Part shown: positions 1-64,000 of the stretch, piece after piece | How the letters are laid out: every line of letters starts with the position of its first letter | How positions within the stretch are numbered: position 1 is the stretch's first letter | Assembly (NCBI GenBank): GCA_963795085.1 | Contig: CAWCFX010000001.1 | Coordinates: 1,248,001 to 1,312,000 of the forward strand | Reading direction: 5' to 3' | Length of the DNA stretch: 64,000 nucleotides | Source: an uncultured Gemmatimonadales bacterium | GTDB lineage: Bacteria; Gemmatimonadota; Gemmatimonadetes; Gemmatimonadales; GWC2-71-9 | Translations under genes and position numbers: made by a program | Notes under the pieces: generated by a model | What the model was told of the DNA's origin: nothing | The model's input: the letters and a program-made list of their open reading frames with translations, nothing else | Databases searched by the model: none

Positions 1-303
1 CCAATTTCCGGAAGCATGGCATGGCCCCTCCCGGCTTCGGGTTCTTCTAGGCTTCGCACGCTGGCGCCCGGGCGACACTGACCGTCCGGGCGCTTTCGGG
101 CCCTCCATCCCCGACCGGGCGCTGCCCGCCGGTCCTCCTCATCTTCCGCCGGCCTGCGACCGTCCCCGCTGTCGGTATCCCGGACCGGGACCACCGTCCG
201 GATCATCGGCCCTGGCCTCCCAATCGTAGTGACTGGCCGCACATTGCGCGGGGCCGCGAATGCCCATCTTGGTGTGGCCTCACGACCTGTACGGGGAACT
301 CGC

Positions 304-1086
304 GTGCCAGCATCAGTCCAGGAAACGCCGGAATGGTTTGAACGCTGGGCCCGCATGGGCTACGCGGCCAAGGCCCTGCTTTACGGGACCATCGGCCTGC
401 TGGCCGGCAAGGCTGCGCTGGGCATGGGCGGCGGGACGACCGATACCGACGGGGCCATGTCCGAGATCGCCCGCGCGCCGTTCGGCCGCACGCTCCTCAC
501 GCTCTGCGCGGTCGGACTGGTCGGGTATTCGGTGTGGCGGACTATCTCGGCGGTCACCGATGCCGAGAACCGGGGCACCGACTTGAAGGGGCTGGCGGTG
601 CGGGGCAGTTTTATCGCGCGGGCGCTTTTTCACCTGGTGCTGGCCTGGTCGGCGGCCCGCATCGCCCTCGGCAAGAGCGCGGTGAGCCGGGACAAGTCCA
701 GCGCCCTGGGTGACTCCGCCGAGCTGGTCCTGGGCGCCATCAGCCTCGGGTTCATCGGATACGGCCTGTACCAGGTGTACCGCGGCTGGGTCGCCAAGCT
801 GAGCCGTCAGATCGATCACTCGGAGATGACCCGTGAAGCCGGCCCCTGGGTGTACCCGGTGGCGCGCTTCGGCATCGGAGCGCGAGGCGTGGTGTTCTGC
901 CTGATCGGATATCTGACCGTGCGTTCGGTGACCCGCGGCGCACCCTCCGGGTCGGGCAAGTTCCAGGAGTCGCTCGAGCTGTTTGCCGACATCGGGCGGA
1001 TTCCGCTGGGCGCCATCGCCGCCGGGCTGCTGGCCTACGCGTTCTATGAAGTCCTGAATGTGCGGTATCGCGAAATCCGCACCTGA
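304..1086 (+). CDS. DUF1206-family multi-pass membrane protein
   Basis: Repeated 'ARMGYAAKALLY..IG' and 'ARFGIGARGVVF' units with several hydrophobic helices. The GTG at 304 is preferred over the ORF-track start at 229; start uncertain. Confidence 0.75.
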   Translation: MPASVQETPEWFERWARMGYAAKALLYGTIGLLAGKAALGMGGGTTDTDGAMSEIARAPFGRTLLTLCAVGLVGYSVWRTISAVTDAENRGTDLKGLAVRGSFIARALFHLVLAWSAARIALGKSAVSRDKSSALGDSAELVLGAISLGFIGYGLYQVYRGWVAKLSRQIDHSEMTREAGPWVYPVARFGIGARGVVFCLIGYLTVRSVTRGAPSGSGKFQESLELFADIGRIPLGAIAAGLLAYAFYEVLNVRYREIRT

Positions 1087-1665
1087 TCAGCCGGCGTACA
1101 GCACCCAGGCCCAACCGGCGCCGCTGAGGACCAGTCCCCCCACGAAAACCCGGTAGCACCAGTCCAGGTAGAAATACTGTCGGCGCAGGTAGATGGCGCC
1201 GTAGGCATACATCGCATCGGTCACCTGGTCGTGCATCAGGTGGGGCGTGGCCAGCAGCGTCCGCATCGCGTCCCGGTATTCCGCCGGGCTCAGGCTGGCG
1301 AAGTGGGTGAAAGTGAGCACGTTAAAGCCGGGGTCGCCGGGCCGGGGCGGATTGCGCCGGGGCGTGGGCGGTTTCATTGAGGCCACGGCGAAGAGCGCCG
1401 CGATGACCGATCCGGCGACCAGCAGCAGGGCGGGATAGCGCGCATCGCCGAGATAGGGCCGTCCCAGGCTGTAGGTGGAAATGGCCGCGCAGATGGTCAG
1501 CATCACCTGGGCCTTGGTGTCCGCGGCCTTGCTCAGGTCCAGTTGGGCGGACACCCCGACACGCAGGAAAGTGTCCGCCGAACGGACTGCCTTGCCGCCC
1601 GGTTTCGGCAGCGCCGACGCTGCCTCCGAGGCCGGCTCCTCGCGCCGCCTGTCTTTCTTTCCCAT
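1087..1665 (-). CDS. Pycsar-effector-like (PycTM/DUF5706-type) membrane protein
   Basis: 'LSKAADTKAQVMLT' followed by two TMs, then 'NVLTFTHFASLSPAEY', 'YLRRQYFYLDWCYRVF' and a C-terminal TM. ATG at 1665 has an upstream GAGGGA. Confidence 0.7.
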   Translation of the reverse strand: MGKKDRRREEPASEAASALPKPGGKAVRSADTFLRVGVSAQLDLSKAADTKAQVMLTICAAISTYSLGRPYLGDARYPALLLVAGSVIAALFAVASMKPPTPRRNPPRPGDPGFNVLTFTHFASLSPAEYRDAMRTLLATPHLMHDQVTDAMYAYGAIYLRRQYFYLDWCYRVFVGGLVLSGAGWAWVLYAG

Positions 1666-1681
1666 GCTGGGTCCCTCGCGG

Positions 1682-2065
1682 TTATTCGCTGGTCTGGGCA
1701 AACCTGAGGCGGTAGCCGCAGGGGTCCTCGACGCTGTACTCCCGGAGGCCCCACGGCTCATCGGTGATGGGGCGGGTGATCACGGCCCCTTTCCCGACGT
1801 GTTCGGCATGGATGGCATCGATGCCGGTGACCAGAATCATCACTTCCTGGCCCCGAACCCGGGTGGCCAGTTCGGAATTGGCCATGAAGTGGATATTGGC
1901 GCCGCCGCGCTGGATTCCGGCATCGGTGGCCGGGTCGCCCCAGAACCAGGTCACCTCGAACCCGAGGGTCTCGGTATAGAAACGGAGGGTGGCGGGCAGG
2001 TCGGCGCAGGCCAGCACGGGCACCGCCGCGGCGACCGTCGGCAGGGCGGAGGGAGTGAGGGTCAT
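1682..2065 (-). CDS. VOC/glyoxalase/bleomycin-resistance family protein
   Basis: 'PVLACADL...FYTETLGF' and 'DEPWGLREYSVEDPCGYRLRF' motifs. Confidence 0.85.
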   Translation of the reverse strand: MTLTPSALPTVAAAVPVLACADLPATLRFYTETLGFEVTWFWGDPATDAGIQRGGANIHFMANSELATRVRGQEVMILVTGIDAIHAEHVGKGAVITRPITDEPWGLREYSVEDPCGYRLRFAQTSE

Positions 2066-2066
2066 G

Positions 2067-3038
2067 TCAGAGCCACCCGAGCAGACGGGAATGAATGAAA
2101 CCCCAGGCCACCATGACGGCCAGGAAGCTCACCACGGCCAGGAAGGCGAGCTGATGGGCGGCTCCGGGGATGAACTGGAAGTTCATCCCGAAGATGCTGG
2201 CCACGAAATTAGGCACCATGATGATTACGGTGACCGCAGTGAGCCGTTTCATGACCAGCCCCAGCCGGTTAAAGGAGTAGAAGACCTGGACGTCGAGCGC
2301 CGCGCTCAGCAGGTCCCGGTAGGTGTCCAGTTCCGCCAGCACGTGGACGGCGTGGTCCTGCACGTCGCCGAAATAAGGCCGGAGTCGCTCCGGTACCGTC
2401 TGTTCCCGGCGGAGCACTTCGGCCAGCACATGGCTGGTGGGCGCCAGCAGCCGGGGCACCCGGAGCAATTCCTTCCGGAGCCGGAACAGGTCGGCCGCGG
2501 CGCTCTCCGCCCCCGCGAAGATGGCCTCTTCGATGTCCTCCATTCGCTCGCGGATCCGGTCCTGGACCGCGAAGTAGCCGTCCACCAGGCTTTCGAACAG
2601 GGCGTAGGCCAGTCCGGCCACGCCGTTGGCGTGACGGTCATCCTGGTGTTCCCATTTCCGGCGGGCGGATTCCAGCACGCCGAGCACCGCCGCCGGCTGG
2701 CGATGGATGGTGACCAGGTAGTTGGGTCCCCAGAAGAGGTTCAGTTCCCGGGGCTGAAAACTGTTCCCGCCATGCTCGGCCACGTACGCCACGATGAAGT
2801 AGTAACCGCCGAACGCCTCGCAGCGGGGTCGTTCGTGGGGCCGGGTCACCTCCTCGAGCGCCAGTTCGTGGAATCCAAAGATACGCCGGAGATATTCGAC
2901 ATCGTCCGCCGTGGGGTCGCTCAGGTCCAGCCAGAGCCGCTGCTCCGGATCGGCGAGAAGGGCGGGCAGCCGTTCCCGCGGCACCTCCGCCGGCGTGGCA
3001 TCCCCACGGCCATCCGCGATGAGCCGTATGGTTCCCAT
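2067..3038 (-). CDS. corA: CorA family Mg2+/Co2+ transporter
   Basis: 'WLDLSDPT', 'FGFHELALEE', the GMN signature 'IFGMNF' and two C-terminal TMs. ATG at 3038 follows GGAG. Confidence 0.9.
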   Translation of the reverse strand: MGTIRLIADGRGDATPAEVPRERLPALLADPEQRLWLDLSDPTADDVEYLRRIFGFHELALEEVTRPHERPRCEAFGGYYFIVAYVAEHGGNSFQPRELNLFWGPNYLVTIHRQPAAVLGVLESARRKWEHQDDRHANGVAGLAYALFESLVDGYFAVQDRIRERMEDIEEAIFAGAESAAADLFRLRKELLRVPRLLAPTSHVLAEVLRREQTVPERLRPYFGDVQDHAVHVLAELDTYRDLLSAALDVQVFYSFNRLGLVMKRLTAVTVIIMVPNFVASIFGMNFQFIPGAAHQLAFLAVVSFLAVMVAWGFIHSRLLGWL

Positions 3039-3177
3039 GAACGCTCCCGGAGTTGGAGAGAACGTGCTCGTGATCCATCGCGCTGCGTTGAAACGTTGGT
3101 TCCGGCGCTGGAATGATGACGAAACCGGCTGGCGGCGATCGTAGCTTGGCGGTCCACCCCTCACCCGGAGGCCGCCT

Positions 3178-4470
3178 GTGCTGGACGCCCGCATCGCCAA
3201 TGCCTACCAGCTGGAGCCCGTCCTGCTGGATGGCATCCTTGAAATGGCCCGGGGCCTCGGCATTGCCGTTGCGCCCCACGTCCTCATCTGGGATGCCGCC
3301 ATAGCCACCCTCGTCGCCCGGGTCGAAGGCGGGGGCGGCACCTGGCGGCCCGCCGGCCCGGTCACTGAATGGCTGGTCCGGCCCCGGCAATCCGGCGAAT
3401 CCGACCACCCGGAGCCCTTTCGCCGGGCCCGCTGGAGCTATCGCCGGCCGCCCACCAGGATGCTGGACGAGGCGGTCAGCGGTATGAACGGCATCTTCGA
3501 AGTCACCTGGAAGGACACGCGGTTTCTGGCCACGACAGGATTTAAGCACCGCGGGTGGGCCCTGCAAGACCCCTGCTTCGCTGCGGTGGTGGGCCCCTCC
3601 CGCGAGGTGCTGTTGGGTTTCCTCAAGGATATGCTCGCCCAGCGCTGGCTGGAACCAGACCGGGTTCGGGTCTGGGGCAACGCGCTGGAAGGCCTGACCC
3701 CCGATCCCGTCGCGGAAGATGAGGTCATCCTGCCACCCGATTTCAAGCGTGAGTTGCTTGCCTACCTGGACCGGTTCTGGGCGCTCCGGGAAAAAGCCGC
3801 CTCACTGAAGCTGCCCTGCCGCCGCGGAGTCCTGCTGGTCGGAGCGCCGGGCACCGGCAAGTCGCTGTTCGTCCGCCACCTGGTTTCCCGCTACCCGGGC
3901 ATCGCCGCCCATCTCTTCGTATCCTCCCGGCTCCAGCTGCCCGGCGAGAACGATATCGAAGCCCTGCTGGCCGAGGTCCGCCGCGCCGCGGAACCCGCCA
4001 TGATCATCCTCGAGGACATCGACCACGTCCTGGAAGGCGGGTACATGACGCGTGAGTTTCTCCTCAACAGTCTCGACGGCCTGCTGGAGACCGGGGTTCC
4101 GGTGCTCTGGCTGGCGACGTCAAACGATCCGAGCGGGGTCGAGCAGAACCTGCTGGACCGGCCCGGGCGGTTTGACCGAGTCGTGATCTTCCAGGCTCCC
4201 GGGCCGGCGGAACGCCGGAGCCTGATCCGGAATCTCTCGCCCCTGGGCATCGAAGACGAGGCACTGCGCGAGGCCGTCGCCCGCAGCGACTCCCTGACCG
4301 GCGCTCACCTGCGGGAAGCCTGCACCGCCGCCACCCTGGCCTGCCTCGACGGGGGCGATTCGTATGGCCATTCGCTCCTCGCCGAGTTGCGCCGCATGCA
4401 TGAACACCACGAGCGGGCAAAAAAGCACCAGTATGACCTGAACAAGGAGGAACGGGCCGGCTTCCGCTGA
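3178..4470 (+). CDS. AAA+ ATPase with unrecognised N-terminal domain
   Basis: Walker A GAPGTGKS, Walker B IILEDID, sensor-1 ATSN and arginine-finger region LDRPGRFD. Confidence 0.85.
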   Translation: MLDARIANAYQLEPVLLDGILEMARGLGIAVAPHVLIWDAAIATLVARVEGGGGTWRPAGPVTEWLVRPRQSGESDHPEPFRRARWSYRRPPTRMLDEAVSGMNGIFEVTWKDTRFLATTGFKHRGWALQDPCFAAVVGPSREVLLGFLKDMLAQRWLEPDRVRVWGNALEGLTPDPVAEDEVILPPDFKRELLAYLDRFWALREKAASLKLPCRRGVLLVGAPGTGKSLFVRHLVSRYPGIAAHLFVSSRLQLPGENDIEALLAEVRRAAEPAMIILEDIDHVLEGGYMTREFLLNSLDGLLETGVPVLWLATSNDPSGVEQNLLDRPGRFDRVVIFQAPGPAERRSLIRNLSPLGIEDEALREAVARSDSLTGAHLREACTAATLACLDGGDSYGHSLLAELRRMHEHHERAKKHQYDLNKEERAGFR

Positions 4471-4473
4471 CCG

Positions 4474-4977
4474 TCAGCCGGGGGCTGCCCGGGCGTAGAG
4501 GCCCAGGGCTTCGCCCGCCGGGTTCCGAACCAGCCCGGATTCTTCGAACCCCAGCCGGCGGAGCAGCCGGATGGAACGCTGGTTCCCGGCATCCACGATG
4601 GCAAGGATCCGGCGGTGGCCCTGCCGGGTCGCGTCCGCCAGCACTGTTTCGGCGGCCTCGCGGGCGTAGCCCTGAGACCAGAAGCCAGGGAGCAACGAGA
4701 ATCCCAGGTCGGGGCCGGGCAGCCACTCCCGGCGCACCAGTCCGCAGATACCCATGGGTTCCCCCGCCGGCTTGAGCGTCACCAGGCCGAGCCCATAGCC
4801 GTGCGTGGCGCGGGTTGCCGCCGGTCCCGTCGCGATCCAGGCGCGGGCGTCCTCGACCGTGCGGACGCCCTTGTCTCCCACGAACCGAAGGAACGCGGGG
4901 TCGTTGAGAATCTGGAGAATGGCCGGCGCGTCGCCGGGAAGGATTTCCCGCACAATCAATCGCGGGGTTTCAAGCAT
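4474..4977 (-). CDS. GNAT family N-acetyltransferase (RimJ/RimL-like)
   Basis: 'LETPRL', 'FWSQGYAREAA' and 'NQRSIRLLRRLGF'. Start set at ATG 4977. Confidence 0.85.
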   Translation of the reverse strand: MLETPRLIVREILPGDAPAILQILNDPAFLRFVGDKGVRTVEDARAWIATGPAATRATHGYGLGLVTLKPAGEPMGICGLVRREWLPGPDLGFSLLPGFWSQGYAREAAETVLADATRQGHRRILAIVDAGNQRSIRLLRRLGFEESGLVRNPAGEALGLYARAAPG

Positions 4978-5048
4978 GGCTGCCGCCCTTGTGGGATTCG
5001 GGGCCGCCCTGCACCTTTGGCCCCTCACCATCAACACTGGGGGCGGCG

Positions 5049-5360
5049 ATGCGGACATGGGGCGTAGTGGCGTGCCTGGCGGCAGGGCTGGCGTGTGGCG
5101 GATCGGATCTCGCGGACCGCATCGAGGCCTCCTGTGTCAAGGACGGGGCCATGACGGCGGTGCAGTGCGCCTGCTTCGCGGACCGGGCCGAGAAGGACCT
5201 GTCCCGTGATGCGCAGGAACTCATCGTGGCCGAGATCGAAGAGAACCAGGCCAAGGTGCGGGAGCTCACCGGGAAAATGAGCATGCAGGACGCCGCGTCG
5301 GTCGGGACCTTTCTCATGAACGCCATGGCCCAGTGCACCGCGGGGCAGCCGGGGGAATAG
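5049..5360 (+). CDS. Small hypothetical lipoprotein
   Basis: Hydrophobic signal with lipobox-like GLAC and four further Cys (C..CxC..C). Codon usage is GC3-biased. Confidence 0.6.
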   Translation: MRTWGVVACLAAGLACGGSDLADRIEASCVKDGAMTAVQCACFADRAEKDLSRDAQELIVAEIEENQAKVRELTGKMSMQDAASVGTFLMNAMAQCTAGQPGE

Positions 5361-5507
5361 CCGTCCCTCTCGTCACGGCCCGCGCCGGGAGCCCGGCCGC
5401 CCGGCGCCAGGTCATAATGCCGGCTGCTGACAACCACCGGGTGCCGATGGGACCCGCCGGGTGCGGGCTATCCGGCCCTGCCTTCGCGGGTTCCCGTCCG
5501 CAGGATG

Positions 5508-6080
5508 TCATGGCCTCGGTGGGGCTCCGGTCGCGCGTGCGGCGGTGTCTCGGTCCAGCATGGAGCGGAGCGGCGCCAGCCGCGGATCGGACGTGAAGCG
5601 GCGTCCGTAGTCCAGGTTGAACGCGTAATCGAAGTCCGGGGGGTTGGTCCCCTGGTTGTGCTGCATGATGGTCTCCAGCTTGTCCAGGCCCTTGGCGAGC
5701 CGCGCTTCCGCCGTCTCACACCCTTCATACTCATCATAGAGTGCCACGATCATTGCCTGTTGAGCCGGTGCCAGGGGCGTGACCAGCTCCACCAGGTCTT
5801 TGCGCTCGTCGGCGGCCTTGGCGCCCAGTGCTTCCTGCAGCGGTGCGGGAATATCGCCGCGCACCGCCTCTCCGAGGTCATGGACGACGAGCAACTGGAT
5901 GACCCGGTTGGTGTCCACGTCAGGAAACCGGTCCGCCAGCACCAGGGCCATCAGGCAAAGCCGCCAGCTGTGGGCTGCGACGCTTTCCGGCTGGCCGTCG
6001 GAGGTCCAGGCGCTCCGATGGGTCGCCTTGAGCCGCTCGGCGCGCCCCAGGAACTCGATGATGCCGGCCAGGTCATCCAT
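5508..6080 (-). CDS. HD domain phosphohydrolase (YfbR/HDDC2-like)
   Basis: 'LKATHR', 'ESVAAHSW', 'VHDLGE' and 'LDKLE'. Start overlaps the cupin stop. Confidence 0.85.
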   Translation of the reverse strand: MDDLAGIIEFLGRAERLKATHRSAWTSDGQPESVAAHSWRLCLMALVLADRFPDVDTNRVIQLLVVHDLGEAVRGDIPAPLQEALGAKAADERKDLVELVTPLAPAQQAMIVALYDEYEGCETAEARLAKGLDKLETIMQHNQGTNPPDFDYAFNLDYGRRFTSDPRLAPLRSMLDRDTAARATGAPPRP

Positions 6081-6510
6081 GAGGTTCCCCGGTGAACACG
6101 GTGTCTGCGGCCAGCTCCTCGAAGCAGAGGTTGACGGTCCGGCCCACCGTGCGGGTGCGATGCACGGTGCCGGCCGGGACGGTGGCGGCCTGCCAGGGGC
6201 CCAGGCGCAATTCAGTGCCATCCGCCAGGTCGATCAGGAGGGTGCCTTCGAGCACGAGGAACAATTCGTCGGACGATGGATGATGATGCCAGGGATAATC
6301 GCCGTCGAAGGCCGCGAAGCGCAGGCAGTGCCCGTTAACCCGGTTGAGCACCAGGTTCTGGTAGCCGGCCGGCGCGTCCCCGGCCAGCCGCGCCAGGTCC
6401 ATGACCTGGAGGGCGGGATAGCTGACCGGCGTGTCCCGGTAGGATTCCGGGGTGAAGTCGTGGTCCGGCAAGGTGGCGGCTCCGCTCGGGTTTGTCGTAA
6501 TATAGGCCAC
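6073..6510 (-). CDS. Cupin domain protein
   Basis: 'YPWHHHPSSDELFLVLEG' and 'VPAGTVH' cupin metal motifs. Confidence 0.85.
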   Translation of the reverse strand: MAYITTNPSGAATLPDHDFTPESYRDTPVSYPALQVMDLARLAGDAPAGYQNLVLNRVNGHCLRFAAFDGDYPWHHHPSSDELFLVLEGTLLIDLADGTELRLGPWQAATVPAGTVHRTRTVGRTVNLCFEELAADTVFTGEPHG

Positions 6511-6528
6511 CCCGTGCGGGAGCAGTCC

Positions 6529-7341
6529 TCACTGCCCGCAGTCCGTCTGGGGAATGTCGGAAACCTTGCCTTCGTCCTCGATCACGGCTGTCTGCCGCCA
6601 GAAGACGTCGTGCAGGGCCTGGGTCATGCCGCTGTCCACGTTGGCCGCCCGCACGGTGGCGAGGCGCTCGCCGAAGGTGGGAAGGGCGGGCACCGCGCCG
6701 CCTTCCCGTCCGGCCGGGGCAAACTCGCGGAGCCCCTTGCACTGGTAACAGACGCCCCGTTTGTTGACCAGCGAGCAGAGCCCTTCATAGGTGCTCTCCA
6801 TCTGGTGCCGTGCGCGCGACAGCGAGTGGCGAAAGGCTGATTCCGACAGGTCGAGAGCGGCCGCGGATTCCCGGTCGGTGAATCCCAGGACCTCCCGCAG
6901 GACCAGGGCGGCCTGCCCGTCCGGGTCCAGCGAGCGACCCACGCAGGTGAAGCAGTAGCCGATGTGTTCCTTGGCTTCATAATGGAAATCCGGGCGGCTC
7001 AGGGCCGTTCCGATTTCGCCGCCCAGCCGCTCGGAGCTGGCGCACGCGTTGGCGTGGGCGACCTGGGCGTGGGCCCGCCATCGTTTGCGCCGGCGGAGGT
7101 GGTCCACCGCGGCCCGGGCGCCAATGGCGCACAGCCAGGTGCCCACGCTCGAGTCCCCCCGGAACGACGCGCGGCCCTCCCAGGCCTTGAGCAGCGTCTC
7201 CTGCACGACGTCATCGGTATCCTCCGGGTGGCCAATCATCCGCCGCACCACCGCCCGGAGGCGGGGAATCTCGGGCGTGAAGATGGCGTCAAAGCCTTCC
7301 CGGGTGGCCCCGGCCACCGCCTCAATGTCTGATGCAGGCAT
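6529..7341 (-). CDS. ECF RNA polymerase sigma factor with Cys-rich C-terminal extension
   Basis: Region 2 'DDVVQETLLKAW...SSVGTWL', region 4 'LVLREVLGFTDRESAAAL...LSRAR' and tail 'CSLVNKRGVCYQC'. Confidence 0.85.
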   Translation of the reverse strand: MPASDIEAVAGATREGFDAIFTPEIPRLRAVVRRMIGHPEDTDDVVQETLLKAWEGRASFRGDSSVGTWLCAIGARAAVDHLRRRKRWRAHAQVAHANACASSERLGGEIGTALSRPDFHYEAKEHIGYCFTCVGRSLDPDGQAALVLREVLGFTDRESAAALDLSESAFRHSLSRARHQMESTYEGLCSLVNKRGVCYQCKGLREFAPAGREGGAVPALPTFGERLATVRAANVDSGMTQALHDVFWRQTAVIEDEGKVSDIPQTDCGQ

Positions 7342-8312
7342 CAGTCGGTTCCTTCCTGGGAGGAGGCGAAGAGAGCCTGGAGCCGGAGTTCGAAGCCTTC
7401 CTTCTCCCGCTCGGCGATCAGTTCGGCGGCCACCAGGTTGGCGCTGGTGGTCACCAGGAAATCAAACGCCTCGAGATTCTCAGGCGCATCGGTCCGGAGC
7501 ATGCTGACGACCGAAGCGATTTCGGGTTCCGTCAGCAACCGGGCGCGGTGGGTCAAGCCGGCCACCGCCGCTCGAAAGGCCCGGAGCCGGGCGATCTGCC
7601 AGCGGAGGATGGAACGATTCCGGCCGGCACCGGACTCAGGGGCGGCCGCCAGGTCGTGTCCGATGTATACGGGCGTATCATCCGGCAGCATGGCGTCCAG
7701 TCGCTCCAGGGTGCGGATCCACTCCCGGGTGTGCCCGGACTGGGCAAAGGGAGGAATCCCGAACATCACGAGGTCGCCAACCACGGCGGCCTGCTGCCGG
7801 CCGGACCGGACCAGGAAGACCGCGTCCTCATACGATTCGCCCGGTCCCGTCTCGATCAGGGTGAAGGTCACCCCATCCACCTCGATGGCCTGGCCGCTGC
7901 CCAGGACCATGTCAGGCCGGGGCGCACCGGGCGAAGTCATGCCGAAGCGGGCGTAGTTGGTCTCATCCCAGGTGGCCAGTTGCCGCGCGACGCCCGCGCT
8001 CGACATGACCCTCGCCCCGCCGCGATCCAGCCAGGCCAGCGCGCCGTAATGGTCCACGTGCGCATGGGTCAGTAGCACCGCGTGCACCGACTTTCCCAGG
8101 ACGGTGCGTATCGAATCAATCCGGGCGGCGTGCGCCGGCGAGAATCCCGGATCAATGATCACCAGGTGGCGCCGGGTTTCGACCACGATAGTAGTGGCGA
8201 AGGCGGCGTCCGAATGGGTCAGGACCCGCACCCGGAACGCGTCGTCGGGAGAAGCCTGGCTCGTCGGGGCGGACCCCGTGAGCAGGGTGAGCAGGGTCAG
8301 GGTGGTGATCAT
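7341..8312 (-). CDS. Secreted metallo-beta-lactamase-fold hydrolase
   Basis: N-terminal signal peptide, HxHxDH motif (THAHVDH), 'GDL' and 'IGH'. Confidence 0.8.
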   Translation of the reverse strand: MITTLTLLTLLTGSAPTSQASPDDAFRVRVLTHSDAAFATTIVVETRRHLVIIDPGFSPAHAARIDSIRTVLGKSVHAVLLTHAHVDHYGALAWLDRGGARVMSSAGVARQLATWDETNYARFGMTSPGAPRPDMVLGSGQAIEVDGVTFTLIETGPGESYEDAVFLVRSGRQQAAVVGDLVMFGIPPFAQSGHTREWIRTLERLDAMLPDDTPVYIGHDLAAAPESGAGRNRSILRWQIARLRAFRAAVAGLTHRARLLTEPEIASVVSMLRTDAPENLEAFDFLVTTSANLVAAELIAEREKEGFELRLQALFASSQEGTD

Positions 8313-8355
8313 GGCAGGGTCTCCGGTCCGAGGGTGGGTGTCGTCTTACCCTGGC

Positions 8356-8384
8356 TTAGACGACCGGCGCCGGAGAATCCGCCA
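8356..8384 (-). promoter_or_regulatory. Putative ECF-type promoter for the MBL-sigma operon
   Basis: Minus strand reads TGGCGGATT-N13-CGTCTAA about 43 nt upstream of the MBL start. CGTC is a common ECF -10 core. Confidence 0.3.
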
Positions 8385-8417
8385 ACTGCAACCGGCGCAA
8401 TCACCTGGGGCCGGCGG

Positions 8418-9095
8418 TCACCGGAACGTGGCGATGGCCGAGAGCGGTTTCCGCCGGATGTCGGGGACGCGGGCGTCCGCCGCCGGATAGCCAGCGACGA
8501 TCAGCATGACCGCCCGTTCGTTGGTTGGACGCTCCAGCACGTCGCCCAGGAAGCCCATCGGGCTCGGCGTGTGGGTCAGGGTGGCCAGGCCGGCATGGTG
8601 CAGGGCCGCGAGGAGAAACCCGCAGGCAATACCCACCGATTCCATGACGTAGTAGTTGGTGATGCGGGAACCATCCGCCGCGAGGCCGTACCGCTCGGCG
8701 AACACGGCAATCAGGTAGGGCGCCGTCTCCAGGTAGGGCTTGTGCTCGTCGGTTCCCAGTGGTGCCAGGGCGGCCAGCCAGTCCGCGGGCGCCGTGGCGT
8801 AAAACTCCGCCTCGGCGGTCTCCGCCGCGGCGCGAATCGCCCGTTTCATGGCCAGGTCCGCGACCGCGACAAAGTGCCATGGCTGCCGGTGGGCCCCGCT
8901 CGGCGCCGTGCCGGCGGCCTCGATGCAGGACTCGATGATGGCCCGTGCCACCGGCCGGTCGCTGAACTGTCGCACGGTGCGCCGGCGCTGGAGGTCTTCG
9001 GCAAACTCCCGGCTGCGCCGGAGCATTTCGTCCGGTGGGTATTCCCGGTAGGATCGGAGCGGCACGAAGGCGGTTTCCCTGGATGGCTCGTTCAT
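8418..9095 (-). CDS. Nitroreductase family, iodotyrosine-deiodinase (IYD)-like
   Basis: 'RRRTVRQFS', '[11 protein letters not shown]', lid 'EAEFY...[10 protein letters not shown]' and 'LTHTPSP'. Confidence 0.8.
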
Positions 9096-9312
9096 TCGTC
9101 TGTCCTTTTCGCGGCGGGGGCGCGCATCGGCCGGTGAATCCCTGATCCGGGTGAAGTAGGTCCGAGTACCGCTGCTACTACCGGCCCATCAGCGCCGGTG
9201 CGTTTCTGCAGGTTCAGCGCCCTAACCGTTGCGGGCGAGGGTGGCGGGAACGGGGCATGCGGCCGCGTCGGGAAGCGAGGTCCTCGGGACACGACGCCAC
9301 CTTTATCAGGAA

Positions 9313-11592
9313 TCAAAGCGAGGCCGGGGGCGCGCCCAGGCCGACGACCGTCACCGCAAATACCGGGCAGTGCGCGGCCTGCACCACCCGCTCGGTCACG
9401 CTGCCCACCTCGACGTCGATATTTTCCGGGGCCCCTCTCCCCCGGGTGGCCATCATGATCAGGTCGCATCCTTCCGACTCGGCGACCCGGGCAATGGTCC
9501 GGACCGCCCCGGAACCTTCGACCCGGGTTTCCGCGACGAAGCCGATGTTCCGGAGTGCCTCCGCGACCGAGTCGAGGTAGGTCTTGAGTCGCTGGGTCTC
9601 GCCCTCGGTCTCCGGCACCGTGAGCAGCACCAGGGTGCTGTGGAAGTGGCGCGCGAAGATCCGCGCCCAGGGCAGCACTTCTTCCGACTCCTCCGACCCG
9701 TCAAGGCAGACCAGCAGTTTCGCGAACGCGGTGTGCCGACTGGTCCAGGCGTCGGTCGGCCGGATGAGCAGGACCGGCAGCGCGGTCTGGCGCACCACCG
9801 CCGTCGCGATGTTCCGGCCCAGCAGGTGGTCCACCCGCGACCGGCCATGGGTGGCCATGACAATGATATCGGCGTTCCGCTCCATCCCGTGACGGCCGAT
9901 TTCCTCCGGGATGCGCCCTTGTCGGACTGCGGAGTGCACTTGGAGTCCTCCCTTCGCCAAGCCCGAAGAAACGCTCTCGAGGTAGGCCTCGATGGTGGGG
10001 TGCACCCGGGGCGCATCCCCCGCCTGCCCGGTGCCCGGCGGTCGCCGCACCGAGACCAGGTCAATGCTCCCGGTGACCGTCCGCGCCAGCAGTTCCGCCA
10101 CCGGCAGCGCATGCTCGGCCAGGGCCGAACCGTCCAGCGGGACGATGATGCGCTCGAGGCCGAAGTCGTTCTCCGGGAAATCGTAGCGCTGGAACGGAAG
10201 CAGGTACTGGCCGGAGAAGAACCGGCCCAGGTGGGATTCCAGGGGCTCGGGCGGGCCCAGCCGGCTGCGGAAGCGCCCAAAGACGAAGGCCAGCAGTGGA
10301 ATGAACAGGAGATAGGACCACGCGCCTTCGAAGAACCGCTCCTCGAAAATGATGATGGTCGCGGCCGTCGTCAGGAGAGCCGCGCAGACCGTGCCTGCCA
10401 GGGTCGCGGCGCCCCCGGGTGAGAAGGACCGGCGCAACCCGCGAAGGAGGCGTTTGGCGGCGGCCCACCCGGTCATGCTGAGCAGGATAAAGACGCCCGC
10501 CGCGTAGAGGGCGAGGTAGGTCTCCTCATGGGTTCCGAAGAACAGGAACGCGAGTGATACGATCCCGATCTCCACCCAGACCGGCTTGTCCGCTACGTCG
10601 AACCGGTTGCGGATCCCGAGGGATGCGGGGATATAATGCCGGTAGCGGAGCCCGAGGGCGAGGTTCTGAATGCCCTGCGCGCTCGCGGCGGCCGCGGAGG
10701 CGAGGACCAGGACGCCGATCAGGGTGCCCACCCAGGGCAGGGGAGCCGGGAGCAGCTGGTCCATCGTCTGGGTAAACACCGAGACGTGGAGATTGGACGG
10801 ATCGGCCAGTGCCAGGATGGCCGGCCCCACGACGAGCATGGTGAGGCAGGTCGTGCCCATGATGATGACCAGGCTGCCGAAGGCTTTCCGGCTCCGCTCG
10901 CCGCTGGTGCCGTCATAGGCGGCCACCAGGTTGGCGAAGATCTCGATCCCGGTCATCAGGGCGAGGATCCGGGCGAAGCCGCCCAGCGTGAAATGAAAGT
11001 ACTCCGGGGCGAAGGCCCGGAGGTCGAAGGACGGCAGGTGGAAGCCGCGCTGCCAGATGGTGGCCCCGATCATCGTCCAGAGCAGCAGCAGCACCGCGAA
11101 GGTTGCCGGTCCGAAGGCCCGCGCGGCGGTCCGGGGGCCCCGGTTCACCAGCCAGCCGATGGCCAGGCTGATGAGCACCGCGAGCAGGGTCCGGTACGGC
11201 AGCCCGATGACCGAGGTATTCAGCGCCGGGAGCCGGTCGGCCACGAACGTCACCAGGGCGGCGATGCTGACGAGAAAGGTCAGGGTGTACTCGACGAAGG
11301 TGATCCCCGCATTCACCTTGACCGCCCAGGGGCCGAACTCCTCTTCCGTCAGCCCGCTGCCGCCGCTCCCGTCCACTACCCACCGCATCACCAGGCGGTA
11401 CATCGCCGACACCATGATGACCGTAAAGACGACCAGCCATATGCTGGCGCCGAACGTCACCTCGGCGACGCCGGCCAGCACGATCAGCTTGAGGAAGGGC
11501 CCGAAGACGTAGAGGGGGGAGGTAGCGGGATCGCCGCCGCCGGCCAGCGCGCCCTGGAAAGAGTTCGACAGGCGGTGGGAAACGTGGGCCAT
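9313..11592 (-). CDS. KimA/KUP-like APC-fold transporter fused to two universal stress protein (USP) domains
   Basis: About 12 TMs with 'GDPATSPLY', 'MTGIEIFAN' and 'YAAGVF', then two USP units ('IIVPLDGS...MATHGRS...PVLLIR' and 'LVCLDGS...MATRGR...GSVTERVV...PVF'). Confidence 0.75.
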   Translation of the reverse strand: MAHVSHRLSNSFQGALAGGGDPATSPLYVFGPFLKLIVLAGVAEVTFGASIWLVVFTVIMVSAMYRLVMRWVVDGSGGSGLTEEEFGPWAVKVNAGITFVEYTLTFLVSIAALVTFVADRLPALNTSVIGLPYRTLLAVLISLAIGWLVNRGPRTAARAFGPATFAVLLLLWTMIGATIWQRGFHLPSFDLRAFAPEYFHFTLGGFARILALMTGIEIFANLVAAYDGTSGERSRKAFGSLVIIMGTTCLTMLVVGPAILALADPSNLHVSVFTQTMDQLLPAPLPWVGTLIGVLVLASAAAASAQGIQNLALGLRYRHYIPASLGIRNRFDVADKPVWVEIGIVSLAFLFFGTHEETYLALYAAGVFILLSMTGWAAAKRLLRGLRRSFSPGGAATLAGTVCAALLTTAATIIIFEERFFEGAWSYLLFIPLLAFVFGRFRSRLGPPEPLESHLGRFFSGQYLLPFQRYDFPENDFGLERIIVPLDGSALAEHALPVAELLARTVTGSIDLVSVRRPPGTGQAGDAPRVHPTIEAYLESVSSGLAKGGLQVHSAVRQGRIPEEIGRHGMERNADIIVMATHGRSRVDHLLGRNIATAVVRQTALPVLLIRPTDAWTSRHTAFAKLLVCLDGSEESEEVLPWARIFARHFHSTLVLLTVPETEGETQRLKTYLDSVAEALRNIGFVAETRVEGSGAVRTIARVAESEGCDLIMMATRGRGAPENIDVEVGSVTERVVQAAHCPVFAVTVVGLGAPPASL

Positions 11593-11749
11593 GGCGGGCA
11601 GGATCCGGGTGACGCGCGGGAGGCGGTGCGCGGTGGCACTGCCGGTGCTTACCCCGGTTCACTCCGGGGGCGGGCGGATAATGGGGCCCTTGGCCGCGGA
11701 TCGGAAGCCCCGGCGCCCACCCATGCGGCGGGGCGGCGGGGTGGCCCGC

Positions 11750-11950
11750 TCACTCCCTCCGCTCTTCGCTGTGCAGCACCAGGGTGGCAAACACCGCGAT
11801 GCCACCCAGCACGAGGCCAAGGCCCAGGATCCAGGTGAGCAGGGCAGGGAAGACCATAACGAGCACCCCGCCCAGCATCAGCAGCAGGGCGCCCATCACC
11901 ACGACGACCGGATCACGGTTCCGGATAACGGTATTGATCATGTGGATCAT
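11750..11950 (-). CDS. Small two-TM membrane protein of the asp23 locus
   Basis: 66 aa with two hydrophobic helices and a charged tail. RBS AAAGGA lies directly after the amaP-like stop. Confidence 0.65.
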   Translation of the reverse strand: MIHMINTVIRNRDPVVVVMGALLLMLGGVLVMVFPALLTWILGLGLVLGGIAVFATLVLHSEERRE

Positions 11951-11963
11951 GAGGATTCCTTTC

Positions 11964-12542
11964 TCATCGAAGCAGCCGGGGCACGGTGCCGCTGGCATGG
12001 GCCTGGACGTGGACCGACACGGCTTCCACGGGCCGCCCCAGGAAACCGTTCATCGCGTCGCGGACCCGGTTTTCCACCTGGCGCATGACTTCCGGTGCGT
12101 TCACGTCCAGCTGGGTCACGACCGCGCACGATACCCGGAGCCCGCTGCTCCGGTCACGCACGCTGGACTGGACGTCCAGCGTGCCGGGAATTTCCCGGAT
12201 GGTCCGCGTCAGCAGTTCGCGGATGGCGGAGATGGCCACCGTCAGCCGCCCCGCCGAACCCGATCGGAGCACGATGGACGGCGGCTGCCGCGCCAGGGTG
12301 GCGGCCTCCAGCCAGAGCAGCACCGGGGCTCCCAGGGCGACCACGAGGGCCGCACCCACCAGCACCGCCCGCCACCCGGTGGACAGCAGCGGCACCTGCC
12401 ACAGGCCGTCCTGGACCCAGGTCCCGAGCCAGGTGACGTACCCCGGGGAGACGAGCCCGGCGCTCACCACGAGCAGGACTACCGCCCCGAGGAAGAGGGC
12501 CAGCAGCACCACGAACGCGAGGACACGGTTGAAGGCGTTCAT
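11964..12542 (-). CDS. amaP: Alkaline shock response membrane anchor protein, AmaP-like
   Basis: 'MNAFNRVL' with two N-terminal TMs and an Asp23-like soluble domain ('GRLTVAISAIRELL...V..V.V'). Adjacent to an Asp23 gene; RBS AAAGGAG. Confidence 0.7.
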   Translation of the reverse strand: MNAFNRVLAFVVLLALFLGAVVLLVVSAGLVSPGYVTWLGTWVQDGLWQVPLLSTGWRAVLVGAALVVALGAPVLLWLEAATLARQPPSIVLRSGSAGRLTVAISAIRELLTRTIREIPGTLDVQSSVRDRSSGLRVSCAVVTQLDVNAPEVMRQVENRVRDAMNGFLGRPVEAVSVHVQAHASGTVPRLLR

Positions 12543-12572
12543 GGGGCTCCTTTCCGGCCATCGCGGGCCATG

Positions 12573-13028
12573 CTATTCCACCCGCGAGGGGCGTTGCCGC
12601 GCGGCCTCGTCCTCGGGAAAGAAGAGATCGCTCACCTCGATGTTGACTTCCTTCACCACCAGACCGGTCATGCCCTGGACCCGCTCGATGATATTGGAGC
12701 GCACGGCGTCGCCCAGCTGGGCGATGTTCACCCCGTAATCCACTTCCAACGCGAGGTCCACGGCGGTTTCCCGCTTGCCGACCTCGACTGAGACGCCGCG
12801 TCCGCGGGTATCGCTGCCCATGACCCGCTGGGCCAGTCCCGCCACCCGGGCACCCACCCCGCCGGCCACCATGCCATGGACACCGGGGATTTCCCGGGCC
12901 GCGATGGCGGCGATCTTGGCCACCACCGTGTCCGTAATGGTGGTCGCGCCCTTGTCACTGACCAGCCCGGGCGACTGCAGCCGGGTCTTGTTCTCCGGCC
13001 GTGTCATCGTATTCGTTGAGTCAACCAT
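12573..13028 (-). CDS. Asp23/Gls24 family envelope stress response protein
   Basis: 'GATTITDTVVAKIAAIAAREIPGV', 'GVSVEVG...AVDLALEVDYG' and 'MTGLVVKEVNIEVSD'. RBS AAAGGAG. Confidence 0.9.
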   Translation of the reverse strand: MVDSTNTMTRPENKTRLQSPGLVSDKGATTITDTVVAKIAAIAAREIPGVHGMVAGGVGARVAGLAQRVMGSDTRGRGVSVEVGKRETAVDLALEVDYGVNIAQLGDAVRSNIIERVQGMTGLVVKEVNIEVSDLFFPEDEAARQRPSRVE

Positions 13029-13067
13029 GATTTTCTGGTCTCCTTTCAAGAGATATAGGTCCTGCCG

Positions 13068-15788
13068 TTACCAGCCCCACTGGGCGCCGAGCAGCAGGCG
13101 ATTCAGGTCGAAGAGGTCAATGCCCTGATGCTCCAGGAAAATCCGGGGCTGACCCATCCACTCGGTGCCGGACCAGGTGCCGAAATCGGCACTGAAGCCA
13201 TACGCGAAGTTGAGCACGCCTTCGGTGCCGCCGGCGCCGCCGGCCGTCTCCGAGAACGTGATGATGCCGAGTCCCAGCCGGGTCACCGGCACCAGCGTGA
13301 CACTTCTGCTCAGGGCCAGTGAGGGCAGCCGGTATTCCACGTTGAGTGCCGCCATGAGGGAGGTGGTGCCGCCCCCAAAGCCGAAGGCCAGTTCCGGAAC
13401 GACATGCACCGGGACCTTGCGGCTGGCCTGGCCGAGGTCCACGCGGCCCCCCAGGATCCACTGTTTCGGACGCTCCAGGCCGAACCCGGTATACGCCGAG
13501 GGCGACTGGATAGTCCGCGCGACAGAGGAACGTCGCGGCACCTCCACCACGGTTACCCGGGTGGAATCCGTGCCCTCCTGTCCGGGCTGGACCACCACCA
13601 CCTGGGGGTCAGCCGGCGAAATGATCTGCTGCGGGGTCCGGTTGTCGAGCTCCGCCATCCGGCGGCGGACCTCCAACTCGACCCGGTCGTCGATCATGGC
13701 CTCCAGCCGCCGTTCATCGAGCGCGGGCTGGGCCGGCGCCGGCGTCACCGCGGGGGTGGCCTGGCGCTGCTGCTGGAGCAGGAACTGCTGCTGCTGCAGG
13801 TCTCGCTGCGCCTGCCGCTCCAGCATCGTGTCGATCCGGGCCTGCAACCGGCCGCTGAGCGCCGCGAACTGGGCTTCGGTCAGGGCGGCCGAGCCGGTGG
13901 TATCCCGGCGCGGGGCAGGAGCGCGCTCCAGCTCGGAACGGATCAGGCGCTGGATGCCGGCGGAATCGATCCCGGGCCGGCGCTGGGCCAGCGTATCAAT
14001 GCGGGCCAGCAGCGCCCGGTACATGAGTGCGCTGGAATCGGGGCCGGCTGCCGGGGCCGCCTGCACCCTTGCCTGGACCCGCAGGGAATCGAGTTCCCGG
14101 CGCTGCTGCACCAGGCTGTCCATCCGGGCCATGAGGGCCTGGAGCAGGCTGGAATCAGGGTTGGCACGCTGGGCGCCGGCCAATGCGGCTCTCAGTGAGT
14201 CCGACCGCAGGCGCAGTACGACCGAGTCGGTCGGGGACTCCACGGCCGGCCCCTTGGACGCCGCAAGCATTTCGTCACGGAGAATGCTGCGCAGTTCCTG
14301 CCGCAACGTTTCCCGGTTGATGGGCGCCGGCTCCCGCTCCCGCACCATGCCCGCGGCTATACCTCCTTCGGGCCTCGGAGTGCCGTACCGGATATAGATC
14401 TCGCCCTCCGAGGGGATCGGGATAGTGGCCGACTTGGCGGAGACGAACCCGCTGGCCAGGGTGTCCCGGATGAGGTCGCGCGTTTCCAGTCGGGGCGCCG
14501 CTTTGGCGGCCACGGCCGGACGCGGCTGGGCAGTGTCCGCTGCCACGGGCGCCGGTGCCTCGGCGACGGGCCGGACGGTCGGTGTCGGCGCCGACCGGCT
14601 GTTGCCGATGGCGTAACTGACGCCGGCGCTCAACATGAGGTTGTGGGTAATGTCGTCGGTGCTGCTCACCTGTCCGGCATTCATCTGGCCGAGGATGTAG
14701 TCGCGGGCGGTGAGGTTCAGCCGCAGCTGCTCGGTGAGCCGGAGGCCGACGCCGCCCCCGATGCTCAGGAAGGTCTCGTCGGCCGGCCAGACGCCGTTCG
14801 CGTCACGGTAGGCGCCCAGGAAATTGAGGCGGCCCGCCCCGGCCACGAGGAACGGCGCGAGGCCATTGCCCGTGTTCAGGTTGAACTGGGCCTCGCCGCC
14901 ATACCCGGCGATCGGGTCGGTGTCGCCGAACCCTGAGGTGGCGCCTCTCCAATAGAACCCCCGCACCCCGACGAAGGGGCCGAAGTCCACGCCGGCCCGG
15001 AGGCCGACCAGCGCCTGGTCCGAAAAGGCGTCGTTGGAGAACTTGAGCTCGCCCGCATAGGGCTCCACCCGGACCGCAGCGAACGACCAGTCGGAAGACC
15101 GCGCCGCCGAGGCGGAGTAGTTTCTCCCCCCGAGCGCGTAGCCCAGTCCCACGCTAATCGCGAGGTTGTCGCGCTGATCCCGTGCCTCGGCATCGGTAGG
15201 ATACGTTCCGCTGAGCCCGCCGGGCGCGAGCAGGTATCGGTCCATCCGGAACCGAACGTCCTGCACCATCAGTTCCGCTCGGAGCCGGTCCGTCACGTCC
15301 ATGCGGATACCGCCGCCCAGCGCCAGGGTGACCTGGCTGGTCCGGGCTCCCTCGTCCGGATCAAAGCGGAGGACCCCACCGCCTACCTGGAGGAAGGGAA
15401 CCAGCCGGCTGTGGCCAAACGCGTAGTCCAGGGTGGCCCCGTACCGCAGCAGGTCCACGCCCTGGTTTCCGACCTGGTTTCCGCTGGTGTCCTGCAACCC
15501 GGTGCGGTTCAATTCGGTCTCGATCCCCGAGCGGGCAAACCCGAAGCCCCGAAGCGAGAGCCCGCTCCCGAAGTCGAGCGCGACGCCGATTCCCGGCAGG
15601 GTGGCATCGGCCATGCCGAGGTCATCGTGCCAGAGGATGTGCTGTACGGATGGCGTCAGGGTGGAGCGCACGCCCTGGGCGGCGAGGGGCGACGCCAGCA
15701 CAACGCTGGCGGCGACCGCCAGCCACGCTGGCATTCGGCGGGCACTCCTCCGGTGTCTGCGACGGAAAACAGAACTGGACATAGGCAC
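13068..15788 (-). CDS. Large outer-membrane protein: two N-terminal beta-barrels, coiled-coil/low-complexity middle, C-terminal beta-barrel
   Basis: Signal peptide ending LAA-Q and amphipathic beta-strand motifs ('PFLQVGGG', 'PFLVAGAG', 'LSAGVSYAIG'). Helical Q/R/E-rich middle and terminal 'LLLGAQWGW'. The start may be 15782 or 15734. Confidence 0.7.
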   Translation of the reverse strand: MPMSSSVFRRRHRRSARRMPAWLAVAASVVLASPLAAQGVRSTLTPSVQHILWHDDLGMADATLPGIGVALDFGSGLSLRGFGFARSGIETELNRTGLQDTSGNQVGNQGVDLLRYGATLDYAFGHSRLVPFLQVGGGVLRFDPDEGARTSQVTLALGGGIRMDVTDRLRAELMVQDVRFRMDRYLLAPGGLSGTYPTDAEARDQRDNLAISVGLGYALGGRNYSASAARSSDWSFAAVRVEPYAGELKFSNDAFSDQALVGLRAGVDFGPFVGVRGFYWRGATSGFGDTDPIAGYGGEAQFNLNTGNGLAPFLVAGAGRLNFLGAYRDANGVWPADETFLSIGGGVGLRLTEQLRLNLTARDYILGQMNAGQVSSTDDITHNLMLSAGVSYAIGNSRSAPTPTVRPVAEAPAPVAADTAQPRPAVAAKAAPRLETRDLIRDTLASGFVSAKSATIPIPSEGEIYIRYGTPRPEGGIAAGMVREREPAPINRETLRQELRSILRDEMLAASKGPAVESPTDSVVLRLRSDSLRAALAGAQRANPDSSLLQALMARMDSLVQQRRELDSLRVQARVQAAPAAGPDSSALMYRALLARIDTLAQRRPGIDSAGIQRLIRSELERAPAPRRDTTGSAALTEAQFAALSGRLQARIDTMLERQAQRDLQQQQFLLQQQRQATPAVTPAPAQPALDERRLEAMIDDRVELEVRRRMAELDNRTPQQIISPADPQVVVVQPGQEGTDSTRVTVVEVPRRSSVARTIQSPSAYTGFGLERPKQWILGGRVDLGQASRKVPVHVVPELAFGFGGGTTSLMAALNVEYRLPSLALSRSVTLVPVTRLGLGIITFSETAGGAGGTEGVLNFAYGFSADFGTWSGTEWMGQPRIFLEHQGIDLFDLNRLLLGAQWGW

Positions 15789-16102
15789 TCCCTGTTAGAG
15801 GGAGAGCGCAGGCTGTCTCGCGGAACCGTTCGGTCAGACTCCCGGTATGAGACGTGACGGGAAAGCCCAGAGGCAAGAAAACCCAGAACGGATCTGACAG
15901 CACAACGCTCTCGCGTGATGAGCGAGACATTGGCTATCACCGCACCAGGTTTCAGGGCGCTGTATTGCGCCGGCTGGATCACTCTGCCGGGCATTGGAGC
16001 CCGGCGATGCCCCGAAGGGGCTGGAGATCACGGAGGGTGTACCGGCCGGCGCAAGGAAGTTCGCGTTGCGGCCTTGACAGGGAGTATAATCGGGTGGGGC
16101 GA

Positions 16103-16447
16103 TTACCGCAAGTGCTTGTTGCTCAAAGAGTTATCGTTCACGGTATCTTCACGGTTCCGCCGCCGCCTCGCCACCGCCATGGCGGCTAGCGTTCCCCCCA
16201 TGGCCAGCCCGGTCAACAGCAGCGGAATGAGCGGCGAAGCCCTCCGCTGGAAGAACGCGGCCATGCCCTCCATCAGCGACAGCCCACTGAACGCGATCAG
16301 GGCCAGGACGCTGCCCGAAACGGCGAACATGAAGGCCTCGAAGACCGTGACCATGCCCCGGTGGGCCGGGCCGGTCAACCGCAGGGTAGCCAGGCCGGCC
16401 AGTCCTCCGGCGATGCCGGCGATCCAGGCGGCGGCGGTGAAGCTCAT
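16103..16447 (-). CDS. Small hypothetical membrane protein (3 TMs)
   Basis: ATGA overlap with the carbonic anhydrase stop. Three hydrophobic segments and a basic C-terminus. Confidence 0.5.
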   Translation of the reverse strand: MSFTAAAWIAGIAGGLAGLATLRLTGPAHRGMVTVFEAFMFAVSGSVLALIAFSGLSLMEGMAAFFQRRASPLIPLLLTGLAMGGTLAAMAVARRRRNREDTVNDNSLSNKHLR

Positions 16448-17061
16448 AACCCGTCGAAAAAATCGACGCGGCCTGTTTCCAGCGAGTACTCGGCGCCCGC
16501 CACGAGGAGTCCCTGGTCGGCGATCAGCTGTTCCAGCAGGCGGGAGCCATGGCGCAGGTGGTCCACCGAGGCGCGGATGTTGGCGCGGACCGCCTGGTTG
16601 ACCAGCGCCGGGACATCGTGGCGCAGGTCGGTGGCGAGGAGGCCCTCCACCGAAGGCCGCACCCGGTCCACGATGGAGCGGATGTTCCGGGAGTGCTCGC
16701 CGCCCGGGTTGCGGAGGTCGTCGAGCGTCGCCTGGATGGCTCCGCACTGGGAATGCCCCAGCACCACCACCAGCCGGGTGCCGAAGCGGTCGGCGGCGAA
16801 TTCCACGCTGCCGACCTGGGACGGGGCCACGATATTTCCCGCGACCCGGATGACGAAGAGGTCGCCCAGCCCCTGGTCAAAGACGATCTCGGCGGGCACC
16901 CGTGAGTCGGAGCAGCCCAGGATGATGGCGAAGGGTTCCTGGGCCGCCGCCAGCTCCGCGAGGCGGGTCCGGCTGACAAAGGTGTCGGACCCGCGGATGT
17001 TGGCGGCGAAACGGGCGTTGCCCTCCTGCAGCCGGGCCAGGGCTTCCCGGGCCGGGATCAC
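16444..17061 (-). CDS. Beta-class carbonic anhydrase
   Basis: 'LGCSDSRV', 'GDLFVIRVAGN' and 'LGHSQCGA' zinc motifs. Confidence 0.95.
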   Translation of the reverse strand: MIPAREALARLQEGNARFAANIRGSDTFVSRTRLAELAAAQEPFAIILGCSDSRVPAEIVFDQGLGDLFVIRVAGNIVAPSQVGSVEFAADRFGTRLVVVLGHSQCGAIQATLDDLRNPGGEHSRNIRSIVDRVRPSVEGLLATDLRHDVPALVNQAVRANIRASVDHLRHGSRLLEQLIADQGLLVAGAEYSLETGRVDFFDGL

Positions 17062-17071
17062 GCCGCGATCC

Positions 17072-17548
17072 TCACGGCGCGGGGGACGGTGCGTCGTTCC
17101 ACGTGTCCACCACGTTGCGCCAGGTGCCGCCCGCGTCTTTCCGCCAGACGGTCACCGCCTTGCCGTGCATGGTCAAGGGCTGGCCCGCCGAATCGTTCAC
17201 CGTCACGACATTCCGCTCCAGCATGTAGGCGAGGTCCCCGCTTTCCGCGACATGGACGCTCTCCGGCTCCCACCGGATCTGGAAGCCGGGCACCTGCTGG
17301 GAACCCTCCACGTACTCCCGGATGGCCGCCCGCCCGCGGAGCGCGGGGCCCCCGGGGGGGAGCAATACGGCGTCCTCCGCCCAGTAGGTCATGATGCTGT
17401 CCAGGTCGCCGGTCGCCGCGAGGGCGGACCAGTCCCGGCTGCGCTGCATCAGGAGGGCGCCCTCGGCGTCCCGGTCCACCGTCGGGCCGGCGCAGGATAT
17501 GACCAGCAGTGACAATAACAGGCAGGCTCTTCCTGCGAGGCGGTTCAT
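17072..17548 (-). CDS. NTF2-like/DUF4440 (YybH-like) lipoprotein
   Basis: Lipobox-like VISC, 'YWAEDAVLLPPG', 'SGDLAY' and 'GKAVTVWRK...WRNVVDTWN'. Confidence 0.8.
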   Translation of the reverse strand: MNRLAGRACLLLSLLVISCAGPTVDRDAEGALLMQRSRDWSALAATGDLDSIMTYWAEDAVLLPPGGPALRGRAAIREYVEGSQQVPGFQIRWEPESVHVAESGDLAYMLERNVVTVNDSAGQPLTMHGKAVTVWRKDAGGTWRNVVDTWNDAPSPAP

Positions 17549-17684
17549 GAGCAGCTCCCGACAACGGATAACGCGGCGCGGGCCCGGATGCCCCGGGCCC
17601 GGCGGCGATGGGATCGGACGGAGGTGCAATTATAACCGCGGCCCGAGGATCGAGAAACCGCGTCGGCGGAGCCCGTGGAGCCGC

Positions 17685-18680
17685 TCAGTGCAGGCGCGGC
17701 CCGACCCCCGCGCCCAGGATAAGTCCAAATTGGTGCTGGCCGCTGCTGCTCTGGAACCAGAACGTCCGGCTGAGCAGCGTGACCGAAATACGCTCGCTCG
17801 CAAAGATCTCGCTTCCGGCGCCGACATGGACACCGGCGCGGAGCCCCGCGTCGGGCCCGTCCAGGAACCCCGGCAGGAAGGGTCCCAGCGCGATGTACGG
17901 CCGGCCCCACCGGGGCGTCGCCGCCAGTTCCGCCGCCGGGATCATGAGATAGGCGGTGGTCGCCTCGGGCGAGGTTCCCGGGCCGGCTGTGGCCGCCTCC
18001 AGCCCCACGGCGGCAATATCCACCGAGAGGGAAGAGTGGGCGCTCTTATCCCGCCGGAGCCGGACGCCCGCTACTGCGGAGGAGGCGACGTAGGGGCCGT
18101 TGCCCAGCCGGCTGAGGCTGCCGACGAACGGGGCCACGACGCCTGGCTTGCCTTCCGATGGCCGGAGGGTGCCCATCCCGACGTGCATGCCGGCGCGATA
18201 CTCCACGTTGCGGATCTGGTCGTCACTGCGCAGCCTGGCCTCCACTGATGCCGATACCCGGTCGGAGAGCCCGGCGCGAAGTCCGAACCCGGCGATGAAA
18301 CCGAACCCCCATTCCGTCGTGGACGGCGCCAGCAGGCCGGGCGCCGTGGTATAGCGGAACGCCGCGATGCCGGTCTGGACATAAGGCGCGATTCCGGAGG
18401 CACCCACCGGGTACCAGTTGCTCTCGAGGGCCAGGGCAAGGGCACCCTCCCCGTTGCCGAACCGCGCGCCCGGCCAGCGGGTCGCGGTCAGCGCGATTTC
18501 GTTTTCGCTCTGGGAGAGATATCCCAGCTGCAGGCCGTAGCCCGAGGACGAACGGTCTCCCGAAGCCTCGGACTGGAAGACGCTGCCGACCACTCCCAGC
18601 CGCAGCGTCCGCTGCGCTTCCGCGGCGGTGCCGGGCACCGCGATCAGGACGCTCAGGATACAGGTCAAAGGCCGACGCAT
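17685..18680 (-). CDS. Outer-membrane protein with two tandem small beta-barrels
   Basis: Signal peptide (AEA-Q) and two repeats of the 'PY.x.G...G...GAG' strand pattern ('IAPYVQTGI', 'GRPYIALG'). Start ATG 18680. Confidence 0.6.
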   Translation of the reverse strand: MRRPLTCILSVLIAVPGTAAEAQRTLRLGVVGSVFQSEASGDRSSSGYGLQLGYLSQSENEIALTATRWPGARFGNGEGALALALESNWYPVGASGIAPYVQTGIAAFRYTTAPGLLAPSTTEWGFGFIAGFGLRAGLSDRVSASVEARLRSDDQIRNVEYRAGMHVGMGTLRPSEGKPGVVAPFVGSLSRLGNGPYVASSAVAGVRLRRDKSAHSSLSVDIAAVGLEAATAGPGTSPEATTAYLMIPAAELAATPRWGRPYIALGPFLPGFLDGPDAGLRAGVHVGAGSEIFASERISVTLLSRTFWFQSSSGQHQFGLILGAGVGPRLH

Positions 18681-18778
18681 GGCCACGCTCCGGGATGCAG
18701 GTGAAGTCAGGTCGTTGGGGACGTGACATTCACTAGCAGGGTATGTGCCGTGGACGGGAGCGAAAAACCTGCGGGTAT

Positions 18779-18794
18779 GGTGATCTGGATCACA
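18779..18794. promoter_or_regulatory. CRP/FNR-family-like operator
   Basis: GGTGATCTGGATCACA differs at 2 of 16 positions from the symmetric CRP core TGTGATCTAGATCACA. It is intergenic, about 100 bp upstream of the OMP start. Confidence 0.45.
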
Positions 18795-18915
18795 CTGGGA
18801 TGTGATGCGCGCGGCACCCGGGGCGTGCGTGTGGCAGGCCGCGTACATCACTGGAACGAAATGTTTCGACCGTGCCCGGCGACCAGAATGGCGGTTTCCG
18901 GTCCGCGCCGTCTCC

Positions 18916-20238
18916 TCAATGATCCAGTGCGGCGAGCAGCACCGCGTAGCGTTCTTCGACGGCCCGGACATCTTCCTGCTCGGGAAGTCCCGCCCGGGCG
19001 CCGCGGAGAATGATGTCGGCCTGCCGGCGGAGTGCGGCCCGGTCTTCTTCCCGGTGGGTGGCGGCGGCGACCGGGACCATGGTTTCCATCAGCCGGTTGG
19101 TGACGGCGGCGCTTTCCCTGGCATACTGGCGGATCTGGGTCCAGGCGGCGTCGAGGATCTGGGGGAAGGTGACCGAGGGCGCGATGACCCGGAGCAGGCC
19201 ATCGTCGTCCACCCGGTACGGGGAAGGCGCCCTGCGCCGCGCCAGTCGGGTAAGCCCTGACCCCAGGCGGTCCACGCAGGAAACGGCGGTGAATGGGTCA
19301 TTGATGCCGGGCGAAAGCGCCCGCGCGGCGATTTCCACCAACTGGTGGACGGCAAATTCCAGGTCCTGCTTGGGGGTGCGCTGTCCGCCCAGCACGAAGG
19401 CCGCGTTCACCCGCTCGGCCACCCGGGGCGTGACCCGGTCTTCCGGCCAGACCCGCACCAGGGGGCTGCCGCGGATGACGTACTGACCGGGCCGCCGCTC
19501 GACGCGGAGGACCAGGTTGTGCTCCCGGGCCAGCCCCATAAGGCTGCTCGCGTCGATCAACTGGAGATAGCCGTCCGCGGCCGAGGGGATGCTGAGAGCC
19601 TCCCGCGCGAAGGCGGGGGGCTCCGCGGGTGCCTCGCCGGGACCAACCTCGTCCGAGGCCTCTCCGATATGCTCGGGGAACAGCCGGTCGATGCCCTCGT
19701 GCAGGTCGGTGCTGACCCTCCCGATGATCGCATCCGCCTGGATGGAAACCGCTACATGATGGATGAAATAGATGAGCACCCACAGGCTGGCCAGGGCGAA
19801 AACGACCCCGAGCGTGACGGCCAGCTGGGGCACGAAGGGGGTCTCTTCCGCGCGACGAATGGTCCGAATCACGAGCAGGCAATAGAGGAAGGTGGCAACA
19901 AAGGTTCCCAGCACGACCTGGTTGGTCGTGTCGCCCATGAAGTTCCGGAGCAGCCGCGGACCGAATTGGGAAGACGCCAGGGTCAGCGCCACCAGCGTCA
20001 GCGAAAACACGACCCCGGCGATGGTGATCATGGAACCGGCGATCGTCTGCAGGACGGCGCTGGCGCCGGCCGGCCCCCCCGTGTAGACCCACTTGAGCCC
20101 GTCCAGCCATTCCTGGCTCACCGAGTGGTCGAGCGACACCATCCCGAAGGCCAGCCCAGCGGCGGCCAGCGCCATGAGGGTCGGCAGGAACCAGAAACTG
20201 GTGCGGATATGGTCCCAGTACTTGAGCAGTCGGGTCAT
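18916..20238 (-). CDS. DUF2254 family membrane protein
   Basis: 'SFWFLP', 'LASSQFGPRLLRNF', 'LIYFIHH' and 'VEIAARALSPGINDPFTA'. Confidence 0.85.
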   Translation of the reverse strand: MTRLLKYWDHIRTSFWFLPTLMALAAAGLAFGMVSLDHSVSQEWLDGLKWVYTGGPAGASAVLQTIAGSMITIAGVVFSLTLVALTLASSQFGPRLLRNFMGDTTNQVVLGTFVATFLYCLLVIRTIRRAEETPFVPQLAVTLGVVFALASLWVLIYFIHHVAVSIQADAIIGRVSTDLHEGIDRLFPEHIGEASDEVGPGEAPAEPPAFAREALSIPSAADGYLQLIDASSLMGLAREHNLVLRVERRPGQYVIRGSPLVRVWPEDRVTPRVAERVNAAFVLGGQRTPKQDLEFAVHQLVEIAARALSPGINDPFTAVSCVDRLGSGLTRLARRRAPSPYRVDDDGLLRVIAPSVTFPQILDAAWTQIRQYARESAAVTNRLMETMVPVAAATHREEDRAALRRQADIILRGARAGLPEQEDVRAVEERYAVLLAALDH

Positions 20239-20245
20239 GGGGATT

Positions 20246-21262
20246 TCACCGTCGGGATGCTGGCCGGCCGTGATCCCGGGCGATCTCCCGATCGGTCAGG
20301 CGGAGAAACCGGGCGGCGTTGTTGTAAAAAATGTCCCGCTTCTGGTCTTCGCTCAGGAAGGGGGCCTCCTCGATGGTTTCGATGGCCACCCGGATCGCCT
20401 GCGGCCAGATCATCTGGTCGGACCCCCACATGATCCGTTTTGCGAAGCCGGCATTGATCAGGCGCTGCAACTGGCTGTAGAAATGGGCCCGGGGAAATCC
20501 CCAGTTGTTCTGCGCGATATCCACGTACACCTGGGGATGCGAGTAGAGCACGGCGATCATCTCATCCACCAGCGGCGAGCCGTAGTGCATGACATAGACG
20601 CGGAGCCGGGGATGGCGGACCAGGACTTCCTCCAGCTGGAACGGGCTGCCCAGCCGGGCCCGATACGGGGATCCGCCCAGAGTATGGGGCCCGCCGGGCG
20701 GGCCCTCGCCCAGGTGAACGCCGACCGGGATATCCAATTCTTCGGCCAGGGCGAAATAGGGGTCGAACATCAGGTCGTCGAGCAGGACCCCGTCGTACTG
20801 GGGCGAGATCTCGGCGAAGACCTGGAACCGGCCCGCCTGGTAGAGCCGGCGGTACTCGTCCGGCGCGCGCTCCCGGGCCACGTTGAAAAACAGGGCGGGA
20901 ATGATCCGTTCGGGGGACGCCGCCTGCCAGGCGCTGATCTGCTCCAGCCGGCCGGTCGTCACCGCGCGGATGTTATACCGCTCCAGCAGGGCCAGCGTTT
21001 CGCTCCGTACCGCGGCGTCGCTGGCGGCCGGCTGCAGGGGAGTGGCGCAGGAGGTAAGTGTGCTGGCCAGCGTGATCGGCTTCCGGGGATCCACCGGGGG
21101 AAACTCGATAGGCTGGTCGCTGGTGCACACGGCGAGACCTCCGCCGTAGTCGGCCAGGGTATGAGCGTGCAGGTGCACGTCAATAATGGGACGCCCGGGA
21201 CCCTGGGCCGGCAGGGCCCGGGGCAGCAGAACGAACAGGAGGGCAAGGGACAGGGGCCGCAT
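20246..21262 (-). CDS. Secreted amidohydrolase-family (Amidohydro_2) metal-dependent hydrolase
   Basis: Signal peptide, 'IIDVHLH', 'PVGVH', 'VMHYG' and 'IMWGSD'. True start is ATG 21262; the ORF-track upstream extension is spurious. Confidence 0.8.
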   Translation of the reverse strand: MRPLSLALLFVLLPRALPAQGPGRPIIDVHLHAHTLADYGGGLAVCTSDQPIEFPPVDPRKPITLASTLTSCATPLQPAASDAAVRSETLALLERYNIRAVTTGRLEQISAWQAASPERIIPALFFNVARERAPDEYRRLYQAGRFQVFAEISPQYDGVLLDDLMFDPYFALAEELDIPVGVHLGEGPPGGPHTLGGSPYRARLGSPFQLEEVLVRHPRLRVYVMHYGSPLVDEMIAVLYSHPQVYVDIAQNNWGFPRAHFYSQLQRLINAGFAKRIMWGSDQMIWPQAIRVAIETIEEAPFLSEDQKRDIFYNNAARFLRLTDREIARDHGRPASRR

Positions 21263-21396
21263 GAGGCTCCGAATGTCAAAGTTTGAAATGGCCGACGGGC
21301 GGCGAAATCTGGCCCGCGGCGGAGGTGCCATGCGACGCGGACGGGACGGTTCCGGGACCAGGCGCGTGGCGCCTGGGTCCGCCCCGTCTCCCCCGG

Positions 21397-22086
21397 TCAA
21401 GACCGCCGGAGTATCCAGAACTCCCCGGTCAATCCCACCTCGGCGAGCAATGCTTCGGTTTCTTCGACAGTGTGGCGGCGCCATTCGGGCTTGACCTTGT
21501 CCCGGTACCAGCCCCGGGCCAGCCGCCACCCCTGCTCGGGAGTGAGCAATGCGCCCCGCGAGAGGTCGCGGGCCTGGCACCAGCGGTCCACGTGCTCTTC
21601 CGACCGGAAGAGAAGCATGGTGCTTCAGGCGAACCCGATGTTCTCCCACCACTGCCGGGCCGGGACCGCGAAGTGAATGATCCCCTCGGCGTGCGCCAGT
21701 TCGCCGCCGGCGACGGCGATCCGGAGCGGGGCTCCGCAGTCGCCGCAGGGCGCCTCGATTTCCGCGTCCCGCCCCAGCGCCGCCGCGATCCCGAGGGCAT
21801 CCCAGATGCAGATGCCCCAATAGGTGATTCCCGCCGACCGGACCCGGAACCCCGAGGGAACGGCGCAGAACGGGTTGGCGGCCCAGATACCGCCGCCGTT
21901 GGGCGCCTGGATCAGCACCTTGCCCGCGGCGAGGTGCGCGATCGCCTGCCGCACCGATTCCTCCGGGTGGCCGAGTGCCGTGGCAATAGCGGCCGCCTGG
22001 GGTACCTGTCCCGTGGTGGCCGCGTGCTGAAAGAGATAGACACGGACCCCATCCGACATCGCTTCCGCCGCCGCATCGCCCGTCAT
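21397..22086 (-). CDS. MerB-like organometallic lyase; probable selenoprotein (in-frame TGA at 21625-21627 read as Sec)
   Basis: N-terminal winged-helix-like part, then 'ANPFCAVP', 'YWGICIWDALG', 'PCGDCG' and 'WWENIGFA*STMLLFRSEEH'. The two track ORFs (21625..22197 and 21397..21618) are in the same frame, giving 229 aa. The start overlaps the upstream stop (ATGA). Confidence 0.8.
21588..21624 (-). promoter_or_regulatory. Bacterial SECIS-like hairpin immediately 3' of the in-frame UGA
   Basis: mRNA reads UGA-AGCACCAUGCUU-CUCUUCC-GGUC-GGAAGAG-CACGUGG. This forms a perfect 7-bp upper stem with a GGUC loop starting after 19 nt, extendable by a bulged lower stem. Confidence 0.7.
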
Positions 22087-23573
22087 GCGATCTGCTCCGG
22101 TGAAGGGTTTTCGATGGCCCGGGCCAGGCCCCGCAACATGCCGCCGAACACCAGGTGGTGCAGAGGATAGAGCGCATACCAGTAGGCCCGCCCCCACAGT
22201 CCCACCGGGTCAAAGATGGCGGTCTGCCGGATGGTGGTCCCCGTCCCGTCCGGCGTCAACTCGAACTCCAGCCACGCCCGCCCCGGCAACTTCATCTCGG
22301 CCGCCAGCCGCAGCAGGCGGTCCGGTTCGATCGCCTCGACCCGCCAGAAATCCAGGGTGTCGCCCACGCGCAGGGTGGTGGGGGAGCGGCGGCCCCGTCG
22401 CAAGCCCGCACCGCCGGCCAGCAGGTCCAGGAACCCCCGCAGGCGCCACAGCCAGTTCCAGGCGTACCACCCGGTGGCGCCGCCGATCTGGCGGACCGGC
22501 GCGAACGCGCGGCCGGGAGGCGCGGTGACACGCACCGAACGGGAATCTACCAGCCGGGAACCGAAAGGAACGCCCCCCCACGTAGGTGGCTCCCCCGCCG
22601 AAGAGAGTGCATCGGACCAGCGCGTGGCCGCGATCTCCCGGTCCTCCCGGGCCAATGCGCGTTCGACCGCCTGGTCCACGCCCATCGGCACGATCGCCGG
22701 AAAGGTCTGCCGCGCGCCGGGATCACGGACGATGGTAGGGTGGATGATGCTCTCGATGAGCTTCCTGCCGATTCGGGCGTACACCGGCGTCACCAGCCCC
22801 AGCCACAGGCTGGAAAGAAACGGTGTCAGCACCGGCACCGGGATCATGCGGAGCCGCATCCCCCGGCGGGCCGCATACCGCCGCATGATCTCGGCGTAAG
22901 AAACCTGGTCCGCCCCGCCGATCTCGAAGACCCGGTACTGGCTGACCGGCAGCTCGAGCGCCGCGACCAGGTAGGAAAGGAGATCGTCGATCGCGATGGG
23001 CTGGGCCGACACATTGACCCAGCGCGGCGTGACCATGAGCGGCAGCCGCTCCACCAGCGCACGAATCATCTCGAAGGAAAGGCTGCCGGATCCGATCACG
23101 ATCGACGCGCGGAACTCGAGGACCGGTACCCCGGATTCCCCGAGGATCCGCCCGACCTCCTGCCGGCTGCGAAGATGAGGGGAGAGATCCTCGCCGGCCT
23201 GGCCGAGCCCGCCGAGGTAAATAATCCCGCGAACCCCGGCGGCACGGGCCGCCTGGCCGAAGTGAAGGGCCGCCGCCCGGTCGGCGGTCTCGAAGGATCC
23301 GGCCGACCCCATGGAATGGACGAGGTAGTACGCGATGTCCACGTCCTCGAAGGCGGGGGGCAGCGTGGCGGGGCTCAGTACGTCGCCGGCCACCGTCTCG
23401 GTTGCTGCACCGGTCCGGCCGCGGAGCGTGGCCGGGCGGCGGCTCAGGCAGCGGATGCGGTGGCCGGCGTGCTCCAGGAGAGGAAGGAGCCGTCCGCCGA
23501 CGTAACCGGTGGCGCCGGTGAGCAGGATCCGACGGGGCGGGGAGCCGGTCACCCGGGCGGCAGATTCAGCCAT
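22083..23573 (-). CDS. Atypical SDR/NAD(P)-binding protein with C-terminal DUF2867 (YbjT-like)
   Basis: 'ILLTGATGYVG', 'AYYLVHSM', 'HLRSRQEVG' and C-terminal 'DFWRVE...AEMKLPGRAWLEF'. Confidence 0.85.
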   Translation of the reverse strand: MAESAARVTGSPPRRILLTGATGYVGGRLLPLLEHAGHRIRCLSRRPATLRGRTGAATETVAGDVLSPATLPPAFEDVDIAYYLVHSMGSAGSFETADRAAALHFGQAARAAGVRGIIYLGGLGQAGEDLSPHLRSRQEVGRILGESGVPVLEFRASIVIGSGSLSFEMIRALVERLPLMVTPRWVNVSAQPIAIDDLLSYLVAALELPVSQYRVFEIGGADQVSYAEIMRRYAARRGMRLRMIPVPVLTPFLSSLWLGLVTPVYARIGRKLIESIIHPTIVRDPGARQTFPAIVPMGVDQAVERALAREDREIAATRWSDALSSAGEPPTWGGVPFGSRLVDSRSVRVTAPPGRAFAPVRQIGGATGWYAWNWLWRLRGFLDLLAGGAGLRRGRRSPTTLRVGDTLDFWRVEAIEPDRLLRLAAEMKLPGRAWLEFELTPDGTGTTIRQTAIFDPVGLWGRAYWYALYPLHHLVFGGMLRGLARAIENPSPEQIA

Positions 23574-23920
23574 TGCTCGGCTTCTTCCATGGTCCGGAAA
23601 ACGCCAATCTCGGTGCCTTCGAATTCAAAAAATGCCTGGAGCATCCGGCTCAGCCCGAAATGGGCATCTTCCTCGGCGATGAAGGCGCGCTTGACGCCCG
23701 GGGCAAACACCGATGTCCGGGCCAGGCCGCGGAGGGCGGCGGCCGAAAGGTCCATGGTGTCCACATTGCGGAGATCGCAGGTTTGCCGGTAGGTCGGCCG
23801 GAAGGCAGGGTCGTTGGCCAGCTCGCGGTAGTGGACGATGCTTTCTTCTTCGGTCAGCAGGCCCCAGGCCCGACTTCGCACCAGTTCGAGGGCCGGGTCG
23901 ATCTCATAACTCGAAGGCAT
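23549..23920 (-). CDS. Small hypothetical protein (STAS/SEC14-like alpha/beta pattern)
   Basis: 123 aa with 'CDLR', 'KRAFIA..D..FGLSRM' and 'VFRTMEEAEQWL'. RBS GGGAG. Confidence 0.6.
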   Translation of the reverse strand: MPSSYEIDPALELVRSRAWGLLTEEESIVHYRELANDPAFRPTYRQTCDLRNVDTMDLSAAALRGLARTSVFAPGVKRAFIAEEDAHFGLSRMLQAFFEFEGTEIGVFRTMEEAEQWLNLPPG

Positions 23921-23976
23921 GGGGCTCCCTGGTTGCTGAAAACGGTAGTGCCCCGGGACCGCCTTGTCGAGGAGGA

Positions 23977-25971
23977 TCACAGGTAGTAATCGAAATCCCT
24001 TTCGCTCTTGACCTGGCGCCGGATCCGGAACAGGTGAGCCGGCAGCACCGCCGGGTCCAGCTGCACGTAGTTGGCGGGTCCGGTCCAGAGGTAGCGGCTG
24101 CCGCCCAGTTCGTCATGCACCTGGAAGGCCTGGTCCGGTTCCAGTCCCAGCGCGGCCAGGTCGAGATGTACCCACCCCGACTGGGCATGGTGCAGGTCCA
24201 GGTTCGCGACGACGAGCACGGCGTTGGCCAGGTCGTCGCTGGTCTTGCTGTAACAGAGGAGCAGGGGGTTGTCCACGATGTGAAACTTGAGGCCGCTGTT
24301 GGTCTGCAGGGCGGGATTCTCCCGGCGGGCGCGGTTGAGCCGGGTGATGAGCGGCTTGAGGCTGTGAGCGGCGCCGAGATCCCACTCGCGCAACTGGTAC
24401 TTCTCGGAATCGAGGTATTCCTCGCTGCCCGGGCTACGCGGCTGGTGCTCGCCCAGTTCGAAGGCGGGCCCGTAGATGCCGTAGCTGGCTCCCAGGGTGG
24501 CGGCCAGGATGACTCGCAACTGAAAGGCGGGACGCCCGCCGATCTGGAGATACTCGGTCAGGATATCCGGCGTGTTTGGCCACAGGTTGGGGCGGAAGAA
24601 CTCCCGGACATCGGCGGCGCTCAGTTCGGTGAAGTAGTCCGCCAGTTCCTGGCGGGTGTTCCGCCAGGAGAAGTAGGTATAGCTCTGGGAAAACCCCAGC
24701 TTGGCCAGGCGGTACATTACCTTGGGCCGGGTAAAGGCTTCGGCCAGAAAGATGGTGTCGGGATACTCCGCCTGCACTTCCGCGATCATCCACTCCCAGA
24801 ACGCAAAGGCCTTGGTGTGGGGATTGTCGACCCGGAAAATCCGGACCCCGCGTCTGGCCCAGAAAACCACGACCTCCTTGAGGCCTTCCCAGAGTGCTTC
24901 CCAGTCCTCGCTCTCAAAATCGATCGGATAGATGTCCTGGTATTTCTTGGGGGGGTTCTCGGCGTACTGGATGGTGCCATCGGGGCGGTGCCGGAACCAG
25001 GCGGGATGTTCGGTGACCCAGGGGTGGTCGGGCGAGCACTGGTAGGCGATGTCGAGGGCGATCTCGATGCCCCGGGCCTGGGCGGCGCTCACCAGCCGGT
25101 CAAAGTCGGTCAGGGTGCCCAGGTCGGGATGGATCGCGGTATGTCCCCCTTCCGGGCCGCCGATGGCCCACGGGCTGCCGACATCCGGAGGGCCCGCCGT
25201 GAGACTGTTGTTGGGGCCCTTGCGAAAGGCGCGGCCGACCGGGTGGATAGGCGGCAGGTAGAGGACGTCGAAACCCATCCCCGCGATGTAGGCCAGCCGT
25301 CGCTCCACGTCGGCGAAGGTCCCGTGCCGGCCCGGCGTCTCCGCGGCCGAGCGGGGGAACAACTCGTACCAGGTGCTGTAGCGGGCACGGGGCCGCTCTG
25401 CCCGGACCTTCAACTCCCGGTCATACCGGGTGGCCAGGCCCCGGTCGGGCCACCCGCAGGCGGTGGCTTCCAGTACCGGGTCCAGCGCCAGCGCGGTGCG
25501 GGCTTCGAGATCCCCCCTGGTGCGCAGGGTAGCGGCCCAGCCGGTCAGGCGGGTGGCATCCCGTTTCTGGGCGCGGCCGGCGGCGGCCTCCAGCAGACGA
25601 GCGCCGATCTCGAACTCCGGCTCCAGGTCCTGATCCGGGGCCTTCACCCGCCGGGCCATGTCGCGGACCCACGTCAGGAAACGATCGGTCCACCCTTCGA
25701 CGGTGAAGAGATACTCGCCCAGGTCCTGGACCGGGAAGCTGGCGGTCCATCGGTCATTCCCGAGCGATTGCATGGGAAGCTCGGTCCAGGTCTTTCCGCC
25801 GGGGCTCCGGACTCGAAGGACGCAAGCCACCGCATCGTGGCCGTCGCCGAAGACGTCGGCCTCGACCTGGACCGATTCGCCGACGACCCGTTTGACCGGG
25901 AACCTGCCGTCGTCCACGCGGGGCTGGACGTTCTCGATAACGACCCGGTGCCGGCCGTCCGGCTGCGCCAT
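23977..25971 (-). CDS. glgE: Alpha-1,4-glucan:maltose-1-phosphate maltosyltransferase
   Basis: 'WYELFPRS', 'LYLPPIHP', 'RKGPNN', 'YAENPPKKYQDIYP', 'FRVDNPHTK', 'LAEAFT' and 'NTPDIL'. Start ATG 25971. Confidence 0.95.
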   Translation of the reverse strand: MAQPDGRHRVVIENVQPRVDDGRFPVKRVVGESVQVEADVFGDGHDAVACVLRVRSPGGKTWTELPMQSLGNDRWTASFPVQDLGEYLFTVEGWTDRFLTWVRDMARRVKAPDQDLEPEFEIGARLLEAAAGRAQKRDATRLTGWAATLRTRGDLEARTALALDPVLEATACGWPDRGLATRYDRELKVRAERPRARYSTWYELFPRSAAETPGRHGTFADVERRLAYIAGMGFDVLYLPPIHPVGRAFRKGPNNSLTAGPPDVGSPWAIGGPEGGHTAIHPDLGTLTDFDRLVSAAQARGIEIALDIAYQCSPDHPWVTEHPAWFRHRPDGTIQYAENPPKKYQDIYPIDFESEDWEALWEGLKEVVVFWARRGVRIFRVDNPHTKAFAFWEWMIAEVQAEYPDTIFLAEAFTRPKVMYRLAKLGFSQSYTYFSWRNTRQELADYFTELSAADVREFFRPNLWPNTPDILTEYLQIGGRPAFQLRVILAATLGASYGIYGPAFELGEHQPRSPGSEEYLDSEKYQLREWDLGAAHSLKPLITRLNRARRENPALQTNSGLKFHIVDNPLLLCYSKTSDDLANAVLVVANLDLHHAQSGWVHLDLAALGLEPDQAFQVHDELGGSRYLWTGPANYVQLDPAVLPAHLFRIRRQVKSERDFDYYL

Positions 25972-25988
25972 GGTCTTCCTCCCTTCGC

Positions 25989-26690
25989 TCACAGGTGTTC
26001 GATGGTCGGTTCGGGCTGTTCGCCCTGGCGTTCCGCCTGCTTCTCCCAGGTGCGGCTGACCACTTCCTTGGAGCCCAGCCCTACCGCCAGCGCCAGCGCC
26101 AGGACGATCCCGCCGAACAGGGCGCCGAAGGCCAGCAGCAGGATGGTGCCGCCGATGCTCAGGTGGTCGAGCGCCATGGCGACCGTGAGGAGCAGGACCA
26201 GCCACTTGACGCCGAGGCTCATGAGCCGGGCCGACTGCAACTGCATGTTGACCGCGCTGATGAGCACCCCGCGCGACAGGAACCGGGCCAGCACCGTCCC
26301 CATGATGAGGAGGATGATGGCCACAAAGACGTTGGGGAGATAGGTCCCCAGCCGTCCCAGCAGGGTCACCATGAGCGTGGCATCGAGCGCGGCGAGCCCC
26401 ACCATGGCGCCGAGCAGCACGATGACCCAGTACACCAGCCGGCCGACCAGCAGGGTGGGGCTGTTGCGGGGAGACCATTCGACCAGCGCCGCGGCGCCCC
26501 AGCGCTCCAGCTGGTAATCGAACCGAACCGCGCTGAGCAGCCGGACCAGGATCCAGCGGATGAGCGCACCCACCAGCATGGCCGCCAGCACCGACAGCAG
26601 CAGCGCGACCAGGCCGGGCAGCAGGCTGGCCAGGGTCGTCAAAACCCGGCTCAGGGAGTCCCGCAAGGCGTCGTCAATCTGGTTCCACAT
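25989..26690 (-). CDS. Membrane protein with mechanosensitive-channel-type TM-helix repeats (CmpX-like)
   Basis: 'LPGLVALL', 'YLPNVFVAIILL' and 'LALALAVGLG'. No MscS soluble domain is present. Confidence 0.65.
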   Translation of the reverse strand: MWNQIDDALRDSLSRVLTTLASLLPGLVALLLSVLAAMLVGALIRWILVRLLSAVRFDYQLERWGAAALVEWSPRNSPTLLVGRLVYWVIVLLGAMVGLAALDATLMVTLLGRLGTYLPNVFVAIILLIMGTVLARFLSRGVLISAVNMQLQSARLMSLGVKWLVLLLTVAMALDHLSIGGTILLLAFGALFGGIVLALALAVGLGSKEVVSRTWEKQAERQGEQPEPTIEHL

Positions 26691-26720
26691 GGCTCTTCCT
26701 CCTCCGGTGTTCGGGTCCGG

Positions 26721-27971
26721 TCAGGGATTGAAACGGTCGGGCCACCGCCACCGGGAGATCAGGTAGGGCTTCTCGGCCTCGTACTGCAGGCACAACTGTT
26801 CCAGCCGGTCTTCCAGCCGGGCCGGGTCGGCGTCTCCCAGCTCGGTATCGAGGGAGCCAAGCCATCCAAGGTACAGCGGCGCCAGGGCGCCCATCAGGTG
26901 ATCGCGGTTCATCACCCGGGTCCGGTAGGCCAGCGAAAAATCGAAAACGATGCGCGCCCACAGGCGGTCCGGCATGGCGAACCCGCCTTCCGGCATCTGG
27001 GCCAGCTTCTTGAGCTCGACCAGGGTGCCGGGAGAGTGAACCAGGCCCCACACTTCCCGCAGGTTCTGCTGGCCCAGCCGGTAGGCATCGAGGAGCCGCT
27101 TGCGATCGATGGGGGCCGGCTCGAGCTGGGCGCGGTCCACGGCGCCGGCCAGGGGGACCGGGGTGGACCCCCGGATCTTCTGCCAGACGCTGGTGGATTG
27201 CTCCATCTCACCGAAGACCTGGGAGAGAACTTCCAGCAGCACCGCGCTCAATCCGGCCGCCGTGTCGCCGGCGACGACGGTGCGGGGCCCGAGGGCCACC
27301 TGGGTCAGGTGCATGCCGCCGGCCACGGCGTCCACGTGCAGCTGGAGTTCGACCGACTGGTGGGCCGGCGGAGACCGGCGGGGATCCCGGCGGAGATGGC
27401 GATCGATGAGCCGGGACGACACGGCAAATTCGGCTCCCATCGGATAGCGCACCCGCTTGCCGAACAGGCAGCGCACCAGCGGATACACGATGCCCGAGGT
27501 GATGGCGCCACTGAAAGGATGCCGCAGATAGTACGGCGCCACGAAGTCCTGCTCACCGTCCGCCACCGGCGCCAGCAGGCGGCCGATCCATTCCGGCGTC
27601 AGGCTGGCCACTTCGGCGCCGATGATCGCCGCACCGCGGGCGCCCACCCGCTGGCTGGCCTGAAGAATGAGCCGGACCGCTTCCGCGTGGGGCAGGGAAA
27701 CGCCGGCGGTGCCGGGGGCCCGGTACGTGAGGTCCAGCACCGGGGCCCCGCCTTCGCCGTTGACCGGCTCGCCGTGGGTGCCGCCGGCGTGGGCGTGCAG
27801 CACCACCGCGCTTATCCCGGGAAACCGCTGCGCCAGCCCGGCCCGTGCCGCCGCCACCGCGTCCCGGGTATCGTCCAGCCGGTCGTGTGCGGCGATGCCC
27901 ACCACCAGGTCGGCATGACCCAGGGCGTTCAGGTTGGTATCGACCTCGGGGGCCAGTGTGAACTCCGCCAT
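26721..27971 (-). CDS. Glucosylglycerate-synthase-like GT-A protein with degenerate catalytic motifs
   Basis: Family scaffold 'ADLVVGI', 'LTPEWI..LL.PV', 'DFVAPYYLRH', 'LWARIVFDF', 'LAPLYLG' and 'EAEKPYL..RW' is present. The DxD position reads GAE. Confidence 0.6.
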   Translation of the reverse strand: MAEFTLAPEVDTNLNALGHADLVVGIAAHDRLDDTRDAVAAARAGLAQRFPGISAVVLHAHAGGTHGEPVNGEGGAPVLDLTYRAPGTAGVSLPHAEAVRLILQASQRVGARGAAIIGAEVASLTPEWIGRLLAPVADGEQDFVAPYYLRHPFSGAITSGIVYPLVRCLFGKRVRYPMGAEFAVSSRLIDRHLRRDPRRSPPAHQSVELQLHVDAVAGGMHLTQVALGPRTVVAGDTAAGLSAVLLEVLSQVFGEMEQSTSVWQKIRGSTPVPLAGAVDRAQLEPAPIDRKRLLDAYRLGQQNLREVWGLVHSPGTLVELKKLAQMPEGGFAMPDRLWARIVFDFSLAYRTRVMNRDHLMGALAPLYLGWLGSLDTELGDADPARLEDRLEQLCLQYEAEKPYLISRWRWPDRFNP

Positions 27972-28120
27972 TCATTCCTCCGCCCGGAACAAAACACGGG
28001 ATAACTCATGATACATTGATATGGATGGTATTGTCACGATACCTTGAGATTGTCCCTCATGGCAATGACAGCCCGCGGAACGACATGCCGGGTCCGTAAC
28101 TCACACGAGGATAACCCACC

Positions 28121-30262
28121 ATGCGGATCCATTGCGGCCGGCCCTATCCGCTCGGGGCAACCTGGGATGGCATGGGCGTGAATTTCGCCATTTTCTCGGA
28201 ACGCGCCACCCGGGTCGAGCTCTGCCTCTTCGACCACCCCGACGCGCCCGCCGAGGCGCTGAGAGTCGAACTCCCGGAACAGACCGACCAGATCTGGCAC
28301 GGCTACCTCCGGGACCTGCTCCCCGGTCAGCTCTACGGCTACCGGGTCCACGGGCCGGAGGATCCCGCCGCCGGCAACCGGTTCAATGCCCGGAAGGTGC
28401 TGCTGGATCCCTACGCCAAGGCGATCGGCCGCACGGTACGCTGGGATGATACCATGTATGGCTACCGGATCGGGGATCCCCACGCCGACCTCTCGGTCGA
28501 CGAGCGGGACAATGCCGCCAGCTGCGCGCTGGGCGCCGTGATCGACCCGGCCTTTACCTGGGGCGATGACCGGCGGCCCCGGACGCCGTGGCACGAGACC
28601 ATCGTTTACGAGATGCACGTGCGGGGGTTCTCCCGCCAGCATCCCGCGCTCCCGCCTCATCTCCAGGGCACCTACGCGGGGCTGGCCAGCGAGCCGATGA
28701 TCGCCTACCTGAAGCAGCTGGGCGTCACCGCGGTCGAACTGATGCCGGTCCACCACCACGCCTTCGACCGCCACCTGCTGGAGCGCGGCCTCACCAACTA
28801 CTGGGGATATAACACCATCGCGTTCTTCGCCCCCGATCTGCGCTACGCCGCCAACCGGACTCCGGCGGGCTCGGTAGGCGAGTTCAAGACGATGGTCCGG
28901 GGGCTCCACGCGGCGGGGCTCGAGGTGATCCTCGACGTGGTGTACAACCACACGGCGGAAGGCAGCGAGCTGGGGCCCACCCTGTCGCTCCGGGGCATCG
29001 ACAACCGGGCCTACTACCGCCTGGCCGCGGAGAATCCGCGCTACTACGTGGACTATACCGGCTGCGGCAACACCCTGAACATGCTGCATCCCCGGGTGCT
29101 CCAGATCATCATGGACAGCCTCCGCTACTGGGTGCTGGAGATGCGGGTGGACGGGTTCCGCTTCGACCTGGCCAGCACCCTGGCCCGGGAGCTTCACGCG
29201 GTTGACCGGCTGAGCGCCTTCTTTGACGTGATTCACCAGGACCCGGTACTCTCCCAGGTCAAGCTGATTGCGGAGCCCTGGGACCTGGGAGAAGGCGGCT
29301 ACCAGGTGGGCAATTTCCCGGTCGGCTGGACCGAGTGGAACGGCAAGTACCGGGACTCGGTGCGCCGGTTCTGGAAAGGCGACGGCGGGATGGTCTCCGA
29401 GATCGCGTCCCGGCTGGCCGGCAGCAGCGATCTCTATGAGTGGAACGGCCGGCGACCGTACGCGAGCATCAACCTGGTCACCGCCCATGACGGCTTCACG
29501 CTGCATGACCTGGTGAGCTACAACGAGAAGCACAACGAAGCCAATGGCGAAGGCAACAACGACGGCGAGAGCCACAACCTGAGCTGGAATTGCGGGGTAG
29601 AGGGGCCCACCGACGACCCCGATATCACCGCCCTGCGGGAACAGCAGGCCCGCAATTTCCTGGCAACGCTGTTACTGTCCCAAGGTGTGCCCATGCTGGC
29701 GATGGGCGACGAGATCGGGCGGACTCAGCAGGGCAACAACAACGCCTACTGCCAGGACAACCCGATCAGCTGGGTGGACTGGGAACGGGCCAGCCGGTTC
29801 TCCGACCGGCTCGAATTCACCCGCTATCTCATCGCCCTCCGGCGGGCGCACCCGGTACTCCGGCGGCGGCGGTTCTTCCAGGGCCGGCCGATCCGGGGCC
29901 GCAACATCAAGGACATCGCCTGGGTCCGCCCCTCGGGGAAAGAGATGACGGACCAGGACTGGAGCGCCAACGCGGGCCGCACCTTCGGGGTGCGGCTGGC
30001 CGGCGCCGCCAGCGAGGAATGCGATGAACCGGGCGACGCCCCGGCCGCCGAGACGCTCTTTCTCGCGTTCAATGCGCACCATGAGCGGGTGCGCTTTGTC
30101 CTTCCTCCCACGGAAGGCGAGCGCTGGATTCGCATTCTCGACACCGCGCAACGGCAGTGGGGCCGGGAACACGTGATGCCGGGTTCCAGCTACCGGGTGG
30201 CGGGGCGCTCGGTGGCCGCGTTCCGGCAGCCCGCGACACCCGGGACCAAGGAGGAATCATGA
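28121..30262 (+). CDS. glgX: Glycogen debranching enzyme (isoamylase, GH13)
   Basis: 'PYPLGATW', 'NYWGYN', 'DVVYNH', 'DGFRFDLA', 'IAEPWD' and 'TAHDGFTL'. Confidence 0.95.
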
Positions 30263-32172
30263 ACACGACCGCCCTGACGCAGGAGGAACTGGCCGCCATC
30301 GCCGACCGGTCCGGCACCCGATCGTACCGGAGCCTGGGCGCCCACCTGGCGGGAACCGGGGCCGGCACCGGGGTGCGCTTTGCCGTGGTGGCCCCCAATG
30401 CCGGCCAGGTCTCGGTGATCGGCGAATTCAATGGCTGGGACCCGGCGAAGCACCCGATGACCGGGACCGACCAGGGCGTCTGGCAGGTCTTCATTCCGGG
30501 CCTGGCTCCCGGCACCCGCTACAAGTACCGGGTGGTGTCCCGTGATGGGAAATTCCGGGCCGACAAGGCCGACCCCTACGCCTTCGCCGCCGAGCTGCCG
30601 CCGGGCACCGCGTCGGTGGTGGTGAAACCCCCGGAGTACCAGTGGCAGGACGAGACCTGGCTGGCCGAGCGGCAGGCCGGCCGGATTCATCGTTCGCCCA
30701 TGTCCATCTACGAGGTGCACCTCGGGTCCTGGCGCCGGATCCCGGAGGCCGGCAACCGGTCGCTGACCTACCGGGAGGCGGCCAGCCAGCTGGCCGAGTA
30801 CGTCGAGGCGCAGGGCTTTACCCACGTCGAGCTGATGCCGCTGGCGGAGCATCCGTTCTACGGATCCTGGGGCTACCAGGTGACCGGGTATTTTGCGCCC
30901 ACCGCCCGGTATGGCGACCCCGAGGATATGATGTTCATGGTGGACGCCTTTCACCAGCGGGGAATCGGGGTGATTCTCGACTGGGTGCCGGCGCACTTTC
31001 CCCGCGACGAACTGGGACTGGCCTATTTCGACGGTACCCACCTCTACGAGCATGCCGACCCCCGGCAGGGCCTCCATCCCGACTGGGACACTTTCGTGTT
31101 CAACTACGGCCGGGACGAAGTCCGGAACTTCCTGCTGAGCAACGCCATATTCTGGCTCGACCGCTACCATATCGACGCGCTGCGGGTGGACGCGGTCGCC
31201 TCGATGCTCTACCTCGATTACGGCCGCAAGGAAGGCGAATGGATCCCCAACCGCTTCGGCGGCCGGGAGAACCTGGAAGCGGTCGAGTTCCTGCGCACCC
31301 TCAACGAACAGCTGCACCAGGAATTTCCCGGCGCCACCGTGATCGCCGAAGAATCCACCAGCTGGCCGATGGTGTCCCGGCCCACCTACCTCGGCGGGCT
31401 GGGGTTCGGATTCAAGTGGAACATGGGCTGGATGCACGACATGCTGGACTACATGGCAAGGGATCCGGTCTACCGGACCCATCATCACAGCGCGATCACC
31501 TTCTCCCTGCTGTACGCCTTCAGCGAGAATTTCGTCCTGCCCTTCTCCCACGACGAAGTGGTGCACGGCAAGGGGTCCATGCTGGGGCGGATGCCGGGCG
31601 ACCGGTGGCAGCGCTTCGCGAACCTGCGGGCGCTGTACGGCTACATGTTCAGCCATCCCGGCAAGAAGCTGCTGTTCATGGGCGGCGAGTTCGGCCAGGA
31701 GAAGGAGTGGAACCACGAGTCCAGCCTGGACTGGCACCTGCTGGAGCAACCGGAGCACCGCGGCCTCCAGCGCTGGGTGCGCGACCTGAACACCTGCTAC
31801 CGGGGCCAGCCGGCCCTGCACCAGGTGGATTTCGAGGGCGCCGGCTTCGAATGGGTGGATTGCAATGACAACCTCCGGAGCGTGGTCAGCTTCCTCCGGC
31901 GAGCCCGCGATCCCGGCGACATGGTCCTGGTCGTCTGCAACTTCACTCCCCAGGTCCGGTCCGATTACCGGGTCGGTGTCCCGGTGGGCGGCCACTGGAC
32001 CGAGATCCTCAACAGCGATGCCTTTCTCTACGGCGGCAGCGGGCAGGGGAACATGGGCGGGGTGGAAGCGGCGCCGGCGCCGATGCACGGCCGCCCCTGG
32101 TCGCTCGCACTCACCCTGCCGCCGCTCAGTGTCATCGCCTTCCACGCTCCTCCGCCGGAGGAGGCGGAATGA
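30259..32172 (+). CDS. glgB: 1,4-alpha-glucan branching enzyme (GH13, short form without the N-terminal extension)
   Basis: 'IYEVHLGSW', 'SWGYQ', 'LRVDAVASM', 'AEESTSWP' and 'SHDEVVHGK'. RBS AGGAGG and ATGA overlap with glgX. Confidence 0.95.
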
Positions 32173-34079
32173 GGAACACCCGGCCGGGCCACGGTGCCCG
32201 GTGGCTGGGCGAGGCGACCCGGTTCCGGGTCTGGGCGCCCGAGGCGCGCGGCGTGGAGCTGGTCCTTGGACCCGAGGACGGCACGACCCGGGTCGCGATG
32301 GCCCCGTTGGACGGCGGCTGGTTCGAGCTGCGACGCCCGGACTCACCGCCGGGAACCCGTTACCGGTACTCGATAGACGACGGGTCACCCCTTCCTGATC
32401 CTGCCTCCTCGTTTCAGCCCGCGGGCGTGCATGGGCCCTCCGAGGTCGTGGATCATGGCGCCTTCCCGTGGACCGACCAGGACTGGTCCGGAGTGCGGCT
32501 CGACGACCTGGTCCTCTACGAACTGCACGTGGGGACCTTCACGCCGGAAGGCACCTTCGGGGCCGCCATCCACCGGCTGCCCTACCTGGCGGAGCTCGGC
32601 GTCACCGCGATCGAGTTGATGCCGGTCGCCGATTTTCCGGGCGAACGGAACTGGGGTTACGACGGGGTGGCGCCCTATGCGCCGGCCCGCTGTTACGGGC
32701 GCCCCGACGATCTCCGCGCGCTGGTGGACGCTGCCCACGGGGCCGGCCTCGCCGTCCATCTCGACGTGGTGTACAACCACCTGGGACCGGATGGTGCCTA
32801 CCAGGGTTCTTACGCCTCGCGCTATTACTCGGTGACCCACCAGACCCCCTGGGGGGCCGCCATCAACTTCGATGGCCCCGACAGCGCGCCGGTGCGCCAG
32901 TACGTGGTCGACAACGCCGTGGCCTGGATCCGGGATTATCACATCGACGGCCTCCGGCTCGACGCCACCCACGCCATCATGGACGAGAGTCCCCGCCATA
33001 TCCTGGCCGAGATCGCGGACGCGGTCCACCAGGCCGGCCGGGAGGCGGGCCGGGCGGCGCTGGTGATCGCGGAAGACGCGCGGAACCTCGCCCACCTGGT
33101 GCGTCCGGAAGCCGAGGGCGGATTCGGCCTCGACGCCGTGTGGTCGGATGACTTCCACCACCAGATGCGCCGCCGGCTGGCAGGCGACCGGGACGGGTAC
33201 TTCCAGGATTTCGACGGGACGGCGGCGGATATCGCCGCCACGGTGCGGCAGGGCTGGTTCTACTGCGGCCAGCATTCCGGGTATACCGGCCGCCCCCGGG
33301 GCAGCGATCCGGCGGGCCTGTCGCCCCGTCGCTTCGTGATGTTCCTGCAGAATCATGACCAGGTCGGGAACCGTGCCTACGGCGAGCGGCTGCACCACCA
33401 GGTGGCGCCCTCGGCGTACCGGGCCGCGTCGGTGTTGCTCCTCCTGCTGCCGGAGACGCCACTCCTGTTCATGGGCCAGGAATGGGCGGCCTCCAGCCCC
33501 ATGCTGTTCTTTACCGACCACCACGAGGCGCTGGGGGAGGCGGTGCGCAACGGACGGCGGGCGGAGTTCGCCCGCTTCGCCGCCTTTGCGGATTCCGCGA
33601 CCCGGGCCCGCATCCCGGATCCCCAGGCGGCGAGCACCTTTGCCAACAGCCGTCTCTCCTGGCGCGAACAGGATGAGAAATACCACCGGCAGGTGCTGCT
33701 GCTCTACCGCGCGCTGCTGGCCCTCCGTCGCGGCCACCCCCCGGCGGGATCCGGAGCGGCGGAGGTGGCCGACTGGTCGCCGGACGTGCTGCTGCTGCGC
33801 CGGGAGGGCCCCGGCGGGTCCGGCCTGCTCGCGGTGATTCGGCTGGAGGGGAGCGGGGCGGTGGACCTGGCGGGACACGCGGCGGCACGGCTCGCGCCGG
33901 GGCAGCGGTGGCAACTGGCGCTCTCGACCGGGGACCCGGCGTTCAATGCGGATGGGCCGGCGATCGGGGTGGAAGCCGGTGGGACGGGGCCGGGGGAGAG
34001 CGGGACCGCGCTGGCGCCGGTGATCCACTTCCCAGAGGCGGGCGCGGTGGTGTTCACCACCGGGGCGCACGCCCGCTGA
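32169..34079 (+). CDS. treZ: Malto-oligosyltrehalose trehalohydrolase
   Basis: 'YELHVGTF', 'NWGYDGV', 'LRLDATHAI', 'IAED' and '[10 protein letters not shown]'. Confidence 0.95.
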
Positions 34080-34081
34080 CG

Positions 34082-36958
34082 ATGGTCACCGCTCCGCGGC
34101 GGCGTCCGCTCAGCAGCTACCGGTTACAGCTGGGGGCCGGCCTCGATTTCCCGGGTGCCGCCCGGCTGGTTCCCTATCTTGCCGATCTGGGCATCACGGA
34201 ATGCTACTGCTCGCCCATTCTCGCCGCTCGTCCGGGCAGCTCCCACGGCTACGACGTCTGTGACCACCAGCGGCTGAGCGACGAGCTGGGCGGGGAGGTC
34301 GGCTTCGCCGAACTGGCCGGCGCGCTCAAGGCCCACGGCATGGGCCTGCTGGTGGACTTCGTGCCCAACCACATGGCCGCCGACCCGTCGGCCAATGCCT
34401 GGTGGCGCAGTGTCCTGGAGAACGGCCCCTCCTCGCCGTTTGCGGAGTTTTTCGATATTGACTGGGATCCGGTCAAGCCGGAACTCAAGGGGCGGCTGCT
34501 GCTTCCCATCCTGGGTGACCAGTACGGAGTCACCCTGGAGGCCGGGCACCTGCGGCTGGTGCTGGCGCAGGGCACCATCGTTCTCCGGTACTTCGAACAT
34601 GACCTGCCGCTCAACCCGCGCCAGCTGCGGCAAGTCCTGGAGCACGGCCTCTCCGGGCTGCAGGCCGCGCTCCCCCAGGGCGATCCGGACCTGGTGGAGT
34701 TCCAGAGCATCGTCTTTCACCTCGAGCACCTGCCGGCGTACACCACCACGGACCGGGACCGGATCGACGAGCGGCGCCGCGAGAAGCAGGTGGCGATGGG
34801 ACGCCTGGCGGCGCTCCTCGATCATGCCCCGGCGGTCCGCTCCGGGCTGGAACAGAGTATCGCGACCTTCAACGGGGTGCCCGGCGAGCGGCACTCCTTT
34901 GATCTGCTGCACCGGCTGCTGGAGGCACAGCCTTACCGGCTGGCGTCCTGGCGCACCGCCATGCACGAGATCAACTATCGCCGGTTTTTCGACGTGAACG
35001 AACTGGCGGGCCTCCGGCAGGAGGAACCCGCCGTTTTCGAGGCGAGCCACCGGCTGGTGGCCCGGCTGGTGGAGCAGGGCGTGGTCACCGGCATCCGGCT
35101 GGATCATGTGGACGGGCTGTTCGAGCCGGGCGCCTACCTCTCCCGGTTGGCGGCACTCTGGGGCGGGGCCGGCCCGGTCTGGACATTGGTGGAAAAGATC
35201 CTGGCCCCGGGTGAACAGATCAACCCGGAATGGCCGGTACACGGGACCACCGGATATGACTTTCTGAACCAGGTAAACGCCGTCCTGGTGGATCCGCAGG
35301 GTGTCGCGGCGCTGGAGCGGTTCTATGCCCGGTTTACCGGGCAGGACCAGCCGTTCGATGAAGTGGTGTACGCCAGCAAGAAGACCATCATTGCCACGTC
35401 GATGGCCGCCGAGTTGAACGTGCTCGCGGCGGCGCTCAACCGGATTTCCGAAGGCGACCGGCGGTCCCGCGACTTCACGCTGGACAGCCTGCAGGAAGCG
35501 TTGGCGGAAGTGGTGGCCTGTTTCCCGGCCTATCGCACCTACGTGCGGCCGGGCGGATGGGCGCCGGCCGACGAAGCGATGGTGGACCAGGTCATCGCGG
35601 AGGCGCTGCGCCGCAACCCGGCACTGGAACCGACCATCTTCGGCTTTATCCGCTCCATGCTGCTGCCGTCGCCGGCGGCGGCGGCGGATTCCGGCGAGCT
35701 GGACCGGCGGGTGCGCTTTGCCATGAAGTTCCAGCAGTACACCGCCCCGGTGCAGGCTAAAGGGGTGGAAGACACCGCCTTCTACCGCTCCGCACCGCTG
35801 GCCTCGCTCAACGAAGTCGGCGGACACCCGGAAGTACCCGCGGATCCAGTGGCGGCGCTGCATGGCGCCAATGCCGAGCGGCAGCGGCGTGCCCCGCTGA
35901 CTCTGCTCGCCACCGCGACCCACGACACCAAGTGGGGAGAGGACGCCCGGGCGCGGCTGTCGGTGCTTTCGGAGATCCCCCGGCAGTGGCAGGCGCTGGT
36001 TACCCGCTGGCACAAGCTCGCCGCGCCGGCCCTGACCAGGGTGAGCGGGGAGCTGGCTCCCGGCGCCGCCGACGAGTACCGGTTCTACCAGGCGCTGGCC
36101 GCGATCTGGCCGGCTGATGGCGGTCCCGCTGCCGGAGGCGCGCTGCGGGAACGGATCCAGGCGTACATGCGGAAGGCGATGCGGGAGGCCAAGGTCCATA
36201 CCAGTTGGATCAATCCGATGGCGGCGTATGAAAGCGCCACCGACGATTTCGTGGCCACCATGCTGGACGGGCACTGCGCCCCCGGCTTTCTCCGTTCCTT
36301 TGTCCCGGTGGCGCGCCGGCTGGCGTGGCTGGGCATGATCAACTCCATCTCCCAGCTTCTGCTCAAGACGGCCTCGCCCGGGGTCCCCGATGTGTACCAG
36401 GGAACCGAGCTGTGGGACTTGAGCCTGGTGGATCCCGACAATCGGCGGCCGGTGGACTTCGCAGCCCGCCGGGCGCTGCTCGGGGAACTGGATGCGATGC
36501 CCGGTTTGGGCGGGGGGGCCGGCGCGGCCGCCGCCCGGGCCTTGATCGCCGACTGGAAGTCCGGCCGTATCAAGCTGCTCGTGACGGCGGCGGCCCTGCG
36601 GCTTCGGCGCACCCATCCGGCGCGCTTTCTCGAGGGCGAGTACCGGGCGCTTCCGGTGACGGGGGCGCGGGCGGGGCACCTGGTAGCCCTGGCCCGGGGG
36701 CGAGGGGCCGAGTCGGTGCTGGTCGTGGTGCCCCGGCTGCCCGGACTCGCGGGGTGGAAGGACGGGACGCACCTGCCGGTCGGGTCTCGTGCCTGGGAGA
36801 ATACCGCCGTGGCGCTGCCACCGGACCTGGCCCGGGTGGACTGGCGGCACCAGGTCACCGGCGCCGCCGTGCAGGCCGAGAACGGACAACTGGCCGCGGC
36901 CACCGCCCTCGCCGACATTCCGTGGGGCCTGTTTCTCGGCGAAGGCGGGCTGCGCTGA
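34082..36958 (+). CDS. treY: Malto-oligosyltrehalose synthase
   Basis: 'SYRLQ', 'SHGYDV', 'INYRRFFD', 'IRLDHVDGL', 'VEKIL' and 'ATHDTK'. Start ATG 34082. Confidence 0.95.
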   Translation: MVTAPRRRPLSSYRLQLGAGLDFPGAARLVPYLADLGITECYCSPILAARPGSSHGYDVCDHQRLSDELGGEVGFAELAGALKAHGMGLLVDFVPNHMAADPSANAWWRSVLENGPSSPFAEFFDIDWDPVKPELKGRLLLPILGDQYGVTLEAGHLRLVLAQGTIVLRYFEHDLPLNPRQLRQVLEHGLSGLQAALPQGDPDLVEFQSIVFHLEHLPAYTTTDRDRIDERRREKQVAMGRLAALLDHAPAVRSGLEQSIATFNGVPGERHSFDLLHRLLEAQPYRLASWRTAMHEINYRRFFDVNELAGLRQEEPAVFEASHRLVARLVEQGVVTGIRLDHVDGLFEPGAYLSRLAALWGGAGPVWTLVEKILAPGEQINPEWPVHGTTGYDFLNQVNAVLVDPQGVAALERFYARFTGQDQPFDEVVYASKKTIIATSMAAELNVLAAALNRISEGDRRSRDFTLDSLQEALAEVVACFPAYRTYVRPGGWAPADEAMVDQVIAEALRRNPALEPTIFGFIRSMLLPSPAAAADSGELDRRVRFAMKFQQYTAPVQAKGVEDTAFYRSAPLASLNEVGGHPEVPADPVAALHGANAERQRRAPLTLLATATHDTKWGEDARARLSVLSEIPRQWQALVTRWHKLAAPALTRVSGELAPGAADEYRFYQALAAIWPADGGPAAGGALRERIQAYMRKAMREAKVHTSWINPMAAYESATDDFVATMLDGHCAPGFLRSFVPVARRLAWLGMINSISQLLLKTASPGVPDVYQGTELWDLSLVDPDNRRPVDFAARRALLGELDAMPGLGGGAGAAAARALIADWKSGRIKLLVTAAALRLRRTHPARFLEGEYRALPVTGARAGHLVALARGRGAESVLVVVPRLPGLAGWKDGTHLPVGSRAWENTAVALPPDLARVDWRHQVTGAAVQAENGQLAAATALADIPWGLFLGEGGLR

Positions 36959-36988
36959 CCTGAAGAATTCTTTCCCAGTGGAGGGGCA

Positions 36989-39900
36989 GTGAGCAGACTA
37001 CCGGGCAGTTCCAGCGATCCGCTGTGGTACAAGGACGCGATCATCTACGAGGTCCACGTCCGCTGTTTCCACGACGCCAACAACGACGGCGTCGGCGATT
37101 TTCGCGGACTGATCCAGAAACTGGATTACCTGCAGGACCTGGGCGTCACCTGCCTCTGGATCCTGCCGTTCTTCCCTTCTCCCCTCCGGGACGATGGGTA
37201 CGATATCGCCCACTATACCAGCGTCCATCCCAGCTACGGCACCCTCGAGGACTTCAAGGAGTTCCTGGACGCGGCCCACGATCGCGGCATGCAGGTGCTG
37301 ATCGAACTGATCATCAACCACACCTCCGACCAGCATCCCTGGTTCCAGGCGGCGCGGCAGGCGCCGCCCGGCTCCCCCGAGCGGGACTACTACGTCTGGA
37401 GCGATACCGACCAGAAGTACGCCGGCACCCGGGTCATCTTCACCGATACTCACACGTCCAACTGGACCTGGGACCCGGTCGCCAAGGCGTATTTCTGGCA
37501 CCGGTTCTTCTCCCATCAGCCCGATCTCAACTTCGATAACCCGGTGGTGGAGCAGGAGGTCATCCGCGTCATGGAGTTCTGGCTCGAGCTCGGCGTGGAC
37601 GCCCTCCGGCTGGACGCGATTCCCTACCTGATCGAGCGGGAGGGGACCAACAACGAGAACCTCCCGGAGACCCACCAGGTCATCAAGCGCCTGCGGGCCG
37701 CGCTGGACGCCCGCTTTTCCGGGCGGCTTCTCCTGGCCGAGGCCAACCAGTGGCCCGCCGAGGTACGGGCCTACTTCGGCGACGAAGACGAGTGCCACAT
37801 GGCGTTTCACTTCCCGCTGATGCCGCGGCTCTTCATGGCGCTCCGGCTGGAGGATCGTCACCCGGTCACCGAGATCATGCGGCAGACCCCGCCGATTCCC
37901 GAGTCCTGCCAGTGGGGCCTCTTTCTCCGGAACCACGACGAGCTGACGCTGGAGATGGTCACCGACGAAGAGCGGGACTACATGTATTTCGCCTACAGCG
38001 CCGATCCCCGGATGCGGGTGAACGTGGGGATCCGGCGGCGGCTGGCGCCGCTGCTGGAGAACGACCGCGACCGGATCGAGCTGCTGCATAGCATCCTGCT
38101 TTCGTTCCCCGGTACCCCGGTGCTGTACTACGGGGACGAGATCGGCATGGGGGACAATATCTACCTGGGCGACCGGCATGGGGTGCGCACCCCCATGCAG
38201 TGGAGCGGAGACCGGAACGCCGGGTTCTCCCGCGCCAACCCCGCCCGGCTCTACAGCCCGGTGGTCATGGACGCGGTCTACGGCTACGAAGCGGTCAACG
38301 TGGAGGCGCGGCAGTCCGAACCGTCCAGCCTGCTCAACTGGATCAAGCACATGATCGGGATCCGGAAGCTGTTCCACGTGTTCGGCCGGGGCAGCACCGA
38401 GTTTCTCGACCCCGCCAACCGCAAGGTGCTGGCCTACCTCCGGCGCTACGAGGGCGAGGTGGTGCTGTGCGTCGCCAACCTCTCCCGCTTCGCGCAGCCG
38501 TTCGAACTGGACCTGGCCTCCGTCACGGGGATGACGCCGGTCGAAATGCGCGGCTACGTGGACTTTCCGAAGATCGGCAGGACCCCCTACCCGCTGACCC
38601 TGGGGCCGTACGGGTTCCTCTGGCTGGAACTGCAGAACCGGGAAGAACCGGCCAGCCCGCTGGTGGCCGAGCCCGCACTGGTGGTCCCGGCGGCCGATCC
38701 GTGGGCGGGATTGCTGCAGGGCAGCATGCGGCGCACCCTGGAAGAACGGTTTCTCCCCGAGTTCCTGCCCCGCCAGCGCTGGTTCGGCGGCAAGGCCCGG
38801 GTCATCACCAGCTGCCGGCTGGAGGACAGCATCCGGCTGACCGATCGCGCGGGGCTGTTGATCCTGAACCTGCAGTATGCCGACGGCAGAGTGGAGCACT
38901 ATCTCGCGGCGCTGGCCATCACCCTGGGCGAAAGGGCGATGAAGCTGCGCGAGGAACACCCCGGCGCCATCGTGGGCAACATCACCGCCGGCAACGAATC
39001 TGGTGTGCTGCACGACGCCCTGTTTTCCGATGATGCCTGCCGGGCCCTGCTGGAACTGGCCCGAACCGCGGGGCGAGTGGAAGGAGAGACAGGCACCGTG
39101 GCCGGAACGCCAAGCCAGGTCCTGCGTGACCAGGAGCCGCCCGGGAACGGATGGCCGGTGTCCCGAATCGGCGGAGAGCAGAGTAACAGCTCGATCATTT
39201 TCGGAGACCAGTTCATCCTGAAAGTTTTTCGCCGGCTGGAGCGGGGTCCCAATCCCGACTGCGAGATCACCCGCTACCTGACCGAGGAACGCAAGTTCCC
39301 CGGGGTGCCCGCCTTTGCCGGGAGCCTGGAATACCTGACGCCGGAGGCGGAATCAGTCACCCTCGGGCTGGTGCAGCGGCTGGTGCCCAACCAGGGTGAC
39401 GGCTGGAAGTGGATGGTCGAGGAACTGGGACGCTACTATGAACGCGTCAAGACCCTCCCCGCGGAAGCGTCTCCCCGAACGCCTCCAGCCCCCGAAGTCG
39501 AGGAACTCCTGGCGGTGTCCAAGGAGGCGGCCGCCTCCCTGGGCCGGCGGACCGGCGCCCTGCACCTGGCGCTCGCCGAGCCCACGACCGACCCTGCCTT
39601 TGCGCCGGTACCGCTGGCCGCCGCGGATGTCCGGGCTCTCGCCGAGCAGATCCAGCAGCATGCCGGCGAGGTGCTCGAGCAGTTGAAGCTCACGCTGCCC
39701 CGCCTCGACAACGACCTGGTCGAACCGGCCAGCCGGGTGATCAGTTACCGCAGCCTGATCCTCTCCCGGATCGGCCGGCTGTCCCACCTCGAGCCGGGCT
39801 CGATCCAGACCCGGGTGCACGGCGACTATCACCTGGGCCAGGTGCTCCGGGCGGGGCAGGAGTTCGTGATCCTGGACTTCGAAGGTGAGCCGGCCCGCAG

Positions 39901-40315
39901 CCTCGCCGACCGGCGCGCCAAGCATTCGCCGCTCAAGGACGTGGCGGGGATGCTCCGATCCTTCAGCTATGCGGCCCGCTTTGGACTCCGCGACAGCGCG
40001 GCCCGGGGCGCCGGCGATCCGGCCCGGCTGGAACCCTGGGCCCGGCTCTGGGAGCAGTCCATCGCCGCCGTCTACCTGGAGGCGTATCAGCGGACCGTCG
40101 CCGGCTCTCCCATCATCCCCTCGGCGCGGGACCAGGCGAGGCACCTGCTCGATGCGTTCCTGCTCGACAAGGCCCTGTACGAGTTGCGCTACGAATTGGG
40201 CAACCGTCCCGCCTGGGTGGGCGTGCCGCTGGAGGGCATCCTGGGACTGGTGGACGCGGGAGAACAGCCCGGGGAAACCGGGCCCCGCCGCGCTAGGTCC
40301 GGGGATGGACCGTGA
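36989..40315 (+). CDS. treS: Trehalose synthase fused to maltokinase (TreS-Mak/Pep2)
   Basis: TreS 'WYKDAIIYE', 'LRLDAIPYL' and 'FLRNHDEL'. Maltokinase 'EQSNSS', '[10 protein letters not shown]', 'ILDFEGEP' and 'DVAGMLRSF'. Confidence 0.95.
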
Positions 40316-41435
40316 ACCGGGTGAACATGCCCGCCTTGAAATGTCCCGGCATGTGGCAATGCAGGAGCCAGATGCCGGGATTGTCGGGGACCATGTCCGC
40401 CACCGCGGTCATCATCGGGTTCAGCATGATCATGTCCATCCGCATGTGATTGGCCACGACGGTCTGGCCGTGCCAGTGCACGGTGTGGATGTCCCAGGCA
40501 TCCTCTTCATTCGGATTGCTGAAGATGTACCACCGGACCCGCTCGCCTTCCGTCATGCTGAGCATGGGGCCATTGCCCTCCAGGAATCCGTTGATCGCAT
40601 AGAAATGATGAAACCGGTGCACCGCAGCGTCACCGCCCTCGTACTTCGCCGGGTCACCGTAAATCTTGGTGACGTTCTCGCCCCAGTACCAGCTGAGCGG
40701 CTCGTCGAACAGCCCGAAATCGAGCACGAACTCCCGGTCGATGTCGCGGGGTGAGCCATCCTCCCGGGCCATCCCCCGGCGGGTGATAATCATGGGAGCG
40801 ATGAGCCCGGCGTTGATATCGCGGCCCTCGTCCACGTGCGAGTGATAGAGCCAGAAGGCGCTGCTGCCGTCGCCGGACGCGGGGCCGGCGCGTTCCGGAA
40901 CCATCCAGTCGTAGGTATGAGTGCTCCCGGGAGCCACGCTGTCGTCGGCGCGGTCGGGCCCTGTGGTGCTGTCCTGGTAGGCGAATCCCTCCGCGTCCTT
41001 CCGATAGAACACACCGTGCGGATGAAGGTTATACGGCCGGGACGCCCGGTTCCGGAAGACGACCCGGATCGTATCGTCCACCTGGGCGCGCAGCAGGGGG
41101 CCGAGAATACCGAGATGCGCCTGTCCTGCCTCCCGGGGCTTCAGGGTGGTGAACGTCGCGTCGGTGTACTCGAGGAACCGGGCTTTTCGATAGGTGGTCT
41201 GGTTGGGGTCAATGGTGCCCCTGGCGGCGGGGTCGGTCGAGAAATCATCGGGGAGGCCGCTGATGGCGAGGTCGTGGCCGCTGGGCACATACGTCCAGTC
41301 CACCTCCTCCGCGGCGATGTAGTAGGTCCGAGTACGGGGCCTGATTTCGTCGGAGACCAAGGACCGCTGGTGCGCCGCACCGGGCCAGGGAAAGAGCAGG
41401 CAAACGGAAACGGCCACGGCCAGCAGGTGGATCAT
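40293..41435 (-). CDS. Secreted two-domain multicopper oxidase
   Basis: Signal peptide and Cu motifs 'LHPHG', 'WLYHSH', 'HTVHWHG' and '[12 protein letters not shown]'. Confidence 0.85.
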
Positions 41436-41548
41436 ACGGCCTCGTTGCAAAGGGATCAGGTCCGTGACCCCGCAATATAATGGTGCCGGTGGTGGCGTTC
41501 GGCGGAGCCGGACGGAGGCGCGGCACCCGGGAAGACGATGCAGGTGGG

Positions 41549-42985
41549 TTAGCGCGACTGCCGCAGGTGATCGCCGAGTCGCAGCGCCAGCGCGATGACG
41601 CTGAGGGTAGGGTTGGCCCAGCCCGCGGTCGGAAAGACCGATGCGCCGGCCACGTAGAGGTTTTCCATCCCGTGGACCCGGCCATCCGGGTCAACTACGC
41701 CGTGTGCCGGATCGCGGTGCATGCGGGTGGTGCCGGCATGATGATGCGCATTGGGGTCAATCGGCCGAGGTTCTTCCGCGACGGCCCCCAAAGCAGAAAG
41801 AGCCGATGCCAGAATGCGGCGCAGCCGCTCGGCCGCGGCCTGCTCCTCCGGCCGCCACCGCCAGGAGAGCACGGGGCGGGGAAGGCCCAGGGAGTCTCGG
41901 GCGGTGCCGAGTTCAATCCGGTTCTCGGGGTGGGGCGCCTGCTCGAGGTTGATGAGGACCCGGTACGCTGGGGGAAGGCGCGTTCTTCGGAGCCTGCTCA
42001 GCATCCGCCGAACTCCTCGCGGTTCTTCCGGCATGACCGGGAGCAGGCTGACCGACGCGTTGGGCAGCGGTTGCCGGGCCAGGTCCTGTCCCAACCCGAT
42101 TCGGCCGGCGATTACGAGGTCCCCGGCGGTGGTCCGCCGCTGGTAGAATCCCATCTCTTCGGGCCGATGGGGGAGCAGCGTAAGGCTGGAATCCCGGGGG
42201 TGTTCCATGAAGCAGCGCCCCGCCCAGGCCGCGCTTTCCCCCGGGGGCAGGGTTTCCTGCCATGCGAGGAGGAGCCTCGCATTCTCGACCGCTCCCGCCG
42301 CCAGGACCAGGACCTGGGGCCGGACGGTGAATGCGCCGCCGGTCCCGCTCCGCACGTGCACTGCCAGCACCCGGCGACGATCGGGTCCGGTGTCCACCCG
42401 GCATCCCGTGGCGTGTGTGAGAACGCGCACGTTGGCGGCCCTCCGAAGGGCGCGGTATGTTTGGGCGAACGGGCCGGTGGTGCCGAACTGGTAGACCTGG
42501 TGCGTGATTCCTTCGCCCAGGTCAGCCGGCTGCCCCAGTTCGGCCTGCCAGTCCGCCGCGTCATACCGGAAGGGTCCCAGCCCCGCCAGCGCCTGGGCCC
42601 GGACATACCAGGGCAGCAACTCGGTAAAATCGAACGGCCACTGTACCATGGGGCGGCCGGTGCGGGCCAGGTCCCTGGGATCGAGCGGCGCGTACTTGCC
42701 TCCGGTCCGGCCGTGAACCAGCGTGTTCCAGATATTGGTGGTTCCGAGGACCTGGCGGTGCCGAGTCACTCGGAGGCCATCGTAGGGGTCGCCGATCACG
42801 GAACCTTCGTTCAGGTCCTGCCCGGCCCGGTCCAGGCGGGTGCCACCGCTCTCCAGCACGATTACGTCAACGCCGGATCTCATGAACTCACTCGCGACGG
42901 TCAACCCGGCCGGTCCGGCGCCCACGATGCAGAGGGCGGTTTCCAGCGTGGTGCCCGGGGCGAGCGTACGTGCGTCGCGTTCCAC
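41549..42985 (-). CDS. GMC-family FAD-dependent oxidoreductase
   Basis: 'IVGAGPAG', 'LAAGAVENARLLL', 'GRCFMEHP', 'HHAGTTRM' and 'NPTLSVIALALRL'. Confidence 0.85.
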   Translation of the reverse strand: MERDARTLAPGTTLETALCIVGAGPAGLTVASEFMRSGVDVIVLESGGTRLDRAGQDLNEGSVIGDPYDGLRVTRHRQVLGTTNIWNTLVHGRTGGKYAPLDPRDLARTGRPMVQWPFDFTELLPWYVRAQALAGLGPFRYDAADWQAELGQPADLGEGITHQVYQFGTTGPFAQTYRALRRAANVRVLTHATGCRVDTGPDRRRVLAVHVRSGTGGAFTVRPQVLVLAAGAVENARLLLAWQETLPPGESAAWAGRCFMEHPRDSSLTLLPHRPEEMGFYQRRTTAGDLVIAGRIGLGQDLARQPLPNASVSLLPVMPEEPRGVRRMLSRLRRTRLPPAYRVLINLEQAPHPENRIELGTARDSLGLPRPVLSWRWRPEEQAAAERLRRILASALSALGAVAEEPRPIDPNAHHHAGTTRMHRDPAHGVVDPDGRVHGMENLYVAGASVFPTAGWANPTLSVIALALRLGDHLRQSR

Positions 42986-42999
42986 TGGGGCGCTGTCCT

Positions 43000-43887
43000 T
43001 TGCGTGATGTGTCGGTGATCGTGCCGACCCGGGCGCTGGCGGCCCGGGCGGACCTGACGCGCCGCGCGCTGGCGACGATCCTGGACCAGCAAGGGGTGAG
43101 TGTCGCCACCATCGTGGTGGTGAACGGCGCCGACCGGGATCCCCGCCTGATACGCGACCTGGAATCCGATCCCCGGCTTACGATGGTCTTTCGCGACCGG
43201 GCTCACCTGCCGCACGCCCTCCGGGCCGGCCGGGAACGGGTCACGACGACCTACGTGACGACCCTGGACGATGACGACGAACTGTTGCCGGGCGCCCTGT
43301 CCACCCGGGTTGCCGCCCTTGAGGCGAACGCCGACTGGGATGCGGTGGTGTCCAATGGCTTCATCCGGAACGGCGAGAGCCAGGTCCTCAAGTTTTCCGA
43401 CCTGGCCGCCCTTCGCCGCGACCCGGTGCGATCCATGATGCGGCGCAACTGGCTGCTGCCGGGGGCCTGGCTGGCCCGCACCAGCGCCCTCCCGGCGGGC
43501 GTGTTCGAGGCCATGCCGGAGTTCCTGGAATGCACGTACCTGGGATACTGGCTGGCGCTCTGCTCCCGACTCGGGTTTCTCGAAGCAGCCACCCTCGTCT
43601 GGGGTAAAGATACCCCGCTCTCGGCGTCGAAGTCGCGGGCCTATGTCCTGGGCCAGGCCGCGGCGCACCGCCAGCTCCTCAACCTTCCCCTGCCGCCGGA
43701 CGTGCGGGCCAACATCAGCCGGCGGGTCGGCGCCGCGTGTCATGGCGCCTCCCGACGCTGCCTCCGCGAGGGAGGCTACCGGGAGGCCTGGACCTGGCAC
43801 GTCCGGTCGCTCCGGGAGCCCGGCGGCTGGCGCTGGCTTCCTTACACCCTGCGGCTGATCCACCCATTCGGAAACCGGCACGCGTGA
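43000..43887 (+). CDS. Glycosyltransferase family 2
   Basis: 'VSVIVPT' and 'YVTTLDDDDELLP' (DxD). Start uncertain (TTG 43000 or GTG 43009). Confidence 0.8.
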   Translation: MRDVSVIVPTRALAARADLTRRALATILDQQGVSVATIVVVNGADRDPRLIRDLESDPRLTMVFRDRAHLPHALRAGRERVTTTYVTTLDDDDELLPGALSTRVAALEANADWDAVVSNGFIRNGESQVLKFSDLAALRRDPVRSMMRRNWLLPGAWLARTSALPAGVFEAMPEFLECTYLGYWLALCSRLGFLEAATLVWGKDTPLSASKSRAYVLGQAAAHRQLLNLPLPPDVRANISRRVGAACHGASRRCLREGGYREAWTWHVRSLREPGGWRWLPYTLRLIHPFGNRHA

Positions 43888-45485
43888 GCACGAACCCCGC
43901 CGTCGTCGTGATCGGCCTCGACGCAGCGAATGTCAACCTGCTGGTGCGGTGGGCCCGCGAGGGTTCGCTGCCCCGCATCGCCGGACTCCTCGCCAGGGGC
44001 CGGATGGCGCGGAGCCGGGGCCTCGCTGGATTCATGGTGGGCTCGACCTGGCCGTCGATGTACACCGGTCTCTCCCCGGCCCGCCACGGCCTTCATTATC
44101 TCCGGCAGATCCGGGTCGGAACCTACGAGTTTCACCGGATGGCCGAGCATGGCCTGGTCCGGCAGCCACCCTTCTGGGAGGCGGTGGGCCGGGCGGGCCA
44201 CCGGGTGGCGATCCTTGACGTCCCGCTCTGCCGCCTGGATCCCGGCGTCAGCGGACTGCAGGTCATTGAATGGGGTTCGCACGATGCCGTCTATGGATTC
44301 CGGGCCGCCCCGGCGGCGGTCGAATCACGAATCGTCGACGGCTATGGGCCCCACCCGGGAGAAACACCGTGTGACGGCGACCGCCGCACCCCGGCGGAAT
44401 ACATGCGCTTCGTGGAAGCGCTGGAGCGGGGCGCCCGCCTCAAGGGCAAACTTACCGCGGACCTCATCCGCCTGGAGCGGTGGGGCCTCGCCATGCAGGT
44501 GTTCACCGAGGCGCATTGTGCCGGGCATCAATGCTGGCACCTGCACGACCCGGCCCATCCCAATCACGACGCCGCGATGCGGGCGGCGACGGGCGACCCC
44601 CTTCTGCGAGTGTACGCCGCCATCGACAGCGCCATCGGCGAGATCCTCGATGCGGCCGGCGACGCGACCATCGTGCTGCTGGCGGCCCACGGCATGTCCT
44701 TCCGGTTTGGCGCCAGCATGCTCCTCCCCGAGATCCTGGCCGGTCTCGGCGCGACCGAGTGTCCGCCGCCGCCTCCCGCGGAGCCGATGCTGCATCGCCT
44801 GGCCCGCGCAGCCTGGCGGGAGCTTCCCGAAACCGCGCAGCGGGCGCTGGGCCCGCTCCGCCGGGCTCTCCGCTCGTCACCCGGGCCCGATACGACCTCC
44901 TCCCTGCCATCATACCTGCGGCGAAGCCGCTGCTTTCCGGTCGGCAATGGGCTGGCGACGGCGGGGATACGGCTCAACCTCCGGGGGAGAGAACCCGGCG
45001 GTATCCTGGCCCCGGGAGCGGAGGCGGAGGCTTTTTCGGAGTGGCTGGCTGCCGCGCTGTGCGAAATCGTCGATGACACCACCGGCGGGCCGATAGTGCG
45101 CCGCGTGCTGCGCACCGCCGACCTGTATCAGGGCGAATGCCTGGACGCCCTTCCAGATCTGCTGGTGGACTGGAATGACGAGATGCCGCTGGGCCGGGCG
45201 GCGGCAGGCACCATGCTGGGGCGAATGCGGGTCCGTTCGCCCCGGCTGGGGGTGGTGGAAGGCGTCAACACGTACGGACGTACCGGGGAGCACCGGGAAG
45301 AGGGATTTTTCCTGGTGGCCGGACCAGGCATCGTGGCCGGCGAGCGCGAGGAGATGATGTCGCTGCTGGATTTCGCGCCCACCATCGCCGCGCAACTGGG
45401 AGTAACGCTGCGAGATATCGACGGCAGCGTGCTCAGTGACCTGGTGGCGATCCGTCGGTCAACCCGGTCTCCAGCCGGCGCATGA
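43884..45485 (+). CDS. Alkaline-phosphatase-superfamily (type I phosphodiesterase/nucleotide pyrophosphatase-like) protein
   Basis: 'VVIGLDAA', 'STWPSMYTGLSPARHG', 'HCAGHQCW', 'AAHG' and 'GEHREEG'. GTGA overlap with the GT2 stop. Confidence 0.8.
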   Translation: MSTNPAVVVIGLDAANVNLLVRWAREGSLPRIAGLLARGRMARSRGLAGFMVGSTWPSMYTGLSPARHGLHYLRQIRVGTYEFHRMAEHGLVRQPPFWEAVGRAGHRVAILDVPLCRLDPGVSGLQVIEWGSHDAVYGFRAAPAAVESRIVDGYGPHPGETPCDGDRRTPAEYMRFVEALERGARLKGKLTADLIRLERWGLAMQVFTEAHCAGHQCWHLHDPAHPNHDAAMRAATGDPLLRVYAAIDSAIGEILDAAGDATIVLLAAHGMSFRFGASMLLPEILAGLGATECPPPPPAEPMLHRLARAAWRELPETAQRALGPLRRALRSSPGPDTTSSLPSYLRRSRCFPVGNGLATAGIRLNLRGREPGGILAPGAEAEAFSEWLAAALCEIVDDTTGGPIVRRVLRTADLYQGECLDALPDLLVDWNDEMPLGRAAAGTMLGRMRVRSPRLGVVEGVNTYGRTGEHREEGFFLVAGPGIVAGEREEMMSLLDFAPTIAAQLGVTLRDIDGSVLSDLVAIRRSTRSPAGA

Positions 45486-46641
45486 CGGCGTTCATCTGGA
45501 CCGACCCGGAAAAACTCGGCCCCGGAATCACCTGCAGATGGGTACTGGGCCCCTGGAAGAGGCGCTTGCCCATGGCGCGGTTCACCGCCAGCAGCTCCAG
45601 GGCGTAGATGCCCGGTGGCACGTTCAACTGGAGGGATGTCTCCACGGCGAAGGTGCCCCGGTGTGGAAAGTCCAGCCCCAGACGGTGCGCACTGGTGGTG
45701 TAGATGACCGCTCCCGAGCTGGCGGCCCGGACCTGGAGATGAACCGGGTCGATGTCGTCGAGGCTCGCCTGGTCGTCGAGTGAGCCTCGAACCACAACGG
45801 TGATCCGCGCACCGCTCTGGACCGGACCCGGCGGGTCCACCTGCAGCGAGGTGAGCTGGACCGGGTGGGCGGCGTCCACCGGCGCCAGCGCCTCACCGGC
45901 GTCCGCCAGGTAGGCACCGATACATTCCGACGCGGTTCCCTGGCGGATCACCCGGCCCCGGTTCAGCAGGATGGCCTGGCTGCACAACTCGGCGACCCGG
46001 TCGAGCTGGTGGGAGACGATCACGACCGGGATGCCCGAGGTGGTCAGCTCGCGGATGCGGTCAAAGGCGCGGTTCTGAAAGGCAAAGTCCCCGACCGCGA
46101 GGACCTCGTCCACGATCAGCACATCGGGATCCAGGTGGGCGGCGATCGAGAAGCCCAGCCGGGCGTTCATCCCGCTGGAGAAACGCTTGACCGGGGTATC
46201 GATGAAGGTCCCGACGCCGGCGAACTCCACGATGGCATCGAACTTCTCCCGGATCATGTCCCGGGGCATGCCCATGATCGCGCCCTGCAGGAAGAGGTTT
46301 TCGCGCCCGGTCAGGTCGGGGTGAAATCCGGCCGCCACATCGATCAGCGCGCCCACCCGGCCGATGGTGCGGCATCGCCCGGCCGTTGGCCGGAGGATGC
46401 GGGTGAGCAGGCGGAGGATGGTACTCTTGCCGGCGCCGTTGGGCCCCACGATGCCCAGGATCTCACCCGGCACCACGCTGAAGCTGACGTCCTGCACCGC
46501 CCAGAAATCTCCGGCTCCCGGCCGGTGCCGTCCGGCCAGCTTGCCGGCCAGAGCGGGGAGAAGGTCCCGCAGGCTGTCATGCCGCTCGCCGCGGCGGAAG
46601 CGTTTCCACACCTGCTCGAAATCCACGCGCGGCATCGTCAT
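45433..46641 (-). CDS. wzt: Polysaccharide ABC exporter ATP-binding protein with C-terminal carbohydrate-binding (Wzt-C-like) domain
   Basis: GPNGAGKS, 'GFHPDLTGREN', 'FSSGMNARLGF' and 'VDEVLAVGD', followed by a beta-rich C-terminal domain. Confidence 0.9.
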   Translation of the reverse strand: MTMPRVDFEQVWKRFRRGERHDSLRDLLPALAGKLAGRHRPGAGDFWAVQDVSFSVVPGEILGIVGPNGAGKSTILRLLTRILRPTAGRCRTIGRVGALIDVAAGFHPDLTGRENLFLQGAIMGMPRDMIREKFDAIVEFAGVGTFIDTPVKRFSSGMNARLGFSIAAHLDPDVLIVDEVLAVGDFAFQNRAFDRIRELTTSGIPVVIVSHQLDRVAELCSQAILLNRGRVIRQGTASECIGAYLADAGEALAPVDAAHPVQLTSLQVDPPGPVQSGARITVVVRGSLDDQASLDDIDPVHLQVRAASSGAVIYTTSAHRLGLDFPHRGTFAVETSLQLNVPPGIYALELLAVNRAMGKRLFQGPSTHLQVIPGPSFSGSVQMNAVMRRLETGLTDGSPPGH

Positions 46642-46645
46642 GCGG

Positions 46646-47554
46646 CTAGAGCCGTTCGGCGAAGACGGCCGCGGACCGGTGAAAGAACCACACGGCGACC
46701 AGCAGTCCACCCAGGGACCAGCCGGCGAGCAGCGCGAAATAGACCGGGTCCCAGGCGACCACCGGCGGCCCGCCCTGCGGTGTCAGCACCAGGGGAATGA
46801 GCAGGTTATGACCCTCGACGATCGCCAGCCGGAATCCTTCCACCAGGGTCCCCAGGGGGTTGAGCAGCATCAGCCGGGCGCCCCGGGCACCCAGCATGGC
46901 CGGCTCGAAGAAAACCGGGGTAAACAGGATGCCGAAGGTAAGGAATACCTGGACCAGGTACTTCACGTCGCGGAAGAAAACATTGGCCGAACTCAGGAAC
47001 AGGGCCGCGGCCGTCGTGAGGGCGAAGAGCAGGATCACCAGCGCCGGAAACCAGAGCCATGCCATGGAGGGCGTGAGGCCGAGAACCAGGGCGACGGCCA
47101 GCACGGCGGTCGCGCCGATCGCGGTGTCGAATGCCTGGGCCAGCACGGCCGCGAGCGGAAGCACCTCGCGCGGAAAGTAGATCTTGGAGACCAGGTTGAG
47201 ATTGCCGGTGAGGCTCGGGGTGGCGAAGTTGAGGCTGCCCACGAAGAATGCCCAGGGCAGACTCTTGATCGCGACGCCGATGATCCCGTCCCGCTCCAGT
47301 CCGCCGCCGGCAAAGCGGGCCGCGGCCAGCCGGAGCACCAGCCCCGCGGCCACGATCAGCAGCGGCATCAGGAGCGCCCAGCCAAAGCCAAGCACGGCCT
47401 GCTTGTAGCGAATCCGGATTTCGCGCAGCGCCAGTTCGCGGAGCAACTCCCGGTAGGCGCGCACCTCGCGGATCGCCTCCGCGATGTCCCGCCAGAAGCC
47501 GGGTCGGGTTTCTTCCGGGTACGCCGGCAGGGCCGGCGGGGCGGAGTCGGTCAT
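46646..47554 (-). CDS. wzm: Polysaccharide ABC exporter permease
   Basis: '[21 protein letters not shown]', 'KIYFPRE', 'FFRDV' and 'LNPL'. Start ATG 47554. Confidence 0.9.
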
Positions 47555-47588
47555 CGACGAGGGAATGGCCGGGAACTCACCGGCCCGG

Positions 47589-49745
47589 TCAGGCCTGCAG
47601 CCTGATTGGCAGCCTCCGGATGCGCTGCCCGGTTGCGGCGAAGATGGCGTTGACCACCGCCGGCGCGATGGGCGGGGTGCCCGGTTCTCCGACGCCCCCC
47701 GGTTTCTCGGTAGAGGGAACAATGTGCACTTCTACCTGGGGCATCTCGTCGATCCGGAGCATCGGGTAGTCGTGGAAGTTGCTTTGCCGGGCCGCGCCGT
47801 TCTCGATCGTCACCTCGCCGTAGAGAGCCGCGGTGAGGCCGAACACGACACTGCTCTCCATCTGGGCGGCAATAATGTCAGGGTTCACGTGGATGCCGCA
47901 GTCCACGGCACAGACCACCCGGTGGACCCGGACCTTGCCATCGGTCACCGAGACCTCGGCCACCTCGGCGACATAACTGCCGAAGGATTCCACCACGGCG
48001 ATGCCGCGGGCCCGGCCGGCGGGAAGCGGCGTGCCCCAGCCCGCCTTCTCCGCCGCCAGTTCGAGCACGCCCCGGTGCCGGGGCGCCGATCCCAGCAGAT
48101 CCCGCCGGAACGCGAAGGGATCCTTCCCGGCCGCATGCGCCAGTTCGTCCATGAAACCTTCGGCGATGAACCCGTTCTGGGAATTGCCGACCGAACGCCA
48201 GAATCCCACCGGCACTCCGACATCGGCCCGCACCCAGTCACAGCGCAGGTTAGGAATGGCGTAGGGCAGATTGGCCGACCCCTCCACCGAGGTGCCGTCG
48301 AGGCCGTTGGGAAGCGGCCCGAACATCGACTCGAACCGGGTCATGATGGATGGGCCCACCACCCGGTGGGTCCATGCCACCGGGGTGCCGGCCGCATCGA
48401 GGCCTCCCGCCAGGCGGTTGTAGGCGGCGGGCCGGTAGAAATCATGGGCCATGTCGTCCTCCCGCGACCAGATCACCTTGACCGGGGCACCCGCCGCCTT
48501 GGAGAGCTGCACCGCTTCCACCACGAAATCCAGTTCGAAGCGACGCCCGAAGCCGCCGCCGAGGTAGGTGGTGTGGACCTCGATGGCCTCCTGCGGCAGG
48601 CCGGTAATGGATGCGGCGACGCCCTGGACGCCGCTGCCCGGGGCGAACTGAAACTGGGTCGGGGCCCACACGGTGCAGCGATCAGCCTGGACCCAGGCGC
48701 TGCAGTTCATCGGTTCCATCGTGGCGTGCGCGAGGTACGGCACCTCGTACTCGGCGTCGATCCGGGTGCTGGCCCGGCGCAGCGCCTGGTCAGGATTGCC
48801 GTCGTTCCGGGCGCTGATGGCTTTCCCGGAGGCGAGGCTGAGAAACCGGGCCCGGATGCTCTCGCTGCTCACCCCGGCCATCGCCCCCGGCGACCAGGTG
48901 GTCTTGAGGGCCTCGCGTCCCTTCCGGGCCGCCCAGTATCCGTCGGCGATCACCGCGATGCCGGAGTCGATCGCCACCACGTGCCGGACCCCGGGGACCG
49001 CCAGCGCGGCGGCTTCGTCATGTCCGTTCGGCGTTCCCCCGAACGTCGGGCAGCGGGCCACCACGGCGACCAGCATGCCCGGCGCGGCAGCGTCGATTCC
49101 GAATCCGGCAGCGCCGGTCACCTTGTCCTGCAGGTCCAGGCGCGGCATGGGCCGGCCGATGAACTTGAACTCGTCCGGCGTCTTGAGCGTGACCGTCTCG
49201 GGGACGGGCAGGGCCGCGGCATCCGTCGCGAGAGCACCATAGGTCAGCCGGCGCTTGCCATTGGTCTCCAGCACCGCGCCGGCTTCGGTCCGGCAGGCGG
49301 CCGGCTCCACCCCCCAGCGAGCGGCGGCCGCCGCGACCAGCATGGCCCGGGCCCGGGCGCCTGCCTCGCGGAGCGGTTGCATGGCGGCGCTGACGCTGGT
49401 GCTGCCGCCGGTTCCCTGGATGCCGAAAGCGGGATTGACATACTCCTTACCTGCCGGCGCCGAGACGACCCGCAGGGTGGCCCAGTCGGCGTCGAGTTCA
49501 TCGGCCAGCATCTGGGGGAGGGCGGTGTGCACGCCCTGGCCCATCTCGGAGCGGTCCACCACGATCGTCACGATGCCGTCGGTGCCGATCCGGAGCCATG
49601 CATTCGGCTGGAAGGGAGGCGTGTCGTCTTGAGCGGGGGTGCCGGGCCGGGAACAGCCGGGAAGGTAGATGGCAAGGGTCAACCCGGCACCGGCGGCCAT
49701 GCCGGCGCGCACGAAGTCCCGGCGACTCAGTCCGGACGTGGTCAT
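47589..49745 (-). CDS. Xanthine-dehydrogenase-family molybdopterin subunit (IorB-like), Tat-exported
   Basis: Tat motif SRRDFV, 'RSEMGQG', 'TGGSTS', 'AHATMEP', 'GGGFGRR' and 'GVGEPG'. Confidence 0.9.
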
Positions 49746-50197
49746 GCGGCACCTCCCGCGGCGCGGTGAATAGCCTTGCGGATCCGCTGGTAGGTTCCGC
49801 AGCGGCAGATGTTCCCGGTCATGGCGGCATCGATGTCGGCATCCGTGGGCCGGGGTTTCTCCGCCAGCAGGGCGGCCGCCGACATCAACTGGCCGGACTG
49901 GCAATAGCCGCACTGGGGCACCTGTTCCGCGACCCAGGCCCGCTGCAGCGGATGGTCTCCATTCTTCGAGAGGGCTTCGATGGTGGTCACCTGTTTTCCC
50001 TCCGCCATGGAGACGGGTGTCTGGCAGGAGCGAACCGCGGTGCCGTCGAGATGGATCGTGCAGGCCCCGCATTGCCCGATGCCGCACCCGAACTTGGTGC
50101 CGGTGAGCGCGAGTTCCTCGCGAATGACCCAGAGCAGCGGCGTGTCGGCGGTCGCGGTCGTCTGCACCCGGCGCCCATTTACGCGAAAGGAGGTCAT
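49742..50197 (-). CDS. [2Fe-2S]-binding subunit (IorA-like)
   Basis: '[14 protein letters not shown]', 'QCGYCQSG' and 'NICRCGTY'. Confidence 0.92.
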
Positions 50198-50306
50198 GCC
50201 CAGTCCTTTGGTGAGGAGGAATCCTGGAAATTGCCGGAGTCGCGGGGGATCGGCTGGAATGTAAGCCCGGCCGCCCGTTTCGATACCCCGTCCCCCGGTC
50301 GCTGGC

Positions 50307-51533
50307 CTAGGCCCGGGGTGATGCCGGTTTCAGCGTAGAGCGGAGCACAAAGAATCCGGCCAGGCCGGACGCGAGCGTTCCCACCACGATCCCCAGGCGA
50401 TGCATGCCCAGGGCGCTGGTTCCGCCTTCGCCGAAGGCCAGGGCGGCGATGAACAGGCTCATGGTGAATCCGATGCCGCAGAGCAGCGCCGCGCCGTGCA
50501 GTTTCCGCCAGCCGATCCCGTCGGGCAGCGCGGCGATCCCCAGCCGCACCGCGATCCAGCAGAAGGCGACGATGCCGACCTGCTTCCCGACGAAGAGGCC
50601 CAGCGAGATACCGAGGGGGAGCGGATCCACCAGGCTCGCCCACGTCACATCGAGCAGGGAGACGCCGGCATTGGCAAAGGCGAACAGGGGGAGAACCCCG
50701 TAGGCGACCCAGGGATGCAGCGCGTCCTGGAGCCGGCGCAGCGGGCCGTCCTTCGAACCCTGTTCTCCTTCCTGGCCGGGCAACCGGATCGGAATGAAGA
50801 TCGCCAGCAGAACCCCTGCCAGCGTGGCGTGCACTCCGCTCTTGAGCACCGCCACCCAGAGCGGGATGCCCAGGAGGAAATAAGCGGTCAGGCTGGTCAC
50901 GCCCAGCCGGTTGAGCAGGACGAGGCCCAGGAGCAACAGGGCGCCGATGAAGAGCGAAAGGAAGGAGAGGTTCGCGGTGTAGAAGAGGGCAATGATGACG
51001 ATGGCGCCCAGGTCGTCGAAGATGGCCACGCTGAGCAGGAAGGTCTTCAGGCTGGCGGGGACCCGGTCGCCGAGGAGGGTCAGCACTCCCATGGCGAAGG
51101 CAATGTCAGTGGCCGTGGGAATGGCCCAGCCCTTCATCGCGGCCGCATCACCCCAGTTGAGGGCGGCGTAGCAGGCCGCCGGGGCGATCATGCCGCCGGC
51201 CGCCGCCACCGCCGGCAGACTGGCCCGGCGCAGGCTCGAAAGATGTCCCTCCAAAACCTCCCGCTTGAGTTCCAGCCCTACCAGGAGGAAGAACACCGCC
51301 ATCAGCCCGTCGTTGATCCAGAGCAGCAGCGGCTTGGCGATTCCCAGGGTGCCGATGCTCACTTCCAGCGGCAGGTCCAGCAGGGACGCGTAGGGGCCGG
51401 CGAGGGGAGTATTGGCCACGGCAAGCGCCAGCACCGCCGCGCCCATGAGCAGGATCCCGCCGGCGGCCTCCAGGCGGAGGAACTCGTGCAGCGGGTTCAG
51501 GACCTTGTCGATGATCGGCGCGCGCACGGTCAA
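50307..51533 (-). CDS. nhaA: Na+/H+ antiporter NhaA
   Basis: '[21 protein letters not shown]', '[12 protein letters not shown]', 'IFDDLG', 'SGVHAT' and '[10 protein letters not shown]'. TTG start follows AAGGAG. Confidence 0.93.
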
Positions 51534-51608
51534 GCGGGGCCTCCTTTCCGGCGTCCCGCCCTCGGCCCCGAGTCCCGGGCACCGAGTGCTGAGCACTCCG
51601 GGTCTCGG

Positions 51609-52313
51609 TTAAAGTGACCGGGTCAGTCCTCCGTCCACCCGGATGTTCTGCCCGGTGATGTAGCCGGCGCCCTCCGAGAGGAGAAACGCGGCGGTGGCGG
51701 CGATTTCATCCGCCTGGCCATAGCGGCCCAGGGGAATGCGCTGCCGATGGGCTTCGTGCTCCGGCAGGGAGTCGATGAAACCGGGGAGGATATTGTTCAT
51801 CCTGATCCGGGCGGCGGCGTACTGGTCGGCGAACAGCTTGGTGAAGGCCGCCAGCCCCGCCCGAACCACGCTCGACGTCGGGAATGCCGGGTCAGGTTCC
51901 ACCGCGCCAAAGGTCGAGATGTTGACGATCGCACCGCCGCCCCGTGCCTGCATGGCAGGCGCGACCAGCCGGGCCACCCGCACCACGTTCAGGAAATACA
52001 CCTCGAGGGCCAGGTGCCAATCCTCGTCGCTGATCGCGAGGAGGGGGCCCTTGGGCCCGTGGCCCGCGCTATTGACGACGGCATCAATACCGCCGAAGGC
52101 GTCGAGCGCCGTTTCGACCAGCCGCCGCAGGTCGTCCGGGTTCTGGTTGGAGCCGGTGATCCCGATGCCGCCGAGTTCGGTGGCCAGCGCCTCGCCCCGC
52201 CCGGAGGAGGAGAGGATGGCGACCTGGTAGCCAAGGCTCGACAGTTTTCGGGCGATGGCCGCGCCCATCCCGCTGCCGCCGGCGGTGATCAGGGCTGTTT
52301 TCGAAGTCCCCAT
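51609..52313 (-). CDS. SDR family oxidoreductase
   Basis: 'TAGGSGMG', 'VNSAG', 'VNIST' and 'YITGQNIRVDGG'. The YxxxK position reads SSVVR (atypical subgroup). Confidence 0.85.
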   Translation of the reverse strand: MGTSKTALITAGGSGMGAAIARKLSSLGYQVAILSSSGRGEALATELGGIGITGSNQNPDDLRRLVETALDAFGGIDAVVNSAGHGPKGPLLAISDEDWHLALEVYFLNVVRVARLVAPAMQARGGGAIVNISTFGAVEPDPAFPTSSVVRAGLAAFTKLFADQYAAARIRMNNILPGFIDSLPEHEAHRQRIPLGRYGQADEIAATAAFLLSEGAGYITGQNIRVDGGLTRSL

Positions 52314-53001
52314 GCGCTAGCCTGGGTTAGTGGACATCATGACAACGGGACAGGGACCTGGCCGTTCGTTTTTTCCAGCCCTATCGGCGTGAAACGGGTT
52401 ACCACGTCTCTCCCCAGCTGTCTGATATTCCCTCTATAGGGGGAGGAGGCCTCTCGGCCCAACGGGACCGTGGCACGACGGCCAGGCAGGCGGTGACCCC
52501 GCCTGTGGCGAAACAGGAATGACGACCGCGACGAACCTCAAAGGCATTCCAAGTATCCGATTGTATAATTGTATAGAGGAAAAGGTGGGCCTGGGATTAC
52601 CACGGCCGGATCGGAGGCAGCAAGCAATGTAATCGACGCGGGGTAGGGAGCAGGCGCAATGTCGTGGGAGGGTGGAACTTGGCCCCTTGACGTGGGAAGG
52701 CCGGGGCGGGATATTTAGGGCCGAACGAACCCGGACCGGGAGACCCCCTCTCCTTGCACCGCCCGGTGTTCGAGCTCCGACAAGAAATCACAGTTTCGTT
52801 TCGATCCGTGGACATTTCCCGCGGTCGAGGTCTGTGCATACCCGATCCCCTGCGCAACCTTTGGTGCCCACTCAGTACGCGTTCACATGCTTGCAGGACA
52901 ATGCCTTGCTGGCGGTTGCCAGGCAGGCTTCTCCGTTCCGTTTTTGATTTCTCCGCGCTCTGGCCCTCCCGGCCGGAGCTTTTCTTGTTAGTACGTACCC
53001 G

Positions 53002-56000
53002 ATGAAAGGGATGTATATGAGGCGCCTGCGCTACACCCTTGGCCTGCTCCTGGCGGTGTTCTGGACCATGCCGCTCCTTGCCCAGGAAGGTACCGGCACG
53101 GTCACGGGCCGGGTGCTGGATCAGGCGTCGCAACGCCCCCTCCAGGGGGCCTCCGTCATGGTCGGCGGACGCACCGCCCAGACCCAGGCGGACGGCCGAT
53201 ACCTGATTACCGGCGTGCCGGCGGGACGCGACACGCTACGGGCCCGGATGATCGGATACTCTCCGATGTCACGTGCCGTCACGGTGGTCGCCGGCCAGAC
53301 CCTGGATGCGGACTTCGGGTTGACCGCCCAGGCCGTGAACCTGGCCGAGATGGTGGTCATCGGGTACGGCGAGCAGGCGGCGGGGAATATCACCGGCGCC
53401 GTCACCAGCGTCTCGTCCGACGAGTTCAATACGGGGCGGGTGGTGACGCCGACCGAGCTGATTCAGAACAAGGTCGCCGGCGTCCAGGTGGTGGAGAACA
53501 ACGAGCCGGGCGGCGGCACGTCCATCCGGATCCGGGGCGCCACCTCTATCAACGCGGCCAGCGATCCGCTGTTCGTCGTTGACGGGCTCCCCCTGGGGAC
53601 CGGCTCCGGCAGCGGTATCTCCGGAGGCCGGGATCCGCTCAACTTCCTGAACTCCGAGGACATCGAAAGCATCACGGTACTCCGCGATGCCTCCGCGGCC
53701 GCGATCTACGGAGCCAACGCCGCCAACGGCGTCATCCTCATCACTACCAAGAAGGGCGCCGCCGGCGGCGGGACCAAGTTCGAGTACAGCGGGAGTGTCT
53801 CCGCCTCGCGGGTCACCAAGCTTCCGTCCATGCTGAATGCCGACCAGTTCCGAGCCGCAGTTACCCAGTACGCGCCGCAAAACGTCTCCCAGCTGCTCAA
53901 CGAGAATACCGACTGGTTCGGCCTGATTGACCGGACCGCCGTCGGCCAGGAGCACACCCTCGCCATGTCGGGGTCCGGCACCAACACGGATTACCGCTTC
54001 TCGGCCAACTATCTCAACCAGAACGGTATCCTCCAGGGCACCAACACCGAGCGGATCGGCCTCGGCGCCAACTACAACCAGCGCCTGCTGGACGACCGGC
54101 TGACCCTCGGGTTCAACCTGCGGGGTTCTCGGGCCAACGATCAGTTCACTCCCGGCGGCGTGCTGTCGAACGCGGCGCAGATGGGCCCCACCCAGCCGGT
54201 CTATGATTCCACCACCGTGTCGGGGTACTACGACTGGCCCGGCGGCCTGACCTCCCCGGACAACCCGATCGCGCTGCTGGACCTGGCGATCGACCGGAGC
54301 ACGACCTACCGGAGCATCGGCAACGCCCAGGCCGGCTACAGCCTGCCGTTTCTGAACGGGCTCAAGGCCAACCTCAACCTCGGGTACGACGTGACGAGGG
54401 CGGACCGGGAGACCTTCAACCCCAGCGTGCTGCACCGCCAGACGGTGAGCGACAGCGGCACCCAGACCCGGAGCAATCCGCTCCAGGTCAACACGGTGCT
54501 GGAGGCCTTCCTGAACTACGTGCCGCCCCGGAACCTCGGTCCCGGTATCCTGGACGTGACGGGCGGCTACTCCTTCTCGAAGTCGCATGCCGAGTACCCG
54601 TATTTCCAGGCGCGCGGCCTGGCCACGGACGCCCTGGGCCCCGGTGGCATCCCGTCGGCGGCCATCATCCAGAACACCCTGGACGTGCAGGAGAGCAGGC
54701 TGATCTCCTTCTTCGGCCGGCTGAACTACAATATTAACGACCGCTACCTCGCGGCGTTCAGTCTCCGGCGGGACGGGTCGTCCCGGTTCGGCGACGGCAA
54801 CAACTGGGGTACCTTCCCGTCGGTCGCGCTGGCCTGGCGGCTTTCCGAGGAAGGGTTCCTGCGCGGGATGAGCTCCCTGTCGGACCTGAAACTGCGGGCT
54901 TCGTGGGCCCGGACCGGCAACCAGGCCTTCGCCAACTACCAGCAGTTTGCCACCTACCGGGTCGGCGATGCGCAGTCGCAGTACGCCTTTGGCGATACCC
55001 TGGTGACTACCATCCGGCCCGGCGCCGTTGATCCGAACATCAAGTGGGAGGCCACCCGGTCCGTTGACGTGGGCCTCGATTTCGGATTCAACAACCAGCG
55101 CATCAGCGGCTCCATCGACTACTACGAGAAGAAGACCACGGACCTGATCTTCACGGTCCCTATCGCGGCCGGGACGAACCTGTCCAACTTCCTGACCACC
55201 AACATCGGCAGCATGCAGAACAAGGGCGTGGAGTTCAGCCTGGGCGCCCGGCTGCTGGATGGCGGATCCACCGGCCTCACCTGGCAGGCGGATTTCACCG
55301 CGGCCCACAACAGCAATCAGCTGCTGACCATCAATCCCCAGGCCGGGGCGGGGGCCAAGATCCTCACCGGCGGCATCGCCGGCGGCGTGGGCACCAACAT
55401 CCAGGTGCTGACGCCGGGCCAGCCGATCAACTCGTTCTTCGTGTACGAGCACAAGCTGGATTCCAGCGGCAAGCCGATCTACGCCGATGAGAACGGTGAC
55501 AACACAATCAACGAGCAGGACCTTTACGTGGACCAGAACGGGGACAACATCATCAACCAGGATGACCTCCGGGCCTTCCACGACCCGGCGCCGAAGTGGA
55601 TCGTGGGCCACTCTTCCTATATGGCCTATGGCAAGTTCGACTTTGGCTTTACCCTGCGGGCCTACCTCGGGAACTACGTGTACAACAACGTGGCCTCCAA
55701 CCTGGGCACCTACGCCGAGGTCGGCCGCGGATCGCCGTACAACCTGCACACCTCGGTGCTGGAGACCAATTTCGCCACGCCCCAGTACCAGTCCGATTAT
55801 TATGTAGAGAAGGCCTCGTTCCTGCGGATGGACAACCTGACCGTTGGCTACTCCTTCAGCCTCCAGGGCCAGGCGGCCCGGGTGTATGGCACCGTTCAGA
55901 ACGCTTTCACCCTTACGGGGTATAGCGGGGTGGATCCCACCGCCGGGCTGAACGGGATCGACAATAACATTTACCCCCGCTCCCGCACCTTCACGGGTGG

Positions 56001-56019
56001 CCTGAGCCTCCGGTTCTAA
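53002..56019 (+). CDS. susC: SusC/RagA-type TonB-dependent outer-membrane transporter
   Basis: N-terminal carboxypeptidase-regulatory-like domain, 'VVIGYG', plug 'IRIRG...DPLFVVDG' and 'DIESITVLRDASAAAIYG..AANGVILITTKKG', 'KWEAT', and terminal 'YPRSRTFTGGLSLRF'. Confidence 0.93.
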   Translation: MKGMYMRRLRYTLGLLLAVFWTMPLLAQEGTGTVTGRVLDQASQRPLQGASVMVGGRTAQTQADGRYLITGVPAGRDTLRARMIGYSPMSRAVTVVAGQTLDADFGLTAQAVNLAEMVVIGYGEQAAGNITGAVTSVSSDEFNTGRVVTPTELIQNKVAGVQVVENNEPGGGTSIRIRGATSINAASDPLFVVDGLPLGTGSGSGISGGRDPLNFLNSEDIESITVLRDASAAAIYGANAANGVILITTKKGAAGGGTKFEYSGSVSASRVTKLPSMLNADQFRAAVTQYAPQNVSQLLNENTDWFGLIDRTAVGQEHTLAMSGSGTNTDYRFSANYLNQNGILQGTNTERIGLGANYNQRLLDDRLTLGFNLRGSRANDQFTPGGVLSNAAQMGPTQPVYDSTTVSGYYDWPGGLTSPDNPIALLDLAIDRSTTYRSIGNAQAGYSLPFLNGLKANLNLGYDVTRADRETFNPSVLHRQTVSDSGTQTRSNPLQVNTVLEAFLNYVPPRNLGPGILDVTGGYSFSKSHAEYPYFQARGLATDALGPGGIPSAAIIQNTLDVQESRLISFFGRLNYNINDRYLAAFSLRRDGSSRFGDGNNWGTFPSVALAWRLSEEGFLRGMSSLSDLKLRASWARTGNQAFANYQQFATYRVGDAQSQYAFGDTLVTTIRPGAVDPNIKWEATRSVDVGLDFGFNNQRISGSIDYYEKKTTDLIFTVPIAAGTNLSNFLTTNIGSMQNKGVEFSLGARLLDGGSTGLTWQADFTAAHNSNQLLTINPQAGAGAKILTGGIAGGVGTNIQVLTPGQPINSFFVYEHKLDSSGKPIYADENGDNTINEQDLYVDQNGDNIINQDDLRAFHDPAPKWIVGHSSYMAYGKFDFGFTLRAYLGNYVYNNVASNLGTYAEVGRGSPYNLHTSVLETNFATPQYQSDYYVEKASFLRMDNLTVGYSFSLQGQAARVYGTVQNAFTLTGYSGVDPTAGLNGIDNNIYPRSRTFTGGLSLRF

Positions 56020-56060
56020 TGCGAAACGCTGAATTCGAACACCCCAACGGGGATACCACT

Positions 56061-57635
56061 ATGAAACGCACTATCCGCAAGGCACTCGCCGCCGTCGTAC
56101 TGGCCGCCGGGCTGTTCGTGGCCGGCTGCACGGACACCACGGTAGAGCCGAAGAGCACCATCACCGACGCCAATATCTTCAGTGATCCGGCGTCCTACCG
56201 GGCTTTCCTCGCCAAGATCTACGCGGGCCTGGCCGTCAGCGGCCAGCAGGGGCCCGCCGGGCAGCCGGACATCTCCGGCATTGACGAAGGCTTCTCCCAG
56301 TACCTCCGTCTCTATTGGGAAGCCCAGGAACTGCCGACTGACGAAGCCGTCATCGGCTGGGGCGACGTCGGGCTGCCCGAGATGAACACCCAGCTCTGGG
56401 CCTCGTCCAACTCCTTCGTCGTCGCCATGTACTACCGGGTCTACTTCCAGATCGGCATGGCCAACGAGTTCCTGCGCCAGACCACCGACGCCAAGCTCTC
56501 GGAGCGCGGCGCCAGCAACCAGCTCAAGGCCCAGGTGCAGGAATACCGGGCCGAGGCGCGCTTCCTTCGCGCGCTGAGCTACTGGCACGGGATCGACTTC
56601 TTCGGGGACATCCCCCTCCTGACCGAGAACGATCCGATCGGCAACACGGCTCCGCAGCAGAGCAGCCGGCAGGCGATCTATGATTACCTCGTCAGCGAGT
56701 TGACCGCGATCCAGGGCCAACTCCCGGTGGCCGGCGTCGCCGGGTTCGGGCGGGCGACCAACATCGCGGCCTCGATGCTCCTGGCCAAGGTGTACCTGAA
56801 CGCCGAGGTGTATGCCGGCTCACCGCACTATGCCGAAGCCCTGGCGGCCGCCTCGGCGGTCATCGCGGGACCGTACACCCTCGACGATAATTACCAGGAC
56901 ATGTTCCTGGCCGACAACAACACCTCCCCCGAGATCATTTTCCCGGTCATCCAAAACGGGCTCTATACCCAGACCTGGGGCGGCGTGACCTTCCTGGTGC
57001 ATGCCAGCTGTGGCGGCTCGATGAACAGCGGCGACTACGGCCACAACGGCTGCTGGTGGGGGCTTCGTCTCAAGCAGGAGGCGTACAACTTCTACGGCGC
57101 CGGCGACACCCGGGACGATTACTTCTACACCAGTGGGCAGAACGTCGCCGTGGCAAGCATCGGCAATTTCAACGATGGTATCGCCGCGCCGAAGTTCCAG
57201 AACGTGACCTCCACGGGCGGCTCCGGGTCCAACGGCACCCATGTGGACACCGACTTCCCGATGTTCCGGCTGGCCGATGCCTACCTGATCTACGCCGAGG
57301 CGCACCTGCGCGGCGGTGGGGGCAGCGCGGGGACGGCGCTGGGGTACGTCAATGCGCTCCGGCAGCGGGCCTATGGCGACAACAGCGGCGACATTACCGC
57401 GCCTGAACTCACTCTCCAGTTCATTCTCGACGAGCGGGGCCGGGAACTGCTGTGGGAAGGCCACCGGCGGACCGACCTGATCCGGTACGGGCTCTTCACC
57501 GGACCCGGCTATCTCTGGGCCTGGAAGGGCAACTCGGCGACGGGAGTCGCGACCGAGACCTTCCGTGACCTGTTCCCGATCCCCGCGTCGGAACTGGTGG
57601 CCAATCCGAACCTGACGCAGAACCCGGGCTACTAA
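56061..57635 (+). CDS. susD: SusD/RagB-type glycan-binding lipoprotein
   Basis: Lipobox VAGC, 'AEARFLRAL.Y', 'FRLADAYLIYAEA', 'ERGRELLWEGHRRTDLIR' and 'NPNLTQNPGY'. Confidence 0.93.
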   Translation: MKRTIRKALAAVVLAAGLFVAGCTDTTVEPKSTITDANIFSDPASYRAFLAKIYAGLAVSGQQGPAGQPDISGIDEGFSQYLRLYWEAQELPTDEAVIGWGDVGLPEMNTQLWASSNSFVVAMYYRVYFQIGMANEFLRQTTDAKLSERGASNQLKAQVQEYRAEARFLRALSYWHGIDFFGDIPLLTENDPIGNTAPQQSSRQAIYDYLVSELTAIQGQLPVAGVAGFGRATNIAASMLLAKVYLNAEVYAGSPHYAEALAAASAVIAGPYTLDDNYQDMFLADNNTSPEIIFPVIQNGLYTQTWGGVTFLVHASCGGSMNSGDYGHNGCWWGLRLKQEAYNFYGAGDTRDDYFYTSGQNVAVASIGNFNDGIAAPKFQNVTSTGGSGSNGTHVDTDFPMFRLADAYLIYAEAHLRGGGGSAGTALGYVNALRQRAYGDNSGDITAPELTLQFILDERGRELLWEGHRRTDLIRYGLFTGPGYLWAWKGNSATGVATETFRDLFPIPASELVANPNLTQNPGY

Positions 57636-57664
57636 GCCGGGAGTACCACGGGATTATCCACCCT

Positions 57665-57704
57665 CAGCTCCGTCGCCGATCCGGCGGCGGAGCTGCGGTT
57701 TTTT
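57665..57704 (+). terminator. Intrinsic terminator-like hairpin between susD and the amylase
   Basis: CAGCTCCGTCGCCG-ATC-CGGCGGCGGAGCTG (14-bp stem, one G-U pair) followed by CGG and a run of six T. Confidence 0.65.
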
Positions 57705-57719
57705 GCGGAGTCGAATCGC

Positions 57720-59303
57720 ATGCCGCTGCAACCCTTCCGCGTCTCATTCTGCGTGCTGGCCCTGGCGCTCACCGCCTGCGGTGAAAGCGCCGGACCACCA
57801 ACCGGGGGCGGCGGGCCCCCCGGCGGCCGTCCCTCCCTCCCCGCTACGTACCGGCCCAGCGGCCACATGGCCGCGGGCGATGTCGCCGTGCATCTCTTCG
57901 AGTGGAAGTGGACCGATATCGCCACCGAGTGCGAACAGGTCCTGGGCCCGGCCGGGTTCAAGGCGGTGCAGGTTTCCCCGCCCCAGGAGCACAGCCTGAC
58001 TCCCAGCCGGGACTGGAGCCAGCGCTATCAGCCGGTGAGCTACAGCCTGGCCCAGAGCCGGTCCGGAACCGAGGCCGAGTTCGTGGCCATGGTCCAGCGC
58101 TGCAAGGCCGCGGGCGTCGGGATCGTCGTGGACGCGGTCATCAACCACATGACCAACTTCCCGAGCCCCGGGGTGGGCAGCGCGGGGACCGCCTACACCA
58201 AGTACGAGTACCCGGGGCTCTACACGGCGGCGGACTTTCATACCCCCTGCGCGCTCAACAACTACCAGAGCGCCGCCAACGTCCAGGAGTGCGAGCTCTT
58301 CTCGCTGCCCGACCTCAAGACCGGCTCGACGTCGGTGCGGGAGACTATCGCGGACTACCTGGTCCGGCTGGTCGAGATCGGAGTCGAGGGGTTCCGGATT
58401 GACGCGGCAAAGCACATCCAGCAGGTAGAGCTGGACGACATCCTGGACCTGGTGGACAATACGGTGACGGGGCTGGGGCTGCCCCTGCCGTACTGGTACC
58501 TCGAGGTGGTGGGCGGCTCCGGCGAGGCCATCACGGCACGGGACTACTTCGGGGCGGCCTATAGTTCCGGCGGCGCGGCCGACATCACCGAGTTCACCTT
58601 CACCGGCGTGGCCGACAAGTTCCGGCGCGTCGGGGGCCAGTATATCGCCCAGCTCAACCCCAACGGGCCGCCGGGGAGCCAGTTCTCTCCCACCGCCTGG
58701 GGCATGATGGCCTCGGACAAGGCCGTCGTCTTCCTGCAGAACCACGATACCCAGCATACCTGCGGCATCGGCTACCTGGATGGCGACGTGTTCCGGATCG
58801 CCAACGTCTGGATGCTGGCCCAGCCCTACGGGTACCCGTCCATCCTGTCCAGCTACGCCTTCAGTTGCCCCAACGGAAACTCGGCAGGGCCCCCTTCCGA
58901 TCCCGGCGGCAACACCAACGACGTGACCTGCGCCGCCGTCATGGAGTCCGCCGTCATCGGAGAGTGGGTCTGCGAGCACCGCGACCGGTCCATCCTCGAC
59001 ATGGTGGAGTTCCGCCGCACCGTCGCCGGCACGAACATCGTGAACTGGTGGGACAACGGGGCCCACGCCATCGCGTTCGCGCGCGGCACGCTGGGCTTCG
59101 TGGCCATCAATGGCGAGAGCACCAGCCTGGTGGCTACCCTGGCTACCGGCCTCGCCCCGGGCAGCTACTGCGACCGGCTGACCGGCGGACGGGTGGCCGG
59201 GGCCTGCGCGGGGGTCACCGTCGTGGTGGACCCGGCCGGGGACGCGCAGGTGGACCTGGCGCCGGTGTCGGCGGTGGCGTTCGACGTTACCACCCGGTTG
59301 TAG
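57720..59303 (+). CDS. GH13 alpha-amylase lipoprotein (animal/actinobacterial-type)
   Basis: Lipobox LTAC, Pro/Gly linker, 'VHLFEW', 'RYQPVSY', 'GFRIDAAKH', 'YLEV', 'QNHD' and 'WVCEHR'. Confidence 0.9.
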   Translation: MPLQPFRVSFCVLALALTACGESAGPPTGGGGPPGGRPSLPATYRPSGHMAAGDVAVHLFEWKWTDIATECEQVLGPAGFKAVQVSPPQEHSLTPSRDWSQRYQPVSYSLAQSRSGTEAEFVAMVQRCKAAGVGIVVDAVINHMTNFPSPGVGSAGTAYTKYEYPGLYTAADFHTPCALNNYQSAANVQECELFSLPDLKTGSTSVRETIADYLVRLVEIGVEGFRIDAAKHIQQVELDDILDLVDNTVTGLGLPLPYWYLEVVGGSGEAITARDYFGAAYSSGGAADITEFTFTGVADKFRRVGGQYIAQLNPNGPPGSQFSPTAWGMMASDKAVVFLQNHDTQHTCGIGYLDGDVFRIANVWMLAQPYGYPSILSSYAFSCPNGNSAGPPSDPGGNTNDVTCAAVMESAVIGEWVCEHRDRSILDMVEFRRTVAGTNIVNWWDNGAHAIAFARGTLGFVAINGESTSLVATLATGLAPGSYCDRLTGGRVAGACAGVTVVVDPAGDAQVDLAPVSAVAFDVTTRL

Positions 59304-59313
59304 GCTGGTCTGT

Positions 59314-59696
59314 CTCACCACGGAGTCACGGAGGTCTCGGAGGCTGCACGGAGCAAACGCCAGGTTGCTCCATCGCCTCTACACCCGAGCGACGTCCTGG
59401 TGGACTGTATCCAGAGTACCGACCGGGCGGCAAAAACCGATTTACCACGGAGTCACGAAGTTCACGAAGGCAGCACGAAGAAGCTTCATGCTGCCCCCAG
59501 GGTAATTGGGATGGCGGTTCTTGGCCTACGGTTGGTCCTCCGTGCTACCTCAGTGTGCTTCGTGGCTCCGTGGTGAGCTGTTCGTCAGCGGCTGTCGAAA
59601 CATGTAAGACAGTCCACTTGTGATTCATGAAAGTGATCCCCGGCCTGGCGGCCCTGCTCCGAGTGAACTCAGTGCTCTCCGTGACTCCGTGGTGAG
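59314..59696. repeat. Four ~38-bp repeat units in nested inverted arrangement
   Basis: Forward copies at 59314-59353 and 59444-59480, inverted copies at 59538-59577 and 59657-59696. The outer 20 bp (CTCACCACGGAGTCACGGAG) match perfectly. Each unit has an internal CACG(G/A)AG sub-repeat every 9-10 nt. Confidence 0.85.
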
Positions 59697-59726
59697 GCTC
59701 TGAGCCACCCTAACGAGGTGTCCCGA

Positions 59727-61097
59727 ATGTTCGCGCGCCGAATCGCTCTTCTCATCCCTCTGCTTCCCCTGCTCGCCTGCGGCACCCCCGAACCGGCGAA
59801 GCAGCCGGCGGCCACGACGGCTTCCAGCGACTCCGCCTGGGTTTCCCAAAGCGCCCTCTATGAAGTGTTCGTCCGGGATTTCTCACCGACCGGCGATTTC
59901 AAGGGTGTCATGGCCGGGCTGGACCGGATCGCCGCCACCGGGGCCAACGTGATCTGGCTGATGCCGATCCACCCCGTGGGCGTACTGAACCGAAAGGGCA
60001 CGCTTGGATCATCCTACGCGGTCCGGGACTACCTGGCGGTCAACCCCGAGTACGGGACAAAGGAAGATTTTCGAGCCCTGGTGGACTCCGTGCACCGGCG
60101 GGGGATGAAACTGATCATCGACTGGGTGCCTAACCATACGTCCCCCGACAACGTCTGGGTCGGCGAACATCCCGATTTCTACGTCCGGGACGCCCAGGGT
60201 CAGCTGATCACCCCGATCGACGGCGACGGCAAGCCCACCGACTGGACCGACGTCGCCGAGCTGGACTACGGCAAGCCGGCGCTGCGGCAGGCCATGACCG
60301 CGGCGATGACCCACTGGCTGGTGGAATACGGACTCGACGGGTTCCGGGTGGACGTCGCGGGCTTCGTGCCCTACGACTACTGGCGGGAGGCCGTCCCCGC
60401 GCTCCGGGCCTCGGTGCCCCGTCCCATCCTCCTGCTGGCCGAGTGGGGTGATCTCGAAATGCACCGCCTGGGGTATGACCTGACCTACGGGTGGGACGGG
60501 TACGCCCGGCTCAAGGCCGTCTGGAAAGGCGCCCCCGCCTCGACCTTCGTGCAGGGCGAGTTGCCGCAGATGGATTCAATGCCGGCCGGCGGCGCCCGGC
60601 TTCGTTTCAGCACCAACCACGATGAGACCGCGTGGGACCTGCCCGCCATTGCGCTATTTCAGGGCCCGGCTGGCGCGCGTGCGGCGTTTGTCGCCATCAC
60701 CCTGCTGCCCGGCCGTCCCCTCCTGTACAATGGCCAGGAGGTAGAAAGCCCCCAGAAACTTCCGCTCTTCGAGCGGGACCCGATCACCTGGGACCGTGCC
60801 GGGGCCGATAGCGCCCGCGCTTTCTACCGCCGGGTCATCGAACTCTCCCGGACCGAGCCCGACCTGCGCTCCGGAAGCCTGCACGAGGTTGAGACCAGCG
60901 CCCCAGCCGACATCATCGCGTACCGGCGGGGAGCTCTCACGGTCCTGGTAAACCCGCGGGCGGCCGAGCGACGGTTTACTCTGGTCAATGCCGACCCGGC
61001 CGGTTCGACTGACCTGCTCAGCGGCCGCGCGCATGGGGCGCCGGACGTGACGCTTCCAGCCTATGGCGCGGTCGTGCTCAAGCCCGCGGCGCGATGA
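59727..61097 (+). CDS. GH13 alpha-amylase-family lipoprotein
   Basis: Lipobox LLAC, 'IWLMPIHP', 'DWVPNH', 'GFRVDVA', 'LAEW' and 'TNHDE'. Confidence 0.9.
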   Translation: MFARRIALLIPLLPLLACGTPEPAKQPAATTASSDSAWVSQSALYEVFVRDFSPTGDFKGVMAGLDRIAATGANVIWLMPIHPVGVLNRKGTLGSSYAVRDYLAVNPEYGTKEDFRALVDSVHRRGMKLIIDWVPNHTSPDNVWVGEHPDFYVRDAQGQLITPIDGDGKPTDWTDVAELDYGKPALRQAMTAAMTHWLVEYGLDGFRVDVAGFVPYDYWREAVPALRASVPRPILLLAEWGDLEMHRLGYDLTYGWDGYARLKAVWKGAPASTFVQGELPQMDSMPAGGARLRFSTNHDETAWDLPAIALFQGPAGARAAFVAITLLPGRPLLYNGQEVESPQKLPLFERDPITWDRAGADSARAFYRRVIELSRTEPDLRSGSLHEVETSAPADIIAYRRGALTVLVNPRAAERRFTLVNADPAGSTDLLSGRAHGAPDVTLPAYGAVVLKPAAR

Positions 61098-63639
61098 AGC
61101 GACGGACTTTCCTGGAAGGGGTGACCGCCGCCGGGATGGTGGCCTCTCTGGGCAGCGCATGCCGGGACCAGCCAGGCAGCGAGTCAGTGCGGCAGTCTCT
61201 TCGTCTCGATAGCGACTGGAAATTTCTCCGCCGGGACGTGGACGGTGGCGCGGCACCCGGGCTGGACGACTCCGCATGGCAGTCCGCCACCCTCCCCCAC
61301 ACCGCCCGGGTCGAGTCCCTGGTCACTGGACCGGTGGGATCGCCCACCGGGCAGTGGCAGGGCATCTGCTGGTACCGCCGCCGGCTGGTGGTCGATCCCT
61401 CGCCCGACGCCCGCTTCTTTCTTCGCTTCGAAGGCGCCATGAACGTCGCCGAGGTCTGGCTCGACGGCACCCGGATCGGGGAGCACCAGGGCGGCTATCT
61501 CCCGTTCGTCCTCGACATAACCGACCGGGTGCGGGAAGGACGTGACCACCTGCTGGCCGTGCGGCTCGACAACCGGGACAATCCGGTGACCGGCCCCAAG
61601 CCGCTCGAGCAGCTGGACTTCAACATGTACCACGGGCTCTACCGGCCGGTGTACCTGGTACGGAAGGACCGGCTGCACCTGACCGACCCGGTCCAGGCCA
61701 ACGTCCCGGCTGGGGGAGGAATCTTCGTCACCTATCCACGGGTGAGCGCCGCCGCTGCCACTGTCCGGGTGCGGGCTCACGTCCGGAACGATCACGCCGA
61801 GGCGCGCGAGTGCCGGGTGCGCGCCGTATTGCGGGGCCCGGACGGCGGGGTCGCGGCCGAGTCGGTGTCAGCCGGGCGGTCGATTGGGCCGGGGACCGCC
61901 GCAGAATTCGGGCAGGAACTCGAGGTTTCCTCGCCGCGGCTCTGGAGTCCCTCCCATCCCGCGCTCTATACCCTCTCGGCCGAGGTCATCAGCGGGGGGA
62001 AGGTGGTGGACGCCGAGTCACTCCGGGTGGGGATCCGGCAGATCAGCATTGCGAAGGACGGGGTCCGGATCAATGGCGAGCGGATGTTCCTGCGCGGGGC
62101 CAACCGGCACCAGGAGTACCCCTACATCGGGTACGCCCTCTCGGATGCGGCCCAGTACCGCGATGCGAGGAAAATCAAGGAAGCGGGATTCGACTACGTC
62201 CGCCTGTCGCACTATCCCCATGCGCCGGCCTTCATGGACGCCTGTGACGAGCTCGGTCTGGTCGTCATGGACTGCATTCCCGGCTGGCAATACTTTAATC
62301 CGGATCCGGCCTTCGCTGCATTGCAATACCAGAACTGCCGCGACCTGGTGCGGCGGGACCGGAACCATCCCTGCGTCATACTCTGGGAGGTCTCCCTCAA
62401 CGAGTCGGGGATGACGCCGGAGTTCGTGGCCCGCACCCACGCGATCGCCCACGAGGAGTATCCCGGGGACCAGTGCTACACCGCCGGCTGGATGGCGGGC
62501 TACGACGTGATCCTCGAGGCGCGGCAGCACGCCGGGTGCCGGAACGACGGGCCGACGCCCTGCCTGGTGAGCGAGTACGGCGACTGGGAGTACTACGCGA
62601 TGAACGCCGGGCTGGACCAGGGCGCCTGGGCCGACCTCGTCCCCGGCGGAGAGCAACAGCCGCCAGCTCCGGTGGCAGGGCGAGCGGGCCCAGCTGCAGC
62701 AGGCCACCAACTTCCAGGAGGCCCACAACGACAACCTGGCCACCCCGGCTATCGGCGACGGGCTCTGGGTGATGTTCGATTACAACCGGGGCTACGCGCC
62801 CGACATCGAGTCCTCCGGCTGCATGGACATCTTCCGGCTCCCCAAGTACTCCCGGTACTTCTTCCGGAGCCAGCGCGGGCCGGGTGAACTGGTGGCCGGC
62901 GTAGCGGCCGGGCCGATGGTCTTCATCGCCAGCGAGTGGGCCGCCGGCTCAAGCGCAGAGGTACGGGTGTTCAGCAACTGCGAGGAGGTGGCGCTGCAGC
63001 CTCGATGGCCGGGTGCTCGAGCGGCGCCGGCCCGACCAGGACCGGATCAGCAGCCGGCTGGCCCACCCACCCTTCAGCTTCGCCACCGGCGGGTTCACGC
63101 CGGGAACGCTCGAGGCGATTGGGTACATAGGCGGGCGCGAATCCGCCCGGCATTCGCTCAGGACACCGGGTGCTCCCAACCGCCTCCTGCTGTCCATCGA
63201 CCAGTCGGGGCGGCCCCGGGACCGGTCCAGGAAGGACCAGGTGTTCTGCCATGCCTCGATAGTTGACGCGAATGGGACCGTCATCGCCCCTGCCTGGGAG
63301 CACGTCGCCTTCGGCCTCGCCGGCGGTGGCGCGCTGGTCGGGGATAACCCCGCCACCACCGATGCCGGGATCGCCACGATCCTTGTCGAGTGCCTGCCCG
63401 GCGCGGCTCCCTCCTCGGTTTATGCCCTGGCCCTGTTGCCGGAGGGCGGTCCGGTCCGGGTACTCAGCGGGTCGGTGGGGATCGATCACGCGCCGGAACC
63501 TCACTCGGTGAGTCTCACCGGCGAACGGGCCGAACTTTCGGCGGCCGGCCGGGTCGTGGCCAGCCTGAGCTCCGGAGCGCCCAGGTTCCGGATCCCGGTT
63601 TCAACGCCGCCCGGCCGCCGGGGCGTGTTCCATCGATGA
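61094..63639 (+). pseudogene. GH2 glycoside hydrolase with Tat-like signal, interrupted by two apparent +1 frameshifts (~62641-62644 and ~63000); pseudogene or assembly error
   Basis: 'KRRTFL', 'LRFEGA', 'RGANRHQEYP', 'RLSHYP', 'SLNE' and 'VSEYG'. Coding continues in shifted frames ('WVMFDYNRG', 'VRVFSNCEEV', 'FTPGTLEAIG'). Removing 2 nt gives 2544 nt = 848 codons. Confidence 0.75.
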
Positions 63640-63687
63640 CCCGAACCGCCCTGCGCCGCGGGCGGATACGTTGACCCCGGAGGGACC

Positions 63688-64000
63688 GTGCCCGCCCTGA
63701 CAACCATTGTTCCTTCGCTGGCTCTGCTCCTCGTGTTCTTCTCCATGGGCACCCGCGACGCGGTGGCCCAGCGGGAGGACGCCCCCCGGCCGGCCACCCG
63801 GGCGATCGACCTGGACCGGCAGGGTGTGATGCGCTGGCGTGATGACCGGACCGAGGTTGCCCTGTTCGGCGCCAACTACGTGGTGACGACCGCTTCCGAC
63901 TACCGGGCCGCCGGCGCCGTCGGGGCCGACCGGAAGAAAATGATCGACGAGGACATGGCCCACTTCGCCCGTATGGGCTGGGACGGGATCCGGCTCACCT
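63688..64000 (+). CDS. Secreted putative glycoside hydrolase (TIM-barrel, GH5-like N-terminus); truncated by window end
   Basis: GGAGG RBS and GTG start, signal peptide, 'LFGANY' and 'IDEDMAHFARMGWDGIRL'. Not in the ORF track because it has no stop in the window. Confidence 0.6.
   Translation, partial: MPALTTIVPSLALLLVFFSMGTRDAVAQREDAPRPATRAIDLDRQGVMRWRDDRTEVALFGANYVVTTASDYRAAGAVGADRKKMIDEDMAHFARMGWDGIRLT

Follow-up and report, generated by a model that had tools for sequence, protein, structure and literature searches.

An Asp23-AmaP module beside a three-barrel outer membrane protein gene in a Gemmatimonadota-type diderm: a candidate envelope-stress operon

In a few members of a lineage-specific family of outer membrane proteins (OMPs), the OMP gene is paired with genes for Asp23 and AmaP; the pairing is rare yet recurrent, and it occurs in two gene orders. 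We found the first in the 64,000-nucleotide stretch of DNA analysed here (the window) and the second at two loci from Gemmatimonadaceae MAGs (L026 and L027). Our tentative reading is that the window region may be an envelope-stress operon of a Gemmatimonadota-type diderm, in which the Asp23-AmaP module would be co-expressed with a structural OMP. The genes concerned are the following:

15789..16102, minus strand: non-coding region of about 314 bp upstream of the OMP gene, likely the promoter region of the four-gene unit
13068..15788, minus strand: OMP gene, ORF of 906 aa from GTG
12573..13028, minus strand: Asp23 gene, ORF of 151 aa
11964..12542, minus strand: AmaP gene, ORF of 192 aa
11750..11950, minus strand: small membrane protein gene, ORF of 66 aa
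9313..11592, minus strand: polytopic membrane protein of 759 aa with two C-terminal Usp domains (PF00582, 133.8 bits, two stretches)

The first-pass annotation had described four tightly packed same-strand genes with AAAGGA-type ribosome-binding sites, and the same coordinates and spacing were obtained when we re-read the sequence: 39 nt between OMP and asp23 (13029-13067), 30 nt between asp23 and amaP (12543-12572) and 13 nt between amaP and the small gene (11951-11963). AAAGGA sites precede all three downstream starts, as GAAAGGAG, GAAAGGAG or GAAAGGAA. GC3 is 0.83-0.90 in the ORFs of the unit, a bias of real genes, the 66-aa ORF being too short to be listed. None of the three gaps holds a terminator-like site; four such sites occur in 9000-17200, against 3.5 expected, which is chance level, and all lie outside the gaps. 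Because the gaps measure only 13-39 bp and contain no such site, a single transcript starting in the region ahead of the OMP gene would cover all four genes. This region, which separates the OMP start from the stop codon of an ORF for a 114-aa membrane protein (16103..16447), gave no site in a sigma-70 consensus scan and no Rfam family match. A separate promoter may also lie within the 3' end of the OMP gene. The gene of the 759-aa Usp-domain protein lies 157 bp past the small gene, and its membership in the unit is not shown.

The OMP probably starts at the ATG at 15782 (904 aa), which has AGGGAG upstream, rather than at the GTG; P0001, which represents it in the database, begins at 15734 and has 888 aa. 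It matches PF13505 (OMP_b-brl) in two stretches at 43.5 bits (cut-off 28.7), and TIGR04565 at 50.9 bits, under the cut-off of 60. By hydropathy its sole hydrophobic segment is the N-terminal signal, and its C-terminus is ...LGAQWGW, with an aromatic last residue, as is usual for barrel proteins that BAM inserts. The score above gathering, the signal peptide and the C-terminal aromatic place it among the PF13505 barrels. Its AF2 model (mean pLDDT 72.3) has 8+8+8 strands in three barrels, and the parts are arranged as follows:

15135..15671, minus strand: barrel 1, P0001 22-200, 8 strands by DSSP of the AF2 model, block pLDDT mostly 80-95
14607..15077, minus strand: barrel 2, P0001 220-376, 8 strands in the AF2 model, best PF13505 stretch
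14382..14420, minus strand: invariant linker motif P-x4-G-E-x-Y-x-R-Y-G, P0001 439-451
13644..14315, minus strand: helical A/R/L/Q-rich region, P0001 474-697, seven helices predicted by AF2
13077..13505, minus strand: barrel 3, P0001 744-886, 8 strands, detected in the AF2 model only

Barrel 2 carries the family motif YGGEAQFNL, which served as the query for a genome scan, and a C-terminal NRL..G..W motif is conserved in the family alignment. The linker motif lies inside a disordered linker (379-471) that AF2 models with low confidence. In the helical region, the long helical middle already remarked on in the first reading, the predicted helices sum to about 170 of 224 residues; in length as in sequence, no other part of the family varies as much. 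Since both ends of an 8-stranded barrel face the periplasm, the linker of about 360 residues, part disordered and part helical, would be periplasmic. An OmpA peptidoglycan-binding domain is present in three of the 37 homologues found by protein search (P0021, P0030, P0031), and in P0021 and P0031, the two included in the alignment, it stands where barrel 3 would, which likewise argues for a periplasmic C-terminal half. The window OMP has neither an OmpA (PF00691) nor an SLH domain. It has no sequence match among solved structures, and Foldseek with its model returned only generic outer membrane barrels at low TM-score. Judged by this architecture, the OMP may be a structural envelope protein, an OmpA-like spacer or tether between outer membrane and cell wall. 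It shares an outer membrane barrel and a periplasmic extension with OmpA-type and OmpM/SlpA-type tethers (PMC10628300, 10.1101/2021.05.31.446380, PMC9388160, PMC11648852). Unlike them, it combines three 8-stranded barrels with the lack of an OmpA or SLH domain, and its linker would be anchored in the outer membrane at both ends.

The identities first given to the next two genes hold against family profiles. Asp23 matches PF03780 at 91.8 bits (cut-off 28) over profile positions 2-107 of 108. Among its 416 homologues the closest are 63-69% identical to it, and P0064 is a protein with a Nitrospirota name. No 19-residue window reaches a Kyte-Doolittle value of 1.6, which points to a soluble, cytoplasmic protein. 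AmaP, with homologues in 387 representative clusters, matches NF033218 at 63.4 bits (cut-off 55) over residues 1-179, and the same profile gives 74.5 bits on the AmaP of L027 and 48.5, below cut-off, on that of L026. A weak PF03780 match (24.2 bits, residues 128-180) falls in its C-terminal part, and its relatives show weak DUF6286 matches. The AF2 model of AmaP (pLDDT 93.5) has two membrane helices that hydropathy supports:

AmaP, about residues 3-27: TM1, from the AF2 model and hydropathy
AmaP, about residues 28-54: periplasmic loop and helix, from the AF2 model
AmaP, about residues 55-83: TM2, from the AF2 model and hydropathy
AmaP, residues 89-182: cytoplasmic Asp23-like alpha/beta domain, from the AF2 model

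The N-terminal helices, the C-terminal Asp23-like domain and the position of the gene 30 nt past asp23 are all those of an AmaP. The 66-aa protein has two predicted helices, as first read, with charged termini (RNRD... and ...EERRE); neither Pfam nor NCBIfam assigns it to a family, even with the threshold relaxed to E<=5, and an Atlas search had no match at or above 0.9. Both L026 and L027 encode a conserved counterpart behind amaP; identities are 29-38%, and 18 alignment columns are invariant. From family membership and what is known in Staphylococcus, we infer that cytoplasmic Asp23 would be held at the inner membrane by the two-helix AmaP through its Asp23-like C-terminal domain, with the small two-helix protein accompanying them there.

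The window also encodes a TonB-dependent receptor with plug domain and a SusD lipoprotein (53002-57635), so the organism is diderm, and the module indeed sits in a bacterium with an outer membrane, as had been proposed. The titles of the OMP relatives are almost all from Gemmatimonadota. Several nearby genes have a stress or ion-homeostasis flavour: the Usp-domain membrane protein, a carbonic anhydrase, an MscS-like channel, an ECF-type sigma factor and NhaA. The closest ECF-type sigma factor gene (6529-7341) is about 4.4 kb from the unit, and none adjoins it.

We surveyed the neighbourhoods of 64 loci of OMP relatives, with flanks of up to 6 kb on each side and about 546 kb in total; at least 600 bp were available on both sides in 49 loci and downstream in 57. 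Asp23 and AmaP lie near the OMP in two of them, L026 and L027, and the flanks of the other 62 contain no Asp23, AmaP or small protein. Conservation of the OMP-asp23 adjacency in relatives, which the first-pass annotation had set as the test of its proposal, thus largely failed. Within the clade of the window OMP, the module is present in none of the 21 other members (in 18 of them the downstream sequence extends over 600 bp or more). Nor does the family have a neighbour, of whatever kind, that is conserved: the largest neighbour cluster covers seven loci. Most members of the family therefore work without Asp23.

Such variable neighbourhoods, together with paralogues (two copies from one MAG, L035 and L046; duplicates on one contig, L039 and L040), would suit a reading in which a stand-alone housekeeping OMP gene has come by chance to precede an asp23-amaP-small gene operon under its own regulation, and L026 and L027 owe their arrangement to a second accident of genome rearrangement. 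The 62 loci that lack the module favour it too, as does the isolation of the other window neighbours: neither the Usp protein (in 0 of 64 loci) nor the carbonic anhydrase nor SnoaL recurs in any related locus. The upstream regions of the window unit and of the L026 and L027 modules, moreover, have no motif in common. We nevertheless consider chance neighbours somewhat less likely than co-expression. Assuming about one module per genome of 4-5 Mb, some 0.1 modules would be expected in 546 kb of flanks; the flanks hold two Asp23 genes, both on the same strand as the OMP and directly adjoining it. Gaps of 13-54 nt in these units also leave little space for separate regulation.

The second configuration bears on the same point. 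At L026 and L027 the order is Asp23-OMP-AmaP-small protein, with gaps in the four-gene block of L027 of at most 54, 17 and 23 nt; the OMP reading frame of L026 is broken. The two loci have in common the block and one gene several kb upstream, and the DNA 3' of the block is unrelated, with nothing shared. This interleaved order has been kept even though the two OMPs are only 49% identical, which again speaks against accident. In the OMP tree, the window OMP and those of L026 and L027 fall in two different starred clades (22 and 24 rows), and a tree uniting the three was rejected (delta lnL 185, AU test p 4e-53). OMP and module have therefore come together, or stayed together, in two arrangements, a recurrence that weighs against chance alone. 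L026 and L027 count as a single evolutionary event, and it was for its adjacency that the window was chosen; the statistical case therefore has essentially one independent replicate.

The first-pass annotation had gone further and proposed a trans-envelope scaffold, an idea that the genomic data support in part: the pairing of OMP and module recurs, and the adjacency is missing from most related loci. In such a physical complex, the OMP linker would reach the inner membrane and bind the AmaP loop, the small protein or both, coupling the state of the outer membrane or cell wall to the cytoplasmic Asp23 assembly. That the module is joined to members of two OMP clades, in two gene orders, is consistent with it, as is the OMP gene lying between asp23 and amaP in L026 and L027. 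About 170 helical residues could, by their geometry, span many nanometres, and seven loop residues are common to the three OMP-linked AmaPs (G29, P33, G40, W42, Q44, G46, L47). The helical region, however, is poorly conserved, unlike a specific docking surface, and what the inner membrane partners expose to the periplasm amounts to no more than some 30 residues of AmaP and next to nothing of the small protein. In the linker motif, all 25 aligned members share P439, G444, E445, R449 and G451 without exception; as 24 of these are protein-search hits that come without genomic context, the motif is not attributable to Asp23. Conserved co-occurrence of outer and inner membrane partners, expected of a dedicated complex, was not seen, with the module at two of 64 loci. 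We regard a physical complex as improbable. In the co-expressed envelope-stress operon that we prefer, the OMP and the Asp23 system would be linked by their expression rather than by a demonstrated physical bridge.

Among the closest known systems is the asp23 operon of Staphylococcus aureus, for which PMC6954212 cites Muller et al. 2014. Its gene order is amaP, a gene for a small DUF2273 membrane protein and asp23, as against asp23-amaP-small gene in the window. The two units share a soluble Asp23, a two-helix AmaP anchor, a small two-helix protein and a tight same-strand unit, and differ in that the window host is diderm and an OMP gene heads the unit. The window small protein was rejected as a DUF2273 member (no match at E<=5); it is analogous in size and position only. 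In S. aureus, according to PMC6954212, AmaP holds Asp23 at the inner face of the membrane and loss of either protein induces cell-wall stress; Asp23 oligomers or filaments and AmaP-dependent membrane localisation are known there for this species only. The same text calls the Asp23 family exclusive to Gram-positive bacteria, a statement contradicted by the window locus and by P0064.

In Streptococcus agalactiae, 10.1101/2024.03.27.586946 describes an amaP operon of seven genes under repression by BusR and c-di-AMP, whose AmaP, Asp23-domain and small membrane proteins are proposed to form a membrane complex for osmotic and envelope homeostasis. The window unit resembles it in lying near transport or osmotic genes (the Usp-domain membrane protein, the MscS-like channel, NhaA). 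Unlike the window unit, that operon encodes multiple Asp23 paralogues along with GlsB and CsbD proteins, and it lacks an outer membrane component. No BusR-like regulator was seen beside the window unit. In actinobacterial Asp23 clusters, the gene of an ECF sigma factor sits alongside (groups ECF286 and ECF292; 10.1101/2019.12.11.873521). On a Streptomyces plasmid (L065), Asp23 and a small hypothetical protein are followed by a membrane-anchored DUF6286-Asp23-like protein, with the sigma factor gene adjacent. Actinobacterial Asp23 proteins are 43-49% identical to that of the window. The small gene precedes the membrane-anchored Asp23-like protein in these clusters, whereas it follows AmaP in the window; their hosts are monoderm and have no OMP, and the window unit has no adjoining sigma factor. 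A search of the literature for a system composed of an OMP, Asp23, AmaP and a small protein found none, in agreement with the first reading.

Two publications assign Asp23-AmaP a part in osmotic regulation and in the homeostasis of the cell envelope (PMC6954212; 10.1101/2024.03.27.586946). If the four genes are transcribed jointly, envelope stress would adjust the architecture of the outer membrane and the inner membrane Asp23 system simultaneously. Envelope-stress genes best known from Gram-positives, asp23 and amaP, are thus found here in a diderm, directly behind the gene of an unusual three-barrel OMP.

The four genes that the first-pass annotation had read as one tightly packed unit do lie on the same strand, with intergenic gaps of 39, 30 and 13 nt in the sequence, and a GAAAGGAG or GAAAGGAA ribosome-binding site is present upstream of all three downstream starts. 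In transcription order, they are:

13068..15788, minus strand: first gene, the outer-membrane protein (OMP), 906 aa; OMP_b-brl (PF13505) in two stretches, 43.5 bits against a cut-off of 28.7
12573..13028, minus strand: second gene, Asp23, 151 aa from ATG; PF03780, 91.8 bits against a cut-off of 28
11964..12542, minus strand: third gene, AmaP, 192 aa; NCBIfam equivalog NF033218, 63.4 bits against a cut-off of 55, with a weak C-terminal match to Asp23 (PF03780, 24.2 bits)
11750..11950, minus strand: fourth gene, the small protein, 66 aa; zero Pfam or NCBIfam families, even at E<=5

The matches to PF13505, PF03780 and NF033218 bear out the identities first proposed for OMP, Asp23 and AmaP. G+C is 64-72% throughout the window. 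The annotated OMP start is uncertain: candidates are a GTG at 15788 (ORF lister), an ATG at 15782 after AGGGAG, and 15734 in P0001, the 888-aa database form of the protein. A basic-then-hydrophobic, signal-peptide-like N-terminus is retained under all three choices.

It is likely that all four genes share a single transcript, because about 314 nt of non-coding DNA lie 5' of the OMP gene and a consensus scan detected no terminator-like hairpin in any of the three internal gaps. Over 9000-17200, the sigma-70 and terminator consensus scan was at chance level overall, and no Rfam families were found across the whole window. The OMP upstream region is preceded by a 114-aa membrane ORF (16103..16447, minus strand) with no family above cut-off; the start codon of this ORF, an ATG, shares bases with the stop codon of a carbonic anhydrase gene (ATGA). 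At the other end, 157 nt separate the small gene from the next one, which encodes a 759-aa membrane protein carrying a pair of Usp domains; the folding of the 161 nt 3' of the small gene is not better than that of shuffled sequence (z -0.83).

The presence of an outer membrane in the host, assumed at first pass, is corroborated by two products of the window, a plug-domain TonB-dependent receptor and a SusD lipoprotein; the organism is therefore a diderm. Loci encoding relatives of the OMP, found in a genome scan described below, are almost all from Gemmatimonadota. A word-indexed search returned 37 homologues of the OMP (513-888 aa), and 25 of them were aligned. Outside Gemmatimonadota, the family occurs only in neighbouring candidate phyla. 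Its aligned members have in common a signal peptide, a pair of conserved barrel domains, a motif-bearing linker, and a C-terminal domain ending in NRL..G..W. The linker motif, P-x4-G-E-x-Y-x-R-Y-G (14382..14420, minus strand), is invariant in 25/25 aligned members from several phyla, and we found no known counterpart of it; the linker around it is otherwise disordered. A helical A/R/L/Q-rich stretch is highly variable in length and sequence across the family, and the window protein is the longest member, its surplus length lying in this variable part.

An AlphaFold2 model of the OMP (mean pLDDT 72.3; P0001 numbering) contains three stretches of eight strands each, at 22-200, 220-376 and 744-886. 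The long helical middle claimed for this protein reappears as seven helices at 474-697, between disordered segments at 379-471 and 698-741. Strand counts and the two separate PF13505 stretches suggest three separate barrels rather than one larger one. Barrels of eight strands have their termini on the periplasmic side, so the middle of about 360 residues would be periplasmic and held in the outer membrane at both ends. This placement is supported by an OmpA peptidoglycan-binding domain in 3/37 relatives (P0021, P0030, P0031), which replaces the third barrel in P0021 and P0031, the two of the three that were aligned. The signal sequence is the only hydrophobic segment by hydropathy. Foldseek with the model returned only generic outer-membrane barrels at low TM-score, and the family profile had no match among PDB sequences at E<=0.01. 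The OMP is an undescribed envelope architecture, with three predicted barrels and a presumably periplasmic linker anchored at both ends. The window's second barrel protein (17685..18971) was considered as a paralogue and set aside, as any relation was undetectable (best E 0.13).

By hydropathy, Asp23 has no membrane segment, AmaP has two, and the 66-aa protein, initially described as having two transmembrane segments, shows one long hydrophobic stretch compatible with two helices. A confident AlphaFold2 model of AmaP (50 homologues; pLDDT 93.5) contains helices at 3-27, 37-52 and 55-83 and a beta-beta-alpha-beta-beta-alpha-beta domain at 89-182. The basic N-terminus (MNAFNR) makes an N-in topology likely, in which some 30 residues would be periplasmic and the Asp23-like domain cytoplasmic. 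Residues 89-182 superpose on the cytoplasmic domain of cation-diffusion facilitators (MamM C-terminal domain; target-normalised TM-score 0.7-0.8, rmsd 2.1-3.0, about 82 residues), a common ferredoxin-like dimerisation fold. Inspected as Rosetta-stone fusions, six longer homologues of AmaP (262-386 aa) contained no additional Pfam domain; Atlas scores for the small protein did not exceed 0.88, and Asp23 had no significant match among PDB sequences (best E 0.3). The 416 Asp23 homologues include ones named from Nitrospirota, Thermogemmatispora and Dehalococcoidia, and a Nitrospirota-named homologue is 61% identical to that of the window. Against plasmids, the four-gene region had no DNA match and AmaP no tblastn match; Asp23 matched 102 plasmid records, and the 40 matches listed were all from Actinomycetota or Bacillota (monoderms).

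Scanning species-representative genomes with the OMP family alignment gave 64 loci encoding relatives of the window OMP, most from Gemmatimonadota, with four from Eisenbacteria, three from Latescibacterota, one each from Krumholzibacteriia and Zixiibacteriota, and two without a phylum in the title. The six-frame ORFs at these loci, down to a length of 40 aa, were all searched with phmmer using the window's Asp23, AmaP, small, Usp-domain, carbonic anhydrase and SnoaL proteins, and the Asp23 search was repeated with an HMM from 120 homologues (E<=10). Asp23 was found only in L026 and L027, both from Gemmatimonadaceae MAGs, with phmmer and HMM in agreement; AmaP and the small protein were likewise found by phmmer only there, and the other three neighbours in 0/64 loci. 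The conserved OMP-asp23 adjacency by which the first-pass annotation proposed to judge itself is therefore absent as a general rule, 62 of the 64 loci being without Asp23, but the pairing does recur in two. These negatives are meaningful because most loci have at least 600 bp of flank (downstream of the OMP in 57/64, upstream in 54/64, both in 49/64), and they are independent of the gene caller because six-frame ORFs were used. The OMP family has no conserved neighbour, the largest cluster of flanking genes occurring in seven loci; this rough clustering is approximate, since the crude GC3-based caller missed the OMP itself in 12/64 loci. Two further loci, L039 and L040, are identical OMP gene copies in opposite orientation on one 42.9-kb contig with the same flanking gene clusters, a pattern that could reflect either an inverted duplication of large size or an artefact of assembly.

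In L027, the four genes have the same orientation, and the gaps between them do not exceed 54, 17 and 23 nt:

ending at 5913: Asp23
5968..8199: OMP
8217..8795: AmaP
8819..9010: small protein

L026 has the same order, so in both loci the OMP gene sits inside the module of Asp23, AmaP and small protein. The two Asp23 proteins score 102.5 and 101.6 bits; AmaP of L027 reaches 74.5 bits, and that of L026 48.5 bits, which is below cut-off. Identities to the window proteins are 55-56% for Asp23, 30-32% for AmaP, 33-38% for the small protein and 33% for the OMP. The two loci share the four-gene block and one gene several kb upstream, and nothing downstream of the block; because this downstream DNA is unshared and their OMPs are only 49% identical to each other, the block has been kept through considerable divergence. 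Over nt 6000-6430 or so, the L026 OMP is split between two reading frames overlapping near nt 6300, through either a frameshift or an assembly error. A promoter or operator motif common to the upstream regions of the window OMP and of L026/L027 asp23 was sought and rejected: no 10-14-mer was shared at 1-3 mismatches (shuffles, 0.1-0.3).

When 65 OMPs were placed in a maximum-likelihood tree, by a quick search and with SH-aLRT as the only support measure, the window OMP fell in a starred clade of 22 rows, and the module is present with 0/21 of the others; L026 and L027 form a starred pair within a different starred clade of 24 rows. Constraining the window, L026 and L027 together, a group defined from gene content ahead of tree building, was 185 log-likelihood units worse (p-AU 4e-53). 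This leaves two histories: the module joined the OMP family on two occasions, each with its own gene order, or the association is old and was lost on many occasions. The role of chance can be gauged roughly: assuming about one module per 4-5 Mb genome, some 0.1 modules would be expected in the roughly 546 kb of flank, and two were observed, both directly adjacent to the OMP. The independent evidence nevertheless amounts to one replicate, because L026 and L027 represent one evolutionary event and the window was selected for its adjacency. This replicate is suggestive, not strong, evidence against chance, and we consider a fortuitous adjacency of OMP gene and module unlikely, while still giving it appreciable weight.

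The reading that we tentatively favour, at a little short of an even chance, is an envelope-stress operon in which Asp23, AmaP and the small protein would play the part at a diderm's inner membrane that they have in Staphylococcus. The OMP would be a structural envelope protein, a spacer or tether, made from the same transcript, and the response would therefore cover both membranes. The trans-envelope interpretation of the first-pass annotation survives insofar as a diderm carries the module with a rare, recurrent OMP pairing, but is weakened by an adjacency seen in 2/64 loci only. A true physical bridge between the OMP and the inner-membrane module appears improbable to us. The two gene orders and the conserved residues of the AmaP loop speak for it, but the helical OMP region is poorly conserved, the inner-membrane partners would expose very little to the periplasm, and the invariant linker motif is not attributable to Asp23, because 24 of the 25 aligned members are without known genomic context. 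A complex prediction of the OMP linker (P0001 377-745) with AmaP returned 'no answer' (score 0.00 in two runs, without controls), which tips the balance to neither side. We hold it equally doubtful that Asp23-AmaP was, in Gemmatimonadota, twice wired to a phylum-specific three-barrel OMP, whose gene stands before or inside the module, and that the linker passes outer-membrane or cell-wall strain to AmaP and Asp23; the system would then work across the envelope in a two-membrane cell, hence the OMP wiring.

The four-gene unit lies within a run of genes, many of them stress-flavoured, and further features were noted in the window:

6073..20238, minus strand: about 14 kb with genes all on one strand, encoding DUF2254, the second, weak barrel protein, SnoaL, carbonic anhydrase, the four-gene unit, the Usp-domain membrane protein, a nitroreductase, a metallo-beta-lactamase-fold protein, an ECF-type sigma factor (270 aa, long C-terminal extension) and a cupin
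9313..11592, minus strand: the 759-aa protein, its first ~470 residues polytopic membrane without a Pfam or NCBIfam match, with tandem Usp domains after them; the protein could be a transporter of no assigned class that carries stress-sensing domains
1087..2065, minus strand: a 224-aa protein matching the Pycsar effector membrane domain PycTM (PF18967, 55.7 bits), its gene overlapping or abutting a 127-aa glyoxalase/bleomycin-binding-like ORF (NF033156, 50 bits, far below the cut-off of 140)
28121..40315, plus strand: a glycogen/trehalose cluster of five consecutive alpha-amylase-family genes (GlgX-, GlgB-, TreZ- and TreY-like, and TreS-maltokinase fusion domains), matching the osmotic-stress flavour of the region
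53002..62887, plus strand: a SusC-like TonB receptor with a CarboxypepD_reg domain, SusD, then two amylases and a GH2 enzyme, which together make up a starch-utilisation locus of the Bacteroidota style, here in a genome of Gemmatimonadota type

The wider context of 6073..20238 recurs near the OMP in none of the other genomes at the 64 loci.

The staphylococcal operon is of the same Asp23/AmaP kind, although its gene order differs and the small protein of the window is not detectably DUF2273. A further likeness is to clusters in actinobacteria that combine Asp23, a small protein and DUF6286-Asp23 and that 10.1101/2019.12.11.873521 ties to ECF sigma factors. PMC6954212 and 10.1101/2024.03.27.586946 describe the molecular function of the Asp23 family as unresolved; in the former, loss of Asp23 or AmaP triggers a cell-wall stress response, and in the latter, the AmaP/Asp23 complex of Streptococcus agalactiae is co-regulated with osmolyte transport. 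PMC6954212 also describes the family as exclusive to Gram-positive bacteria, which fails in view of the window, L026/L027 and the Nitrospirota-named homologue. Our literature search, which took in few subscription titles, found nothing linking Asp23 to an outer-membrane protein or to Gemmatimonadota, one paper with a single mention of each term aside.

The window locus is a variant of the Asp23/AmaP module with a recurrent but rare outer-membrane partner: a complete module of Asp23, AmaP and small protein in a diderm lineage, with a probable operon link to an OMP whose architecture merits a structural look. Should the strain relay be real, the Asp23 family would gain its first partner in the outer membrane and a first handle on its mechanism. 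If the OMP link is functional, the system would sense or protect envelope mechanics rather than a cytoplasmic process, and would offer a natural comparison of its one-membrane and two-membrane versions.

Follow-up and report, generated by a model that had tools for sequence, protein, structure and literature searches.

A predicted MerB-like selenoprotein gene with a conserved in-frame UGA and a covarying hairpin in a Gemmatimonadales bacterium

The locus and its neighbours

The window, a 64-kb stretch of DNA (64,000 nucleotides) from an uncultured Gemmatimonadales bacterium, contains a MerB-like gene with one in-frame TGA codon. The features of the locus are as follows.

20246..21262, minus strand: Amidohydro_2 gene, 338 aa with a hydrophobic N-terminal leader, downstream, 134 nt past the MerB-like stop
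21397..22086, minus strand: predicted MerB-like selenoprotein gene, 229 codons plus stop (ATG 22086-22084, terminal TGA 21399-21397)
21595..21612, minus strand: putative SECIS hairpin, 5' arm CUCUUCC (21612-21606), loop GGUC (21605-21602), 3' arm GGAAGAG (21601-21595)
21625..21627, minus strand: in-frame UGA, putatively read as Sec154, MerB Cys159 equivalent (from alignment and column conservation)
21799..21801, minus strand: Asp96 codon GAT, equivalent of MerB Asp99, the proton donor (from alignment to 3f2g; invariant in 44/44)
21808..21810, minus strand: Cys93 codon TGC, equivalent of MerB Cys96 (from alignment to 3f2g; invariant in 44/44)
22083..23573, minus strand: SDR gene, upstream, a 496-aa NAD(P)-binding SDR (NAD_binding_10) fused to DUF2867 (from Pfam)
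23977-26478: GlgE, upstream of the SDR gene

The ORF listing breaks the MerB-like gene into two pieces (21625-22197 and 21397-21618). Both pieces are in frame and joined by a single TGA at 21627-21625, as a sequence-only reading of this DNA had pointed out; the codon corresponds to residue 154 in the context WWENIGFA-U-STMLLFRSEE. The full-length protein has an N-terminal winged-helix-like part, a MerB core and, at the C-terminus, an extension of ~35 residues conserved within the clade, and the reading frame after the TGA is fully conserved among homologues. In one soil-metagenome run, a single low-depth contig spans 21427-21640 with zero differences, TGA included, but this run may be the source sample and the contig is not independent support for the TGA.

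The MerB-like gene stands alone, in neither a mer operon nor a SAO locus. Its ATG overlaps the TGA stop of the SDR gene as ATGA, and the two co-oriented genes are probably co-transcribed here. The overlap with a YbjT-like SDR and the glgE and amidohydrolase neighbours are present as described in the sequence-only reading, which also took them as a hint to function. That hint did not survive comparison with other genomes. We clustered all ORFs of at least 90 aa that lie up to 5.5 kb from the gene, both in the query window and in 80 related loci, the best 80 of 333 matching stretches from species-representative genomes of about 12 phyla. Homologues of the SDR and the amidohydrolase were found near the MerB-like gene in 0/80 related loci, and no neighbour family recurred in more than 7 of the 81 loci. 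The families that did recur up to that number were generic ABC ATPases, Ser/Thr kinases and EamA transporters. A tblastn search of four window neighbours against 8 loci of relatives gave no matches. Because no window neighbour recurs in the 80 loci, the SDR coupling is local and uninformative on the substrate. No promoter-like site came out of scans of 21100-24100; their one terminator-like site lies inside the SDR gene and is at chance level. The reported absence of merA and merT extends from the window to the genome (93% complete), where we found no MerA over the cut-off (best 318 bits vs 454) and no MerT.

MerB fold, catalytic residues and conservation of the UGA

The Pfam profile PF03243 matches residues 74-194 with its positions 2-125 of 126, across the TGA, with an E-value of 4.4e-29 and 101.5 bits against a cut-off of 27, and no other gene of the genome belongs to this family. 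The AlphaFold2 model of the MerB-like protein has a pLDDT of 95.5 and a pTM of 0.91. In a Foldseek comparison of this model with the PDB, the top 11 matches are all MerB or MerB2 (E 4e-11 to 1e-7, TM 0.57-0.73), covering 184-196 columns at a sequence identity of about 18-20%. The likeness of the N-terminal 60 residues to winged-helix regulators is weak (Foldseek E 0.2-0.6).

The phmmer alignment to MerB 3f2g places residue 154 on Cys159, Cys93 on Cys96 and Asp96 on Asp99, which confirms the earlier assignment of the UGA to the Cys159 position and of C-I-W-D to Cys96/Asp99. Residue 154 is also aligned with the matching Cys of MerB2 (5c17). The Cys93, Asp96 and Sec154 positions are invariant in 44/44 clade members (alignment A3). 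Of the MerB triad, Cys and Asp are in place, and position 159 is a predicted Sec, which is chemically analogous to Cys but not identical. The scores with the curated MerB equivalog models NF033555 and NF009710 (EC 4.99.1.2) are low, 24.7 bits against a cut-off of 200 and 29.2 bits against 193.

The column of residue 154 is TGA in all 80 related loci, which by record title belong to Gemmatimonadota (28), Acidobacteriota (20), Chloroflexota (10), Actinomycetota (8) and eight other labels. Within the source GTDB family, all 6 relatives with a readable column have the TGA at 35-45% identity (7/7 including the query gene). The residue before U is A in the query gene; across the 80 loci it is nearly always T or A, and 2 loci have N.

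In the databases, clade members are listed almost everywhere as a 150-155 aa form, and the named ones are called 'organomercurial lyase' or 'hypothetical protein'. Among 120 close database proteins, 117 stop exactly before the column, 2 have Cys (P0004, P0005) and 1 has Ser. We also examined the column in cluster representatives at 50% identity, taking the best 150 of 4460. In this set, 70 stop immediately before the column and another 6 no more than one residue from it; 66 have Cys, 7 another residue and 1 is unaligned; Trp occurs in 2. Cys and TGA thus alternate at this column. In a FastTree tree of 144 representatives and 140 columns, the Sec and Cys forms are intermixed (13 changes), and only 10 of the 140 branches are well supported. 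A C-C-C triad, in which the Asp proton donor is replaced by Cys, is common in the sister Cys forms (31 of the 80 representatives reading past the column), indicating that the chemistry is not uniform across the wider clade.

The downstream hairpin and the decoding of the UGA

The hairpin has a perfect 7-bp stem that begins 12 nt past the UGA, with the loop beginning 19 nt past it, exactly as the sequence-only reading had given it, and it sits within the codons for L-F-R-S-E-E. Its folding energy is -9.1 kcal/mol with a z-score of -2.55, and the hairpin region has a fold z-score of -2.09. The 64-kb window contains 44 perfect 7-bp hairpins with loops of 3-6 nt, compared with about 36 in shuffles. 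Taken alone, the hairpin is modest evidence for a SECIS element.

The conservation of the hairpin, its covariation and its frozen synonymous sites go far beyond chance. Across 79 distinct sequences, 92.4% of the cells are paired, against 43-62% with the partners slid. Compensatory changes occur in 4 of the 7 stem pairs, and 0/500 shuffles reach the observed score. For example, the outer stem pair is found as C-G, U-A, A-U and G-C, and one inner pair as U-A, U-G and C-G. Synonymous sites are frozen only inside the hairpin, in the stem and loop codons. Its Arg codon is CGG in 66 and CGT in 11 of 77 sequences and never CGC, the codon used for 44% of Arg elsewhere in these genes. The Ser codon is TCG in 53/53 (34% elsewhere) and the Glu codon is GAA in 65/80 (26% elsewhere), whereas the Leu and Thr codons just upstream of the hairpin vary freely.

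Like the bacterial SECIS consensus, the hairpin follows the UGA directly and is part of the coding sequence; unlike bacterial SECIS elements, it shows neither a bulged U nor a well-supported lower stem. Its loop probably resembles the GGUC loop of the E. coli fdhF SECIS. An extended lower helix (alignment columns 14-18 with 42-46) was considered and rejected, with 75% of the cells paired and one pair unpaired in 41 of the 79 sequences. An Rfam scan of 21300-22200 (E up to 10) gave no model matching the hairpin and three chance-level matches. The bSECIS model, in the available text of its description, has a UGA-to-loop spacing of 16-37 nt and an energy of -7.5 kcal/mol or lower (PMC13188914). 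The hairpin agrees with all four constraints of bSECISearch as stated in that text, including the energy, and has the 4-nt loop, the 7-bp upper stem, a G in the first two loop positions and the 19-nt spacing.

The genome has the components for selenocysteine insertion that the sequence-only reading had proposed to search for, with all four of selA, selB, selC and selD present. The tRNA-Sec scores 68.4 bits (cut-off 47) with the anticodon UCA, and SelA and SelB are encoded. The SelD protein itself contains Sec, at a GAG-U-ACK codon that precedes a hairpin with GUC in its loop, and G-U-C is common to the loops of this SECIS and the MerB-like hairpin. SelA is present in 7/7 genomes carrying the TGA gene, but also in 54 of 61 related genomes, and its co-occurrence does not discriminate. 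UGA also terminates ordinary genes in the source genome, including the MerB-like gene itself and the SDR gene.

The integrity of the gene, the position and conservation of the UGA, the Cys homologues, the covarying hairpin and the Sec machinery are established computationally. We consider, with a probability of about 0.88, that the locus is one intact gene encoding a selenoprotein of MerB fold, in which the internal UGA stands for selenocysteine. Selenium would be incorporated at residue 154. In the proposed mechanism, SelB and Sec-tRNA(Sec) would be recruited by the GGUC-loop hairpin 12 nt downstream, and the UGA would be decoded as Sec154.

The interrupted frame could also be read in other ways. 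In a split gene, translation would stop at the TGA (153 aa) and restart six bases on (73 aa), and the two pieces would form a MerB-like fold without the Cys159 residue. ORF callers give exactly two such pieces, the shorter form of 150-155 aa is the one listed almost everywhere in databases, and the Met codon two codons past the UGA is ATG in 68 of the 80 loci, which makes a restart formally possible. However, that codon is ATC, ATT, ATA or AAC in the other 12 loci, which leaves no start there, and the stop is TGA in 87/87 DNA copies overall, never TAA or TAG. The break also coincides exactly with the catalytic position, where uninterrupted homologues have Cys, and a restart does not predict a covarying hairpin with frozen synonymous sites. 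We regard a split gene as very improbable. The UGA may also be recoded to a residue other than Sec, either Cys through a tRNA-Sec-like tRNA or Trp or another residue through near-cognate read-through. There are reports from some bacteria of tRNA-Sec-like tRNAs that insert Cys at UGA in a SelB-dependent way, and the 2 Trp among the best 150 of 4460 representatives would fit the latter. But the canonical tRNA-Sec, SelA and SelD provide a full route to Sec-tRNA, UGA ends ordinary genes here, and the homologous residue is overwhelmingly Cys rather than Trp, leaving non-Sec recoding highly unlikely. Finally, a single in-frame stop resembles a fresh pseudogene, and the site is re-covered only by the one low-depth contig that possibly comes from the source sample, as would suit a nonsense mutation or a sequencing artefact in an ordinary Cys MerB-like gene. 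This reading is refuted to near certainty by the same codon, which occupies the same column in 86 further independent assemblies with identities as low as 35%, the frame being kept after it.

Relation to known MerB-like families and possible function

The query protein shares its fold with MerB (plasmid R831b; PDB 1s6l, 3f0o, 3f2f, 3f2g) and MerB2 (5c17). Compared with MerB, it keeps Cys93/Asp96, has the predicted Sec154 in place of Cys159 and has no Cys160; its genome and the related loci gave no mer context in the form of MerA over the cut-off, MerT or recurrent neighbours. MerB2 differs in having Ser where the query keeps Asp.

A Sec-containing MerB-like family is already known, and the sequence-only reading had rightly placed any novelty at the level of the subfamily. 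SaoL (NF040728) is described as a MerB-like 'selenocysteine-assisted organometallic lyase', found exclusively in anaerobic Firmicutes, Deltaproteobacteria and Spirochaetes, with a C-U motif and a conserved nine-gene SAO neighbourhood, according to the accessible part of the preprint (Haft & Gwadz, bioRxiv 10.1101/2022.07.06.499078). As far as that part describes SaoL, the two families are alike in the MerB fold (PF03243), in combining Sec at the Cys159 position with Cys and Asp at the remaining catalytic positions, in database entries typically cut at the UGA, and in a suspected non-classical role outside mercury resistance. On the same basis, the query family differs in its [T/A]-U-[S/A] motif, in having no conserved neighbourhood (81 loci, ORF clustering) and in its hosts, which are mainly Gemmatimonadota, Acidobacteriota, Chloroflexota and Actinomycetota of soil-type metagenomes. 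Its conserved ~35-residue C-terminal extension is a further difference. Membership in SaoL is ruled out by the score with NF040728 (28.6 bits against a cut-off of 140, over residues 33-133 only), the lack of the CU motif and the lack of a SAO neighbourhood. With SaoL as the one published MerB-like selenoprotein, the query family is by prediction a second that carries Sec at the same catalytic position. We found no paper or curated model describing the query MerB-like group.

In the reaction that we propose, Sec154 would take the place of Cys159, the second metal-binding catalytic cysteine of MerB, and Cys93 and Asp96 would retain the roles of MerB Cys96 and Asp99. The substrate bound between Cys93 and Sec154 would be an organometal, with organomercurials such as methylmercury the most plausible, and its carbon-metal bond would be cleaved by protonolysis, Asp96 donating the proton. 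Even when the substrate is very scarce, capture would be helped by the selenolate, which has a low pKa and binds soft metals with high affinity. We give organomercurial-lyase activity of the predicted selenoprotein a little less than an even chance. Against lyase function there are the scores far below those of the curated MerB models, the genome (93% complete) with no MerA over the cut-off and no MerT to take over Hg(II), and the lack of a conserved neighbour pointing to a substrate. The very strong Hg-Se bond could also hinder product release.

A selenoprotein without carbon-metal lyase activity is a possible but rather unlikely alternative, in which Cys93 and Sec154 would form a redox-active selenenylsulfide or the protein would bind or sense Hg(II) or another soft metal with high affinity. 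Such a role would agree with the low equivalog scores, with the lack of a mer operon and of a conserved partner, and with the sister Cys forms that often swap Asp for Cys. The N-terminal part, weakly similar to winged-helix regulators, might then have its own role; canonical MerB, however, has the same N-terminal part, as the 184-196 matched columns indicate. The geometry of the Cys, Asp and Sec triad is complete and invariant in the 44 Sec-clade members, and Asp is the residue specific to protonolysis, which argues for the lyase.

The predicted family is a large MerB-like family of soil bacteria, cut at the UGA in databases. A wider interpretation is conceivable, although we think it unlikely to hold in full. 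The clade would be a large overlooked group of mer-operon-independent organometal (methylmercury) demethylases of soil Gemmatimonadota, Acidobacteriota, Chloroflexota and Actinomycetota, in which Sec at the metal site would allow trace organomercurials to be scavenged with very high affinity. Sec and Cys would have been exchanged repeatedly in the clade, its Sec would be independent of that of SaoL, and surveys needing Cys159 or a full-length MerB would have missed it entirely.

On the annotation side, roughly half of the closest clusters at 50% identity stand in databases as pieces of 150-155 residues without a catalytic residue, and recognition of the Sec codon would restore hundreds of genes. 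For selenium biology, the clade would add a widespread selenoprotein family in soil phyla, and the occurrence of Sec at the SaoL position in another MerB-like family suggests a recurrent advantage of selenium in carbon-metal chemistry. If its members are methylmercury demethylases, the capacity of soils for demethylation would be underestimated by merB surveys that demand Cys96/Asp99/Cys159 or a mer operon.

The MerB-like gene and its surroundings

The gene lies on the reverse strand as a single frame of 229 residues, interrupted once by an in-frame TGA (21627-21625, residue 154); the translated context is WWENIGFA-U-STMLLFRSEE. Re-derivation of the frame, TGA, hairpin, ATGA overlap and neighbours agreed with every sequence statement of the sequence-only reading, which had proposed a read-through MerB-like selenoprotein with a SECIS hairpin.

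Features around the MerB-like gene
22086-21397, reverse strand: MerB-like gene
21399-21397, reverse strand: terminal TGA stop of the MerB-like gene
20246-21262: Amidohydro_2 protein with a hydrophobic leader, downstream of the MerB-like gene after a 134 nt gap
22083-23573: NAD(P)-binding SDR fused to DUF2867, upstream; its TGA stop overlaps the MerB-like ATG (ATGA)
23977-26478: GlgE, farther upstream than the SDR-DUF2867 gene

The Pfam MerB family PF03243 spans residues 74-194, corresponding to profile positions 2-125 of 126 (E 4.4e-29); taken separately, each half of the gene hits just its own portion of the profile. In a phmmer search against PDB sequences, the protein was aligned to MerB2 (5c17, E 1.5e-9) and MerB (3f2g and others). 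The alignment to 3f2g pairs Cys93 with Cys96, Asp96 with Asp99, and residue 154 with Cys159, and all three positions are without variation in the 44-sequence alignment of the TGA-bearing relatives (the Sec clade). An AlphaFold2 model with that alignment as input reached a pLDDT of 95.5 and a pTM of 0.91; all 11 significant PDB hits of the model in Foldseek are MerB or MerB2 (TM 0.57-0.73). In the protein alignments and the model, the terminal stop is included as an additional residue 230 (written as C), with no effect on the core. Computationally, this is a single gene in which Sec stands where MerB has Cys159 and the Cys/Asp/Sec triad is intact.

Two alternative-frame ORFs overlapping the real genes, 20246-22213 (reverse strand, 655 aa) and 21283-22170 (forward strand, 295 aa), were rejected as genes and are artefacts of the kind common at high GC; clustering of the antisense frame between loci reflects nothing but conservation of the sense gene. 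The start that ORF callers give the false second gene is a Met codon two codons past the UGA (21619-21621, reverse strand), kept in 68 of 80 loci; most of the others have Ile there.

No homologue of the window neighbours SDR-DUF2867, GlgE, Amidohydro_2 or DUF2254 was found near the gene in the 80 other loci, so the ATGA coupling is a local arrangement. Across all 81 loci, no neighbour family is shared by more than seven. Two tandem EamA-family transporter genes lie 1.4-2.5 kb upstream of the MerB-like gene in three loci (L069, L073 and L082); this pair is the sole hint of a conserved local context and is limited to one small lineage.

Conservation of the internal TGA

Of 61 genomes from the GTDB order to which the window belongs, 10 gave a match in a six-frame search, including the window's own genome. 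Five full-length copies (35-42% identity) and one partial copy (45%) all carry TGA at the aligned position of residue 154, within the motif F-[T/A]-U-[S/M]-T-M. Of the remaining three matches, one is a fragment of 25 residues where a contig ends; the other two are weak (23-25% identity) and contain no stops, and one of these two, in the unpublished genome G018, is counted in tallies only. Species-representative genomes held 333 stretches encoding a relative, and the best 80 of these 333 have TGA at this column in 80 of 80. Their labels are Gemmatimonadota (28), Acidobacteriota (20), Chloroflexota (10), Actinomycetota (8), Bacteroidota (2) and Thermomicrobiota (2), with one locus each from Armatimonadota, Myxococcota, Pseudomonadota, Chlamydiota, Verrucomicrobiota and Methylomirabilota, and four unassigned.

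Among the best 120 database proteins, 117 stop exactly before the column (one being the window's own fragment); the other three are full length, with Cys in two (GFT-C-ST) and Ser in one. When 1.84 billion cluster representatives were searched with a profile, 4460 relatives had an E-value of 1e-3 or better, 340 of them 1e-30 or better. The best 150 of the 4460 include 70 that end exactly before the column, six that end within one residue of it, 66 with Cys, seven with other residues (2 W, 2 A, 1 Y, 1 H, 1 L) and one unaligned there. Truncation of database proteins serves here as a proxy for TGA, which is confirmed in DNA for 87 copies only.

Ser or Trp occupies the Sec column in a few full-length relatives (proteins P0002, P0126 and P0133). 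These forms may have arisen from TGA by one base change (TCA, TGG) or be errors, and they may be inactive or altered. Among the 80 of the best 150 representatives that read past the column, the triad is C-C-C in 31 and C-D-C in 25. Many full-length Cys relatives, such as P0127, P0131 and P0134, have Cys in place of the Asp proton donor, which suggests a different chemistry in this sister group. Protein P0103 has an N-terminal GNAT acetyltransferase domain (PF13302/PF00583) fused to a MerB-like part likewise truncated at the Sec column. An Acidobacteriota-labelled copy (L064:6001-6661) loses similarity over its last ~40 residues and then has further TGA codons, apparently the result of a frameshift close to the 3' end.

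The SECIS hairpin and the selenocysteine machinery

The hairpin CUCUUCC-GGUC-GGAAGAG (21612-21595) has a perfect 7-bp stem and a 4-nt loop. It starts 12 nt past the internal UGA, its loop begins 19 nt after the UGA, and it folds alone at -9.1 kcal/mol. The bacterial SECIS model, in the excerpted text of PMC13188914, has a loop of 3-9 nt, a stem of 4-16 bp, a G in the first two loop positions, a spacing of 16-37 nt after the UGA and a folding energy no higher than -7.5 kcal/mol; the window hairpin lies within all of these bounds. Rfam has no model matching the hairpin.

Pairing in the 7-bp stem was counted in an alignment of 81 sequences, gapless over 60 nt around the UGA. Standard pairs fill 92.4% of cells, compared with 43-62% after the 3' partners are shifted by 1-3 columns. 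Two-sided changes occur in four of the seven pairs (15 cells), and 0 of 500 shuffles matched the observed value for pairing, for double-change cells or for the covariation score. The outer pair is C-G in 55 sequences, U-A in 5, U-G in 5, A-U in 4 and G-C in 1, and the fourth pair is U-A in 64, U-G in 12 and C-G in 3. Some changes kept the pair though the protein was altered (L to I/V/F, E to D, and R to W in locus L021).

Codon choice within the hairpin is also skewed. The loop-side Arg codon is CGG in 66 of 77, CGT in 11 and CGC in none, against 44% CGC elsewhere in these genes; Ser is TCG in 53 of 53 (34% elsewhere) and Glu is GAA in 65 of 80 (26% elsewhere). Just 5' of the stem, Leu (CTC 26, CTG 25, CTT 17) and Thr (ACC 37, ACG 35) codons vary freely. 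Some close relatives have loops CGGGAC, CGGGAU or CGUGCA on a 6-bp stem, still with a G near the loop start. A lower helix below the 7-bp stem was unsupported. The hairpin is a SECIS element.

The window's own genome (3.89 Mb, 6 contigs, 93% complete) encodes the following components.

Selenocysteine machinery of the genome
tRNA-Sec: 68.4 bits, anticodon UCA
SelA: 431.6 bits
SelB: winged-helix domain present
SelD (locus L011, G000:C4:64282-65202): itself a selenoprotein, with the classical GAG-U-ACK Sec codon

Together, tRNA-Sec, SelA, SelB and the Sec-containing SelD indicate that the organism decodes UGA as Sec. The SelD UGA is followed ~30 nt later by a hairpin, GCGCAG-GUC-CUGCGC, whose loop is similar in sequence to that of the MerB-like hairpin in the same genome. 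The MerB-like gene is almost certainly a genuine selenoprotein gene.

Relation to known families, possible function and lineage

Identity with SaoL, the published MerB-like selenoprotein, is ruled out by a score of 28.6 bits where the NF040728 cut-off is 140. According to the excerpted text of bioRxiv 10.1101/2022.07.06.499078, SaoL has a C-U motif and lies in the nine-gene SAO locus, whereas the window family has [T/A]-U and no SAO-type locus. Curated models likewise rule out a MerB equivalog (29.2 vs 193 and 24.7 vs 200 bits). The gene had been read as standing outside any mer operon, and genome content rules out membership of a mer system: in the window's own genome no MerA exceeds the cut-off (best 318 vs 454 bits), MerT was not found, and the MerB-like gene is the only PF03243 gene.

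In MerB, mercury is bound by Cys96 and Cys159, and the leaving carbon is protonated by Asp99. This mechanism agrees with PDB depositors' titles and with the excerpted text of bioRxiv 10.1101/2022.07.06.499078. By analogy, an organometal would be held between Cys93 and Sec154, and its carbon-metal bond would be cleaved by protonolysis through Asp96. The selenolate, deprotonated at neutral pH, may bind soft metals more tightly, which would be an advantage with substrates present only in traces. A role in redox chemistry or metal binding instead of carbon-metal cleavage is a serious if rather unlikely rival; it concerns the function and leaves the selenoprotein reading untouched.

The window copy is 72% identical to the Thermoanaerobaculia-labelled locus L025 and only 42% to that of its genus-mate G004 (locus L016), indicating two subclades, 'GICIWD...PCGDCG' and 'ANCxWD'. 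The G004 copy is identical to that of locus L075 over the 60 nt compared. The subclades are not distributed in line with the species tree, as a result of transfer or of differential loss. In a poorly resolved FastTree phylogeny of 144 representatives, Sec and Cys forms are interleaved, with 13 changes.

Full-text literature searches and the excerpted text of the reviews PMC9312934 and PMC13188914 gave SaoL as the only MerB-like selenoprotein, and NCBIfam release 20.0 has no model claiming the MerB-like protein. Database entries that carry a name are cut short and called 'organomercurial lyase' or 'hypothetical protein'. The window gene represents a second family of Sec-containing MerB-like proteins, after SaoL, with a putative biochemical function drawn from MerB. 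This Sec-containing family is widespread and systematically mis-annotated.
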